A DNA stretch of 64,000 nt from Vicinamibacterales bacterium. GTDB lineage: Bacteria > Acidobacteriota > Vicinamibacteria > Vicinamibacterales > 2-12-FULL-66-21. This document shows positions 1-64,000 of the stretch, piece by piece (within the stretch, counting starts at the first letter, position 1; every line of letters begins with the position of its first letter). The notes beneath the pieces were generated by a model. The model had not been told where the DNA came from. It worked only from the letters and a program-made list of their open reading frames with translations, and searched no databases. The stretch is taken from assembly GCA_048594975.1 (NCBI GenBank), contig JBMDXQ010000090.1, positions 416,102 through 480,101 of the forward strand. The letters run 5' to 3'. The position numbers and the translations under genes are program-made.

Positions 1-862
1 CAGGCTGCCGCGAAGCCTCGAATGCCAGCACGTACTGGTGGCGCAGCTCGTCGACGATCTGCCGCGCGGCGACGCTGGCGTGAGCGGGGGCCGTCGAGAT
101 GAACAGCTCGCCGCCGGTCCACTGCGCCAGGTTGCGCAGCGCGCTGTCGTGTTCGTCGGTGCGCCCCTCGCGCGGATCGTCGACCGCCGACATCACCGCG
201 AGCACGTACACCGGCACGTCGATCGCGCTGGCGATCCCGGTCACTTCTGCGGCGGTCAGCTTGCTCCGGGTGTCGACGCCGTCGGTCAGGACGACGACCG
301 CACGGCGCTGCACGTTGCCCGCGCGTTCGCGCGGATCGTCGGCGACGGCGCGCGCCGTCTCGGCGACGGCGTCGTACAGCGACGTCTGCCCGTACGGCGG
401 CTCGACGTGGTCGAGCGCCGACATCAGCGACTTCGTATCGGTGGTGAATCCGCGGACGAGCTGCAGCCGGCTGTCGAACGAGAAGAGAGCCGCCTGGTCG
501 GTCGGCCGGAGCGTGCTCAGGAGCTGCCGCGCGGTCTCTTTGGCATCGACCGCGCGCGAGGCGACCCGCATGCTCCCGCTGATGTCGAATACCAGCGCGA
601 TGCGGATCGGCCCGTCCGACTCCGCGCGGAAATCAATGATTGGCTTCGGCCGGCCGGATTCCGCGACGGTGAAGTCGGTCAGCCTCAGATCGCGGACGAA
701 CCGGCCCTTGCGGTCCCGCACCACCGCGGTCACGGCCACGACTGAGGTCGACGAGCGGAATACCGGCGTTGCCGTCGGCTGCTGCGCTTCATGTGCTACG
801 GTACCCGCGGGCAGCAGAGCGGCGCCCGCTGCCAGCACGAGTAGAAGCCGAGCCGTGGTCAT
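1..862 (-). CDS. VWA domain protein with acidobacterial-type VWFA-related N-terminal domain (start in window, 3' end beyond the left edge)
   Basis: Absent from the ORF track because it runs off the edge. Reverse frame is open from ATG (860-862): MTTARLLLVLAAGAALLPAG signal-like N-terminus, FRSSTSVVAVTAVVRDRKGRFVRDL (TIGR03436-like as I recall), MIDAS motif DISGSM, LTDGVDT. Confidence 0.8.
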   Translation of the reverse strand, partial: MTTARLLLVLAAGAALLPAGTVAHEAQQPTATPVFRSSTSVVAVTAVVRDRKGRFVRDLRLTDFTVAESGRPKPIIDFRAESDGPIRIALVFDISGSMRVASRAVDAKETARQLLSTLRPTDQAALFSFDSRLQLVRGFTTDTKSLMSALDHVEPPYGQTSLYDAVAETARAVADDPRERAGNVQRRAVVVLTDGVDTRSKLTAAEVTGIASAIDVPVYVLAVMSAVDDPREGRTDEHDSALRNLAQWTGGELFISTAPAHASVAARQIVDELRHQYVLAFEASRQP

Positions 863-1056
863 GCGCGCCGCTACTCCAAATAGCCTGCCAGAACTACTGG
901 GCCTTTAGTTCGAATGACTTACATATCTGCAAAGCGCGTTTCAGCGTGCATGGAAACCGCTGAAGCGAGTAAATATTTCTCAAACCGGACAATAAGCGCG
1001 CGTCATTTCTACATCCGGACTGCCGCTGCACGGGGGAACTGTGCCGTTGCAGTAAG

Positions 1057-2286
1057 ATGCGAGCCATGACCTCGCGTGCGACGCCTGCGATCCCCGTCGC
1101 CGGCCGTGTCGGCGGCTTCGTCTATGCCATCCGCAACATCGTCGCCGAGGCGCGGAAGGTGGAAGCCGCCGGGCGGACCGTGCAGTACTTGAACATCGGC
1201 GACCCCGTGCGGTTCGGGTTTCGGACCCCGCCGCACATGATCGAGGCAGTCGAGCGCGCTATGCGCGACGGCCGCAATGGCTACGCCCCATCGGAGGGCA
1301 TCCCGGCCGCGCGCGAGGCGGTGGCGGCCGAATACACGCGACGCGGCATGCCGGTCTCGCCCGACCGCGTCGTCATCACGTCGGGCACGTCCGAGGGGAT
1401 CGAGCTGGCGCTCTCGGCGCTGGCGGACGCGGGCGACGAGGTGCTCATCCCGGTTCCGACGTATCCCCTGTATACGGCCGTGGTCTCCAAGATCGGTGCG
1501 CGCGCCGTCTTCTACCGCACCGATCCGGACCGTGGGTGGCTCCCCGACATCGATCACGTGCGCAGGCTGCTGTCGCCGCGGACGAAGGCCCTCGTGGTGA
1601 TCGATCCCAACAACCCGACCGGTGCGACCTACGCAGCCGACATCAGGCGCGCCCTCCTCGAGCTCGCCGAGCGGCACAACGTGCCGCTGATCGCCGACGA
1701 GGTGTATGCGGATCTCGCGTTCGAGGGGCCGGTCCCGCCGATCGCCGCCCTGCAGCCGGACGCACCGGTGATCTCGTTCTCGTCGCTGTCGAAGGGCTAC
1801 CTTGCTCCCGGCTGGCGGTGCGGATGGCTCGCCGTCGGCCGGAGCGACCGCCTGGACGACGTGCTGGCCGGAATCCGGAAGCTGGCGGACGGCCGCCTGT
1901 GCAGCACCGGGCCGATGGAGTACGGACTGGTCGCGGCGCTCACCGGCGATCGCTCCCACCAGTCGGCGTTCCGGGCGGCGCTTCGCGAACGTGCCGAGCT
2001 CACGCACGCGCGCCTCAACGCGATCGACGGGATCACATCGGTCATGCCGGCGGCAGCCTTCTACGCCATGCCCCGCGTCACACTGCCCCCCGGGGCGACC
2101 GACGCGGATTACGTGCTCGGCCTGCTGCGTGCCACGGGGGTGCTGTGCGTGTACGGCGCCGGCTTCGGCGCCGATCCGGCCGACGGGTTCTTCAGGGTGG
2201 TCTATCTCGCGGATCCGGCGACGCTGTCGGGCATCTACGATTCGATCGCCGCGTTCACCGGTGAGTTCCTCGCGGGTCGCAGCTAA
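1057..2286 (+). CDS. class I/II pyridoxal-phosphate-dependent aminotransferase (alanine/aspartate aminotransferase-like)
   Basis: 409-aa ORF; DPNNPTGA, PLP-lysine motif SLSKGY, GWRCGW; alternative ATG at 1066. Confidence 0.85.
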   Translation: MRAMTSRATPAIPVAGRVGGFVYAIRNIVAEARKVEAAGRTVQYLNIGDPVRFGFRTPPHMIEAVERAMRDGRNGYAPSEGIPAAREAVAAEYTRRGMPVSPDRVVITSGTSEGIELALSALADAGDEVLIPVPTYPLYTAVVSKIGARAVFYRTDPDRGWLPDIDHVRRLLSPRTKALVVIDPNNPTGATYAADIRRALLELAERHNVPLIADEVYADLAFEGPVPPIAALQPDAPVISFSSLSKGYLAPGWRCGWLAVGRSDRLDDVLAGIRKLADGRLCSTGPMEYGLVAALTGDRSHQSAFRAALRERAELTHARLNAIDGITSVMPAAAFYAMPRVTLPPGATDADYVLGLLRATGVLCVYGAGFGADPADGFFRVVYLADPATLSGIYDSIAAFTGEFLAGRS

Positions 2287-3333
2287 GTGCCGAACGACAC
2301 CGGGAACTCGCCGAAGGGGCTGATCCTCTGGACCATCTGGACGGTGGTCCTGACCGTGCTCGTCCTCTGGGCCGCCTACCTCGTACGCGACGTGCTGCTC
2401 CTCATCTACATCAGCGGGGTGCTCGCGATCGGCTTCAGCCCGATCGTGCGCTTGATCCAGCGCCAGAAGATTCTGCCGATCGGATCACGCCGCTTCCCGC
2501 GGTGGTTGGCGATCCTGGTGCTGTACCTCGTGATCCTCGGCGGGCTGACCGGCATCGGCTTCATGATCTTCCCGCCGCTCGTCGACCAGGCGCGGCAGCT
2601 GTGGCTGGCGCTCCCCGGCATGCTGGAGCGCGGCCAGAACTTCCTGATGGCGCAGGGGATTCTGGGCCGACCGATCGAATGGCGCGACATCGTGCAGCGC
2701 ACGCCGGTCATCGGCGGCACGGAGGCGGTGGGGACGGTGTTCGGCGCGGTCCTCGGCGTCCTCGGCGGCCTCGTCGGCCTCGTCACGATTCTCATCGTGA
2801 CGTTCTACCTGCTCGTCGAAGCCGAGGCGCTGCACCGCTTCCTCCTCAGCCTGTTTCCGCGCAGCCGCCGCGCGCGTGTCGCCCAGGTCAACCGCGAGAT
2901 CACCGTCAAGGTGAGCGCGTGGCTGGGCGGGCAACTGCTGCTGGGCACGGTCATCGGCATCACGTCGGCCATCGGGCTCTGGCTGATCGGCATCCCGTAC
3001 TTCTACGTGCTCGCCGTCATCTCCGCGATCGGCGAGCTCATCCCGGTCGTCGGCCCGATCCTGGCGGCGCTGCCGGCGATCGCCGTCGCCTCCACCGTCT
3101 CGCTGCAGAAGCTGGCGCTGGTCATCGTCTTCTTCATCGTGCAGCAGCAGTTCGAGAACCATGTGCTGGTGCCGAAGGTCATGGAACGGCAGGTCGGCAT
3201 CAGCCCGGTGACCGTCATCCTCGCGCTGTTGATCGGCGGCAGGCTCCTCGGCATCCTCGGCGCCCTGCTCGCCGTTCCGACCGCCGCCATTCTCCAGGTG
3301 GTCGTCGCTGAACTGCGCGACGACAATCGCTAA
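2287..3333 (+). CDS. AI-2E family transporter (PerM/YhhT-like permease)
   Basis: 348-aa polytopic membrane ORF with a GTG start directly after the upstream TAA; family-typical hydrophobic layout and C-terminal LGILGALLAVP. Confidence 0.8.
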   Translation: MPNDTGNSPKGLILWTIWTVVLTVLVLWAAYLVRDVLLLIYISGVLAIGFSPIVRLIQRQKILPIGSRRFPRWLAILVLYLVILGGLTGIGFMIFPPLVDQARQLWLALPGMLERGQNFLMAQGILGRPIEWRDIVQRTPVIGGTEAVGTVFGAVLGVLGGLVGLVTILIVTFYLLVEAEALHRFLLSLFPRSRRARVAQVNREITVKVSAWLGGQLLLGTVIGITSAIGLWLIGIPYFYVLAVISAIGELIPVVGPILAALPAIAVASTVSLQKLALVIVFFIVQQQFENHVLVPKVMERQVGISPVTVILALLIGGRLLGILGALLAVPTAAILQVVVAELRDDNR

Positions 3334-3457
3334 TCCCTGATCGCTCATCCTGAATCCCTCGTCCTGAATCCCCGATCCTGGACCTGATCGATAAGGGATT
3401 CAGGATGAGCGATACAGTCAGGATGAGCGATACAGGATGAGCGATCAGCGAGGGATT
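3332..3457. repeat. composite inverted plus tandem repeat element in the perM-like/DUF5658 spacer
   Basis: Three tandem CAGGATGAGCGAT units (3401-3413, 3419-3431, 3433-3445). Left arm TCGCTCATCCTGAATCCCT (3341-3359) is a perfect 19-nt complement of 3394-3412. Alternatively 3332-3352 pairs with 3433-3457 (21 bp, 4-nt bulge). TCCTGAATCCC is repeated twice in the left arm. Confidence 0.85.
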
Positions 3458-3598
3458 CGCTGGCATCTGGGTTGATCACGCCAGCGCCGGGAGGATGCCG
3501 AGCTGGCCGTTGTGTGCAGATTCCGCCGGAACCGCGGAAGCGCCGGGGTCAACATGTGCAGTCGGGTTGTCACCCCGCGTTCCCGGTTCGGCGACACC

Positions 3599-3874
3599 AT
3601 GCTGGTGCTCTTCCTGCTGGCGCAGGCGGCCGACGGCGTGCTGACCTACATCGGCGTGAGCGTCTACGGCCCGCACATCGAGGGCAACCCGATCATCGGC
3701 TGGCTGATCGCGGTCATGGGCGAGGGCCTGGCGCTCACCACGGCGAAGGTGACGGCGGGCGCCTTTGGCATCCTGCTCCACCTCTCGAGCGTGCATCGCG
3801 CCGTCGCCTGCCTCGCCGCGTTCTACCTCGTCGCCGCGGTCTGTCCGTGGCTGGCCATCCTGTTCGTCCTCTGA
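3599..3874 (+). CDS. small membrane protein, DUF5658-like
   Basis: ATG at 3599 within ORF 3512-3874; three hydrophobic helices, and HIEGNPIIGW resembles the E-x-NP motif I associate with DUF5658. Start uncertain (3512 is the maximal ORF). Confidence 0.6.
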   Translation: MLVLFLLAQAADGVLTYIGVSVYGPHIEGNPIIGWLIAVMGEGLALTTAKVTAGAFGILLHLSSVHRAVACLAAFYLVAAVCPWLAILFVL

Positions 3875-3908
3875 TCCCGCCCCCGCGCAGAACTCGTATA
3901 CTCACCAG

Positions 3909-5090
3909 ATGCGTACCGATCCGCTGGCGTATCTGGGCGCCGAGATCCGCGCGCTGAAGGACCAGGGGCTGTATCGCCGCCTGCGCGTCCTCGAGGACGA
4001 GCAGAAGGCGCACACGACCTTCGACCATCGCTCGGTCGTCAACCTCTCGTCGAACAACTACCTGGGCCTGACCACCCATCCGACGCTCCGCCGCCGCGCG
4101 CTCGAGGCGCTCGAGCGCTTCGGCGTCGGATCCGGCTCGGTCCGCACGATCGCCGGCACGATGGCGATCCACCTGGAGCTCGAGCGAAAGCTGGCGGACT
4201 TCAAGAAGGTCGAAGCGGTGGTCGTGTTCCAGAGCGGGTTCACCGCCAACGCCGGCACGGTCTCGGCGATCCTGACCAAGGACGACGTGGTCGTCTCCGA
4301 CGAACTGAACCACGCGAGCATCATCGACGGGTGCCGCCTGAGCCGCGCCGCGATCAAGGTGTTCCCGCACAAGGACGTCGAGGCCGCGCGCCGCGTGATC
4401 GCCGGCCTGCCCGCGAGGCAGCGCAAGCTGCTCATCACCGACGGCGTGTTCAGCATGGACGGCGACCTCGGGCCGCTGCCCGCGCTCTGCGCGCTCGCCG
4501 AGGAGACCGGCTGCATCATGATGGTGGACGACGCGCACGCGAGCGGCGTGTTCGGGGCGAACGGCCGCGGGACGATCGATCATTTCGGCGTGCACGGTCG
4601 CGTCGACGTGCAGGTGGGCACGCTGTCCAAGGCGGTCGGCGCGCTCGGCGGCTACGTGGCCGGCAGCCGCGATCTGATCGAGTTCCTGTATCACCGCGCG
4701 CGTCCCTTCCTGTTCTCCACGTCGCACCCGCCCGCGGTGGCGGCGGCGTGCATCGCCGCGATCGACGTCCTGCTCGAGGAGCCGCAGATCATCGAGCGGC
4801 TCTGGGAGAACACCCGCTTCTTCAAGGGCGGCCTCGAACGCCTCGGCTTCAAGACCGGCGCGAGCGAAAGTCCCATTACGCCGGTGATCGTCGGCGAAGG
4901 CGCGACGGCGATGAAGCTGTCCGACCGGCTGTTCGAGGAGGGCGTGTTCGCGCAGGGCATCGCCTTCCCCACGGTGCCGAAGGACAAGGCGCGCGTCCGC
5001 ACGATCGTGACCGCGACGCACACGCGCGAGGACCTGCAGTACGCGCTGGACGCGTTTCAGCGGGTGGGCCGCGAGCTCGCACTGATGTGA
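3909..5090 (+). CDS. kbl: glycine C-acetyltransferase / 2-amino-3-ketobutyrate CoA ligase (alpha-oxoamine synthase family; BioF-like alternative)
   Basis: ATG at 3909 inside ORF 3765-5090; SSNNYLGL, DGVFSMDGD, PLP lysine in GTLSKAVG; about 393 aa, the usual Kbl length. Confidence 0.8.
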   Translation: MRTDPLAYLGAEIRALKDQGLYRRLRVLEDEQKAHTTFDHRSVVNLSSNNYLGLTTHPTLRRRALEALERFGVGSGSVRTIAGTMAIHLELERKLADFKKVEAVVVFQSGFTANAGTVSAILTKDDVVVSDELNHASIIDGCRLSRAAIKVFPHKDVEAARRVIAGLPARQRKLLITDGVFSMDGDLGPLPALCALAEETGCIMMVDDAHASGVFGANGRGTIDHFGVHGRVDVQVGTLSKAVGALGGYVAGSRDLIEFLYHRARPFLFSTSHPPAVAAACIAAIDVLLEEPQIIERLWENTRFFKGGLERLGFKTGASESPITPVIVGEGATAMKLSDRLFEEGVFAQGIAFPTVPKDKARVRTIVTATHTREDLQYALDAFQRVGRELALM

Positions 5091-5097
5091 GGACGCC

Positions 5098-6273
5098 GTG
5101 AAACATGCAACGGCCGACCGCGCGCGTGACTGGTTCAACGTCTACACGCGCGACCTGTCGGCCGAGGACCTGCAACGGCTCTTCACGCACGACACGCCGT
5201 GGGCCTACCGCTTCTTCGCGCGTGGCCTCGGCGACGAGGACCTCGCCGCGCTGCCGCGCTGGAAGCGGCTGCCGCATCAGCTCCGCCGGGTCTTCGTCGC
5301 CTTCACGCTGAAGCTGCCACCGGCGCGGCGCGCCCTTTACATCGGCGCGCTGGCGATCGCGGTGGTGGGGTTGCTGCAGCTGTTCCGCGGGTTTGCAGTG
5401 GTCGACGTTCCGCTGGGGACCCCGTTCTTCCAGGTCGGGCTCCCGATGCCGGTGTGGGCGCCAGGGACGCTCGCGCTGCTCGCCAGCCTCCTGCTCGTCA
5501 ACCTGCTCGTCCTGATGGAGGTCGCCGATCGGCTCTCGCTCAAGGGCGAGCTGGAGATCGCGCGGGAGATCCAGCTCGCCATGCTGCCGACCGGCACCTA
5601 CGTCGGGCCCGGGCTGCAGATCTGCGGCATGACGCGGCCGGCCAACACCGTCGGCGGCGACTTCTACGACGTCCTGCCGCGGCCGGACGGTCGGGTCATC
5701 GTCGCCCTCGGGGATGTCGCCGGCAAGGGCAGCCCGGCCGCGCTGCTGATGGCGCTGCTGCTCGCGGTGCTGCGGACGCTCGTCGACGAGGACCTTGGTG
5801 CGCCGGCGCTGATCAAGCGGCTCAACGTCCAGATCTGCCGCCACACACCCGCCTCGCGGTTCATCACGCTGTTCTACGGGGTGTACTCGCCGGCCTCGGG
5901 CGCGCTGACCTACGTTAACGCCGGACAGAACCCGCCGCTGGTCCGCCGCGCCGACGGCAGCTACGAGGAGTTGGGGAGCACCGGCGTCGCGCTCGGGATG
6001 TTCGAAGGATCGCGGTTCGAGGCGGCGACGACCGCCATCGCCCCGGGCGAGATGCTCATCATGTACAGCGACGGGATCACCGAGGCCGAGGACCCGAACG
6101 GACAGCCGCTCGACGAGGCCGGCCTCGAGCGCGTCATCGAAGCGCACGCCGGTGAGCCGCCATCCGAGATCGGCCGGCACGTGCTCCGCGCCGTCGAGCG
6201 TCACACCGACAGCACGCGGTTCCAGGACGATCTGACGATCCTCGTCCTCGCGCGCGATCAGTCGAAGGCGTAG
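5098..6273 (+). CDS. membrane-anchored SpoIIE/RsbU-type PP2C protein phosphatase
   Basis: 391 aa; N-terminal hydrophobic helices, then VGGDFYDV, GDVAGKG and YSDGITEA motifs; starts 7 nt after kbl. Confidence 0.85.
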   Translation: MKHATADRARDWFNVYTRDLSAEDLQRLFTHDTPWAYRFFARGLGDEDLAALPRWKRLPHQLRRVFVAFTLKLPPARRALYIGALAIAVVGLLQLFRGFAVVDVPLGTPFFQVGLPMPVWAPGTLALLASLLLVNLLVLMEVADRLSLKGELEIAREIQLAMLPTGTYVGPGLQICGMTRPANTVGGDFYDVLPRPDGRVIVALGDVAGKGSPAALLMALLLAVLRTLVDEDLGAPALIKRLNVQICRHTPASRFITLFYGVYSPASGALTYVNAGQNPPLVRRADGSYEELGSTGVALGMFEGSRFEAATTAIAPGEMLIMYSDGITEAEDPNGQPLDEAGLERVIEAHAGEPPSEIGRHVLRAVERHTDSTRFQDDLTILVLARDQSKA

Positions 6274-8045
6274 ATCTGCACGCTCCCCATCAGGCGGATC
6301 AGACGCGCCTGCTCGACCGCTCGTTGCCCGGCGGCGCTGAACCGCGCGTGGAACGCTTTCAGCTCGAAGTCGTCGAGCACCATGAAGGGCATGCGGCCGC
6401 TCTGGCGCAGCTTCGCCAGCGTCGTGTCGAGCTCCTCGGGTGCCACCAGGTCCCACCGGACGATGGGTTTCCCGGCGTACAGGCGCACGCTGCCGCTGTG
6501 CTGCGACGCGAGCACGATCGCGTTGCCCGGCAGTCGCTGCCCGACGAACTCGCCGGCCCGGACGTACCGCTGCTCGCCGTCACGCAGCTGGAAGGCGGAG
6601 CGACGTTCAGCGGTAACGATGCCGGCGATCGCGAGACCCCCGAACAGCGCCAGCGTGACCATCGTGCGGGCCGCAGGCGGCAGCCGGCGAAGGAGCGTCA
6701 TCGCTGCCCCCGCCGCGCACAGCAGCATCAGGGGAATCGCCGGCAGCAGGAAGCGTGAGTACGTCCACTCCCCGGCCCCGAATACCACGTAGGGCAGGTA
6801 GATTGCCTGCACGCCGGCGCTGAAGAGGACGGCAGCCCACGCCAGCGCGCGCGCGCCCGGCGGGCGGCGGCGCAACGCGACCGGCGCGAGCACGAAGAGC
6901 CAGATGAATATCGTCTGGGCCTCGGTGAGCCACCGTGGGTAGCGCGCCAGGTTTGGCACCACGTGTTCCATCGAGAACAGGTAGCCGAGGTCGCCATAGC
7001 CGGAGGCGAGCGGGGATCCGTACCGGACCTGGTGGATCCACGCGAGCGCGACGCAGGCAGGAACCATGGCCGCCATGAACAGCGCCGCGCGCCGACGCCG
7101 CGGACCCGCGCCGGCGTGGACGGCGAGCGCTGCGGGCACGAGCGCCAGTGGCGCCAGGTTCGGGCGGATGAGCAGCGCGATGGACGCCGTCGCCCCGGCG
7201 CCGCCCGCGGCGGCCGCCGTTCCGCGGCTGGCGAGCACCAGCGAGGCCAGCCAGAACGCGGTGACCGGCACGTCGCTCATCGGCTGCACCACCTGGAACA
7301 GGAACGTCGGGCTGGCCGACAGCAGGGCGGCGCCGAGTCCAGCCGCGAGTGCATCGTCCATTGCCCGGCCAAGGCGATAGGTGAGCCAGACCGCGATGAC
7401 ACCGAGCAGGGGCACGACGAGGTACACGCCGGCGGGCCACAGGGCGGCAGCCGGCGCCATCAGCAACGGGAACCCGGGTGGATACGTCGGCGCGATCACC
7501 GGCGGCGCAACGCCCGGAACGAACCCAAGCGGCGTCAGCGTCCAGGACGGCAGGCGCCACTCGTCGATCAGGTCGCGCGGCACCGCGTCGGTGAGGCGGC
7601 CGTCGGCCAGGAGCAGGGCCTGGCTCACGTAGCCGCAGGAATCGGCGCCGCCGGCAGCGTAGGTGCCGAAGTACACGCCGGCGGCAGCGCTCCACACTGT
7701 GGCGGCGGCGACCAGCGCGTGCGCTGCGCCAGCCGAGTCGAGCATCGGCCAGGCGCGTGAGGCGACGGCGGCGATGCGGCGGCGCGCTGCCACCACCCAC
7801 GCGGCCGCCACGATCGCCGCCGCTACGGCCGGGCGGATCCAGGCGTGCGATCGGACGCGCACGCCGCCAAGGCGGATCTCGAAGCCGCCGGTCAGCGCGA
7901 TGAGCGCGGCGTACGAGCCGAGGATTGCGGCGCCCGCAAGCAGCACGACCGCCACGCCCCGCCGCCGTGCTCGTCCCGGCACCCGCCCCTTGCGGCCGGG
8001 TCCCGGCGATCCTGGTTTCACTGAGCGATCGACCCGAAAGGCCAC
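6258..8045 (-). CDS. large polytopic membrane protein, ArnT/PMT (GT39/GT83)-like glycosyltransferase (tentative)
   Basis: 595-aa ORF with about 12 hydrophobic segments and a soluble C-terminal domain of about 130 aa. No diagnostic motif recognised. GTG start only 25 nt from the divergent M1 peptidase gene, so a downstream start is possible. The 3' end overlaps the convergent phosphatase gene by 16 nt. Confidence 0.55.
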   Translation of the reverse strand: MAFRVDRSVKPGSPGPGRKGRVPGRARRRGVAVVLLAGAAILGSYAALIALTGGFEIRLGGVRVRSHAWIRPAVAAAIVAAAWVVAARRRIAAVASRAWPMLDSAGAAHALVAAATVWSAAAGVYFGTYAAGGADSCGYVSQALLLADGRLTDAVPRDLIDEWRLPSWTLTPLGFVPGVAPPVIAPTYPPGFPLLMAPAAALWPAGVYLVVPLLGVIAVWLTYRLGRAMDDALAAGLGAALLSASPTFLFQVVQPMSDVPVTAFWLASLVLASRGTAAAAGGAGATASIALLIRPNLAPLALVPAALAVHAGAGPRRRRAALFMAAMVPACVALAWIHQVRYGSPLASGYGDLGYLFSMEHVVPNLARYPRWLTEAQTIFIWLFVLAPVALRRRPPGARALAWAAVLFSAGVQAIYLPYVVFGAGEWTYSRFLLPAIPLMLLCAAGAAMTLLRRLPPAARTMVTLALFGGLAIAGIVTAERRSAFQLRDGEQRYVRAGEFVGQRLPGNAIVLASQHSGSVRLYAGKPIVRWDLVAPEELDTTLAKLRQSGRMPFMVLDDFELKAFHARFSAAGQRAVEQARLIRLMGSVQIYAFD

Positions 8046-8070
8046 GATTCGTGTCTAAATAGGAGCATCC

Positions 8071-10734
8071 ATGATCCCGGTCCTCGCAGTGGCGCTGGCC
8101 CTGGGGCTCGGCCCGCAGCAGGGACGCGCGCAGGACGCCGGTTCCGCCGCGCTCCTGCCGAAAATAGAAGCGGCCGCGACGGCTGTCGACCGCGCGGCGA
8201 TTATGGATCTCGCCGCCGCCGACGCCGACCGGGATTCCCTCGGGGTCTTTGCCACGACGCTCACCTGGCCCCCGGTCAGCCGCATCATTATCAAGGAACG
8301 CGACCAGATGCCGCTCGACGATGGGCTGCTGGCGGTGCTGTGGGAGGTGTTCGTCGAGCGAGGGATCGAGGGGCGCGTCGCCACCTGGCAGACGGAGCTG
8401 AGCCGCGCCGGTCCGTCCGCCGACTGGCGGATCAAGCGGGTAGTCCGCCTCTCGACGGCGAGCGGCCTGTTCCGCCTGGCACTGGACCGGACGCGTCAGT
8501 TCGAGGTCCGGGGGCTCGCCGTGCGTGGCCCGGACCTGGCCATCGATATGCCCTCGGGCAATCTCTTCTATGCGGCGACGCCGGGCGGCCCGACCGCCGT
8601 CGTGCTGCTCGGCCGCGGCCGCATGCGGTTTGCGCCGCCCGACGCGGCCGAGCGAACGCAGGTGCGCATCTTCTCCGGCCACGACATCCTCGAAACCGAT
8701 TTCGACGCCGCCTTCATCCGGGTGCGGCCGGCGGACTTCGAATCAGTGTTCAAGGCGACCGCGCTCACCCCTCGCGAGGTGGACGGCGGCGCGCTGCGGC
8801 GGGCAGAGGACGTCTTCGAGGAGTACGTCGGACGCACGCTGCAGGTCGACCTGGGCGATCTGAGCCGCGATCGCTGGTCGCTCACGCCGCAAGCCGGCGA
8901 TCTCATCGCCGAGGTGCGCACGCGCAAGTATGGGAGCCTGACCTACGCGCGCTCCAGCGGGGAGTCGGAGGACATCGCCGTGTTCGAGCGGCGCCGGCGC
9001 CGCAACATCTCCATCTATGCCTCGGCGGAGAAGCTGGCAGAACGCGGGCGCTTCTACAGCGACGACGACCTGGTCGACTACGACGTGCTCGAGTACGACA
9101 TCGAGACCGAGATCGACCCGCGGCGGCTGTGGATCGACGGTCAGGCGCGCATCAAGCTGCGCATCCGGGCCCCCTCCGCGAGCACGCTGACGCTGAAGCT
9201 CGCCGAGCCGCTCGTTGTCCGCGGCATCTACTCGCCCGGACTCGGCCGCCTGCTGCACCTGCGCAGCGTCGGGCAGAACAGCGTCATCGTCAATCTGCCG
9301 GTGACGGTCGTCGCGGGAACCGATCTGTGGCTGAACGTGCTCTACGGCGGCCGGCTCGAGCCGCAGGAGCTGGATCGGGAGGCGATCCAGATCACCCGCG
9401 AGCAGGCGCAGGAGACGACGATTGTCCTCGAGCCGCGCTACATGTACAGCAACCGCAGCTACTGGTATCCGCAATCGGTGGTGAGCGACTACGCGACCGT
9501 GCGGCTGCGGATCACCGTGCCGGCGGAATTCGACGTGGTCGCCAGCGGCGACCCGACCGGCGCGCCGGCGCCGCCGCCAGGGGTCACCGAACCGGGGCGC
9601 CCCCGCAAGGTGTACGTGTTCACGTCGCGCGAGCCGCTGCGCTACCTGGCGTGCGCAGTGAGCCGCTTCAACCCGGTCGCCACGGCGGAGCTGAGCATCC
9701 CGTCGCGGGCGCCGTCGCCCGTTGTCGATACCGCATCGGGCCCCGGGTCGCCAACCACGGAAGTCGGTTCGGAACTGAAGCTGTACGTACAGGCCAACCC
9801 GCGGCAGATGCACCGCGCGCGCAGCCTGACCGAAACCGCCAAGGCGGTGTTCGCGTTCTACGCGTCGATCGTCGGCGATGCGCCGTATCCGAGCTTCACG
9901 CTCGCGGTGAGCGAGAGCGATCTCCCGGGTGGCCACAGCCCCGCGTACTTCGCGGTGTTGAACCAGTCGCTCCCCGGGATGCCGACGACCTGGCGCAACG
10001 ACCCGGTCAGCTTCGACGAGTACCCGAACTTCTTCCTGGCGCACGAGATGGCACACCAGTGGTGGGGACAGGCCGTCGGCTGGAAGAACTACCACGAGCA
10101 ATGGCTCAGCGAGGGCTTCTCGCAGTATTTCGCCGCGCTCTACGGGCAGCAGGAACGCGGCGCGGGCGGGTTCACGTCCATCCTGCGGCAGATGCGGTCG
10201 ACCGCCATCCAGGCATCCACGCAGGGACCGGTCTTTCTCGGCTACCGCCTGGGCCACATCAAGGGCGAAGGACGGGTGTTCAGGTCGATCGTCTACAACA
10301 AGGGCGCGATGGTGCTGCACATGCTGCGCCGGCTGGTCGGCGACGAGGTCTTCTTCGCCGGGCTGCGCAGCTTCTACGCGGAATGGCGGTTCCGCAAGGC
10401 GGGCACCGACGACTTCCGCAAGGCGATGGAGCGCGCGGCCGGCCGGAGCCTGGAACGCTTCTTCGAGGACTGGATCTTCGGCGACCGCATCCCGACCGTG
10501 TCGTTCGAGTACAAGCTGGCGGACGATCGGTCGGCGGCGCTGCGCTTCGAGCAGCGCGGCACGCCAGCGGAGTTCCCGGTCACCGTGACGGTCAACTACG
10601 CAACCGGCGACTCGGAGGAGGTGGTCGTCGCGCTCAGCGAACGTCTCACCGAACGGACCATCCCGCTGAAGGCGGCGCTGCGCAGCGTGGATGTCAACGC
10701 GGACCACGCTGCGCTGGCGCGGATCGAGCGATAG
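8071..10734 (+). CDS. secreted M1-family zinc metallopeptidase (aminopeptidase N-like)
   Basis: 887 aa; AGGAG before the ATG; signal peptide MIPVLAVALALGLG; HEMAHQWWG followed by WLSEGF (HExxH-x18-E). Confidence 0.9.
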   Translation: MIPVLAVALALGLGPQQGRAQDAGSAALLPKIEAAATAVDRAAIMDLAAADADRDSLGVFATTLTWPPVSRIIIKERDQMPLDDGLLAVLWEVFVERGIEGRVATWQTELSRAGPSADWRIKRVVRLSTASGLFRLALDRTRQFEVRGLAVRGPDLAIDMPSGNLFYAATPGGPTAVVLLGRGRMRFAPPDAAERTQVRIFSGHDILETDFDAAFIRVRPADFESVFKATALTPREVDGGALRRAEDVFEEYVGRTLQVDLGDLSRDRWSLTPQAGDLIAEVRTRKYGSLTYARSSGESEDIAVFERRRRRNISIYASAEKLAERGRFYSDDDLVDYDVLEYDIETEIDPRRLWIDGQARIKLRIRAPSASTLTLKLAEPLVVRGIYSPGLGRLLHLRSVGQNSVIVNLPVTVVAGTDLWLNVLYGGRLEPQELDREAIQITREQAQETTIVLEPRYMYSNRSYWYPQSVVSDYATVRLRITVPAEFDVVASGDPTGAPAPPPGVTEPGRPRKVYVFTSREPLRYLACAVSRFNPVATAELSIPSRAPSPVVDTASGPGSPTTEVGSELKLYVQANPRQMHRARSLTETAKAVFAFYASIVGDAPYPSFTLAVSESDLPGGHSPAYFAVLNQSLPGMPTTWRNDPVSFDEYPNFFLAHEMAHQWWGQAVGWKNYHEQWLSEGFSQYFAALYGQQERGAGGFTSILRQMRSTAIQASTQGPVFLGYRLGHIKGEGRVFRSIVYNKGAMVLHMLRRLVGDEVFFAGLRSFYAEWRFRKAGTDDFRKAMERAAGRSLERFFEDWIFGDRIPTVSFEYKLADDRSAALRFEQRGTPAEFPVTVTVNYATGDSEEVVVALSERLTERTIPLKAALRSVDVNADHAALARIER

Positions 10735-10852
10735 GATGGTGAACAGCGCGTCGCGTCAACGCCCGATGCCAACTCCCAAATGTCAACGGGCCGCGTTCGG
10801 GTCATGGGGTATTGGGGCGTTGGCCGCTGGGAGGTGTCGCCAGCGTTGTCGT

Positions 10853-11287
10853 TCACTGCAGGTAGATCGAGGCGACCTTCAACTCCCCGTCGCGATCGAT
10901 AGGCTCGAAGACGAGGATGAACCGCGTCCCGGCGTACTCATAGAACCGGGTGAGCCGCTCCCCGAGCAGCCCGCGGTCGACTTCCTGCCGTCCGCTCTCG
11001 GCGGCGCGCCCGAGCCGCTCCGCGACCGCCGCCAGCGTGTCGCCAATCTTCAGCTCCTTGCCGTCGGCGAGCGGCAGCACGGCCACCGAGACGGCCCGCC
11101 CGGGAATGACCGCCGGCACGCTGACCGGCAGCGGCAGCGCCGCCGCGGACGGGCGGCGCGGCGTGGTCTTCAGCTCGTGCAGGATCATGGCGCCGACGAG
11201 TACGGTGGCACCGAGAAAGGCCGCGGCGACGAACCACTCGAGCGCCGCGGCAATGCGGAAGCGCCAGCGCGACTGGAGCGCGTCCAT
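10853..11287 (-). CDS. hypothetical membrane-anchored protein
   Basis: 144-aa ORF, one N-terminal TM helix (WFVAAAFLGATVLVGAMIL), no recognised domain; only sensible frame in this interval. Confidence 0.55.
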   Translation of the reverse strand: MDALQSRWRFRIAAALEWFVAAAFLGATVLVGAMILHELKTTPRRPSAAALPLPVSVPAVIPGRAVSVAVLPLADGKELKIGDTLAAVAERLGRAAESGRQEVDRGLLGERLTRFYEYAGTRFILVFEPIDRDGELKVASIYLQ

Positions 11288-11392
11288 AGTGGCCTCCCTG
11301 CTGGGACGAGGTGGCCTGGTGTGTGAGCCCCACTGTAGGCCCGGCCCCGTCGGCTGTCAAGGAACCGGCGGGGAAGGTATGATCGATAGGTT

Positions 11393-13186
11393 ATGGAAAC
11401 GGTTACGCTGACGATCGACGGCCGCCAGATCACGACCGAGAAGGGCAAGACCGTCCTCCAGGCTGCCATCGAAAACGGCATCAAGATCCCGTACTACTGC
11501 TATCACCCCGCGCTCGGCGTGGACGGCTCGTGCCGTGTCTGCATCGTCAAGGTCGAGAAGATCCCGAAGCTGCAGACCTCGTGCTCGACCCCGGTCGCAG
11601 AGGGGATGGTTGTCTCGACCCAGGCGCCCGACGTCGTCGCCGCACGGGCCAGCGTGTTCGAGTTCCTGTTGATCAATCACCCGCTCGACTGCCCGGTGTG
11701 TGACAAGGGCGGCGAGTGCCCGCTGCAGGATTTTTCCTACAGCTTCGGCCCCAACGAGAGCCGCATGGACTTCCCCCGCCGCGTCTTCGACGGCGAGGGG
11801 GTGCGCGCCGACGTCGACTTCGGCCCGACGCTGCTGCTGAACCGCAACCGCTGCATTCTGTGCACGCGGTGCGTCCGGTTCATGCGCGAGATTGACGGCG
11901 ACGCGCAGATCTCGATCGTGGACCGCGGGTACGGCAGCGAGATCGCCACGTTCCAAGAGGAGGGCGTGCTTTCGCTGATCTCCGGCAACCTGATGGACGT
12001 CTGTCCCGTGGGCGCGATCACCACCCGCGACTACCGCTTCAAGTCGCGGCCATGGGATAACCCGAACGCGGTAGACACCATCTGCACGCTGTGCGAGCGC
12101 GGCTGCAACACCACGGCGTGGATCAAGGCGAAGCCGGAGTGGGCGAAGGGGGCGCAGCTGATCCGCATGACGCCGCGGTTCAACCCCGCAGTCAACCAGT
12201 ACTGGATGTGCGACATCGGCCGCTTCGACTACCGCTGGATCGAGGGGGACGAGCGGCTGCAGAAGCCGCTGCTCCGCACCGAGGCGGGGTCGCTCGAGCC
12301 GACCGACTGGACCAACGCGCTGACCAAGCTCGCCGATCGCGTCACCGCCGCCGGCGGCGCCGCTGCGCTTCGCTTCCTCGTCTCGGCGCACGCGTCGCTC
12401 GAGGAGCTGTTCCTCGTCGGCTATCTTGGAAACGCGTGGGGCACGCCGGCCAGCGGTGTCGCGATCTCGTGGCGCACGCGCGAGAAGCCGCAGCCGCCGC
12501 GGACGAAGTTCAAGATCCCTGCAGTGGACGCCCCGAACGTCATCGGCGCGCGCGATCTCGGATTCCCGGTCGAGGTCTCGAAGGACGGGGCGGCGGAGCT
12601 GTCGGCGTTCCGCGCCGAGGTCGAGCAGGGCCGCGTGAAAGCACTGTACGTGCTCGACCCTGGTCCGGTACGGTCAATCGGAGAGGTCGGCTGGATCATC
12701 GAGGCGCGCAGGTCGGGCCGTCTCGGCCTGCTCGTCGTCCAGGGTGTTCTCCTCACCGAGCTCGCGAAGGCGGCTGACCTCGTCCTGCCCGGCGCATCGT
12801 GGGTTGAGAAGGACGCCTCTTACGTGAACGGCGCCGGCCTGCTGCAGGGATCGGCGCGCGCGATTGCGCCTCCCGGGGAAGCCCAGGAAGACTGGCAGGT
12901 GCTCGTCAACGTGGGGCTCGCGCTTGGCGCGGCGCCGACCTACACGAACAGCGCGGCGATCAGGTCGGAACTGGCGGCGGCGCTACGGGGGAACCCGCGA
13001 TACGAACACCTGTCGGAACTCGCGTTCGCGCGCCCCGTGCCGGCCCGCCACTGGCTGCAGGCATCGAACCCGTCGGAGCGATGGAAGTGGGACTTCATGT
13101 TCCAGGACCTGCCACCGGTGAAGTTCGCCGGCGTGCCGGCGGCGACGTCGCTGCCGAACGCCATTACCCTGCGCAAAGTGGACTGA
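11393..13186 (+). CDS. nuoG: NADH-quinone oxidoreductase subunit G-like Fe-S protein (NuoG/Nqo3 family), not in a nuo operon
   Basis: 597 aa; 2Fe-2S region CYHPALGVDGSCRVC; HPLDCPVCDKGGECPLQD; CILCTRCVRF...DVCPVGA; CTLCERGC; then a molybdopterin-oxidoreductase-like domain. Confidence 0.8.
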   Translation: METVTLTIDGRQITTEKGKTVLQAAIENGIKIPYYCYHPALGVDGSCRVCIVKVEKIPKLQTSCSTPVAEGMVVSTQAPDVVAARASVFEFLLINHPLDCPVCDKGGECPLQDFSYSFGPNESRMDFPRRVFDGEGVRADVDFGPTLLLNRNRCILCTRCVRFMREIDGDAQISIVDRGYGSEIATFQEEGVLSLISGNLMDVCPVGAITTRDYRFKSRPWDNPNAVDTICTLCERGCNTTAWIKAKPEWAKGAQLIRMTPRFNPAVNQYWMCDIGRFDYRWIEGDERLQKPLLRTEAGSLEPTDWTNALTKLADRVTAAGGAAALRFLVSAHASLEELFLVGYLGNAWGTPASGVAISWRTREKPQPPRTKFKIPAVDAPNVIGARDLGFPVEVSKDGAAELSAFRAEVEQGRVKALYVLDPGPVRSIGEVGWIIEARRSGRLGLLVVQGVLLTELAKAADLVLPGASWVEKDASYVNGAGLLQGSARAIAPPGEAQEDWQVLVNVGLALGAAPTYTNSAAIRSELAAALRGNPRYEHLSELAFARPVPARHWLQASNPSERWKWDFMFQDLPPVKFAGVPAATSLPNAITLRKVD

Positions 13187-14949
13187 TGACGCGTCGCCTT
13201 CGCACTGCGGCGCTCGCAGTCCTGTGCGTCGTCGTGGGTGCAGGTGCCCACGCGCTGGCGCAGGGCCGCCCCCCGCGTGCCGACGTGACGGCGATCGCCG
13301 AGCAGGACGCCGTCACCAGGGGGCATGCCGTCCGCGTGGCCGTGAAGGTGGTCCTCCCACCCGGGCTTCACGCCAACTCCAACAAACCACGTGATCCGTC
13401 GCTGATACCGACTGTCCTCTCGATCACGCCACCCGTCGGAGTGACGGTCGAGGAAATCGTCTATCCGAAACCGGCGGACCTGATCCAAAAGGGAGCGGAC
13501 CAGCCGCTCAGCGTCTTCGAGCAGGAGTTCTACATCGGCGCGGTGCTTAGGGTGTCGAGCCAGACCCCCGCGGGGGACGTGACGATTCCCGCACGTCTCC
13601 GCTACCAGGCGTGTGACGAGGCGGTCTGCTATCTCCCGGCGACGGCACAAGTCCAGTGGACGCTGAAGGCCGCCAGTGGCGGAAGCGGAGCTTCCGGGCG
13701 GGAGGACGCCGCCGTATTCGCAACGATTCCGTTCGGTTCCGGCGAGCGGCCGGCCGCGACCGGGGCCGAGGGGGAGGGCGAGGCCGCTCCTGCCAGTTCG
13801 GCCGCTTCGGGCGACGCGCTCCAGGCGCTCGACCGCTTCACAATCCTGGGCGTGGGAGCCGGTTACCTCGACACCGGCGATTTCCTGGCGTTCATCCGCA
13901 ACGCCGAATCCGGTGTCGTCGAGAAGAGCTGGTTCGAGGGGCGCGGCGCCGCCGCCATCCTTGCCATGGTCCTGCTCGGCGGCCTTGCGCTCAACCTCAC
14001 GCCGTGCGTCCTCCCGATGATTCCGATCAACCTGTCGATTATCGGGGCCGGTGCGCAGGCCGGCTCACGGAAACGCGGGCTGCTGCTCGGCGCCACCTAC
14101 GGCGGAGCGATGGCCGTGGCCTACGGTGTACTCGGCCTCATCGTCATCCTGACGGCGAGCACGTTCGGATCCATCAATGCCTCGCCCTGGTTCAATCTCG
14201 GGATCGCGATCCTGTTCGTGGCGCTCGCGCTGGCGATGTTCGACGTCTTCGAGATCGACCTGTCGCGCTTGTCGAGCGGGTTCCTCGTCGCCGAAGCAAG
14301 CCGTGGCACCTTCCTGCTCGCTTTCACCATGGGCGCGATCGCGGCGCTGCTCGCCGGCGCGTGCGTGGCGCCGGTCGTCATCCAGGTGATCGTCTTTTCG
14401 AGCAACCTCTATTCGAGCGGCACGAGCGCGGCGCTGGCGCTGCCCTTCCTGCTTGGGGTAGGGATGGCCATTCCATGGCCGATCGCGGGCGCCGGGATCG
14501 CCGCGCTCCCGAAGCCCGGCGCCTGGATGGTACGGGTCAAGCAGGCCTTCGGCGTCTTCATCCTCGGCATGGCGGTGTACTACGGTTACATCGCGTACGG
14601 GCTGTTCGCGAGCCGCTGGGTGGACGCGGCCGAGGTGGAGTCCAGCGTCGCCGAGAAGCTGAAAGAAGGATGGCATGCCGACCTGGCCGCCGGCCTCGCC
14701 GCCGCCGAGCGAGAGCAGCAGCCGGTGCTGGTCGATCTGTGGGCCACCTGGTGCAAGAACTGCCTGACCATGGACAGGACGACGCTGAGGGATCCGAAGG
14801 TGACCGAGGCGCTGGCGAACTACGTCAAGATCAAGTACCAAGCCGAGCGTCCCGACGAGCCGCCCGCCAACGCCGTCATGCAGCGGTTCGGCGCCATCGG
14901 CCTGCCCACCTACGTCATCCTCAAACCGAAGCGTCCCGCCTCACCCTGA
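13186..14949 (+). CDS. dsbD: thiol:disulfide interchange protein DsbD (alpha, transmembrane beta and thioredoxin gamma domains)
   Basis: ATG at 13186 overlaps the nuoG-like TGA (TGATG). Signal peptide; YQACDEAVCYLP; TM cysteines LTPCVLPM and AGACVAPV; C-terminal WATWCKNC. Confidence 0.85.
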   Translation: MTRRLRTAALAVLCVVVGAGAHALAQGRPPRADVTAIAEQDAVTRGHAVRVAVKVVLPPGLHANSNKPRDPSLIPTVLSITPPVGVTVEEIVYPKPADLIQKGADQPLSVFEQEFYIGAVLRVSSQTPAGDVTIPARLRYQACDEAVCYLPATAQVQWTLKAASGGSGASGREDAAVFATIPFGSGERPAATGAEGEGEAAPASSAASGDALQALDRFTILGVGAGYLDTGDFLAFIRNAESGVVEKSWFEGRGAAAILAMVLLGGLALNLTPCVLPMIPINLSIIGAGAQAGSRKRGLLLGATYGGAMAVAYGVLGLIVILTASTFGSINASPWFNLGIAILFVALALAMFDVFEIDLSRLSSGFLVAEASRGTFLLAFTMGAIAALLAGACVAPVVIQVIVFSSNLYSSGTSAALALPFLLGVGMAIPWPIAGAGIAALPKPGAWMVRVKQAFGVFILGMAVYYGYIAYGLFASRWVDAAEVESSVAEKLKEGWHADLAAGLAAAEREQQPVLVDLWATWCKNCLTMDRTTLRDPKVTEALANYVKIKYQAERPDEPPANAVMQRFGAIGLPTYVILKPKRPASP

Positions 14950-15823
14950 CGCGCAGCGCGCCGGGGATGATCGCCACGTCGACGCGGCGCTCGGCCACGG
15001 CCGGCTCACCGTCCACGTGGAACTCGATCGGCCCGTCCGCCTCGATGGACGCCTCCCTGATGCGGTCGACGGTCACGCCCCGCACCCGATGCGTTGCCGC
15101 GAATGCGAGGTACGGCGCATCGCGGAAGCGCGCCAGCAGCGATCGATCCTCGATGACAGTGGCGTCGAGCAGGCCGTCGTCCAGCTCCGCCTGCGGCGCA
15201 ATCCGCGCGCCCATCCCGAACTCGCGGCCGTTGGCGAACACCATGAGCAGCGCCCGGACGCGGCGCTGCCGTCCGTCGAGGGTGACGCGGTACTCGGCCG
15301 CCTCGTCGCGGCACCCCTCGCGGACGCCTATTGAAACGTAGGGCCAGCGGCCGCGGCGGCCCTGGGCACGTTCGTTGAACACGCGTGCGATGCGCGCGTC
15401 GAAGCCGACGCCCGCCACGTTGAAGAACGGCCGGCCGGCCATCAGGCCGGCGTCGATGACACGCGTGACGCCGTCGAATGCGGCGGCGATCGCTGCCGCC
15501 GGCACGCGCGGAACCGCGAGCGCGGCCGCGAGCCCGTTGCCCGAGCCGGCGGGCACGATCGCGAGGACGGTCGGCGTGCGCATGAGCGCCGTGCCTGCCT
15601 CGTTGATCGTTCCATCCCCACCCCACGCGATCACCAGCGGCGCGTTCGCGGCTGCTGCCGCGGCGGCCAACTCGCGTGCGTGACCGGCGCGCTCGGTCAC
15701 GTGGATGTCGAGCGCGATGCCGCGGCGATTCGCCTCTTCGCGCAGGATCGACGCGCGCCGCGTCGCCGCCAGCCGATCCGCGCCGGCGCCGGAAATCGGG
15801 TTGATGATCGCGATTGCACGCAT
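14921..15823 (-). CDS. diacylglycerol kinase family lipid kinase (YegS/BmrU-like)
   Basis: 300 aa; INPISGAG and GGDGTINE motifs; 3' end overlaps the convergent dsbD by 29 nt. Confidence 0.85.
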   Translation of the reverse strand: MRAIAIINPISGAGADRLAATRRASILREEANRRGIALDIHVTERAGHARELAAAAAAANAPLVIAWGGDGTINEAGTALMRTPTVLAIVPAGSGNGLAAALAVPRVPAAAIAAAFDGVTRVIDAGLMAGRPFFNVAGVGFDARIARVFNERAQGRRGRWPYVSIGVREGCRDEAAEYRVTLDGRQRRVRALLMVFANGREFGMGARIAPQAELDDGLLDATVIEDRSLLARFRDAPYLAFAATHRVRGVTVDRIREASIEADGPIEFHVDGEPAVAERRVDVAIIPGALRVRVRRDASV

Positions 15824-15840
15824 GAGCGCCCCGGGAGCTT

Positions 15841-15849
15841 TGCTATAGT
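15841..15849 (+). promoter_or_regulatory. candidate extended -10 promoter element (TGCTATAGT) for the CHASE3-like/GAF gene
   Basis: TGnTATAGT about 70 nt upstream of ATG 15919 in the divergent spacer; no good -35. Confidence 0.3.
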
Positions 15850-15918
15850 ACCGTCACACCGGCCCGGCGAACGCGGCGTTGCCACGCCTCCGCGCTGACG
15901 GGTGGCCGGAGCGGTCGT

Positions 15919-17166
15919 ATGAGAAGCGTGCCCGTTCGCGTGATGCTCCTGATCCTGTTCGTTGCTGCGACGGCCGCGGCGGGATACGTCATCTGGACGT
16001 TGGAAGCGAAGCGGCGCGCGGGTGCCGAGGTGGCCGCGTCCCTCGACGCAGGCGTCACCGCGGCCGCGCGCGGCTTTCTGGAACTGCGCGCCGCGCAGGC
16101 GGCGTACGTCGCCGCCGGCCAGGGCGAGGAGTTCTGGATCGAGCGGGCCGGCGCCATCATCCTGGATCTGAAGGCGTCAATCGCCGGCATTCGGGCGCAC
16201 GCGGCCACCCCGCAGGCACAGACCGCGATCGACCAGGCCCTCGCGCTGGTGCAGGATTTCGAGGCGATCGATGCCCGCGCCCGCCAGTACGCACGCGGCG
16301 GGCAGCGGCTGATCGCCTCCGACCTGATCTTCTCCGACGGCCTCGATCTGACCGGCGGCGCGATTGCCGCGCTCGACGAGGCACGGCAGGCGGATCGCGA
16401 GCACCATGCAAGCACCGCCCGCGACCTGCGACGCACGCAGGCGCTCGCGCTTGGCGCGCACGGCCTGTTCGCGGTGCTCGTCGCCGGTCTGCTCGCTCCC
16501 CTCGGCGCTCGCAGAGCTCCCGCGCCGCGCGTGGCGATTGTCGCGCCGGCTCCCGACGGGTTCGCACGCGAGGCGGGGCCCCTCGATCTTGCCCTCAGGA
16601 TCGAGGAGGAGCCAGCCGCGCCCGTGCCCCCAGCCCGGAGTTCCGAGGAGCCGGCCTCAGCGCAACCGGCGATGCTCGACACGCTTGCGGCGGTGTGCAC
16701 GGAGCTGGCGCGAGCCGCCGACACGCAGTCGCTCCCCGCGGTGCTCGAGCGCGCCGCCGAAAGCCTCAACGCCTCCGGGATCGTCATCTGGATTGTGGAT
16801 CCGGATGGGCGCGAACTGACTCCGGTGCTCTCGCACGGCTACTCGCCGCTGTTCCTGAGCCGGCTCGGCACGATCGAACGGAACGCGCAGAACGCGACCG
16901 CCGCGGCCTTCCGCACCGGTCTCCTGCAGACGGTAAGAGCCGATGCGACGTCGAGCGGCGCCATTGCGGCGCCGCTCGTATCGCCGCTGGGGACGGTCGG
17001 GGTGATGGCGGCGGAAGTGCGTGACGGGGGGGAAGCCCGGCCGGACCGGCTGGCGGCCGCCAGCATCCTGGCGGCCCAGCTCGCGACGCTCGTGGGCCCG
17101 CCGCTGCCGCCGAAGGCGGACAGCGCCCCCGACCTGGACACCGGCCGCGTGCCCCGACTCGCCTAG
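15919..17166 (+). CDS. membrane sensor-like protein: helical periplasmic (CHASE3-like) domain between two TM helices plus C-terminal GAF domain, no output domain
   Basis: 415 aa; TM1 VMLLILFVAATAAAGYVIW, TM2 LFAVLVAGLLAPL, C-terminal GAF-like block GIVIWIVDPDGRELTPVLSHGY...GVMAAEV. Confidence 0.65.
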   Translation: MRSVPVRVMLLILFVAATAAAGYVIWTLEAKRRAGAEVAASLDAGVTAAARGFLELRAAQAAYVAAGQGEEFWIERAGAIILDLKASIAGIRAHAATPQAQTAIDQALALVQDFEAIDARARQYARGGQRLIASDLIFSDGLDLTGGAIAALDEARQADREHHASTARDLRRTQALALGAHGLFAVLVAGLLAPLGARRAPAPRVAIVAPAPDGFAREAGPLDLALRIEEEPAAPVPPARSSEEPASAQPAMLDTLAAVCTELARAADTQSLPAVLERAAESLNASGIVIWIVDPDGRELTPVLSHGYSPLFLSRLGTIERNAQNATAAAFRTGLLQTVRADATSSGAIAAPLVSPLGTVGVMAAEVRDGGEARPDRLAAASILAAQLATLVGPPLPPKADSAPDLDTGRVPRLA

Positions 17167-18041
17167 AGGATGACGCGGCGCCGCTCCTGTCGCGGCTCGG
17201 TCTTGCCCTTCAGCGTCAGCTTCTTCTTGTCGCGGAGCACGTCGATGGTGAACTCCCCGCCCGATTCGATGCGCGCCACCGCCCGCCGGACGTCGCCCGG
17301 GACCTTCACGTCCTCACCGTTGATCGCGGTGATGACATCGCCCGCCTTGATGCCCGCCTTCCCGGCCGCGGAATCAGTCCTTACCGAGGTGACGAGCGCG
17401 CCCGCCTTGGCCCCGAAGTACTCGGCGAGCTGGTCGGACATGTCGCTGACCGTGAGGCCCAGCGCCGTCCCGGTGCGCCACGTAAAGCCTTCGATCAGCG
17501 GCGCGTGCGGCGGCGTTGGCGGCATCGGCACCTTCGGGGTCACGATGCGCGATGGCAGCTCGTAGCGAAGCATCTGGCTGATGTCTCCGCCGAACCCCTC
17601 CCACGCCTCCCGCGGTTGAACCGACAGCGTCGCCTTCTGGCCGTCCCGGACGACCACCGCGGACACGGACCGGCCCGCTGGTGTCTCCTGCACGAGGCGG
17701 GTGAGCTGGCGCGCACTGCGCACGCGCTCGCCGTCGAACTCGACGACGATGTCGCCCGACTTGAACCCCGCCTTCTCGGCAGGGCTGTCCTCGGTGATCT
17801 GTTCGACGACGGCGCCGTGGGAACCGTCCAGTCGTCCCCGCTTGACGTCGTCGTCAGTCACGTCCCGGATGCTCACCCCCAGGCGGCCCCGCCCTGCTGC
17901 AAAGACCTGGACGTCGAACCCGTCGGGTACGTGAGCCACGACTGGCGCGGCGGCCTGTCCGTGCGCGCGAACGACGGCGACCCCGACGCCGCTCGCCAGG
18001 AGCAACGCGCCGGCCAGCGCGATTGCCTTCCACGATTTCAT
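17163..18041 (-). CDS. secreted protein with two PDZ domains (no protease domain)
   Basis: 292 aa; signal peptide MKSWKAIALAGALLLASG; two PDZ-like blocks (SPAEKAGFKSGDIVVEFDG and SAAGKAGIKAGDVITAING). Stop codons of this and the convergent gene share CTAG at 17163-17166. Confidence 0.8.
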   Translation of the reverse strand: MKSWKAIALAGALLLASGVGVAVVRAHGQAAAPVVAHVPDGFDVQVFAAGRGRLGVSIRDVTDDDVKRGRLDGSHGAVVEQITEDSPAEKAGFKSGDIVVEFDGERVRSARQLTRLVQETPAGRSVSAVVVRDGQKATLSVQPREAWEGFGGDISQMLRYELPSRIVTPKVPMPPTPPHAPLIEGFTWRTGTALGLTVSDMSDQLAEYFGAKAGALVTSVRTDSAAGKAGIKAGDVITAINGEDVKVPGDVRRAVARIESGGEFTIDVLRDKKKLTLKGKTEPRQERRRVIL

Positions 18042-18334
18042 GAGAACCCTCCGTTAACCGATTCGAAGGGTGAGACGCAGCCCTTCCGGAAATGGTTGTA
18101 GGGGACCGTCCCGCGGGGAGGTCACCGCGTCACCGCGAACGGACGGCGGATCGACCGTTCTGGCCGGTTTTCGTCGACTCTCCCGGGCATGCGATTTGAT
18201 GGAGCCCGTAGCGGTCGCGCGGAGTCAACGGGGTGCGTTAACTCAGGCAGGCGCTGGCATCGCCGCATCCCGTCGCAAGTCTGGTCGATTCCGCGCGGCC
18301 GTTTGTGCCTGTTTGGAGGCGCGTTGAGACCGCC

Positions 18335-18703
18335 ATGCGAACGACCATTGCCAGATTCGGCGCACCGCTCGCACTTGCCGTCATGCTGTCGGGCTGCGCC
18401 CTGGTGACGCGCAACGCCAGCGTCGCCGAGCTGAACCAGAACCCCGGCCGCTATCATGACAAGACCATCGCGATCGATGGCGTGGTCACCAGCTCGTACG
18501 GGACGTCGTTCCTGCCCATGAACGTCTACCGGGTGAACGACGGTACGGGCGAGGTCACGGTGATCGCGCAGAACAGCCGAGAGGTCCCCTCCAGGGGTGC
18601 CCGCGTGCGCGTCAAGGGGAAGGTCGGAGAGGTGGCGACGATCGGGGGAAAGGCGCTCGGGCTGCACATCCGGCAACACGACCTGGATTTCAAGGACGAC
18701 TAG
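18335..18703 (+). CDS. small lipoprotein, OB-fold-like (hypothetical)
   Basis: ATG at 18335 within ORF 18305-18703; lipobox LSGC; beta-rich mature part. Confidence 0.6.
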   Translation: MRTTIARFGAPLALAVMLSGCALVTRNASVAELNQNPGRYHDKTIAIDGVVTSSYGTSFLPMNVYRVNDGTGEVTVIAQNSREVPSRGARVRVKGKVGEVATIGGKALGLHIRQHDLDFKDD

Positions 18704-18738
18704 CGGGGTCCCGGCGCGCGTCGTGTGCGCCACGGGCC

Positions 18739-19641
18739 CTAGCGGAGCACCCGCCCGTACTCGGAGCTTCTCGCCACCCGGCTGAAGTACTCGAACGCCG
18801 CCTGCGACGCGGACCGTATCGCCGCTTCGCCGGCGGCGTTGTCTTTCAGGAAGGTCGTCATCACCGCCTGGGCGTACGGCCGATCCTTCACGTACACGAT
18901 TCCCGCATCCACCTCCACGCCTTCGAGCGTGCCCGGCTTGTTCGCGACAGCGACGTCTTCGGGAACAGTCGAGCGCATCGGCGACGCCTTCGACTTGCGC
19001 AGGATGGCCAGGAGCGCCTCCCGGCCCTGCGGTGAGAGACCGTCCCCCCGGTGGATGATGGCCAGCAGCCGCGCCAGTTCCGCCGGCGTCGAGACGTTTT
19101 CCTGTCCGCGGCGCGCCGCGGCGAGGTCGATCATCTTCCTCCTCAAGCGCGTGTGCGTCAGGCCGAGGGAGGCCATGCGCCGGGTGACCGCGTCCATGCC
19201 GACCGCGTCGATGAGGACGTTGGTCGCGGTGTTGTCGCTGAGAACGATCATCAACGTCGCGTAATCGCGAATCGACAGCGACGGCGTGGTCAGCTCGTTG
19301 AGGATGCCGGTGCCGCCCACGGCGCTGGCGCGGTCGAGTGCCTGGCGCGCATCGAGCTGGATACGGCCGTCGTCCGCCTGGCGGAACAGCTCGTAAAGGA
19401 TTGCGAGCTTGATCGTGGACGCCGTCGGAAACACCTCGTTGGCGAGGCGCTCGAGGCGTTCGTCGGACTCGAGCCCGACGATGGCGAAGCCCATCACGCC
19501 GTCGAGCGCGCCGGCGATCGCGTCGAGGCGCTCGCCGAGCTTCGCGCGTAGCTCCGCAGCCTTCGCCTCCTGCGCGCCGTGCGCTCGTCCGGCAGCGGCG
19601 GCGACGAAGAGGAGGAGGAGGGCCGCGATCAGGCGCGTCAC
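18739..19641 (-). CDS. class A beta-lactamase-like serine hydrolase (secreted)
   Basis: 300 aa from GTG 19641 (the 596-aa track ORF is an artefactual upstream extension). Signal peptide; STIK (SxxK); SDN; KPG in place of KTG; no clear ExxLN. Start overlaps the upstream stop as GTGA. Confidence 0.8.
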   Translation of the reverse strand: MTRLIAALLLLFVAAAAGRAHGAQEAKAAELRAKLGERLDAIAGALDGVMGFAIVGLESDERLERLANEVFPTASTIKLAILYELFRQADDGRIQLDARQALDRASAVGGTGILNELTTPSLSIRDYATLMIVLSDNTATNVLIDAVGMDAVTRRMASLGLTHTRLRRKMIDLAAARRGQENVSTPAELARLLAIIHRGDGLSPQGREALLAILRKSKASPMRSTVPEDVAVANKPGTLEGVEVDAGIVYVKDRPYAQAVMTTFLKDNAAGEAAIRSASQAAFEYFSRVARSSEYGRVLR

Positions 19642-21428
19642 GCCGTGATCCTCACAGCGACCGCCGTCATGTCGTCGTTCGGCGGCGCGTCGCGGCGCCA
19701 GTCGGCCACTGCGTCGAAGATGTTCTCGACGAGCTTGGCGGGCGGGAGTTCGTTGTTGCGGCTCACCACGTCGAGCAGGCGCTCGGCGGTGAACTCCTGT
19801 CCGTGCTCGTTCATCGCCTCGAAGACGCCGTCGCTGCAGAACACGAACAGGTCGCCGGCGTGCATGGCGTAGGTGACTTCGTCGTAGGTGGATCCGGGAA
19901 ACGAGCCGAGTGGTACTCCTGGCAATTCCACCTGTGCGCACCCCTCCGCGGAGCAGCGGATGGGGTACGGGAGCCCTGAGTTCGCCAGCGTCACAATCCG
20001 CCGCTTCATGTCGAACACCGTGTAGCAGAGCGTGCAGTAGTACTCCTCCAGCTGCCGCTGGTGGAGGATGGTGTTCACCGACGAGAGGACGCCGGCCGGA
20101 CTCGATCGCTCGGGGATATAGCGCCGGCGGAAGGTGCGGCCGCGCACCGCCTCGGCGGCGAACACGCTGTAGAGCGCGGCCGGTACGCCCTTCCCGGACA
20201 CGTCGCCCACCGCGACGACGAGCGTATGGCTGTCGGGCGAAAGGTAGTCGTGGAAATCGCCGCCGAGCTCGCGCGCCGAAGCGAACGACGCCGCGACCTC
20301 GACGCCCTTGATGCGCTTCGGCAGGCCGGCGGGCAGCAGCGCCGTCTGCACGCGCCTGGCGAAGCGCAGCTCCTTCTCCAGCCGCTCCTCGTTGGCACGG
20401 ATCTCCTCGTAGAGCCGGGCGTTCTCGATCGCGACCGCCGCCTGGCTGGCGAGCAGCGACAGGATCTCGACGTCGCGCTTGCTGAACGCGTCGAGCTCCG
20501 GGCTCTCGAGATCGACGACGCCGATGCACCGGTCCTTCAGGAGCATGGGGATGGCGAGCTCGGAGCGGACGTCGGGCACGACGGGGATGTAGCGGGGGTC
20601 GAGCGAGACGTCGGGCACGAGCACCGGCTGGCGGTGCAGCGCCGCGTAGCCGACCAGGCCCTCGCCCAGCTTCACGCGCGGCACCTGCACTTTCTCGCCG
20701 TACTGGACGGCGAGCTTGATCTCCAGCTCGAGGTCGTCGTTCAGCAGCAGGATGCCGAACGTGCGGTAGTCGATCAGGCGGCGCGTGAGCTGCGCGATGC
20801 GGGTGAACAGCTCGTCGAGATCGAGCACTGCCGCCACGTCGCGGCCGATTTCCGCGAGCGTCTCGAACGCGTCGGCGTCGTGGCGGCTCCGCTCGTAGAG
20901 CCGCGCGTTGACCAGCGCGACCGCCACGTGCGCGCCGAACTGACGGAGGATCGCCACGTCGTTGATCGTGAAGGCATCGCGTCGGCGGCTGAGGACGTTG
21001 AGCGCGCCGATCGGCCGCGACTTGTGCAGCAGCGGCACGACCACTTCCGACTGCATGCCCGGCGCGAACTCGATGTAGCGCGGGTCGGTGGTCAGATCGT
21101 TGACCAGGACCGGCTGCTCGCCAGCGACCGCCGCGCCGACCAGCCCCTGGCCCACCCGCAACCTGACCGCCGAGTCGCCGGCCGGATACCCCACCGAGTA
21201 CGCCACCCGCAGCTCGCCGCGCTTCTCGTCGAGCAGGTAGACCGCGAAGGCCTCGAAGGCGATGAGCCGCGCGATCAGCTGCGGAATCTGCTGCAGGAGA
21301 TCGTCGAAATCGAGGACGGCCGTCACCTGGCGGCCGAGATCGAACAGCGTGGCGAGCAGTTGGTGCTTGCCGCGCGTCACCTCGGCGCGGGCCGCCGGCG
21401 AGTCCTCCGCGGAAGTTCTCTGGGTCAC
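19638..21428 (-). CDS. GAF-GAF-SpoIIE (PP2C-type) protein phosphatase
   Basis: 596 aa; two GAF-like repeats, then ELGGDFHDY, GDVSGKG and CSDGVFEA. Confidence 0.85.
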   Translation of the reverse strand: MTQRTSAEDSPAARAEVTRGKHQLLATLFDLGRQVTAVLDFDDLLQQIPQLIARLIAFEAFAVYLLDEKRGELRVAYSVGYPAGDSAVRLRVGQGLVGAAVAGEQPVLVNDLTTDPRYIEFAPGMQSEVVVPLLHKSRPIGALNVLSRRRDAFTINDVAILRQFGAHVAVALVNARLYERSRHDADAFETLAEIGRDVAAVLDLDELFTRIAQLTRRLIDYRTFGILLLNDDLELEIKLAVQYGEKVQVPRVKLGEGLVGYAALHRQPVLVPDVSLDPRYIPVVPDVRSELAIPMLLKDRCIGVVDLESPELDAFSKRDVEILSLLASQAAVAIENARLYEEIRANEERLEKELRFARRVQTALLPAGLPKRIKGVEVAASFASARELGGDFHDYLSPDSHTLVVAVGDVSGKGVPAALYSVFAAEAVRGRTFRRRYIPERSSPAGVLSSVNTILHQRQLEEYYCTLCYTVFDMKRRIVTLANSGLPYPIRCSAEGCAQVELPGVPLGSFPGSTYDEVTYAMHAGDLFVFCSDGVFEAMNEHGQEFTAERLLDVVSRNNELPPAKLVENIFDAVADWRRDAPPNDDMTAVAVRITA

Positions 21429-21504
21429 CGTGAACGTGCGTCCTTCTGCAGGGCAGGAACCCCGGATTATACTTTCACAATCGGCCCCGCCCGACCGGCC
21501 GGCT

Positions 21505-21960
21505 ATGGATCTCGCGCTGCCTCTCGACTACACGGCGATCGAGCGGATTCTCCCCCACCGCTACCCGTTTCTCCTCGTCGATCGCATCACCGAGTTCGAG
21601 CCGGACCGCCGGATCGTGGGGATCAAGAACGTGTCCCTCAACGAGCGCTACCTCTCGCACTCCCCGGGCGAGGCGCCGGTGCTGCCGCCGACCATCCTCA
21701 CGGAAGCGGTGGCGCAGGTGGGGGCGATCATGATCCTCGCCAAGCCGGAGAACCGCGAGAAGCTCATTTACTTCATGGGCATCGAGCGCGTCCGCTATCG
21801 CCGGCCGGTCCATCCCGGCGACGTCGTCGAGATCGAAGCGCTCGTGCGCCGCCTGCGCAGCCGCATGGGCCAGCTGCGCGGCATCGCCCGCGTCGAGGGC
21901 AGGGTCGTGGTCGACGGCACGATGACCTTCGCGCTCGGCCCGCCCGGCGAGCGGCCGTGA
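21505..21960 (+). CDS. fabZ: 3-hydroxyacyl-ACP dehydratase FabZ
   Basis: ATG at 21505 in ORF 21262-21960; ILPHRYPFLLVDRI, PGDVVEIEA; 151 aa. Confidence 0.9.
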   Translation: MDLALPLDYTAIERILPHRYPFLLVDRITEFEPDRRIVGIKNVSLNERYLSHSPGEAPVLPPTILTEAVAQVGAIMILAKPENREKLIYFMGIERVRYRRPVHPGDVVEIEALVRRLRSRMGQLRGIARVEGRVVVDGTMTFALGPPGERP

Positions 21961-21962
21961 TC

Positions 21963-22586
21963 TCAGCGGACGATCAGCAGCACCAACCCGATCTTCGCGG
22001 CGCGCGACGCCCACGCCAGCCATCGCGACTCCGGCCTGTAGTAGCGCCACGCGTCGAGCACCGCGGGAGTCAGCACCAGCACGCCGACGAGGCGTTCGTC
22101 CGTGCGCGCGGTCACGGCGATCCCCCGCGTGTCGCGCTCCGGCGGGCCGGTGCGTGCCATCGCCGCCCCGGCGTACGCCGCCGACGCCAGCACGTTGAAC
22201 GCGAGCACGCCCTTGGCCACCGGCGCACGCTCGCCGCGCAGGCCGGGGCGGCGCGTGAGCAGCCACTCGCTGCCCGCGTGCTGCACCCAGAACCCGGCCG
22301 ACGAGATCACGAACTCCTGCCGGCGCGACACGTCGGGCCGGTGTGCGATCGCGAAGAACGGGATGCCATGAAACTCCACGGACCGCAGCCGCGGGTCGGT
22401 GTCGAACGCCAGGTTGAACACGAGATGACCGAGCTCGTGCGCCAACAGGCCGAGCGCGCCGCCGGCGACGAACTTCGCGGCGGCGACGACCTTCGAAGGC
22501 TCTTCGGCAGTCGCGGTCCGCTCGCGCGGTGCCGTCTCCTGCGCGCACAGCACGCCGGGGACCAGTGCGGCAAGGATGACCGTCAT
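21963..22586 (-). CDS. hypothetical exported/membrane protein with HExxH motif (putative metalloprotease)
   Basis: ATG at 22586 gives signal-like MTVILAALVPGVLCAQE; AHELGHLVFN; C-terminal hydrophobic helix. Confidence 0.5.
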   Translation of the reverse strand: MTVILAALVPGVLCAQETAPRERTATAEEPSKVVAAAKFVAGGALGLLAHELGHLVFNLAFDTDPRLRSVEFHGIPFFAIAHRPDVSRRQEFVISSAGFWVQHAGSEWLLTRRPGLRGERAPVAKGVLAFNVLASAAYAGAAMARTGPPERDTRGIAVTARTDERLVGVLVLTPAVLDAWRYYRPESRWLAWASRAAKIGLVLLIVR

Positions 22587-22697
22587 CGCGACGCGACACG
22601 CCCGACGTCGAGGCGCAAGGCCGCCGGCGGCGTGGATTCGCGTGGCGCGAGACCCTCGGTCGCGTTGCTGCCCAAGCCGCGGTTGCATCGACGAAGC

Positions 22698-23657
22698 TTA
22701 TGCGATCCGGCGGCGCGACTCGGTCGGCGCAGAAGCGGCGACCCTTTTCGCGCCCGCTCGGCCGGTTGACCACCGGACCATCGCCACCCCGGCAAACACC
22801 AGTGCCGCCGCGGCCGCCATGCGGTAATCGAACGGCTCGTCGAGCAGGACGACCCCGAGTGTCACCGCGATGATCGGGTTGATGTAGGCGTACAGCGACA
22901 CGAAGGACATCGACAGGTGCCGCAGCGCATAGGTATACGCCACGAGGCCGCCGATGGCACCCACCGTCGTGAGATAGGCGAGCGCCGAGGCGCTGCGCGT
23001 GGTGAAGAACAGATCGGACCACTCGCCGCGGACGGTGCCGGCGACGGTCAGCACCAGCCCTCCAGCCAGCATCTGCAGGGCCGTCGTCCCGAGCACGTGC
23101 TCGTCCCGCTGCTGCCGCCGCGAGTACGAGGAGCCGAGCGCCCATGCCGCGCAGGCAATCTGCACCGCGACAATGCCGGCGATCAGCCGTCGATCGCCGC
23201 CCGGCAGCGTCAGGTCAGGCCACACGAGGAGCAGGATGCCGGAGAACCCGACCACCAGACCGGCGATCGACGAGGCGCGCAGCCGCTCCCCGTCCGTGAA
23301 GAAGGCCTCGACAAACGTCATCCAGAACGGCGACGTCGCCACGAGCACCGCCGCGAGGCCGCTCGAGATCCACAACTCGGCGACGATCACGCCGCCGTTC
23401 CCAAGGCCGAGCAGGAGAAACCCGATGAGGGCGATGCTCGTCCAGCGTGTCGGCGGAGGGAGCCGCTGGCCGCGTGCGAGCAGGTAGCCCGCGAGGAGCG
23501 TTCCGGCAATGGTCCAGCGGATGCCGCCCATGAGCGCCGGCGGCATCGACTCCAGGCTCACCCGGATCCCGAGATACGTCGTCCCCCAGATCAGGCAGAC
23601 GCCGAGCCAGGCGATGTAGGCCAGCCGCCTCTGCCTGGCGGTCGTGACCGCGCTCAC
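22698..23657 (-). CDS. EamA/DMT family transporter
   Basis: GTG at 23657 overlaps the lrp-like stop (GTGA); about 10 TM helices in two EamA-like halves. Confidence 0.8.
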   Translation of the reverse strand: MSAVTTARQRRLAYIAWLGVCLIWGTTYLGIRVSLESMPPALMGGIRWTIAGTLLAGYLLARGQRLPPPTRWTSIALIGFLLLGLGNGGVIVAELWISSGLAAVLVATSPFWMTFVEAFFTDGERLRASSIAGLVVGFSGILLLVWPDLTLPGGDRRLIAGIVAVQIACAAWALGSSYSRRQQRDEHVLGTTALQMLAGGLVLTVAGTVRGEWSDLFFTTRSASALAYLTTVGAIGGLVAYTYALRHLSMSFVSLYAYINPIIAVTLGVVLLDEPFDYRMAAAAALVFAGVAMVRWSTGRAGAKRVAASAPTESRRRIA

Positions 23658-24127
23658 GCCCCACCACCCTCGACCGCAGGGATGGGGAGCCGGTGCGTCT
23701 CCTTGATGGTTTCGAGCACGATCGTCGTTCGCGTGGAGCGGACGCCGGCAAGGCGGCCGATGCGAGTGCGCAGGAGCGCGCCGAGCTGCTCCGCGTCGCG
23801 CGCGCGAACCTTGACCAGGAAGCAATCGTCGCCAGCGACGTGGTGCACTTCGAGCACATCCGGGAAGGCCGCGAGCTCTCGGGCGAGGTTGTCGTCCCCG
23901 GGAGCCGCGTCGCTCCGGACAGCCACGAAGGCCAGCAGCCCGCGATCGACCGCCCGGGGGTTGACGTCCGCAGCGTAGCCGCGGATCACGCCGCGCCCCT
24001 CGAGCTTTCGGAGCCGTTCCAGGACATTGGAAGGCGCGAGCCCCACTGCCCTCGCGATATCGGCCTGTGTTTCGCGGGCGTTGGCCTGGAGGATTTTGAG
24101 AATGAGCAGATCAGTTCCGTCAATCAT
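23654..24127 (-). CDS. Lrp/AsnC family transcriptional regulator
   Basis: ATG at 24127 in ORF 23654-24292; DLLILKILQANARETQADIARAVGLAPSNVLERLRKLE HTH followed by an RAM-type ligand domain. Confidence 0.9.
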   Translation of the reverse strand: MIDGTDLLILKILQANARETQADIARAVGLAPSNVLERLRKLEGRGVIRGYAADVNPRAVDRGLLAFVAVRSDAAPGDDNLARELAAFPDVLEVHHVAGDDCFLVKVRARDAEQLGALLRTRIGRLAGVRSTRTTIVLETIKETHRLPIPAVEGGGA

Positions 24128-24156
24128 TCTGTCGCCAGATGTCCTGACAGAATGAT
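24123..24156. promoter_or_regulatory. 11-bp perfect inverted repeat covering the lrp-like start codon (operator or start-codon-sequestering hairpin)
   Basis: ATCATTCTGTC (24123-24133) and GACAGAATGAT (24146-24156), 12-nt spacer; the ATG complement lies at 24125-24127. Confidence 0.5.
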
Positions 24157-24237
24157 ACTTCGTCCAACTAGGCGCGAGCGGTCCAATATTCTGTTGGATC
24201 CGTTCGCGTGGCGGGCTGGTCCCCAGTGCGAGTGAAC

Positions 24238-24471
24238 CTACCGTTGGCTGCGGCGGCGGCGGCGGAACAGGGGAGACTTGTCGTCGGCGCAAGCACGCGC
24301 GCGCTCCGGGTCAGGCTGGCAGATCAGCTCTTCGAGCTCGTGGCGGGTTCGGCGCGTCCGCTCCGTCAGCTCGCGCAGTCGACTCTGGATGTCCTGATTC
24401 TGGTGGTTCTTGCCCAATGGTCGTAATAAATCCTGTCGTTCGGCCGCCGTTTGCGGACTTTTCCTGTTCAA
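24238..24471 (-). CDS. possible small charged coiled-coil protein (hypothetical, weak)
   Basis: 77-codon ORF with only TTG starts. The segment LGKNHQNQDIQSRLRELTERTRRTRHELEELI has high GC3, whereas the antisense ORF looks like typical L/R/A noise. No family recognised. Confidence 0.3.
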   Translation of the reverse strand: MNRKSPQTAAERQDLLRPLGKNHQNQDIQSRLRELTERTRRTRHELEELICQPDPERARACADDKSPLFRRRRRSQR

Positions 24472-24492
24472 CGAGCAGGATCGCTGCCAATT

Positions 24493-25293
24493 TCAGCTCT
24501 TCCGGTCCAGGAATCCGTAGGTGCCGCCTCCGAGCCAGGCGCCGCCGTCGATCGTCAGAGTCTCACCCGTGATGAAGGCGGCGTGCTCCGAGACAAGGAA
24601 CGCGACCGCGTCTGCGACCTCGTCCGGTTTCCCCCACCGCCGCAGCGGCACCGCGCGGGTGATCCGCTCGACGTCACCCGGTCTGTTCCAGAGCTGCCGG
24701 GCGGCGCCGGGCGACTCGATCGGGCCGGGCGCCACGGCATTGACGCGTATGCCATGGCGCGCCCATTCGACGGCGAGTGTCTGGGTCAGCGACAGGACGC
24801 CGGCCTTTGCTGCCGCCGAGTGGACGGTGCCAGGGCTGCCGGTCCAGACGTAGTTGGCGAGGATGGACACGATCGCCCCCCCGCCACCGCGCGCGATCAT
24901 GTGGCGCCCGACCTCGCGCGAGCAGTAGAAGCTGCCGTTCAACACGGAGCCGACGACCGCGTTCCAGCCGTTCGGCGACAGCTCCTCCGCGCGACAGATG
25001 AAGTTGCCGGCGGCGTTGTTTACGAGGATGTCGACGTGCCCGAAGTGGTGCACGACGCGCTGCACCATTTCCTCGACCTGTTCAAAGTTCCTGACGTCGA
25101 CCTGAACCGCGAGCGGATCGAGCCCCGCCCGATGCAGTTCGGCGCTTCCCTCTTCGATGTGGGCGGCGTTGCGGCTGCCGAACGCGACTCGCGCGCCGAG
25201 CTGGCCGAGGCGGCGCGCGACCGCGAGACCGATTCCCGTGCCGCCGCCGGTGACGACGGCGACTTTCCCTTCCAGGAGCGATGGCGCGAACAC
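24493..25293 (-). CDS. SDR family oxidoreductase (2,4-dienoyl-CoA reductase / enoyl reductase-like)
   Basis: 266 aa; VTGGGTGIG Rossmann motif, NNAAGNF, HSAAAKAG active-site region. Confidence 0.85.
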   Translation of the reverse strand: MFAPSLLEGKVAVVTGGGTGIGLAVARRLGQLGARVAFGSRNAAHIEEGSAELHRAGLDPLAVQVDVRNFEQVEEMVQRVVHHFGHVDILVNNAAGNFICRAEELSPNGWNAVVGSVLNGSFYCSREVGRHMIARGGGGAIVSILANYVWTGSPGTVHSAAAKAGVLSLTQTLAVEWARHGIRVNAVAPGPIESPGAARQLWNRPGDVERITRAVPLRRWGKPDEVADAVAFLVSEHAAFITGETLTIDGGAWLGGGTYGFLDRKS

Positions 25294-25318
25294 GGTGCCA
25301 GATTATCCGAATGCTAAG

Positions 25319-25846
25319 ATGGGTGCCATGCGTTGCCCGCTGCTGCCGCAGACCACGCTCTTCGCTGCCGTGATGCTGCTCTCGGCGGTCGGCTGCGGTT
25401 CCGAACCGCGCCAGGCGACGCCACGTGCCGCGCCGCCTGCGCAGGCCGATCCACCGCCGGCGGTCGTGCCGCGAGGCTACCCGGGGGCGCTGCCTCCCCT
25501 ACCGCAGGTACCTTTTCAACCGGCGCGGCCGCTCGACCTGGGCCAGGCCGTGTACGCATTTGCCGCCAGGCATCCGGAGATTCTTCACCACGTTCCCTGC
25601 TTCTGCGGATGCGAGCGGCAGGGACATCGCGGCAACGACGACTGCTTCGTGGCCTCGCGGGAGGCGGACGGCCGTCCGCAATGGGAAATGCACGGCTACG
25701 TCTGAGCGGTGTGCATTGACGTCGCGCGTGACGCGATGCAGATGCACGGCAACGGCACCCCGCTGGCGGCGATTCGCGCCGCCATCGAACGCCGCTACGG
25801 TCCCCACTACCCATCGATGACGCCGGCGCCCGCACCGCCGAAGTAG
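25319..25846 (+). CDS. PCYCGC-family lipoprotein, candidate selenoprotein with in-frame TGA (Sec) at 25703-25705
   Basis: ATG 25319 (or 25328); lipobox LLSAVGC; HHVPCFCGCERQGHRGNDDCF. The frame continues past the TGA for 46 codons to TAG 25844-25846 (40 of 46 codons end in G/C), giving HGYV-U-AVC-IDVA...GTPLAAIRAAIERRY, which matches the C-terminal half of the family as I recall it. Confidence 0.7.
25711..25747 (+). promoter_or_regulatory. SECIS-like hairpin 6 nt downstream of the TGA at 25703
   Basis: GUGCAU (25711-16) pairs with AUGCAC (25742-47). Upper stem 25717-25726 pairs with 25732-25740, with single-nt bulges at A25719 and G25741. Apical loop is CGUGA. Confidence 0.5.
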
Positions 25847-25851
25847 CAACA

Positions 25852-27387
25852 ATGGAGGAGACGCACCCGCCGGCCGCGGCTCCCGGCGAATCCTTCGCGC
25901 GCCTGTTCGAAGCCGTTCACGAAGGCGTCTACATCGGCTGCCTCACCGCCTCGTCGAGCGTCACCATCGCCGCGAACCCGCACCTCAAGCTGATGTTCGG
26001 CTACGCGCCCGACATCCGGCAGGAGGACGTGCGCCCCTTCGACCCCGAGCGTTTCGTCGACGTGCAGGCGCGGGAAGGATTCCTCGATCGGCTGCGCCGC
26101 GACGGCTCAGTGAGGGATTACCTGCTGCAGCTGCGGCGGGCAGATTCGACGCCGGCCTGGATTGAGGTCACGGCGCACGCGGAGGCGGGCGGAGAGGGCC
26201 TCCGTCTCGAGGCGCTGATGCGTGACGTGAGCGAGCGCAAGCGCCTCGACGACCAGGCGCGCGATCTCTATTACCAGCTCCTGCAGGCGGAGAAGCTCGC
26301 CTCGCTCGGCCAGACGATTTCCGGTGTCGCGCACGAGCTCAACAACCCGCTCGCGACCATTCTGACATTGGCCGAGCGTCTGGCGCAGCAACCGGCCGAC
26401 GAGCGGACGCAGCGCGGGCTCGAGACGATTCTGCGCGAGTCGGAGCGCGCCGCGAAAATCGTGCGCAGCCTGCTGATGTTCGCGCGCAAGCGCCACACCA
26501 CGCGGGCCCTCGTCGACGTGAACCAGGTGGTCCGCGAGACGCTGGCGCTGCGCGCCTACGAACAGCGGCTCCACAACATCAGCGTCCTCGAGGCGCTGCC
26601 TTCCGGCCTGCCGCACGTGTTCGCCGATCCGCACCAGCTGCAGCAGGTGCTACTCAACCTGATCATCAACGCCGAGCAGGCGATGATCGCCGCCGCCGGG
26701 CGCGGCACGCTGATCCTGCGCACCTGGCACGATCCGGAGCGCGACGCCGTCGTCCTCGAGGTCAACGACGACGGGCCCGGTGTCCCGGACGACGTGCAGC
26801 CGCGGATCTTCGATCCGTTCTTCACGACGAAGGAAGTCGGCAAGGGCACCGGCCTGGGCCTGACGGTGGCCTACGCGATCGTGCAGGAGCACGGCGGCAG
26901 GCTGAGCGTGCGGTCGGAGCAGGACCGCGGCGCCTCGTTCTTCGTGGAGCTGCCGGCCGGCGCCGGACCGGTAAAGCCGCCCCTGCCGTGCGGACCGGAG
27001 ATCGCCACCGGGCAGATTGGTTCCGGAGCCACCGCGCTCGTCGTGGAGGACGAAGCGGCGCTGGGCGCTGCCGTCGCCGAGGCCCTCGGGGACGCCGGCT
27101 TTGCCGTCGATCGCGCCAGCGACGGTCTCGAAGCGCTCGAGCGCGTGCGCGGCGCGCGCTACGACGTGATCGTGTGCGACCTGAAGATGCCGCGGCTGGA
27201 CGGCGCGCAGTTCTACCGTGAGCTGGTGGGCATCGATTCCTCGATGGCGCGGCGGATCCTGTTCGTGACCGGCGACGTCGCCGGCACCGAGGCGGAACGC
27301 TTCCTCGAGGAGAGCGGGTGCCAGTGGCTGGCGAAGCCGTTTCGGCTGAAGGACCTGCTGCGCGTTGCGCGGGACCTGAGGTCGTAG
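25852..27387 (+). CDS. cytoplasmic hybrid sensor histidine kinase (PAS-HisKA-HATPase-REC)
   Basis: 511 aa; H-box SGVAHELNNPLATI; GTGLGLTVAY; C-terminal receiver ALVVEDE...DVIVCDLKMPRLDG; no TM segment. Confidence 0.9.
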   Translation: MEETHPPAAAPGESFARLFEAVHEGVYIGCLTASSSVTIAANPHLKLMFGYAPDIRQEDVRPFDPERFVDVQAREGFLDRLRRDGSVRDYLLQLRRADSTPAWIEVTAHAEAGGEGLRLEALMRDVSERKRLDDQARDLYYQLLQAEKLASLGQTISGVAHELNNPLATILTLAERLAQQPADERTQRGLETILRESERAAKIVRSLLMFARKRHTTRALVDVNQVVRETLALRAYEQRLHNISVLEALPSGLPHVFADPHQLQQVLLNLIINAEQAMIAAAGRGTLILRTWHDPERDAVVLEVNDDGPGVPDDVQPRIFDPFFTTKEVGKGTGLGLTVAYAIVQEHGGRLSVRSEQDRGASFFVELPAGAGPVKPPLPCGPEIATGQIGSGATALVVEDEAALGAAVAEALGDAGFAVDRASDGLEALERVRGARYDVIVCDLKMPRLDGAQFYRELVGIDSSMARRILFVTGDVAGTEAERFLEESGCQWLAKPFRLKDLLRVARDLRS

Positions 27388-27444
27388 AAGGGGCAGAGGC
27401 CGCCGAGTGGGGCCGGCAATCGGGGTTCACTCACAGGCCACTGA

Positions 27445-27473
27445 GGCCACGGAGTTGGTGCGACTCCGTGGCC
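27445..27473. terminator. 11-bp perfect hairpin between the convergent kinase and sigma genes, followed by a degenerate partial copy
   Basis: GGCCACGGAGT (27445-55), loop TGGTGCG, ACTCCGTGGCC (27463-73). The related GAGTTGGTACGACTCCGTGACC follows at 27486-27507. No U-tract. Confidence 0.45.
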
Positions 27474-27510
27474 TTCGGGGCCTCTGAGTTGGTACGACTC
27501 CGTGACCTCA

Positions 27511-28398
27511 TCACCGAGCGACGGCGGCGGCCATCGGCTCACTCTCGACCGTTAGCCGCTCGCGCCCCTGCGGCCTCTTGTAAGGCAGGACGACACCGCG
27601 TTGGCCGGGCACGCGGTTCCTGGCCATGCGCATCTTCCGGAGCGTCTTCTGGAACGCGACGATCCCGGGCACGAGCGCCGCCTCCGGAGTATCGGCGCCG
27701 AGCGCCTTGCGCAGCCGCTGGATCGCCCGCGCGTGCAGCTGCGAGACACGCGACTCATTCACGCCTATCTCCGCGCCGATCTGCTTCATCGTCGCTTCGC
27801 CGTAGTAGTAGAGGCCGATCACCTTGCGTTCGCGCGGCGGCAGCGAGCCGATGGCGGCGCGGATGCGGTCGCGCACCTCCTGGTTCTCGAGTTTCTTGTC
27901 CGGCGCCTCGGGTTCCGAGGGCACCATGACGGCGGGCAGCGACGTGAGCACGGGGTGGTCGCCGGCCGAGACCGGCGACGTGGACTCGATGGTGGTGATG
28001 CGCAGAATGGTGCGCCCGAGCCGCGCCTCGTCCGAACCAACGCGCGCCGCGAGGTCGGCGAGCGTGGGCTCGGCACCAAGTTCGCGCCGCAGGGATTCAC
28101 GCGCCGCCTCGATCTGGCGGCGCTGCCGCCGCACGCCGCGCGGCCACGCGTCCTTGCGCAGCGCGTCGATCATCGCGCCGCGGACCCGGCGTTCGGCAAA
28201 CGTCTCGAACTTGATGCCGCGTCCTTCGTCGAAGCGGCGGGCCGCGTCGATGAGTCCCAGCATTCCGTCCTGAACGAGATCGCCGAGCTCGATCGAGTGC
28301 GGCATGGACGCCGCCACCCGGCGGGCGAGCGATTCGACGAACGGCAGCCCGGCGGCAATGCGGGCGCGCTGGCGGCTGGCAAGGGCGTGGACTCGCAT
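27511..28398 (-). CDS. FliA/WhiG-type (sigma-28 family) RNA polymerase sigma factor with C-terminal extension
   Basis: 295 aa; region 2 DLVQDGMLGLIDAARRFD; region 4 ATMKQIGAEIGVNESRVSQLHARAIQRLR; about 60 extra basic residues follow. Confidence 0.85.
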   Translation of the reverse strand: MRVHALASRQRARIAAGLPFVESLARRVAASMPHSIELGDLVQDGMLGLIDAARRFDEGRGIKFETFAERRVRGAMIDALRKDAWPRGVRRQRRQIEAARESLRRELGAEPTLADLAARVGSDEARLGRTILRITTIESTSPVSAGDHPVLTSLPAVMVPSEPEAPDKKLENQEVRDRIRAAIGSLPPRERKVIGLYYYGEATMKQIGAEIGVNESRVSQLHARAIQRLRKALGADTPEAALVPGIVAFQKTLRKMRMARNRVPGQRGVVLPYKRPQGRERLTVESEPMAAAVAR

Positions 28399-28461
28399 GG
28401 ACTCGGCTCCTGTTGGCGCGACACCTTGGCGATGCGGGGCCGCGGACGGACGCGGCAGAGC

Positions 28462-28476
28462 GCAACCGGAATACCA
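28462..28476 (-). promoter_or_regulatory. candidate sigma-54 (-24/-12) promoter upstream of the FliA-type sigma gene
   Basis: Minus strand reads TGGTAT-TCCGG-TTGC with correct GG-N10-GC spacing (consensus TGGCAC-N5-TTGCW). The -12 element lies 64 nt upstream of ATG 28398. Palindrome GTCAAACACTTGAC (28610-28623) lies about 135 nt further upstream. Confidence 0.45.
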
Positions 28477-28639
28477 GAGCCGCGGCGAAGCAATGGCGAA
28501 TCCTGCGGTTACCTGTGTACGACCCGTAAGTGCTTATTGTTGATTGTGTTAGCAGCGTGCCGGCGTGTGAAGGGGCGGGAAATTCCGGGCGTTGGCGCTG
28601 CCGACATGCGTCAAACACTTGACTCCAGGCACGAGGCCG

Positions 28640-28885
28640 TCAAGAGATTGACTCTCTCCGTCCCCTGAGGCGCTGGCGCAGATCGCGCGTCGTCTTCAGC
28701 GCCTCGAGCACGCTCGTGACGACCTGACCCGCCCGCGCGCGCGTCGGCTCATCGCCGGTCTTCGTTTCGATCAGTTCCGCATTCGCGAGGATGATTCCGA
28801 GCTGGTTGTTCAGGCGATGGAACAGGAGGCCGAGCTCCGGGGGTTCGTCCACCGAAGTCGCCGCCGGCCGATCCGCGGCGGTCAT
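28640..28885 (-). CDS. 81-aa stand-alone DHp-like protein with histidine-kinase H-box-like motif
   Basis: ATG 28885 overlaps the upstream stop (ATGA). LGLLFHRLNNQLGIILANAELIE resembles a HisKA/HisKA_2 H-box helix. Second helix follows; no ATPase domain. Confidence 0.6.
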   Translation of the reverse strand: MTAADRPAATSVDEPPELGLLFHRLNNQLGIILANAELIETKTGDEPTRARAGQVVTSVLEALKTTRDLRQRLRGRRESIS

Positions 28886-29079
28886 GACGCTTCTTTGGTC
28901 AGCTCGGTCGATCGCGCCGGATCCCGCCACAACGTGTCGACGAAGATGCGCACCGAGCCGCCCGCGGTGCGGACGTACTCCACCTTGCCGCTCGCGATCC
29001 AGTTGTAGATGGTGCGCCGGCTGACGCCGACGAGTTCGCACGCCTTCATGATCGAGATGGTCTTGCGATCAATCATCAT
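28882..29079 (-). CDS. excisionase-family (HTH_17/MerR-like) helix-turn-helix DNA-binding protein
   Basis: 65 aa from ATG 29079 (or 29076): ISIMKACELVGVSRRTIYNWIASGKVEYVRTAGGSVRIF. Confidence 0.8.
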   Translation of the reverse strand: MMIDRKTISIMKACELVGVSRRTIYNWIASGKVEYVRTAGGSVRIFVDTLWRDPARSTELTKEAS

Positions 29080-29244
29080 CGCGTCCCCGGCGGCGCAGGT
29101 GCTGTCCCGGCCGCCCCTCTCAGTGGTCCGTCTTGCAGTTCGCCCGTGTGTATCGGAACAGCCGGTCCGGTGCTGTAGGGCCGAGCCGACGGATCGTTTG
29201 ACCTTCCGAACCACCGGGTGTCAAAATACCGCCCGCTCGACTAA

Positions 29245-30651
29245 ATGACTGAGAGTCAGAAACATCTGCTCCTCGTCGACGACGAAAGTGCGCTGCGGGA
29301 AGCGATCGCCGAGCGCCTCGGGGAGCACGGCTTCCTCGTCGAGCAGGCGGCAACCGGCGAGCAGGCAGTCGAGCGTCTTGCCGACTTCGCGTTCGACATC
29401 GTGGTCACCGATCTCAGGCTGCCGGGCCTCGATGGCCGCCAGGTGATCGAGGCGGCGCGCGACCGCTATCCCGACATCATCCCGATCGTCATCACCGGCT
29501 TTGGAACCGTGAAGGACGCGGTCGAAGCCATCAAGCAGGGTGCAGCCGACTTCATCACCAAGCCGTTCCAGTTCGACGCATTCCTGCACGTGCTGCAGTC
29601 GGCGCTGGAGCAGCGGCGGCTCAGGTCGGAGAACGCCTATCTGCGATCCCAGCTCGAGAACCGCTACCGCATCGACGGCCTCGTAGGGCGGAGCCGGGTG
29701 ATGCGCAACCTCTTCCAGCTGCTCGAGACCGTCGCCGCAACCTCGAGCACGGTGCTGATCACCGGCGAGACCGGGACGGGAAAAGAGCTCGCCGCGCGCG
29801 CGATCCATCACAACAGCGCGCGCCGGGCCCACCGTTTCGTGGCCATCAACTGCAGTGCCATCCCGGAGACGCTCCTCGAGGCCGAGCTCTTCGGCCACGT
29901 GCGTGGCGCGTTCACCGGTGCCGTCGGCTCGCGGCAGGGACGGCTCGAGCAGGCACACCGCGGCACGCTGTTCCTCGACGAGGTCGGGACGATGAGTCCC
30001 GCGCTGCAGGCCAAGCTCCTGCGCGTGCTGCAGGAGCGGGAGTTCGAGCGGGTGGGCGACTCGCACACCGTCAAGATCGACGTCCGCGTGATCGCCGCGA
30101 CGCATTCGGACCTCGCAAGGATGGTGGCGGACGGTACGTTCCGCGAGGACCTCTTCTACCGGCTCAACGTCATCCCGGTGCGGCTGCCGCCCCTGCGCGA
30201 ACGGCGCGAAGACATCCCGCTGCTCACCCAGCACTTCCTGCAACGGCTGGCCGCGGAAACCGGTCGCGACCCGGTCACGGTGTCGCAGGAAGCCATGCGC
30301 CGCCTGATGGCCCATGCCTGGCCGGGTAACGTCCGGCAGCTCGAGAACGCGATCGAACGATGCCTCGCGTTCAGCCACGGCCGGACGGTGATTGACGTCG
30401 GCGATCTCGCGCCCGAAATTCAGGAGCAGCCGGTCGACATCGAAGCAGACGGGGCGTGGTTCCCCGACGACGGCGTGGACTTCGAGCGCTACATCGAGGC
30501 GGTGGAGCTCTCGCTGATCAAGCACTCGCTCGAACGCACCCGGGGCAACAAGCGGCAGGCGGCGCGCCTGCTGAACTTGAAGCGGACGACCCTCATCGAA
30601 AAGCTGAAACGCCTCGAGCCGCGCGGAGAATCCTCGAAGGGGTCGGTCTAG
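29245..30651 (+). CDS. sigma-54-dependent response regulator (NtrC family: REC-AAA+-Fis HTH)
   Basis: 468 aa; REC LLLVDDE...VVTDLRLPGLDG; Walker A GETGTGKE; GAFTGA; C-terminal NKRQAARLLNLKRTTLIEKLKRL. Confidence 0.95.
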   Translation: MTESQKHLLLVDDESALREAIAERLGEHGFLVEQAATGEQAVERLADFAFDIVVTDLRLPGLDGRQVIEAARDRYPDIIPIVITGFGTVKDAVEAIKQGAADFITKPFQFDAFLHVLQSALEQRRLRSENAYLRSQLENRYRIDGLVGRSRVMRNLFQLLETVAATSSTVLITGETGTGKELAARAIHHNSARRAHRFVAINCSAIPETLLEAELFGHVRGAFTGAVGSRQGRLEQAHRGTLFLDEVGTMSPALQAKLLRVLQEREFERVGDSHTVKIDVRVIAATHSDLARMVADGTFREDLFYRLNVIPVRLPPLRERREDIPLLTQHFLQRLAAETGRDPVTVSQEAMRRLMAHAWPGNVRQLENAIERCLAFSHGRTVIDVGDLAPEIQEQPVDIEADGAWFPDDGVDFERYIEAVELSLIKHSLERTRGNKRQAARLLNLKRTTLIEKLKRLEPRGESSKGSV

Positions 30652-30655
30652 CCCG

Positions 30656-31327
30656 ATGCCGCCGCGCCACGCGTACTGGACGATCATCCTCGAAGGAAAG
30701 CCGACCGCGTTCAGATCACACCACCGCGACGAGCTGTTGCCGACGTTCAAGCAGCTCCAGGTGCGACACCCCGACGTCGTCATGAAGTGGTTCTCGCGCG
30801 GGCGGCTGTGGAGCTCGCCCGAGGAGGAGCACGCGGCGCTGGCGGCAGGGCGCCGGGCGCCGTCCGAGCATCGCGCCCGCGACTGGCGCCCAGGCGGCTC
30901 GCACCAGGATCCGCGCGCGCGTTTCAAGGTGCCGCGCGGCGAGAAGCGCCTTCGGTTTGCCAAACGGCTCGGGCGGCAGCAGCGCGAACCGCAGGGTGGC
31001 GCGGGTCAGCGCGGAGCGGGCGATCCGTCCGGCGGCGCCTGGCGGTCACGGCAGGAGAAACGCGGCGTCTCCCCGGGCGGCCGTCGTCCCGGCGGCCGCG
31101 GGCCTGATGCAGGCGGACCCCCCGGCCAGGGTGGCAGGGGCGGCTGGCCAGCACGCGATCGAGGGAGCCGGGACGCGGTGCCCAAGGAGCGCGAACAGGG
31201 TGGGCGCGGGCCCGTCAGGCCCGACACCCGCGGCTGGCGACGCGATCGTCGCACCGGCAGCCAGAAAGGTCCGCGCGGACGAGGGCCGGGCGGCGGCCGG
31301 CGCGGCGGGGGAGGGCGGGACCGGTGA
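30656..31327 (+). CDS. hypothetical protein: about 90-aa folded N-terminal domain plus about 130-aa Arg/Gly-rich disordered tail
   Basis: 223-aa ORF starting 5 nt after the activator gene. Its stop overlaps the Dabb GTG (GTGA), which argues the whole frame is translated. N-terminus YWTIILEGKPTAFRSHHRDELLPTFKQLQ; tail GGRGGWPARDRG...GRGPGGGRRGGGGRDR. Confidence 0.55.
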   Translation: MPPRHAYWTIILEGKPTAFRSHHRDELLPTFKQLQVRHPDVVMKWFSRGRLWSSPEEEHAALAAGRRAPSEHRARDWRPGGSHQDPRARFKVPRGEKRLRFAKRLGRQQREPQGGAGQRGAGDPSGGAWRSRQEKRGVSPGGRRPGGRGPDAGGPPGQGGRGGWPARDRGSRDAVPKEREQGGRGPVRPDTRGWRRDRRTGSQKGPRGRGPGGGRRGGGGRDR

Positions 31328-31671
31328 TCGCGCACGTCGTGTTGTTCGAACCGAGGCCCGGGCTAACCCGTGCAGAGCGCCAGCAGATCGTCGATGGACT
31401 TCGTGCCGCTGCGCGCCACGTTCCGGCGATACGCCGGCTGCGCGTCGGGCGCCGCGTGCGCCACGGCCTTCCCGGCTACGAGCAGGCCATGGGCGACGAC
31501 TACTCGTGTGCCGCCATCATCGAATTCGAAACGACGCAGGCGCTGATCGAGTATCTCGCACATCCCGCGCACGAGGCGATCGGCCGCCACTTCACCGAAT
31601 CGAGCGTCCGCGCGCTGGCCTACGACTACCAGCTCGTCGAAGCGGACGACGCCGGCGCGCTTCTCGACTAG
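31324..31671 (+). CDS. Dabb family (stress-responsive dimeric alpha/beta barrel) protein
   Basis: 115 aa; IAHVVLFEPRPGL...AAIIEFETTQALIEYLAHPAH. Confidence 0.8.
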   Translation: MIAHVVLFEPRPGLTRAERQQIVDGLRAAARHVPAIRRLRVGRRVRHGLPGYEQAMGDDYSCAAIIEFETTQALIEYLAHPAHEAIGRHFTESSVRALAYDYQLVEADDAGALLD

Positions 31672-31720
31672 GCGCCCACCGTTTCACCATCACACCGGCG
31701 CAGAGATCGCGGAGGACGTG

Positions 31721-32788
31721 CTACGAGACCAGCGCGCCCTGGGCGCGTTCGGGGACGAAGAAGAACTCTTCTATGAGCTCCCGGAGGCGGGAGATCGAGT
31801 CGGCGGAGTTCACCGCCACGCGCAGGTGCGATCCGTTCTCGATGCCCTTCGTGTACCAGGCGTTCAGTGCGCGAAGCTTGTTGATCACCCAGCGCTCGCG
31901 GCCGCGCGCCGGCGCGTGCGTCGCCGACTCGACAGGCGGGCCCGGCGCGACGTGCCGGAAGCCCTCCGCTTCGTCGACGCGCTCGTTCAGCAGCAGCTCG
32001 ATGTACTCGAGGAGGAACCGGCCGCGATCTTCGAGCGACACGACGGGCGGCTCACGCCCGTCCGCCAGGGCCGCCGCCTGCTCGAAGATCCACGGATTGC
32101 GCAAGGCGCCGCGGCCCACGAGGACGCCCGCGACGGCTGAATCGGCGAGCCGGTCCACGACCTGCTGCGGGTCGACGCAATCGCCGCTGCCCAGCACGGG
32201 AATCTTCACCCCTGCCGCAACCCGCGCGATCAGGTCCCAGTCGGAGGCGCCGGAATACGACTGCGCGGCGGTCCGGCCGTGCACCGCAAGGGCGGCGGCA
32301 CCTGCGTCCTCCATCCGCCGCGCGAGCGCGGGAGCGTTGATCTCGTTCGCATCCCATCCCGCGCGCATCTTCACCGTCACCGGGATGCGCACGGCGCGCG
32401 CCATCGCGCGCACGATCTCGGCCGCGTGCTCCGGCTCGCGCATCAGACTGCAGCCCGCGTTGTGCTTGGCGATCTTCGGCACCGGACAGCCCATGTTGAC
32501 ATCCACCACGTCGGCACCCATGCCCTCGACGATCTGCGCGGCCGCCGCCATCTTCTCCGGGTCGCCGCCGAAGATCTGGATTGAGACCGGACGCTCCTCC
32601 TCGGTGTACTCGGCGTACTCGAGGGTCCGGTCGATGCCGCGCACGAGCCCCTCGGAGCTCACCATCTCGGTGACGACAAGCCCGCACCCGCCCTTTCGCT
32701 TCACCAGCCGGCGAAACGCGGTGTCCGTCATACCCGCCATCGGGGCGAGCGCAAACGGCGGCGAGAACGTCACGGAACCGATCGTCAT
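31721..32788 (-). CDS. dusB: tRNA-dihydrouridine synthase
   Basis: 355 aa; LAPMAGMTDTAFRRL, DVNMGCP, TVKMRAGWD. Confidence 0.9.
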   Translation of the reverse strand: MTIGSVTFSPPFALAPMAGMTDTAFRRLVKRKGGCGLVVTEMVSSEGLVRGIDRTLEYAEYTEEERPVSIQIFGGDPEKMAAAAQIVEGMGADVVDVNMGCPVPKIAKHNAGCSLMREPEHAAEIVRAMARAVRIPVTVKMRAGWDANEINAPALARRMEDAGAAALAVHGRTAAQSYSGASDWDLIARVAAGVKIPVLGSGDCVDPQQVVDRLADSAVAGVLVGRGALRNPWIFEQAAALADGREPPVVSLEDRGRFLLEYIELLLNERVDEAEGFRHVAPGPPVESATHAPARGRERWVINKLRALNAWYTKGIENGSHLRVAVNSADSISRLRELIEEFFFVPERAQGALVS

Positions 32789-32824
32789 GTCAGGAGTACG
32801 TCGGCCGGGACCTCGGTCCCGGCA

Positions 32825-33334
32825 TCAATACGGCTTCACGTCCGCCGCGTCCACTTCGACGCTGACCGCCTGTCCGATGAGGTCCACGGCGAGCATCAGG
32901 CGGGCGCGGGCGCCTTTGCGAATCAGGCGGCCGATGACGCCTCTGAGCGGCCCGTGCACGACCTCGACCATCATCCCCTCGCGGATCATGGGGCACGGGT
33001 CGTACTGGAGGTCGCTCTCCACGAGCTGCCGGATGCCCGCGATTTCGTAGTCCGGTATCGGCACGATCTCGCCGTGGAACGAGACGATACTGACCACGCC
33101 GGTGCACGTGAGGATCGCCAGCCGTTCGCGCGTGTCGAAGTGCGCGAAGCAGTAGCCCGGGAAGAGCGGCCAGTCGATCTTCTTCTTCCGGTCCTTCCAG
33201 CGGCTCCAGCGGGTGATCGTCGGGAGAAACGCCTCGACCCCCTTGCGCTCCAGCTGCTCGCGGACGACCTGCTCGTGCCGGGACCGCGTCCAGATGGCGT
33301 ACCAGGCAGGTGACGCCGGCATCTCGATAGGCAT
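32825..33334 (-). CDS. NusG paralog (RfaH/UpxY-like transcription antiterminator, NGN + KOW)
   Basis: 169 aa; WYAIWTRSRHEQVVREQL...PLFPGYCFAHF NGN domain; KOW GMMVEVVHGPLRGVIGRL. Starts 3 nt after the surA-like stop. Confidence 0.8.
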   Translation of the reverse strand: MPIEMPASPAWYAIWTRSRHEQVVREQLERKGVEAFLPTITRWSRWKDRKKKIDWPLFPGYCFAHFDTRERLAILTCTGVVSIVSFHGEIVPIPDYEIAGIRQLVESDLQYDPCPMIREGMMVEVVHGPLRGVIGRLIRKGARARLMLAVDLIGQAVSVEVDAADVKPY

Positions 33335-33337
33335 CGG

Positions 33338-34417
33338 CTACTGGGCGCCTGCCGCTCCCTTCGCTTCGGCGGCGATTTGCGCCTCGTAGGCCTTCTTCAG
33401 CTCGTCGTTCTTCCACTCGATCAGCGCCTGGCCGCGGACGCGCGACATGAACTTGCGGAACTCGGTCTGCTGCCGCGCGTTGTGCACCTTCTCGGCGGTC
33501 TGGTCGCGGACCGCCTCGAACGGCGGGATCTCCGCGGGCTTCATCGCCTCGAGCTTGAGAATCTGATAGCCGCGCTGCGTCCGGATCGGCTGGCTCACCT
33601 CGCCCGGCTTCATCTTCGAGAACAGCTCCTGCAGCGCGGTCGAGAGCTGATCCAGCGCGAGCGGACCGATCAGACCGCCGTTCGCCTTTGACGACGAGTC
33701 GGAGACTTCGGCGGCGACCTTCCCGAAGTCCTCGCCCGCCGCGATGCGCGCGCGTACCGTCTTCGCTTTCTCCGCTGCATCGTCGTCAGCCGCGACGCTC
33801 ACCGCCGGCTGGCCCTTCGCGTCCTTCGCCGCCGGCACCTCGATCAGGATCTCGCGCACGGTCACGGATGCCGGCTGCGCGAACTCCTGCCTGTGCGCGA
33901 GGTAATACTGGCGCGCTTCCTCTTCGGTGATCTGCAGCTTGCTGCCGATCTCGTCGCGCTGCACCTGGCTGATGATGAAGTTGCGGTCGACGTTGCGGCG
34001 CAGGTCCTCGATGACCATCCCTTCCTGCTTGAGCGCCGCCTGGAACTTGGCGTCGTCCTGGAGGTTCTGCTCCTCGCGGAGCTTCAGCAGCCAGGTCTTG
34101 AACTGCTCGTCCGACAGCTTGTAGCCCTTCTCCTTGCCCATCTGGAAGAGCAGCAGCTCGTCGATGGCATCGACGATCAGTACGGGCGTCACCTCGGCGA
34201 GCGCCTGCTTCAACCGCTGCTCGTCCTTGAGCAGCGCCGGATCGATCTGACCGTTCATCTTCTGTCGAAGCGCGGCGATCTGGCGCTGTTCGAGCTCGGT
34301 CTTCGTGATGATGTCGCCGTTGACCTTCACGAGCACCTGCTCGATGACCTCGGCGGAAGGGCCGGCGACCGGCGCGAGCAGCGGGGCGAGGAGCGCGAGG
34401 CGGAGAACGGTCTTCAT
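33338..34417 (-). CDS. periplasmic peptidyl-prolyl isomerase/chaperone, SurA-like
   Basis: 359 aa; signal peptide; SurA N-terminal-type helical region and a parvulin-like block. Confidence 0.8.
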   Translation of the reverse strand: MKTVLRLALLAPLLAPVAGPSAEVIEQVLVKVNGDIITKTELEQRQIAALRQKMNGQIDPALLKDEQRLKQALAEVTPVLIVDAIDELLLFQMGKEKGYKLSDEQFKTWLLKLREEQNLQDDAKFQAALKQEGMVIEDLRRNVDRNFIISQVQRDEIGSKLQITEEEARQYYLAHRQEFAQPASVTVREILIEVPAAKDAKGQPAVSVAADDDAAEKAKTVRARIAAGEDFGKVAAEVSDSSSKANGGLIGPLALDQLSTALQELFSKMKPGEVSQPIRTQRGYQILKLEAMKPAEIPPFEAVRDQTAEKVHNARQQTEFRKFMSRVRGQALIEWKNDELKKAYEAQIAAEAKGAAGAQ

Positions 34418-34449
34418 ATGCTTCCTCTAACCTACTGGATCCCAATATT

Positions 34450-37938
<3,489 letters not shown>

Positions 37939-37993
37939 GTCCGCGTTCCGGCGTGAGCCGGAACCCCCAATTGTACAGGTGTGTCCGCCACGG

Positions 37994-38025
37994 GTGTAGG
38001 GGCGGTTCGCGCACCGCCCCTACAC
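37994..38025 (-). terminator. 13-bp perfect GC-rich hairpin overlapping the rfaE-like stop codon
   Basis: GTGTAGGGGCGGT / ACCGCCCCTACAC with a 6-nt loop; no U-tract. A second 8-bp hairpin lies at 37945-37964, 6 nt upstream of the mfd ATG. Confidence 0.4.
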
Positions 38026-38508
38026 GGATCGGATGCGGTCGATGATGGCGGTGGTCGAAAACCCCTCTTCGACCTCGGCCAGCACCACACGGCCGCCGCG
38101 CGCCTCGACGGTATCCCGCCCGACGATTTGATCCGCCGGCCAGTCGCTGCCCTTGACGAGAACGTCGGGCTGCACGAGGCGGACGATCTCGGCCGGCGTG
38201 TCCTCTTCGAAGATGACCGCCGCGTCCACACAGGCCAGCGCGGCCACCACCTCGGCGCGCTCGTGATCGGGATTGATCGGACGGGCCGGCCCCTTGTTGC
38301 GGTGCACCGACCCGTCGGCATTCACCCCGACGATCAGCACGTCGCCGAGCGATCGTGCGAACCGGAGATACCGGACGTGGCCGGGGTGGAGCAGGTCGAA
38401 CACACCGTTGGTGAAGACAATCCGGCGTCCGGCGGTGCGCCGCTGCTCGACGAGTGATTTCGTCTCCTCGTGCGAGAGCACGGCCTCCGCAGCCGGCAGG
38501 ATCTTCAC
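38020..38508 (-). CDS. D-glycero-beta-D-manno-heptose-1-phosphate adenylyltransferase-like cytidylyltransferase (RfaE domain II type)
   Basis: GTG 38508 overlaps the wzt stop (GTGA); FTNGVFDLLHPGHVRYL nucleotidyltransferase motif; FSTTAIIDRI. Confidence 0.8.
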   Translation of the reverse strand: MKILPAAEAVLSHEETKSLVEQRRTAGRRIVFTNGVFDLLHPGHVRYLRFARSLGDVLIVGVNADGSVHRNKGPARPINPDHERAEVVAALACVDAAVIFEEDTPAEIVRLVQPDVLVKGSDWPADQIVGRDTVEARGGRVVLAEVEEGFSTTAIIDRIRSV

Positions 38509-39857
38509 GGGTTTTCGTCCGTCTCCGCCGCGAACTTCACGTCCCCGCTGAACTCCCACTCGTGTCGCGGCCGGTAGATGCCGACGTCCTTCGTCGTCGA
38601 TTTCACCCGGAAGGTGTACAGCAGGCGATGGTAGTCGTAGGGGTAACCGTCCTGCCTGTGCACCGCGACGTCGAGCTTGTACGTGCCCTCCACCAGATCC
38701 AGCGAACGGATCCGGAACCGGGCTTCCGCATCCCCCAGCATGCGCACCGGGCGCAACGCCTCGAGGCTGGTGTTGGTGCCGTAGCAGCAGACGCCTTCGG
38801 CGTTGAAGATGCCGATGCCGACCACGAAGTCGGTCATGAGGATCGGCGAACGCAGCGCGATGCGCACCGTGAGCGGCTCGCCGGACTCGAAGACGTGGCC
38901 GGACTCTCCGTCCGGCCCGGACAGACGGACCCTGGTGATCTCGATTTCGCGCGATCCCCAGCGCCCTTCGGTCGCCCGGAACATGTCGGGCGGCCCCTCC
39001 GCGACCTCCACCGGGCTGTCGGGGAGCACCGCCGACGCGGGCTCATCGGGCGACACGACCACCGCCGACTCCTGGGCCCGGGCATCACCCGCCGCGAGAT
39101 GCAGCTCCTCGGACTGCTTGACGTCGGTGATGTAGGCGTCGACCACGCGCTTGGGGTCACCCATCGCCTGCTTGCGGCCGGCGTCCAGCCAGAGCGCCTC
39201 GTCGCAGAACCGCTCGACCAGCCCGAGCGAGTGCGTCACGAGCAGGATCGTCTTGGCCCGACGCTTGAACTCGGCGAACTTGTCCAGACACTTGTGGGTG
39301 AACCCTTCGTCGCCGACCGCCAGCACCTCGTCCACCAGGAGGACGTCGGGATCGACGTGGATCGCGACGGCGAAGCCGAGCCGCATGTACATTCCGGACG
39401 AATAGGTTTTCACCGGGGCGTCGATGAAGTCCGCGAGCTCGGCGAAGTCGACGATCTCGTCGAAGCGCCGAGCGATTTCGCGCTTCGAGAGCCCGAGCAT
39501 GATGCCGTTGATGAAAACGTTCTCGCGGCCGGAGATCTCCGGGTGGAACCCCGCCCCGAGCTCGATGAGCGCCGAAATCCGCCCCTCGACGCGGACCTCG
39601 CCGCCGGTCGGCTTGGTGATGCCGGCCACCAGCTTCAACATCGTGCTCTTGCCCGACCCGTTTCGGCCGATGATGCCCAGGGTACGTCCCCTCGGCACCG
39701 TGAACGTCACGTCGTCGAGCGCGCGGAACGTCTCGTCGGGACGGAGATCGCGAATGAGGCTGCGGGAGAGCAGCGCGCTCTTCAGCGTCGCGAACTGCCG
39801 CCGCCGGCTGTAGCGCCGGTAGATCTTCGAGACGTGGGTGACTTCGATGGCGTTCAT
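38505..39857 (-). CDS. wzt: polysaccharide ABC exporter ATP-binding protein (Wzt/TagH type) with C-terminal glycan-binding-type domain
   Basis: 450 aa; Walker A GRNGSGKST, signature YSSGM, Walker B LLVDEVL; about 180-aa beta-rich Wzt_C-like tail. Confidence 0.85.
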   Translation of the reverse strand: MNAIEVTHVSKIYRRYSRRRQFATLKSALLSRSLIRDLRPDETFRALDDVTFTVPRGRTLGIIGRNGSGKSTMLKLVAGITKPTGGEVRVEGRISALIELGAGFHPEISGRENVFINGIMLGLSKREIARRFDEIVDFAELADFIDAPVKTYSSGMYMRLGFAVAIHVDPDVLLVDEVLAVGDEGFTHKCLDKFAEFKRRAKTILLVTHSLGLVERFCDEALWLDAGRKQAMGDPKRVVDAYITDVKQSEELHLAAGDARAQESAVVVSPDEPASAVLPDSPVEVAEGPPDMFRATEGRWGSREIEITRVRLSGPDGESGHVFESGEPLTVRIALRSPILMTDFVVGIGIFNAEGVCCYGTNTSLEALRPVRMLGDAEARFRIRSLDLVEGTYKLDVAVHRQDGYPYDYHRLLYTFRVKSTTKDVGIYRPRHEWEFSGDVKFAAETDENP

Positions 39858-39895
39858 GATGCCGTCCGCCTGAAGGCGGAAGCTGCAGCGTCCCT

Positions 39896-40699
39896 TTACA
39901 CTTCCTCCGCGAACGTGTCCCTCAACCGGTCGAACACGAAGTAGCCGAACAGGAAGAAGGCGACGGACAAGGCGCCCAGCACGAGGAGCCAGAACCAGTG
40001 CCCGACCGGGCCCTCAAAGAACATGATCTCCTGATAGCTGATGGCCAGGTGCGTGAACGGGTTGAGCCTGACCAGCTGCCACTGCCAGCCTCCGAGCGCT
40101 TCGACCAGCTGGTAGGGATAGATGATCGGGGTCGCGAAGAACCAGAACGTCAGCAGGTTGCCCAGGATGTCACGCAGGTCGCGGAAGTGGACGGTGAGTG
40201 CCGACAGGATCAGCGAGAAACCGAGCGTCAGCAGCAGCTGCACGGCGATCGCCACCGGGAACCAGGTGAGTTCGATCGCGGTGACCGGCGCGCGGAACCA
40301 GAGCAGGAACGCCGCGAGGATCGTCAGCCCGAAGAAGAAGTGCACCATGTTGGCGAGCACGGTGACGATGGGCAGGATCTCCGCGGGGAAGAGCACCTTC
40401 TTGATCAGGTTGCCGCCGGCGATCAGCACGCCGGACGACTCGAGCAGTGACGAGGAGAACCACGTCCAGGGCAGCAGGCCGCAGAAGAGGAAGAGCTCGT
40501 AGTGCTCTCCGACGGCGGTGAAGCGCGCCGGCAGCACGTACTTGAATACGAAGGAGTAGACGAGCAGGAGGAGCAGCGGATTGAAGAACGACCAGAAGAA
40601 CCCGAGCACCGATCCGCGGTACCGCGCCTTCAGCTCCCGCGCCACGAGGCTCTGGATGAGCCCGCGATAGCGCCGCAGCTGTGACAGGTTACGGAGCAT
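39896..40699 (-). CDS. wzm: ABC-2 type polysaccharide exporter permease (Wzm/TagG type)
   Basis: ATG 40699 in ORF 39896-40771; LVARELKARYRGSVLGFFW; 6 TM helices. Confidence 0.85.
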   Translation of the reverse strand: MLRNLSQLRRYRGLIQSLVARELKARYRGSVLGFFWSFFNPLLLLLVYSFVFKYVLPARFTAVGEHYELFLFCGLLPWTWFSSSLLESSGVLIAGGNLIKKVLFPAEILPIVTVLANMVHFFFGLTILAAFLLWFRAPVTAIELTWFPVAIAVQLLLTLGFSLILSALTVHFRDLRDILGNLLTFWFFATPIIYPYQLVEALGGWQWQLVRLNPFTHLAISYQEIMFFEGPVGHWFWLLVLGALSVAFFLFGYFVFDRLRDTFAEEV

Positions 40700-41471
40700 C
40701 GACTTGGAGCACCAGCGTCGTGATGTTGTCCGGCCCTCCCCCCGCGTTGGCGGCCTCGATGAGACGTTCACAGATCTGTTCAGGCGCGAGCCGCGGATCG
40801 CCGAGCACCTCCGCGATGGTCTGGTCGGCGACCACTGAAAACAGGCCGTCGGAGCAGAGCAGATAACGCTCGCCGGCCCGTGGCGTGACGTCGACGACGT
40901 CGACCTCGGGGTCGTCCCCGCCGGAGAGGGCGCGCGTCACCACGTTGCGCCAGGGGTGCTGTCGCGCGGCGGTGGGGGTCAGGGCCCCGGCGCGCACCTG
41001 CTCCTCGACCCACGAGTGGTCGTGCGTGATCTGATGCAGATCGCCGCCGCGCCAGACGTAGACGCGGCTGTCGCCGACGTGGGCGATGCACGCCCCCGAC
41101 CTGCCGACCAGGATCGCCGAGGCGGTCGTGGCCATGCCGCGCAGATCCTGCGAGTCGGCGATTGCCGCAGCAATCCGGCGGTTGGCGAGCCGGAAGGCGG
41201 CCTTGAGACGGTTGGCTTCGAGGCTGAGCGACGGCTCGAACGGAAAGGGCCAGGTGCGATTCTTGTCGGCCCCGGCCGTCTCTTCGATGAAGGCGGAAAT
41301 GGCCTCGACGGCAACGCGGGACGCGACCTCGCCGGCGACGTGCCCGCCCATGCCGTCGGCGACCACGAACAGGCCGACGTCGGGCCGGTTGGAATAGCTG
41401 TCCTCGTTGCTGGTGCGGCGGAGACCGGGATCGCTTTTGACGGCCCAGGAGAGCGCGATCTTCGGCGTCAT
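40689..41471 (-). CDS. PP2C-family Ser/Thr protein phosphatase (Stp-like)
   Basis: 260 aa; RTSNEDS, VADGMGGH, LLCSDGL, GGPDNIT; the 3' end overlaps the wzm start by 11 nt. Confidence 0.9.
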   Translation of the reverse strand: MTPKIALSWAVKSDPGLRRTSNEDSYSNRPDVGLFVVADGMGGHVAGEVASRVAVEAISAFIEETAGADKNRTWPFPFEPSLSLEANRLKAAFRLANRRIAAAIADSQDLRGMATTASAILVGRSGACIAHVGDSRVYVWRGGDLHQITHDHSWVEEQVRAGALTPTAARQHPWRNVVTRALSGGDDPEVDVVDVTPRAGERYLLCSDGLFSVVADQTIAEVLGDPRLAPEQICERLIEAANAGGGPDNITTLVLQVDAP

Positions 41472-41479
41472 GGCCGGGC

Positions 41480-41944
41480 TCAGCCCCTCGCCGCGTCGCG
41501 GCGCCGCCTGGGCTCCCCGACCCGCGTCCCGCCCGGAACGCGTCCGGACACCTGCAGGCGGGCCAGCGCTTTCGTGAGTGCGATTCGCGCCCGCTCATAG
41601 TCGATGTCGGACGCGGGCTGCGCCAGCCGCTCCCCGGCACGCTGACGCGCCGCGACGGCGCGTTCGACGTCGATGTCCTCGGCACGCTCGGCGAGACGCG
41701 CGAGGATGGTCACGCGATCGGGCAGCACCTCGGCGAACCCGAACGCGATCGAGAGGTAGGTCTTCTCCCGGCCCTTGCGGTACCACAACTCGCCGACCGC
41801 CAGCGAGGCCAGCAGCGGCGTGTGCCCGGGCAGGACGCCGAAGTAGCCCCCGCTGCCCGGGATCTCCACCTCGTCGACCGCCTCGCGCACGAGCAGCCTG
41901 TCGGGCGTGACGATCTGGAGCTCGAGCTGCGTCGGCAGTGCCAT
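41480..41944 (-). CDS. atpC: F1 ATP synthase epsilon subunit (with about 20-aa basic C-terminal extension)
   Basis: LQIVTPDRLL...IPGSGGYFGVLPGHTPLL. Confidence 0.9.
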   Translation of the reverse strand: MALPTQLELQIVTPDRLLVREAVDEVEIPGSGGYFGVLPGHTPLLASLAVGELWYRKGREKTYLSIAFGFAEVLPDRVTILARLAERAEDIDVERAVAARQRAGERLAQPASDIDYERARIALTKALARLQVSGRVPGGTRVGEPRRRRDAARG

Positions 41945-42010
41945 CGATCAACAATCCACAAGCCGCAATCCGTCAATCCACAATCCGCACTCAACAAATC
42001 CTCAAATGCT
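41945..42010 (-). repeat. atpD-atpC spacer with five GGATT(G/T) repeats on the sense strand
   Basis: AATCC occurs on the plus strand at 41953, 41967, 41975, 41982 and 41997. The mRNA reads GGAUUU..GGAUUGUGGAUUGACGGAUUG..GGAUUG up to the start codon. Confidence 0.7.
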
Positions 42011-43579
<1,569 letters not shown>

Positions 43580-43654
43580 TCACCGCTCGCGGGGCCCCAC
43601 CCCCGCTCGCTCGCGCTCGGCGACGCCGCGCCTCGCGCGGGCCGCAGGCGCCGT

Positions 43655-44548
43655 TCACAGTGCCGCCGCCCCCGATACCACTTCGATGATCTCCCGGGTA
43701 ATCGCGGCCTGCCGGACCTTGTTCATGTACAGGGTCAGCTGATCGATCATCTCCGCCGAGTTGCGCGTGGCGGCGTCCATCGCCGTCATCCGCGCCGCGT
43801 GCTCGGCCGCCGCCGATTCGAGCAGCGCCCGGAACACCTGGACCTCCACGTGGCTGGGCAGCAGATCCGCGAGCAGCTGTCCCGGTGCCGGCTCGTAGAG
43901 GTAATCCACCTGCGGCCGGGCGATGCTCGCAGCCGCGCCCGGATCCGGTGCCGCGAACGCACCCCGCGGGATGGGCAGCAGCCGCTCGAGGACGACGCGC
44001 TGCTGCAGCACCGACTTGAACTCGTTGTAGACGAGGTAGACGCTGTCCGCCGTGCCGCTGGTGAACCCTTCGACCGCCGCCCTGGCGATCGCCTGCGCGT
44101 CCTCGAAGCGGAGGTGTGCGAACAGGTTGATCTGCTCGTACCGCACCTCGAACCCGCGGCGCGCGAAGAAATCGCGGCCGCGCCGGCCGATCAGCCCGAG
44201 CGCGATCTCGCGGCCCGGGTTCTCGGCGATGAAGTGTCCCGCCGACTTGATCACGTTGGTGTTGAAGCTGCCGCACAATCCGCGATCGGCGGTGATTATG
44301 ACGAGCAGGACTCGGCCGCTCGCCGCGCCCGCTGCCCGCTCGTCGAGAAGCGGGTGCGCCGACGGATCGACGCGCGCCGCCACGCTGTTCAGCACGCGCA
44401 GCATCTCGATGGCGAAAGGGCGCGCCCTGGTCACACGCTCCTGCGCGCGGCGCAGCTTCGAGGCGGCCACCATCTTCATCGCCTTGGTAATCTGCTGCGT
44501 CGAGCGGACGGCGCGAATGCGCCGACGGATGTCTAGCAATGATGGCAT
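43655..44548 (-). CDS. atpG: F1 ATP synthase gamma subunit
   Basis: 297 aa; MPSLLDIRRRIRAVRSTQQITKAMKMVAASKLRRAQ; C-terminal [15 protein letters not shown]. Confidence 0.97.
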   Translation of the reverse strand: MPSLLDIRRRIRAVRSTQQITKAMKMVAASKLRRAQERVTRARPFAIEMLRVLNSVAARVDPSAHPLLDERAAGAASGRVLLVIITADRGLCGSFNTNVIKSAGHFIAENPGREIALGLIGRRGRDFFARRGFEVRYEQINLFAHLRFEDAQAIARAAVEGFTSGTADSVYLVYNEFKSVLQQRVVLERLLPIPRGAFAAPDPGAAASIARPQVDYLYEPAPGQLLADLLPSHVEVQVFRALLESAAAEHAARMTAMDAATRNSAEMIDQLTLYMNKVRQAAITREIIEVVSGAAAL

Positions 44549-44566
44549 CTGCCGATGTCTCTGTCG

Positions 44567-44667
44567 GTGTCAATGCCGAATGCTGCATGCCGAATACTGG
44601 ACCGGTCCATGTCAGCGCTCACGTCGACATTCATCGGTATTCAGCCTTCGGCATCGACCATTGACAC
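44567..44667. repeat. nested palindromes filling the atpA-atpG spacer
   Basis: GTGTCAATG (44567-75) / CATTGACAC (44659-67); GCCGAA / TTCGGC; GAATAC / GTATTC; perfect 12-bp palindrome TGGACCGGTCCA (44598-44609). Confidence 0.7.
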
Positions 44668-44676
44668 GCTGCGGCG

Positions 44677-46206
<1,530 letters not shown>

Positions 46207-46373
46207 GTGTACTCAGCAGCAGGGCGCGACTCTCGCCGCCACGTCTGCATTTCTCATTGCGCGTGGGGGGGCAGCCCAGCGCCCTCTTATGCTCGGTTCG
46301 CTCGGCCGGCCCGGTACCCGGTGACTCACGCCCTCGCTCGTACGCGCGCGCCGTAACCGAGTCCCGAGCGCCG

Positions 46374-46925
46374 TCACGTGTCTGCCTCCAGCAACTGCTG
46401 CTTCAGCCGCGCCAGCTGCCCCGTCACGCTGCCGTCGTACACGGTGCTGCCGACGCGCGCCACAGCGCCGCCCAGGATCGACGGATCGACGCGGCTTTCG
46501 AGCTGCACGTCGCGCCCGGTCGCGCGCGCGAGCCCGGCTCTGAGCGCCTGCAGCTGCTCGGGAGGCAGCGGCATGGCCGTCACCAGCTCCGCCCGGACGA
46601 CGTGCGCGTGGTCCATCAACCGGTCCTCGTAGACGCGCACGATCTCCGGCAGCAGCACCAGGCGATCGCGCTCGGCGAGGAGCAGCAAGAGCCTGGCGAC
46701 CATCGGCGACATCTCACCGGCCCGGGCGACGAGCTCCTCGACCAGCGCGCGCTTCCTCTGAACCGGGACCGCAGGGTTCGACAGCACGCGCGCCAGCGCC
46801 TCGTGCGCCGACAGCAGGCCGGCGAATCCGGCGAGGTCGTCGCGGGCGCGATTCAGCTGGCCGTCCTTCAGCACAACGTCGAAGAGTGCGCGGCCGTAGC
46901 GGCTCGCGGCCGCCCGGCTTGTCAT
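46374..46925 (-). CDS. atpH: F1 ATP synthase delta (OSCP) subunit
   Basis: 183 aa; ASRYGRALFDV; ATG overlaps the atpF stop (ATGA). Confidence 0.9.
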   Translation of the reverse strand: MTSRAAASRYGRALFDVVLKDGQLNRARDDLAGFAGLLSAHEALARVLSNPAVPVQRKRALVEELVARAGEMSPMVARLLLLLAERDRLVLLPEIVRVYEDRLMDHAHVVRAELVTAMPLPPEQLQALRAGLARATGRDVQLESRVDPSILGGAVARVGSTVYDGSVTGQLARLKQQLLEADT

Positions 46926-47500
46926 CGCCCTTCCCCGAGCTGCGTCGCGTAGCGATCGAGGAGGCGCAGCTGGTCGGCGGCGGTGATCGACTGCTCGATG
47001 CGCCGCCGCGCCACCGTCACGGCCAGCTCGGCGGTGTGCGCCGCGAGCTCGCGTTTCGCGATTCGCAGCCGGCTCTCGATCTCGCGGCGCGTCTGCGCGA
47101 GCAGGCGCTCGCGCTCGGCGGCCGCGGCGCTGGCGATGCGTGTACGCTCTGCCTGCACGTCCTCGGCTCCGCGCTGCTTCAAGGCCTCGAGCTCGGCCGG
47201 CAGGGCCCGCATCCGCTGCGCGATCTGCGCAAGCTGCGCCCCGGCGGCGGCCCGCTGCTGCGACGCGGTCACGAGATCCTGCCGGATCTGGGTAATGCGC
47301 GCGGCCAGGTACGCCATGAGGGGGCTTTTCAGGAAGTAGGCGAGCAGGCCCGCGAGGATCGCGAAGTTCACCAGCTTCGCGATCATCGAGACCAGGCCGC
47401 CGCCTTCACCGGCTTGGGCCGCGGCGTGAACGTCCGCGCCGAGGGCGAGGACGAGCAGCGCCGTGAACACACAGGGAATCCGGGTCATCGACGACAGCAT
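46922..47500 (-). CDS. atpF: Fo ATP synthase b subunit
   Basis: Hydrophobic N-terminus followed by a long charged helix. Start ambiguous: ATG 47500 or 47488, or TTG 47521 abutting the b' stop. Confidence 0.8.
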   Translation of the reverse strand: MLSSMTRIPCVFTALLVLALGADVHAAAQAGEGGGLVSMIAKLVNFAILAGLLAYFLKSPLMAYLAARITQIRQDLVTASQQRAAAGAQLAQIAQRMRALPAELEALKQRGAEDVQAERTRIASAAAAERERLLAQTRREIESRLRIAKRELAAHTAELAVTVARRRIEQSITAADQLRLLDRYATQLGEGR

Positions 47501-47521
47501 CGGAAGGTGCAGGACCGGCAA

Positions 47522-47950
47522 TCAGGACGCCGCCTTGCGGCCGAGGATGCGGTCGGCGGCAGCCGTCCCGAGCGCGTCGGCTTCCTCGCTCAACGTGCGG
47601 CGCGCGTTCTCCACCTCCGCCTGCAACTGCGCGGTCGCCGCCGCGATCTGCGTCTCGGCCTCGGCACGGGTGCTCGCCAGGATCCCGGCACGCTCGGCCA
47701 GGGCGGCGCGCCGCATCTCGTCCATCTGCCGGTAGATTTCGCCGCGCGCGTCCGTCGTCCTGCGCTCGAATTCGGCAGTCGCGTTGCGCGCCTCGAGCGC
47801 CGACCGATCCGCCAGCTCGCGCGCCGACGTGATGGCCTTTTCCCGCTCGGCGATGACACGGAGGATCGGCCTGAACAGCAGCCGGTCGAGAATGACCGTC
47901 AGCAGCAGGACGAAGAAGATGACCCAGAAGACGGACAAATCCGGGAGCAC
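47522..47950 (-). CDS. Fo ATP synthase b' subunit
   Basis: 142 aa; GTG start with GGAGG 4 nt upstream; single TM VFWVIFFVLLLTVIL plus a coiled coil. Confidence 0.8.
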   Translation of the reverse strand: MLPDLSVFWVIFFVLLLTVILDRLLFRPILRVIAEREKAITSARELADRSALEARNATAEFERRTTDARGEIYRQMDEMRRAALAERAGILASTRAEAETQIAAATAQLQAEVENARRTLSEEADALGTAAADRILGRKAAS

Positions 47951-48014
47951 GGAACCTCCGGTGGGACGAATCGGATCCTACGGGGCGCACGCGGCGCAGC
48001 CGGGACAAACGTTA

Positions 48015-48024
48015 ATTTATACCA
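48015..48024 (-). promoter_or_regulatory. candidate extended -10 promoter (TGGTATAAAT) for the atp operon
   Basis: Minus strand TGnTATAAA about 65 nt upstream of GTG 47950, in the only AT-rich patch of the selD-atp spacer. Confidence 0.4.
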
Positions 48025-48089
48025 TCCAAAGGGGCTGCGGGGCCAGATCAGCTGGATGGGTGGTTGAAAGGGACGACTGCTTCAGGGTC

Positions 48090-49133
48090 TCAGCGAAGCG
48101 TCACGGCGAGGCTGGTTTCCTGAGCGACCGCCCGGCCGATCGCCCATACCTCGACACCCGCAGCGCCGAGCGCGGACCGCGCGGCGGCGGCGTGCGCGGC
48201 CTCCACGCTGACGAGCAGTCCACCGGATGTCTGCGGATCGTGGAGCAACTGCATGAGGTCGCCGGGAACATCGGGGCCGAGGCGCACACCCGGTCCGAAA
48301 TGCTGGGCGTTGGTGCGGCCGCCGGCGGGGACGTTTCCCTCGACGAGCTCGCGCGCACCTGCCAGGATCGGCACGGCGGCGACGTCGATTTCCAGCGTGC
48401 AGCCGCTCGCCACCGCCATTTCCGAGGCGTGCCCGAGCAGCCCGAAGCCGGTGACGTCCGTACACGCGTGCACGGCGCCAGCCGAGAGCGAGAGGAGCGC
48501 CGCGCTCGCCGCCGCGTTTAACTGCAGCATCGACGCGGTCGCGGCGGCGGCGGCGGCGTGCGGAGCGCGGCCGAACTTGATCGCGGTTGCGACGATCCCG
48601 GTGCCGATCGGCTTGGTGAGCAAGAGGACGTCGCCGGGGCGCGCGCCGCCGTTGGTGAGCACGCGATCCGGGTGGACGTCGCCGGTCACGGCGTAGCCGA
48701 ACTTGATTTCGCTATCCCGAACGGTGTGGCCGCCGAGCAGGGCGACGCCGGCCTCGCGGAGCTTCGCGAGGCCGCCCTCGAAAATGGCGCGCAACACGCT
48801 CCGCTCGGCGTCCTGCGGGAATCCCGCAATCGCCAGCGCGGTGAGCGGACGGCCGCCCATCGCGTAAATGTCGCTCAGCGCGTTGACCGCGGCGATCTGG
48901 CCGTAGACGTAGGGGTCGTCGACAATCGGCGTGAAGAAATCAACCGTCTGCACCAGCGCCCGAGCCTCGTCGAGCCTGTACACACCTGCATCGTCCGAGG
49001 TCCGGTAGTCGACGAGGACCCGGTCGTCGCGGTGGACGGGCAGGTCGCCCAGCACCTGGGCGAGCTCGCCGGCGGCGAGCTTGCTCGCTCAACCGGCGCA
49101 GTGCGAGTAGTCGGTCAGTTTCCTGGTTTCCAC
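48090..49133 (-). CDS. selD: selenide, water dikinase (selenophosphate synthetase), Sec-containing form with TGA at 49089-49091
   Basis: The track ORF (48090-49055) lacks the catalytic N-terminus. In frame upstream: GTG(49133)-ETRKLTDYSHCAG-TGA-ASKLAAGELAQ, matching E. coli LTQYSHGAGCGCK with U at Cys17 and the Lys conserved. Body motifs DFFTPIVDDPY and TDVTGFGLLGH. Confidence 0.85.
49046..49081 (-). promoter_or_regulatory. two adjacent GC hairpins downstream of the selD TGA (SECIS candidates)
   Basis: mRNA AGCUCGCC-GCC-GGCGAGCU (49081-49063) and CGCCCAG-GUG-CUGGGCG (49062-49046). The first starts 7 nt after the UGA. Confidence 0.4.
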
Positions 49134-49292
49134 GGGTTCTCTCAATCTGGGCTGCCTTCGCTCTCCTGCTACGCCTGCTCCCGGGTACGACCGGCGCCTG
49201 TGATTTCACAAGAGAAGAGAAGCCCAACAGCACTGGCTCTCCGGCGTCCCTGCTCCGGTGAATTCCACGGCGCCACCAGTGGCGCACCCCCC

Positions 49293-50150
49293 TCACCGTT
49301 CCGTCAACTGTTCAAAAAGCCGCTGCAGCTCGTCTTCCGACTGGAAGTCGATCTGTATCTTGCCGCCTCTTCCCCTGCGCACGATTTCCACGCGCGTGCC
49401 CAGCGCCAACCGCAGCTTCTCCTCTGCCGCGCGCGTGTGCACGTCCTTCTGCGGCTCTTCACGCCGCGCGGGCGGCTGACCGGCCTTCTTCACGAGCGCT
49501 TCGGTCTCGCGTACTGACAGGCTTCGGGCGACCACCTCGCGCGCCAGCCGGAGCTGCGCGGCCTCGTCGGCGAGCGCGAGCAGCGCGCGGGCGTGGCCCA
49601 TCGAGAGCGCGCCGGTTCCAATGCCACCGCGGACTTCCTGCGGCAGCTTCAGCAGCCGCAGATAATTGGCGACCGACGACCGGTCCTTGCCGACCGCGAC
49701 GGCAATCTGCTCCTGCGTCAGGTGGAATTCGTCGACGAGCCGACGATAGGCCTGCGCCTCTTCCACGGGGTTCAGGTCCTCGCGCTGCACGTTCTCGATG
49801 AGCGCCGCCGCGAGCAGGCGCTCGTCGGGAATGTCGCGAATCACGACGGGGACCTTCAGCAGGCCGGCGCGCTGCGCGGCGCGCCACCGCCGTTCGCCCG
49901 CGACGATCTCGAATCCGTCATCAGCGCGGCGAACGACGATCGGCTGGATCATGCCGGCGGACTTGAGCGACCGCGCGAGCTCCTCGATGCCGGCTTCGTC
50001 GATGGTGCCGCGCGGCTGGAAACGGTTCGGGCGAAGCCGGTCGGTGTCGATCTCGAACGGTCGATCGGTGGCGTCGGCGGGCGACGCGACCGGGGCGTCC
50101 GGAATCAGCGCGGACAGCCCGCGGCCGAGCGCGGGGCGCTTGTCAGCCAT
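49293..50150 (-). CDS. parB: chromosome partitioning protein ParB
   Basis: 285 aa; LGRGLSALI, IVAGERRWRAAQ, HTH EQIAVAVGKDRSSVANYLRLL. Confidence 0.95.
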   Translation of the reverse strand: MADKRPALGRGLSALIPDAPVASPADATDRPFEIDTDRLRPNRFQPRGTIDEAGIEELARSLKSAGMIQPIVVRRADDGFEIVAGERRWRAAQRAGLLKVPVVIRDIPDERLLAAALIENVQREDLNPVEEAQAYRRLVDEFHLTQEQIAVAVGKDRSSVANYLRLLKLPQEVRGGIGTGALSMGHARALLALADEAAQLRLAREVVARSLSVRETEALVKKAGQPPARREEPQKDVHTRAAEEKLRLALGTRVEIVRRGRGGKIQIDFQSEDELQRLFEQLTER

Positions 50151-50961
50151 GCTGGGGCTCCGTTGTCTCCTCGGGGTCGCGCGACGTCTCGTCGCGCGCG
50201 AGCACCTCGCGCGCGAGCGCGAGGTAGGCTTCGGCGCCCCGTGATTTCACGTCGTAGAGGATGACCGGCATGCCGTGGCTCGGCGCCTCGCCGAGCCGGA
50301 TGTTGCGCGGGATCACCGTCGAGTACACGCGCTCCCGGAAGAAGGCGCGAATGTCGCGCGCCACCTGCTGCCCGAGGTTCGTGCGCTCGTCGTACATCGT
50401 GAGCAGCACGCCGTGGATATCGAGCGCCGGGTTGAGCGTGGCGCGAACGCGCCGCAGCGTGGCGACGAGATCGGCGAGCCCCTCGAGCGCGAAGTATTCG
50501 CAGGTGAGCGGAATCAGCACCGCGTCGGCCGCGACGAGCGCGTTCAACGTGAGCAGTCCGAGCGACGGCGGCGTGTCGATGACGATGTAGTGGAAGCGGT
50601 CGCGAAGCGGGTCGAGGAACATGCGGAGCCGCCGCTCGCGGGCGGACAGCGCGACGAGGTCAATTTCGGCGCCGGTGAGGTTGCGGTCGGCGGGGACGAG
50701 CGACAGGCCGTGAACGCGGGTCTCGACGACGAAACGGAGCGGGTCGGCGTGATCGTCGGCAGTGAGCGCCTCGTAGATGGTGCCGGCTGGGGCGGCGTGT
50801 CCCTTGAGTCCGACACCGCTGGTGAGATTCGACTGGGGATCCATGTCGACGAGGAGGACTCGCCGCTCGGCCATCGCCAGGCAGGTGGCGAGGTTGATGG
50901 CGGTGGTGGTCTTGCCGACGCCGCCTTTCTGGTTGGCGACGGCCACGGAATGAGCACGCAT
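50143..50961 (-). CDS. parA: chromosome partitioning ATPase ParA/Soj
   Basis: ATG 50961 in ORF 50143-51153; deviant Walker A NQKGGVGKTT; 8-nt overlap with parB. Confidence 0.95.
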   Translation of the reverse strand: MRAHSVAVANQKGGVGKTTTAINLATCLAMAERRVLLVDMDPQSNLTSGVGLKGHAAPAGTIYEALTADDHADPLRFVVETRVHGLSLVPADRNLTGAEIDLVALSARERRLRMFLDPLRDRFHYIVIDTPPSLGLLTLNALVAADAVLIPLTCEYFALEGLADLVATLRRVRATLNPALDIHGVLLTMYDERTNLGQQVARDIRAFFRERVYSTVIPRNIRLGEAPSHGMPVILYDVKSRGAEAYLALAREVLARDETSRDPEETTEPQHG

Positions 50962-51042
50962 TACTAGGTTGTTTGCCCTAATTCGAGGAACGCGGGCTGT
51001 CGAAAGGCAGCAGGATAGCCTTGCCGGGGCGACCGGGTCAAC

Positions 51043-51056
51043 GTTCCACGTGGAAC
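51043..51056. promoter_or_regulatory. parS centromere-like site
   Basis: Perfect palindrome GTTCCACGTGGAAC, a symmetric variant of the consensus tGTTNCACGTGAAACa, located 82 nt upstream of parA. Confidence 0.75.
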
Positions 51057-51061
51057 ACGGC

Positions 51062-51712
51062 TCAGCCGAGGCGTCGCTTGGACAGCACCGTGAGACGGCT
51101 CTGCAGGCTCTCCACGAGTGGGACGGTCGCCTTCCATTCGAGCGGCGGGACAATGGCGGATGGGAGGTCCGGACCGCTCGGCCCCCGGAAGAGCAGCAAC
51201 AGGCCGTCCGGAGCGAGGAATGCCTGCAGGGTCATCAGCGTCGACGTCTCGACTCGCACGGCGCGCGTGGACACGACGTCGAACGCCTCGTGCAGCTCCG
51301 GGCGGGCGAGCAGTTCCTCGTACCGGCTCGTCTCCACGGTAGCCCCCTCCAGGCCGAGGTGCCGAACGGCTTCACGGAGGAAGGCCGACTTCCGGATCTT
51401 CACCTCGACCATCGTCAGCGACAACCGGGGGATTGCCAGTTTGATGGGGATGGCAGGTGAGCCGCCACCCGATCCGATGTCCAGCAGCCTCAACGCCCCC
51501 GGCTGGAAGTGACGTGCGGCAGCCAGGGGCTCGAGCAGCAGCCGATCGATCGCCTCGTCGATGTCATCGATCGCCGTCAGGTTGATTTTGCGGTTCCAGC
51601 GCGACAGCAGATCGTAATAACGAGCCAGCTGAGCCACGAGGGCCTCCGGCAGAAACCAGCCGGCCCGCGCCGCACGACGGGTGAGGCGGGTTTTCAGGTC
51701 ACGCGGTGCCAC
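51062..51712 (-). CDS. rsmG: 16S rRNA (guanine527-N7)-methyltransferase
   Basis: LLSRWNRKINLT, SAM motif LLDIGSGGGSPAIP. GTG 51712 leaves a 13-nt gap after mnmG; the maximal ORF starts at ATG 51778 (53-nt overlap). Confidence 0.85.
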   Translation of the reverse strand: MAPRDLKTRLTRRAARAGWFLPEALVAQLARYYDLLSRWNRKINLTAIDDIDEAIDRLLLEPLAAARHFQPGALRLLDIGSGGGSPAIPIKLAIPRLSLTMVEVKIRKSAFLREAVRHLGLEGATVETSRYEELLARPELHEAFDVVSTRAVRVETSTLMTLQAFLAPDGLLLLFRGPSGPDLPSAIVPPLEWKATVPLVESLQSRLTVLSKRRLG

Positions 51713-51725
51713 GCCATGCAGCCTA

Positions 51726-53570
51726 TCAGACGGCAGGCGGCGTGCGCGCGCGTTCGAGGCAGGCGAAGACGAGGGCAACAGCGGCCGGCGTTACTCCCGG
51801 AATGCGCCCAGCCTGGCCCAGCGTGGCGGGCTTGGCCTCGGAGAGACGCTCTACCATCTCGCGTGACAGCCCTGGAATCCCGCGGTACTCAAACTCCTCC
51901 GGAATCGGTCGCTCTTCCTGGCGGCGCTGGCGCTCGATGGCAGCCCGCTCGCGTCGTATGTACCCGTCGAACTGGAAATCGGTCTGCAGGCTGACCAGGT
52001 CAAGGTCGCGGCTGGACTGTTCCAGATTCAGCGTCACCTGGCCACTCGCCACCAGCGTCTCCAGTGCGATTTCAGGCTGCTTCAGCGCCTGCGCCGCGAT
52101 CAGCCGTGCGCCGGCCGCCGTCGTCACGACGGTCGTACGAATCCGTTCACGGTTGCGTTCGAAACGCTCGCGCCGCCGCTCGAACCGTTCCCACTGCTCA
52201 TCGTTCACCAACCCAACCCGCCGCCCGAGCGGCGTCAGCCGGAGGTCGGCGTTGTCGATTCTGAGGACCAGGCGATGCTCCGCCCGCGACGTGAACATGC
52301 GGTAGGGCTCGAGGCAGCCGCGGGTCGTCAGATCGTCCACGAGGATTCCGATGTAGGCTTCGGTGCGAAGGAAGGTGAGGGGGGGTCTTCCTCCTACCCG
52401 AAGCGCTGCGTTGAGGCCTGCAACCAGCCCTTGCGCAGCAGCTTCCTCGTACCCGGAAGTCCCGTTGATCTGCCCGGCCAGGTACAGCCCCGGGACGCGC
52501 TTGGTTTCCAGCGTCGGCCGGAGTTCGGTGGGCTGGACGAAATCGTACTCGATGGCATAGCCGGGCCGGAGCATTACGGCGTCCTCGAGACCGGGCAGGG
52601 CGTGCACGAGCGCTTCCTGGGTTTCCGACGGGAGGCTCATCGACAGACCGTTGACGTAGATCTCCTGCACGTCGAGACCCTCTGGTTCGAGGAACAGTTG
52701 ATGACGTTCCCGGTGAGGGAATCGGATCACCTTGTCCTCGAGTGACGGGCAGTAACGCGGTCCGATTCCCGTGATCTGTCCGTTGTACAGCGGCGACAGC
52801 TCGACATTTCGGCGTACCAGGGCGTGGACGCGCTCGGTCGTGTGCAGGAGGTGACAGACGATTTGCTCGCGGTCAATCCGGTCGTTGGCAAACGAGAAAG
52901 GGACCGAGGGCCGATCGCCGTGCTCCTCGCGGAACCGGGAGAAATCGATGCTCCGCCGATCCAACCGCGGAGGAGTGCCCGTCTTGAGGCGCCCGCCACG
53001 GAACCCGAACGCCTTGAGCGAGTCCGCGAGGTCGCGCGATGGAGGCTCCTCGGATCGACCAGCCGGGCGCCGCTCAGGCCCGACGTGAATCAGCCCGTTC
53101 AGGAACGTGCCGGTCGTCACGATGAGGGCCCCGCAGCCGAAGGTCTCGCCGGTTTCGAGCGCAAGACCGCGCACTCCCGAACCGTCGGCCACGATCGATC
53201 CGGCCCTCCCGAAGATCCAGGCGATGTTCGGTTCCCGGTCGATCGCCGACTTCACCCACGCGCTGTACCGCCGTTTGTCCGCCTGCGCCCGCGGCGACCA
53301 CACCGCGGGGCCGCGGCTGCGGTTCAGGAGTTTGAACTGAATGCCCGTCGCGTCGATGGCGCGCCCCATCAGCCCGCCGAGCGCGTCGATCTCGCGGACC
53401 AGGTGGCCCTTTGCGGTGCCGCCGATCGCGGGGTTGCACGGCATGTGAGCCACCGTGTCAGGCGACAGAGTGCATAGGCCCACCGTACGGGCCATGCGCG
53501 CCGCGGCCCACGCCGCCTCGATGCCGGCGTGTCCGGCGCCAATTACGATGATATCAAAAGTACTTTGCAA
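51726..53570 (-). CDS. mnmG: tRNA uridine-5-carboxymethylaminomethyl modification enzyme MnmG (GidA)
   Basis: 614 aa; [16 protein letters not shown]; TTG start. Confidence 0.97.
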
Positions 53571-53576
53571 TGCCTC

Positions 53577-54929
53577 TTACTTTCCAATGCAAAACTTGGA
53601 GAAGATGGCACGCAGCGTGTCGTCCGCGGTGCGTGCGCCGGTCACCTCCTCGAGCGCGGTACGTGCTTCCCGCAGGTCGGCGAGCACGAACTCCTCCGGC
53701 GCCCCGTCGCGCGCCGTGCCGCCCGCGCGCTCGAGCGCCCCGCGGGCGCGCTCCAGCAGCGCCACGTGGCGGACGTTCGTGATCGCCGGAGCGTCGCGGC
53801 GCGGCTCGCCCCCGCTCAGCGCTCGCGCCAGCTCGTCGCGCAGCCGATCGACGCCCGCACCGGTCAACGCACAGACCGGAATGCCTCCGGGTGCCTCCCC
53901 GCCCTGGTCCCATGCCGGCGGGAGATCGATCTTGTTCACCACCACGATCGATCGCAGTGCGCCTGCCTCAGCCAGCAACTTCCGGTCCTGCTGCTCCAGC
54001 GACCGGGATCGATCCAGCACGACGACGAGCAGCTCCGCCACCTCCCGCGCCGCGTGCGCGCGCGCGATCCCTTCCGCCTCGACGGCATCGGCCGCCGCCG
54101 TGTGCACGCCGGCGGTATCCACGAACGTCACGGGAATGCCGGCGATTTCCACTGTCTCGGTGAGCAGGTCGCGCGTCGTGCCCGGAACGTTGGTGACGAT
54201 GGCGCGCCCGGCGCCCGCGAGGGCGTTGAAGAGGCTCGACTTCCCGGTGTTCGGGCGGCCGGCGATCACCACGTGGCCGCCCTCCCGCACCACCCGTCCT
54301 CTCCGGGCATCATCGAGCAGCGCCGACACCGCCGCCGTCAGGTCCCCAATCTCGTGAGCGGCGTCCGTGGAGTCGACGAAGTGATAGCCCTCCTCCGGGA
54401 AATCGAGGGAGGCCTCGAGGCGGGCCGTGAGATCGAAGAGCGCCGAGTCGATCCTGCGAATGGCGCCGGTCAGCGTGCCCTCCAGTTGGTCGAACGCGGC
54501 TCGAGCCTGCAGCGGCGTCACCGCGTCGACGAGATCGCGGACAGCCTCTGCCTGCACGAGGTCCAGCCGGCCGTGCAGGAAGGCGCGCAGCGTGAACTCG
54601 CCCGGCTCGGCGAGCCGCGCGCCGCGCTGCATGCACGCTCCGACGATCGCGCGCAGCAGCACCGGGCTGCCGTGCACGCTGATCTCCACGACGTCCTCCG
54701 CGGTATACGAGTGCGGCGCCGGAAAGTAGGTGAGGACGGCCTCGTCCCGCACGCCGGCACCGCGGACGATCGCCAGCGTCGCGTACCGTGGGGCGAGCGG
54801 GTGCTGCGCGTCGCTGATCTCGAGCGCGATGCGCGCCGCCCCGGGGCCGCTCAGGCGCGCCACGCCGATTCCCCCGCGTCCCGGCGCCGTCGCGATGGCG
54901 ACGATGGTGTCGTCGGTGCTGAAGCCCAC
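53577..54929 (-). CDS. mnmE: tRNA modification GTPase MnmE (TrmE)
   Basis: 450 aa; GRPNTGKSSLFNAL, DTAG, C-terminal FCIGK. Confidence 0.97.
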   Translation of the reverse strand: MGFSTDDTIVAIATAPGRGGIGVARLSGPGAARIALEISDAQHPLAPRYATLAIVRGAGVRDEAVLTYFPAPHSYTAEDVVEISVHGSPVLLRAIVGACMQRGARLAEPGEFTLRAFLHGRLDLVQAEAVRDLVDAVTPLQARAAFDQLEGTLTGAIRRIDSALFDLTARLEASLDFPEEGYHFVDSTDAAHEIGDLTAAVSALLDDARRGRVVREGGHVVIAGRPNTGKSSLFNALAGAGRAIVTNVPGTTRDLLTETVEIAGIPVTFVDTAGVHTAAADAVEAEGIARAHAAREVAELLVVVLDRSRSLEQQDRKLLAEAGALRSIVVVNKIDLPPAWDQGGEAPGGIPVCALTGAGVDRLRDELARALSGGEPRRDAPAITNVRHVALLERARGALERAGGTARDGAPEEFVLADLREARTALEEVTGARTADDTLRAIFSKFCIGK

Positions 54930-54999
54930 AGACAGAGATCGTGGAGTAGTAAGGTGGAAAGGCTCTTAACGATTCCCGCTTACCTCCTGCTGCGTTACG

Positions 55000-55446
55000 C
55001 TATCGCCGGACGGAGATGATGACGGTCTTCATGAACGCGTCGCCGATGCTCTCGGAGGACATCGCCGGATCTTCGGCGACCGTGAGGTGGACGATGCGCC
55101 GCGCGTACGGGTTGAGCGGACCCATCTCCTGCGGACCGGCGCTCTTCGCCTTCTCCATCATGAACCGCGCCATCTGCCGCAGCTCGGCGTCTTTTCCCTT
55201 GCGGTAGTCCAGGCAGTCCACCACGAACGAGCGGTCGTCCTTGAGGTGCCGGCGGAACGCGGTGTTCACGATCTGCTGCAGCGCGTCGAGCGCCTCGCCC
55301 CGGCGACGCAGCAGGTGCTCGCCGCCCTGGCCCGACAGGTCGACGCGAACGTTGTCCGGGGTGTCGATCACCGTCACGTCGAGCGGCAGCCCCATCGTCT
55401 CGAGCGTGCGGCGCACGAAGTCGCGAACGCGGTCCTGCAGTTCCAT
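55000..55446 (-). CDS. jag: Jag/KhpB-like RNA-binding protein (KH + R3H)
   Basis: ATG 55446 overlaps the yidC TAA (TAATG); GPLNPYARRIVHLTV R3H motif. Confidence 0.85.
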   Translation of the reverse strand: MELQDRVRDFVRRTLETMGLPLDVTVIDTPDNVRVDLSGQGGEHLLRRRGEALDALQQIVNTAFRRHLKDDRSFVVDCLDYRKGKDAELRQMARFMMEKAKSAGPQEMGPLNPYARRIVHLTVAEDPAMSSESIGDAFMKTVIISVRR

Positions 55447-57197
55447 TACTTGCGCTCCTTCGACGGCTCCGCCTTGCCAGCGGCGCTCGTCTTTCCCGCG
55501 CCCGCGCTTTTGAGCCGCCGTTCCGCGGCCGGCCGGGGCGGCTTGGCCGGCGGTCCGATCAGGCGGTTGGTCACCACCTGCTGCCCGATCGTCCAGAGGT
55601 TGCTCGCCGTCCAGTAGATCACCAGCCCGCTCGGCATCCACAGGAACATCCCCGTGAAGACGATGGGCATCAGCAGCATCATCTTCTGCTGCATGGGATC
55701 AGCACCCGTCTGCGGCGTCATCTTCGTCTGGATGAACTGCGTGGCGCCCATCAGCAGTGGCGTGATGTAGAGCGGATCGTAGGTGGAGAGGTCCCTGATC
55801 CAGAGCATGAAGGGCGCGCCGCGGAGCTCGATCGCCACCGAGAGCATGGAGTAGAACGCGATGAGGATCGGGAAGGTGAGGAGCATCGGCACGCACCCGC
55901 TCGCCGGGTTTACTCCCCGCTCGCGGTACAGGTTCATCAGCTCGGTGTTCTGCTTGCTCCGCGCCGGATCGCTCATCTTCAGGTGCTTGTAGCGCTCCTG
56001 GATGGCCTTCACCTCCGGCTGCAGCTCCTGCATCTTGCGCATCGAGACGACGCTCTTGTGGCGCAGCGGGAACATCACCAGGTTGATGATCACCGTGAGG
56101 ATGATGATCGACCAGCCCCAGTTGCCCGCATAGCCGTGCACCCACTTGAGCGCGTTGTGGAGCGGGACGACGAACCAGCGGAACATGCCGAAGTCGATCG
56201 CGTACGTCAGGTACGGATCGATCGATTTCAGTACGTCGAAATCCTTCGGTCCGAAGAAAAAGCGCGCCTTCGAGGGGGCGGCGGGGAACGTCGCCGACCA
56301 GGTGACGAATCGCGCGACGGTCCCGGCGCCGTCGGCGGGGACCTGGAACGGCGCATATTTCACGGTGATCGGGGTCCCCGGCGCGATGATCGCGCTCAGG
56401 AAGAAGTGATCGTCCACTCCCGCGAACGGCATCGTCCCCGACACCGAGGCATGTTCCGCGACGTCGTTTTGCCCGACGCGCGTGATCTCCCCCTCGCGCG
56501 AGTAGATCGGCTGCGGCGGCGGGCTGTAGACGAATCCGCTGCTCTTCGCCATCCCGAGCCCGAGTGCCGGCCCCCACTCAACCGTCGGCACGAGGGCCGC
56601 CGCCCCTCGTGTCACGGTTGCGGAGAACTCCAGCAGGTAGGGGTTCTCCGCGGGAAACACGAACGTCTTGTCGGCCGCCAGCCCTGACGCGTCCTCGTAC
56701 TCGAATCGCAGCGTGCCCGGACCGCCTTCGACGTGCACCTCGGTCGCGCTGGGCTTGAACAGCGCGCGCCGGAGCGTCGCCGTGACGGCAGCGTCTTCGA
56801 CGGTCAACGAGAACGGGCGCACCGCTTCCGTCGGGAGGTTCTGCGGCACGAGCTCCAGCGGCCGGCCGGCGGAATCGTGGTATTTCTTCAGTCGCCAGCT
56901 TTTCAGGACCCCGCCGCGAGTCGAAAAGAGAGCGGCGACCGAGTCGTTCTCGTATCGAATGTCACGTTCCTCCGAGTCGCCGACGACCGTGGCGGGCAGC
57001 GGGGCCGCCTCGGGTTCTGCGGCCGACGCCTTGTCTTGGGCCTGAGCAGGCGCGGACTGCGCACCCGGTTGGCTCGCGGCGGGCGCGCTTGGCGACGGCG
57101 CGGCTGTGCGCTGCGGCGGCTTCGGCGGATAAAGCGCCTGGTAGCCGTAGAGCACGACGAACGACAGGATGATCGCGAGAAGGACCCGTTTTTCCAT
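55446..57197 (-). CDS. yidC: membrane protein insertase YidC
   Basis: 583 aa; N-terminal TM, large periplasmic domain, conserved C-terminal 5-TM core. Confidence 0.95.
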   Translation of the reverse strand: MEKRVLLAIILSFVVLYGYQALYPPKPPQRTAAPSPSAPAASQPGAQSAPAQAQDKASAAEPEAAPLPATVVGDSEERDIRYENDSVAALFSTRGGVLKSWRLKKYHDSAGRPLELVPQNLPTEAVRPFSLTVEDAAVTATLRRALFKPSATEVHVEGGPGTLRFEYEDASGLAADKTFVFPAENPYLLEFSATVTRGAAALVPTVEWGPALGLGMAKSSGFVYSPPPQPIYSREGEITRVGQNDVAEHASVSGTMPFAGVDDHFFLSAIIAPGTPITVKYAPFQVPADGAGTVARFVTWSATFPAAPSKARFFFGPKDFDVLKSIDPYLTYAIDFGMFRWFVVPLHNALKWVHGYAGNWGWSIIILTVIINLVMFPLRHKSVVSMRKMQELQPEVKAIQERYKHLKMSDPARSKQNTELMNLYRERGVNPASGCVPMLLTFPILIAFYSMLSVAIELRGAPFMLWIRDLSTYDPLYITPLLMGATQFIQTKMTPQTGADPMQQKMMLLMPIVFTGMFLWMPSGLVIYWTASNLWTIGQQVVTNRLIGPPAKPPRPAAERRLKSAGAGKTSAAGKAEPSKERK

Positions 57198-57200
57198 GTA

Positions 57201-57458
57201 TCAGGACCGCCGCGGTCCGGGCACCGGGTCATAGCCGGAAGACCCCAGCGGGTGGCAACGGGCCAGCCGCCGCAGCGAGAGAGCCGACCCCCGGAGGACG
57301 CCGAACCGGGCCACGGCCTCTGCCGCATATTCCGAGCACGACGGCAGGTAGCGGCACGAACCCGCAAACTGGTGCGACAGCAGTAACTTGTAGGCTCGAA
57401 TGAGGGCCAGGGCGGCGCGCTGGAAAAGCGTCAACCCTTGGGCTTCAGCTTCGCACAT
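57201..57458 (-). CDS. yidD: membrane protein insertion efficiency factor YidD
   Basis: ATG 57458; [28 protein letters not shown]. Confidence 0.9.
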
Positions 57459-57852
57459 GGCCGCGCATGCGTGACTGGCCCCGCGTGAAGGCGCCGCGGA
57501 AGTCGTCCTGGAGGCTATCGTAAGACGCATCGAAGAACCCGGCGCGCGGAATGACGATCACGTCGACGCCGGACTCCTCAGCGCACGCCGTAGTACGTCT
57601 GAACACCTCCCGAATCAACCGTTTAGCGCGGTTTCTCATGACCGCGCCGCCCAGCTTTCTCGACGCCACGACTCCCAGCCGGACCCCAGGGCCCGTGCCC
57701 GGAGCCATGACGAGCGTGAGGTAACGGCCGTGCATTCGAATCCCCGCCTGAAAGGCCTTCTGATACTCCCCCCTTCGCCTGAGACGACGGGCCTTCCCGA
57801 GGCGCTGGGACGACATCCTGCCGATCCCTCCGAGCAGCCGTCCTTGGAGCAC
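57445..57852 (-). CDS. rnpA: ribonuclease P protein component
   Basis: [15 protein letters not shown]...[28 protein letters not shown] 57852 is the maximal start; ATG 57816 is an alternative. Confidence 0.9.
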
Positions 57853-57889
57853 GGGGCGTGGCTCTACTAGCCGGTGGGTTCGGGTCCGA

Positions 57890-58030
57890 CTACGACGAGA
57901 CGGAGAGCCGTTTGCGGCCTTTGGCGCGGCGGCGCTTCAGAACGAGGCGACCGTTCTTGGTGCTCATGCGCACGAGGAACCCGTGAGTACGCCTGCGGCG
58001 CCGGCGGTTTGGCTGAAACGTACGTTTCAT
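57890..58030 (-). CDS. rpmH: 50S ribosomal protein L34
   Basis: Below the ORF-track size cutoff; the reverse strand encodes [46 protein letters not shown] (46 aa). Confidence 0.97.
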
Positions 58031-58194
58031 GATGCTCGATCCCTTGCAGATGGCGGCGAAGAGCGGAGAAACCTAGATAGTAGCCAGCGGCCGCTGGAGT
58101 GTCAATTGAGCGGGCCAGATCTGCACAGCCTGGCACTCGGTCCGGGCGTGTGGTACAGTCGCGGCCCGCGATCCGTGAGGGTCGTCCCCCCAAG

Positions 58195-58226
58195 TTTTCC
58201 ACAACTGTGGAAAAAAATGTGGAAAA
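58195..58226. promoter_or_regulatory. cluster of three identical DnaA boxes upstream of dnaA
   Basis: TTTTCCACA (58195-58203) and two copies of its complement TGTGGAAAA (58206-58214, 58218-58226). One mismatch to TTATCCACA. Confidence 0.8.
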
Positions 58227-58407
58227 GCCAAGGTTTTCGCCCCGATCCCGCCTCCCGATGGCGTAGTGGGGCGGGTTTCGCCGGGGCGAAAGTGCAAAAC
58301 GTGCCGGTTTTCCGGGATGAATCCGCAGTCAGGCTGCAGCAGCCCTTTCCGTTGCCGGAGCGGTCGGGGGGCGAAAGTCTGTTGAATGGCTCCCATGCGA
58401 CACAGGC

Positions 58408-59739
58408 GTGAACATGTCCGCCGCTAATATCTGGGACCTTGTCCTGGGCCTGGTCGAGGCCAAGGTCAACCGGCACAGCTTCTACACCTGGTTTCAGCCG
58501 ACCGCTTTCATCTCCGACGACGGGTCCGTAATTCGCGTGCGCGTTCCGAACGCGTTGTTCCGTGACTGGCTGGCGAAGCACTATGCGGCGGTCCTCGAGG
58601 AGGCGTTTGCTGAGCTCAACCGCCCGCGCGCCACGGTGGAGTTCGTCATGGAGGACGTCGAGGGCGAGCCGGTCGCCTTCGACGAACTTCGACCGGAACC
58701 GCTCCCCACCGAACCGGCATCCGACGATGGATTGGGCCCGCGTTACTCGTTCGACACGTTCGTGGTCGGGCCCTCCAACCAGTTCGCGCACGCCGCCTGC
58801 CGGGCGGTCGCGGAAGCACCCTCCCGCTCGTACAACCCATTGTTCATTTATGGCGGCGTGGGCCTGGGCAAGACGCACTTGATGCATGCCATCGGTCACT
58901 ACGTGCTCAACCACCTGAAGAGCCTCAAGCTGACCTACATCTCGTCCGAGCGTTTCATGAACGAGATGATCAACGCCGTTCGCTACGATCGTGTTCTCGA
59001 CTTCCGCGAGCGCTATCGCAGCGTGGACGTGCTGCTCGTCGACGACGTGCAGTTCCTCGCCGGCAAGGAAGGCACGCAGACCGAGTTCTTCCATACGTTC
59101 AACGCGCTCTACGACGCGCAGAAACAGATCGTCATCAGCAGCGACTGCCCGCCGCGCGAGATCCCGTCGCTCGAGGAACGGCTGCGGTCCCGGTTCGAAT
59201 GGGGGCTGATTGCCGACATCCAGCCACCCGATCTCGAGACCAAGGTTGCGATCCTCAAACGGAAAGCGGAGGCGGAGGGCGTTCCACTCCCCGACGCGGT
59301 GGCCATCTACATCGCCGGCAAGATCAAGTCGAATATCCGCGAACTCGAGGGATCCTTGATTCGGCTCATTGCCTACGCGTCGCTGACCGGCCGCGAAATC
59401 TCGCTGCCGCTCGCCCAGGACGTGCTGCGCAACGTGCTGCAGAACGAAGAGCGCGCCGTGACGATCGAGATCATCCAGAAGTTCGTCTCCGACTACTACC
59501 AGCTGAAACACGGCGAGTTGAAGTCGCGCAACAACTCGAAGTCGGTCGCGATGCCGAGGCAAATCGCAATGTACCTGTGCAAGACGTTGACGAACGCCTC
59601 GCTGCCGGAGATCGGACGGAGTTTCGGAGGCAAGCACCACTCCACGGTGATTCACTCCATCCGGAAGATCGAAGACCTCAGGCAGAAGGACGGAGATTTC
59701 AACACGCTTATCAACAACCTGATGGAGTCGTTCCGCTAG
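58408..59739 (+). CDS. dnaA: chromosomal replication initiator protein DnaA
   Basis: 443 aa (GTG 58408, or ATG 58414); [19 protein letters not shown]-terminal [15 protein letters not shown]. Confidence 0.98.
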
Positions 59740-60027
59740 CACGGCGGCGGGCCACCCGGCTTTTTCCACAGCCGGGCCGCGGGGCTGCCGTGGACGCGCT
59801 GTGGACGCCGCCGCAAGGGAGGATCCCGCACCCGGATTCCGAGTTGCCATCCACTGTAAACAGTACTGGTGGTCCACAGCCTAAACTATAGAAATGTAAG
59901 GACTAAGGGCGCTGTTTTGTGTTTCCAACAGTGACTCTTTATTGATATACTTTCTTGTCCTAGATCTCCCTCTATTCGAAGGGATCGGCGCGTCGCGCCG
60001 GCGCGCCTCCCGCGAGGTCAACACCAC
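59740..60027. other. candidate oriC core: DnaA boxes plus AT-rich unwinding region in the dnaA-dnaN spacer
   Basis: TTTTCCACA at 59762-59770; weaker boxes TGTGGAC (59800-06) and TGGTCCACA (59870-78). 59881-59980 has 37 G+C per 100 nt (hand count), against a G+C-rich surrounding. Confidence 0.7.
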
Positions 60028-61149
60028 ATGGAACTGGTCGTCCGCAAGACCGATCTGCTGCGCGAACTTCAGCTGTTCCAGGGCATCGTCGAACGCAAAA
60101 ACACGATTCCGATTCTGGCCAACGTGCTCATCGAAACGGACGGTGACGAGCTCAAGTTCCTGGCAACCGACCTCGAGGTCGGGCTCCGTAGTCGGTGTGC
60201 AGCATCGGTCGCCAAGGGGGGATCGCTGACGCTTCCCGCCAAGAAACTCTACGAGATCGTCAAGGCGCTGCCGGAGACTGACGTTCGTATCGAGGAAGAC
60301 AAGAACGGCGTCAAGGTTGCAGCCGATCGGTTCGACTCGCGGATGCAAACGCTGCCACGCGAGGATTTTCCGACCTTGCCGGATGCCACCGGAACGGTAA
60401 GCGCGACGCTGCCTCGCCAGGTACTGCGGCAGATGGTCGAGAAGACGCAGTTTGCCATCACCGGCGAGGACACGCGCTACTTCCTCAACGGGGCGCTGTT
60501 CATCCTGCGGCCGGATTCGATGAGCCTGGTGTCGACCGACGGCCATCGTCTGGCGCTCATCACAGTGCCGCGCGAGAAGGGCAAGGGGCGCGGTGCGCGC
60601 GCCGAGGAGGAGGTCCGCGTCATCCTGCCGCGCAAGACGCTGCTCGAGCTCGGGCGGCTGCTGGCCGACGGCGAGGGAGACATCCAGTACGAGCGCGGCG
60701 AGAACCACCTGTTCTTCGACGTCGGCGGCCGGTTGCTGATCTCGCGCATGATCGACGGTCAGTTTCCCGCCTTCGAGCGCGTCATCCCGAAGAGCAACGA
60801 CAAGCGCGTGGACTTCGACCGCGATCGGCTGACCAGCGCGGTGCGCCGTGTGGCGCTGCTCTCGAACGAGCGCTCGCGCGCGGTCAAGTTCGCGATCGAC
60901 AAGGGCCGGGTCGAAATTGCATCGAGCAGCCCGGAGTTCGGCGAGGCGAAGGAAGTCCTCATCGTCGACTACGGCGCCGCTCCGGTGACCATCTGCTTCA
61001 ACGCCCAGTACGTGCTCGACTTCCTCGGCGTGGTGGAAACCGATTCGGTCAGCCTGGAGTTCAAGGACGAGATGAGCCAGGCGGTGATGAAGCCGATCGG
61101 AGCGGACGGGTACGACTACACCTACGTCATCATGCCGATGCGTGTGTGA
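60028..61149 (+). CDS. dnaN: DNA polymerase III beta sliding clamp
   Basis: 373 aa; MELVVRKTDLLRELQLFQGIVERKNTIPILANVLIE. Confidence 0.97.
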   Translation: MELVVRKTDLLRELQLFQGIVERKNTIPILANVLIETDGDELKFLATDLEVGLRSRCAASVAKGGSLTLPAKKLYEIVKALPETDVRIEEDKNGVKVAADRFDSRMQTLPREDFPTLPDATGTVSATLPRQVLRQMVEKTQFAITGEDTRYFLNGALFILRPDSMSLVSTDGHRLALITVPREKGKGRGARAEEEVRVILPRKTLLELGRLLADGEGDIQYERGENHLFFDVGGRLLISRMIDGQFPAFERVIPKSNDKRVDFDRDRLTSAVRRVALLSNERSRAVKFAIDKGRVEIASSSPEFGEAKEVLIVDYGAAPVTICFNAQYVLDFLGVVETDSVSLEFKDEMSQAVMKPIGADGYDYTYVIMPMRV

Positions 61150-61166
61150 ACCACTGAACCTCCTGA

Positions 61167-63800
<2,634 letters not shown>

Positions 63801-63803
<3 letters not shown>

Positions 63804-63830
63804 TCGGCGCTCGCGGCGCGGCGCCGATCA
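63801..63830 (+). terminator. 10-bp perfect hairpin beginning at the gyrB stop codon (intercistronic structure, no U-tract)
   Basis: TGATCGGCGC / GCGCCGATCA with a 10-nt loop. Confidence 0.3.
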
Positions 63831-63893
63831 GACCGCCGCGAGCCATCCCGAACCGACCACCGAGCGCCGGACGCCGAGCACCGACCCACACGC

Positions 63894-64000
63894 ATGACCG
63901 ACATCGCCGCCTCGAAGATCCCCGTCAACATCGAAGACGAGATGAAGCGTTCGTACATGGATTACGCGATGAGCGTGATCATCGGACGGGCGCTGCCGGA
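63894..64000 (+). CDS. gyrA: DNA gyrase subunit A (5' end only, continues beyond the window)
   Basis: ATG 63894: [35 protein letters not shown]. Confidence 0.95.

Follow-up and report, generated by a model that had tools for sequence, protein, structure and literature searches.

The question raised by this locus is whether the selD-like open reading frame (ORF) of 321 codons that is listed on the minus strand from a GTG at 49055 is a complete gene, or whether it is the downstream part of a longer selD gene that runs through an in-frame TGA codon. The ORF lies in the window, that is, the whole stretch of 64,000 nucleotides that was analysed. An earlier note on this DNA had claimed that the gene for the selenophosphate synthetase SelD is itself encoded with selenocysteine (Sec), and that its catalytic N-terminus is lost in stop-to-stop ORF calling. 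We examined this claim through the reading frame and its profile matches, the conservation of the TGA and of the RNA downstream of it among relatives, orthologues carrying Cys at the same site, and a second gene of the window with an in-frame TGA.

Identity of the gene and its catalytic loop

Translation of the minus strand revealed that a GTG codon at 49133-49131, the TGA that follows in frame at 49091-49089, and the listed 321-aa ORF belong to one frame, which reads V/M-ETRKLTDYSHCAG-[TGA]-ASKLAAGELAQVLGDL and continues uninterrupted into that ORF. The codons of its 5′ end are GTG(49133) GAA ACC AGG AAA CTG ACC GAC TAC TCG CAC TGC GCC GGT TGA(49091-49089) GCG AGC AAG CTC GCC GCC GGC GAG CTC GCC CAG GTG(49055), and the coordinates of the upstream GTG, the TGA and the ORF start were the same as those reported earlier. 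The full-length coding sequence, delimited by translation and by profile and PDB matches, extends over positions 48090-49133 (minus strand) and comprises 347 codons including Sec15, with a TGA stop codon at 48092-48090. The GTG at 49131-49133 is the probable start codon and was preferred over an alternative in-frame TTG at 49145-49143. A GAGAG sequence is located 6-10 nt upstream of this GTG, and the relatives have their starts 3-8 residues ahead of the conserved (K/R)LT.Y motif (MKKLTDY in locus L001 and MERRLTSY in L016, for instance), which fits the GTG at 49133. A scan of positions 47900-49400 for promoters and terminators found none.

When the TGA was written as Cys, the resulting 347-residue translation matched the selD profile TIGR00476 with 366.4 bits (cutoff 125) over positions 1-310 of the 311 in the model, so that the alignment with SelD families runs from the first model position. 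A second profile, NF002098, gave 315 bits and passed its cutoff of 299 once the upstream 26 codons were included. The AIR-synthase-related N-terminal domain (PF00586, 92 bits) was located at residues 47-152 (48678-48995, minus strand) and the corresponding C-terminal domain (PF02769, 84 bits) at residues 165-339 (48117-48641, minus strand). From these profile and domain matches, the gene is predicted to encode a selenide, water dikinase (selenophosphate synthetase). The closest solved structures were E. coli SelD (PDB 3u0o, 1e-69, residues 5-338) and Aquifex SelD (2yye, 6e-61).

The phmmer alignment to 3u0o pairs K5-LTDYSHCAG-C15-AS-K18 with R7-LTQYSHGAG-C17-GC-K20. According to this alignment, the TGA column corresponds to Cys17 of the E. 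coli protein and Lys18 (codon at 49080-49082, minus strand) to its catalytic Lys20, in agreement with what the earlier note had proposed for the TGA and for the Lys three residues further on; this Lys was invariant in all relatives. The glycine-rich N-terminal loop of SelD, which contains the catalytic Cys/Sec and Lys, is present only when the TGA is read through, as judged by alignment to 3u0o and 2yye.

The predicted protein shares with E. coli SelD (3U0O) the family, the domain order and the loop LT.YSH.AG-[C/U]-..K. On the other hand, the E. coli enzyme contains Cys17 and a second Cys at position 19, whereas the SelD of the window would contain Sec at the Cys17 column and has Ser at the Cys19 column. 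A further difference from the E. coli protein is an extra Cys three residues ahead of the Sec (Cys12, codon at 49098-49100, minus strand), which forms a C-x-x-U motif with Sec15. Native Aquifex aeolicus SelD carries Sec. The type of Sec motif is shared between the window (SG-U-A-[AS]-K), the A. aeolicus chain, which was crystallised with Cys (SSG(C)AAK, 2YYE/2ZOD), and Acetomicrobium mobile (TSGUAAK).

Conservation of the TGA and of the RNA downstream of it

A scan of contigs representing one genome per species retrieved 80 selD loci at 59-75% protein identity, nearly all of them labelled as Vicinamibacterales or Acidobacteriota MAGs, which places the window in this lineage. Two loci (L066 and L068) end before the TGA column and were left out, which resulted in 78 readable loci. 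A TGA was found exactly at the column in 77 of them, the exception being a TGC in L055. Among the 78 sequences with a stop codon at this column (the window and the 77 species loci), the stop was TGA in every case, and never TAA or TAG. The flanking peptide is kept on both sides, as (K/R)LT.Y..C[AS]G-U-ASKLAAGELAQVL, and the Cys three residues before the Sec was present in 77 of these sequences (CAG*ASK in 72, CSG*ASK in 5 and SAG*ASK in 1). Conservation of a TGA at the exact column, with conserved codons on both sides, is far beyond what would be expected by chance. It has to be noted that no ordinary stop codon is commoner in the window than TGA, which ends 24 of the 43 GC3-supported ORFs there and also selD itself, indicating that the genetic code is standard and that any recoding must be local.

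The earlier note had described two stable hairpins downstream of the UGA, and both were recovered. With RNA positions numbered from the U of the UGA as 1, hairpin H1 (49063-49081, minus strand) consists of 8 bp with a GCC loop and reaches −13.2 kcal/mol in the window, and hairpin H2 (49046-49062, minus strand), the best candidate for a SelB-binding SECIS, consists of 7 bp (30-36/40-46) with a GUG loop and reaches −11.2 kcal/mol. The core of H1 that is common to the different species is formed by positions 13-18/22-27 (49079-49065), with a GCN loop at 49073-49071, and is extended in the window to positions 11-29. The apical loop of H2 across relatives is GUS, or, described as a pentaloop, G-GUS-C at 49056-49052 (G-GUG-C in the window). 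The 66-nt region folded at −35.6 kcal/mol, with a z-score of −2.76, and 3 of 200 shuffled sequences folded as well as the native one. Analysis of the 78 sequences with RNAalifold recovered H1 and H2 unguided. Standard pairs occupied 98% of the H1/H2 cells, in comparison with 23-43% when the 3′ partners were slid by 1-3 columns.

Changes on both sides of a pair were observed in three pairs, all of them in H2, whereas no double-sided covariation was found in H1, whose pairs were invariant or showed one-sided changes only. Of the 78 sequences, 38 have C-G at the H2 pair 33-43, 39 have U-A and one has U-G. On a neighbour-joining tree computed from the remaining part of the SelD protein, this distribution requires 5 or more changes. 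The pair couples the synonymous third position of an Ala codon (GCC/GCU) with the first position of a Gly/Ser codon (GGC/AGC). Pair 31-45, also in H2, was G-C in 49 sequences, G-U in 28 and U-G in 1, and G37 and U38 of the H2 loop were invariant. Third codon positions located in the loops were free (positions 21 and 39, with entropies of 1.9 and 1.2 bits), those located in the stems at positions 15, 27 and 42 were invariant or nearly so, and stem positions 24 and 45 contained essentially only C or U, either of which can pair with G. This pattern is as would be expected for an RNA structure. Two alternative pairings, H0 (4-8/13-17) and a long-range stem (4-8/28-32), were considered and not adopted, both being invariant and hence uninformative; H0 was equally conserved in the Cys forms described below. 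An Rfam scan of the whole window gave no matches, a result of little weight given the low sequence conservation of bacterial SECIS elements.

Orthologues with Cys at the site provided a natural control. Full-length proteins make up 11 of the 120 closest database entries, and they have Cys at this site within the same peptide, GCASKLAAGELA.VLG. The DNA corresponding to eight of these 11 proteins yielded nine loci (L081-L089), representing eight distinct sequences, with TGC or TGT at the TGA column. All nine are located downstream of parB and are followed by atp operon genes wherever the contig reaches (parA-parB-selD-atp), and this common neighbourhood identifies them as syntenic orthologues. 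H2 was fully paired in none of the eight Cys forms vs 68 of the 78 Sec forms (Fisher p = 8e-7), and H1 in three of the eight vs 69 of the 78 (Fisher p = 0.002), with kinship among the sequences causing independence to be overstated in both comparisons. The Cys forms have drifted at the synonymous sites that close the hairpins, with the codons GCG (position 33) and GGG (position 24), and with Leu encoded by TTG or CTT. The direction of these differences is unambiguous, showing that selection maintains H1 and H2 only where UGA is the codon and that the peptide sequence alone does not explain them. The same orthologues show that Sec is not obligatory for SelD. The Sec and Cys forms agree in peptide and gene neighbourhood and provide a clean natural experiment.

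Probable selenocysteine use and the candidate SECIS element

The search for Sec machinery covered the window and its relatives. In the 64-kb window, ARAGORN detected no tRNAs, and thus no tRNA-Sec, and a six-frame motif search found no G domain of the SelB/EF-Tu type. An NCBIfam scan of ten long ORFs of the window gave no SelA or SelB; the matches corresponded to an aminotransferase, a BioF/Kbl-family acyltransferase, PP2C-like phosphatase domains, an M1 peptidase-like protein, an ABC ATPase and MnmE. When ARAGORN was applied to the 80 relative loci, a tRNA-Sec was detected in L079 only, where selB and the tRNA-Sec are located 3.5 kb upstream of its Sec-selD. A tblastn search with the SelB protein of L079 against the window and all the loci matched L079 itself only. 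Acidobacteria were listed among the Sec-decoding phyla already in 2006 (PMC1794560), and the organism is probably a Sec user. As a separate candidate, the ORF at 11393-13186, whose start resembles NuoG or the formate dehydrogenase alpha subunit, was considered as a Sec-containing formate dehydrogenase and rejected, being a complete ORF of 597 aa that is followed by a separate ORF for a 622-aa membrane protein with thioredoxin-like features.

A second Sec codon, at TGA 25703, had also been proposed in the earlier note, and the data obtained for this gene sustain the proposal. The gene (~25319-25846, plus strand), when read through TGA 25703, matches Pfam family PF13798 (PCYCGC) up to the last position of the model. 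Downstream of this TGA lies a two-tier hairpin (−20.5 kcal/mol) with a C-G-U-G-A loop at a spacing of 21 nt, and a compensatory G-C to C-G change was observed in its stem. Fifteen metagenomic relatives of this gene were retrieved, of which 13 could be read at the TGA column: 11 contain TGA, in the context HG..-U-..C and with the sequence conserved beyond, and two contain TGC, resulting in C-x-x-C. This second gene carries a Sec signature like that of selD, and its presence in the window indirectly supports Sec use. No paper linking the PCYCGC family to selenoproteins was found in the literature searched, and this U-x-x-C protein is a separate finding and the more novel item in the window in comparison with the Sec-containing SelD.

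The two selD hairpins were compared with the bSECIS consensus model of Zhang and Gladyshev, as summarised in PMC13188914. According to this model, the apical loop has 3-9 nt, with a G within its first two positions and usually the form N-G-[G/U]-N-N, the upper stem has 4-16 bp, 16-37 nt separate the UGA from the loop, and the MFE does not exceed −7.5 kcal/mol (PMC13188914). H2 lies within all these limits, with a stem of 7 bp, a GUG or G-GUG-C loop, a spacing of 32-33 nt and an energy of −11.2 kcal/mol. H1 agrees with the model in loop, stem and energy, its spacing of 14-15 nt being 1-2 nt short, and its loop is G-C-N, not G-[G/U]. The architecture of the selD recoding element would not be fully canonical, since H1, which occupies the site equivalent to that of the fdhF element, misses the spacing and has a G-C loop. 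Based on the fit to the model and on the central G-U that H2 shares with the hairpin following TGA 25703, we incline towards H2 as the SelB contact over H1 or both hairpins acting together.

The alternative in which H1 (49081-49063) binds SelB as the SECIS and H2 is auxiliary or unrelated to recoding has a lower, still appreciable probability. H1, at positions 13-27, lies where the E. coli fdhF gene has its minimal SECIS (about positions 14-31), and the G23/U24 loop of fdhF is situated ~18 nt after the UGA. The place of H1 also matches the SECIS printed for the A. mobile selD gene in BSepDB, with a stem that we read at ~15-29. Furthermore, H1 is the more stable hairpin in the window (−13.2 vs −11.2 kcal/mol), and it is also degraded in the Cys forms. 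Against this alternative stand its spacing, just outside the range of the model, its loop with C instead of G or U after the G, the lack of compensatory changes in its stem, and the C-G-U-G-A loop of the hairpin after TGA 25703, which resembles the G-G-U-G-C of H2 and not the loop of H1.

An intragenic stem-loop after the UGA, with G followed by U in a small apical loop, is common to the selD gene of the window, the E. coli fdhF SECIS and the bSECIS consensus. Unlike in fdhF, the GU loop of the window is placed 32-33 nt from the UGA, and H1 occupies the position that is equivalent to the fdhF element. A stem-loop directly after the UGA is likewise common to the selD genes of the window and of A. 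mobile (BSepDB); the difference from the Aquifex and Acetomicrobium genes is the occurrence in the window of two tandem conserved hairpins, of which the distal one fits the bSECIS model best. We propose tentatively that the selD signal of Vicinamibacterales might be a lineage-specific two-hairpin bSECIS, in which SelB would bind the distal G-GUS-C loop, near the upper limit of the known distances, and H1 would act as a spacer, a pausing element or a second contact. According to this speculative proposal, the Sec-containing SelD and the PCYCGC-family U-x-x-C protein would be among the selenoproteins that maintain the Sec trait in the lineage.

Reading of the UGA and public annotation of the gene

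Altogether, the region 48090-49133 (minus strand) corresponds with high probability to a single selD gene encoding 347 residues with the loop C-A-G-U-A-S-K, in which the UGA at 49091-49089 would specify Sec, inserted via SelB and the two-hairpin mRNA structure downstream. A SelB-GTP-Sec-tRNA(Sec) complex would be recruited by the intragenic mRNA structure located just 3′ of the UGA, and Sec would then be inserted at this codon in place of termination. The recruiting structure would be formed by the two tandem hairpins, with H2 as the likelier SelB-binding SECIS and H1 as a further element whose conservation is specific to Sec forms. The claim that selD is Sec-encoded and loses its N-terminus in ORF calling is borne out by the profile match from position 1, the presence of the TGA in 77 other species, the RNA constraint restricted to Sec forms and the prevalence of truncated proteins in the databases.

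Regarding this last point, the 120 closest database proteins include 109 of 296-323 aa that are truncated at the N-terminus like the ORF of the window. The truncated entries include the NCBI protein P0001, which is 100% identical and comes from a contig of 505,374 bp, and three of them (P0001, P0002 and P0035) begin with M/VLGDLPV. In place of the GTG taken as their start, 27 of the 78 relatives have GTC or GTT, which indicates that GTG 49055 is not a conserved start codon; relatives of this kind have no start codon there, and this would explain the shorter entries of 296-316 aa.

The possibility that the TGA is a genuine stop codon, the locus being a pseudogene or encoding only a 321-aa SelD-like protein from GTG 49055 without the catalytic loop, appears very improbable. 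The public gene calls, including P0001, do correspond to the truncated form, and the 64-kb window contains no visible Sec machinery. However, the 14 codons that precede the TGA remain in frame in the 77 other species and match the SelD profile from its first position; this upstream frame is conserved everywhere, against the expectation for homologues that truly start at the equivalent of GTG 49055. In addition, the stop codon is always TGA, the shorter product would be devoid of the equivalents of E. coli Cys17 and Lys20, its GTG start is replaced by GTC or GTT in the 27 relatives mentioned, and the hairpins after the TGA are under a constraint that is specific to Sec forms. A read-through of the UGA without Sec-tRNA(Sec), either by near-cognate insertion of Trp or Cys or by a lineage-wide reassignment of UGA, is equally hard to credit, since, even if Cys at this site is functional in orthologues, a global reassignment is excluded by the use of TGA as the top ordinary stop and as terminator of selD, the site is the canonical Sec/Cys site of SelD, the structure downstream fits the bacterial SECIS model, and a second gene of the window shows a TGA/TGC pair at a CxxC cysteine together with its own SECIS-like hairpin.

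With the UGA read as Sec, the catalytic Sec/Lys loop is missing from the public protein and from about 90% of the database proteins nearest to it, an annotation error that is corrected here. The absence of this loop from the entries means that surveys at the protein level would misjudge selenium use in Vicinamibacterales, a widespread order of soil acidobacteria with Vicinamibacter silvestris and Luteitalea pratensis among its cultured members. If the two-hairpin reading is true, a large and mostly uncultured soil lineage would have a Sec trait that public annotation has almost wholly missed. Among prokaryotic selenoprotein families, SelD is described as the second most widespread, and it is often mis-annotated (PMC13188914, PMC13326102, PMC1794560). 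The novelty of a further Sec-containing SelD is therefore low, and the conceptual gain is small, both the Sec form and its mis-annotation being well documented; the tandem hairpins, with the model-compliant loop in the distal one, are the sole mildly unusual aspect.

The 321-aa product without the Sec/Lys loop originates from gene callers taking the UGA as a stop and restarting at the next GTG, which is located in the H2 loop. This GTG (Val26; 49053-49055, minus strand), the start in the ORF listing, occupies positions 37-39 from the U of the UGA. Its identity with the apical-loop GUG of H2 was an observation on which the earlier note had been silent.

A second in-frame TGA gene

The second selenoprotein candidate gene of the window is located at 25319-25846 on the plus strand and contains an in-frame TGA at 25703-25705. 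Judging from its sequence, the product looks like a PCYCGC-family lipoprotein: profile search resulted in a match to PF13798 (PCYCGC) of 86.5 bits, and the alignment reaches the final model position (153/153) only on read-through of the TGA. This codon is placed in a U-x-x-C motif (HGYV-U-AVC). Among the metagenomic relatives readable at this column, TGA was present in 11 and TGC in 2. In the literature searched, no paper tying the PCYCGC family to selenoproteins was found.

A two-tier hairpin (25711-25747, plus strand; -20.5 kcal/mol) was found 3′ of this TGA, with a CGUGA loop located 21 nt downstream of the UGA. A compensatory change from G-C to C-G in this hairpin was observed among the relatives.

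Cysteines at the Sec site of SelD

Regarding selD (minus strand), a Cys codon was found at 49098-49100, three residues before the Sec TGA (49089-49091). The resulting C-[AS]-G-U motif was present in 77 of the 78 Sec-form sequences, and the Cys-form SelD proteins keep the equivalent Cys, as C-[AG]-G-C. In E. coli SelD, on the contrary, the second Cys lies two residues after the first (C17-G-C19). The Cys preceding Sec may be a lineage-specific resolving cysteine.

In the nine loci in which a Cys codon replaces the TGA (L081-L089), the peptide following Cys was unchanged in comparison with that of the Sec forms, and the parA-parB-selD-atp neighbourhood was common to both. Furthermore, the two hairpins that follow the selD UGA (H1 and H2) persist partly intact in several Cys-form loci (e.g. 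L086 and L088, with 6/6 pairs in H1 and 5/7 in H2). Such persistence resembles the trace of a recent change from Sec to Cys, and conversion in this direction has been reported chiefly for SelD and FdhA (PMC1794560).

Genomic context and taxonomic distribution of Sec-selD

The selD gene is located in the chromosomal origin region (window 48090-63803), within a minus-strand cluster comprising the atp operon, selD, parB (49293-50150), parA, rsmG, mnmG, mnmE (53577-54929) and a yidC-like gene. After this cluster, the plus strand carries a dnaA-like ORF (58408-59739) together with dnaN-like and gyrB-like ones. Profile search confirmed MnmE alone, the remaining names in this region being assigned by reading translations. 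The parB-selD-atp order is kept in relatives.

Acidobacterial-type Sec-selD was also found in five loci (L027, L049, L073, L076 and L079) whose MAGs carry the labels Caldimonas, Betaproteobacteria, cyanobacterium, Burkholderiales or Rubrivivax; its presence there could reflect mis-binning or lateral transfer. In L079 (labelled Rubrivivax), selB is followed by tRNA-Sec (2416-2511) within 109-2511; selB appears split across two frames (485-1303 and 109-2388), which may be an assembly frameshift. The Vicinamibacterales-type Sec-selD of this locus (6001-7032; 59% identity) lies ~3.5 kb beyond tRNA-Sec and presents both hairpins, with a compensatory U31-G45 change.
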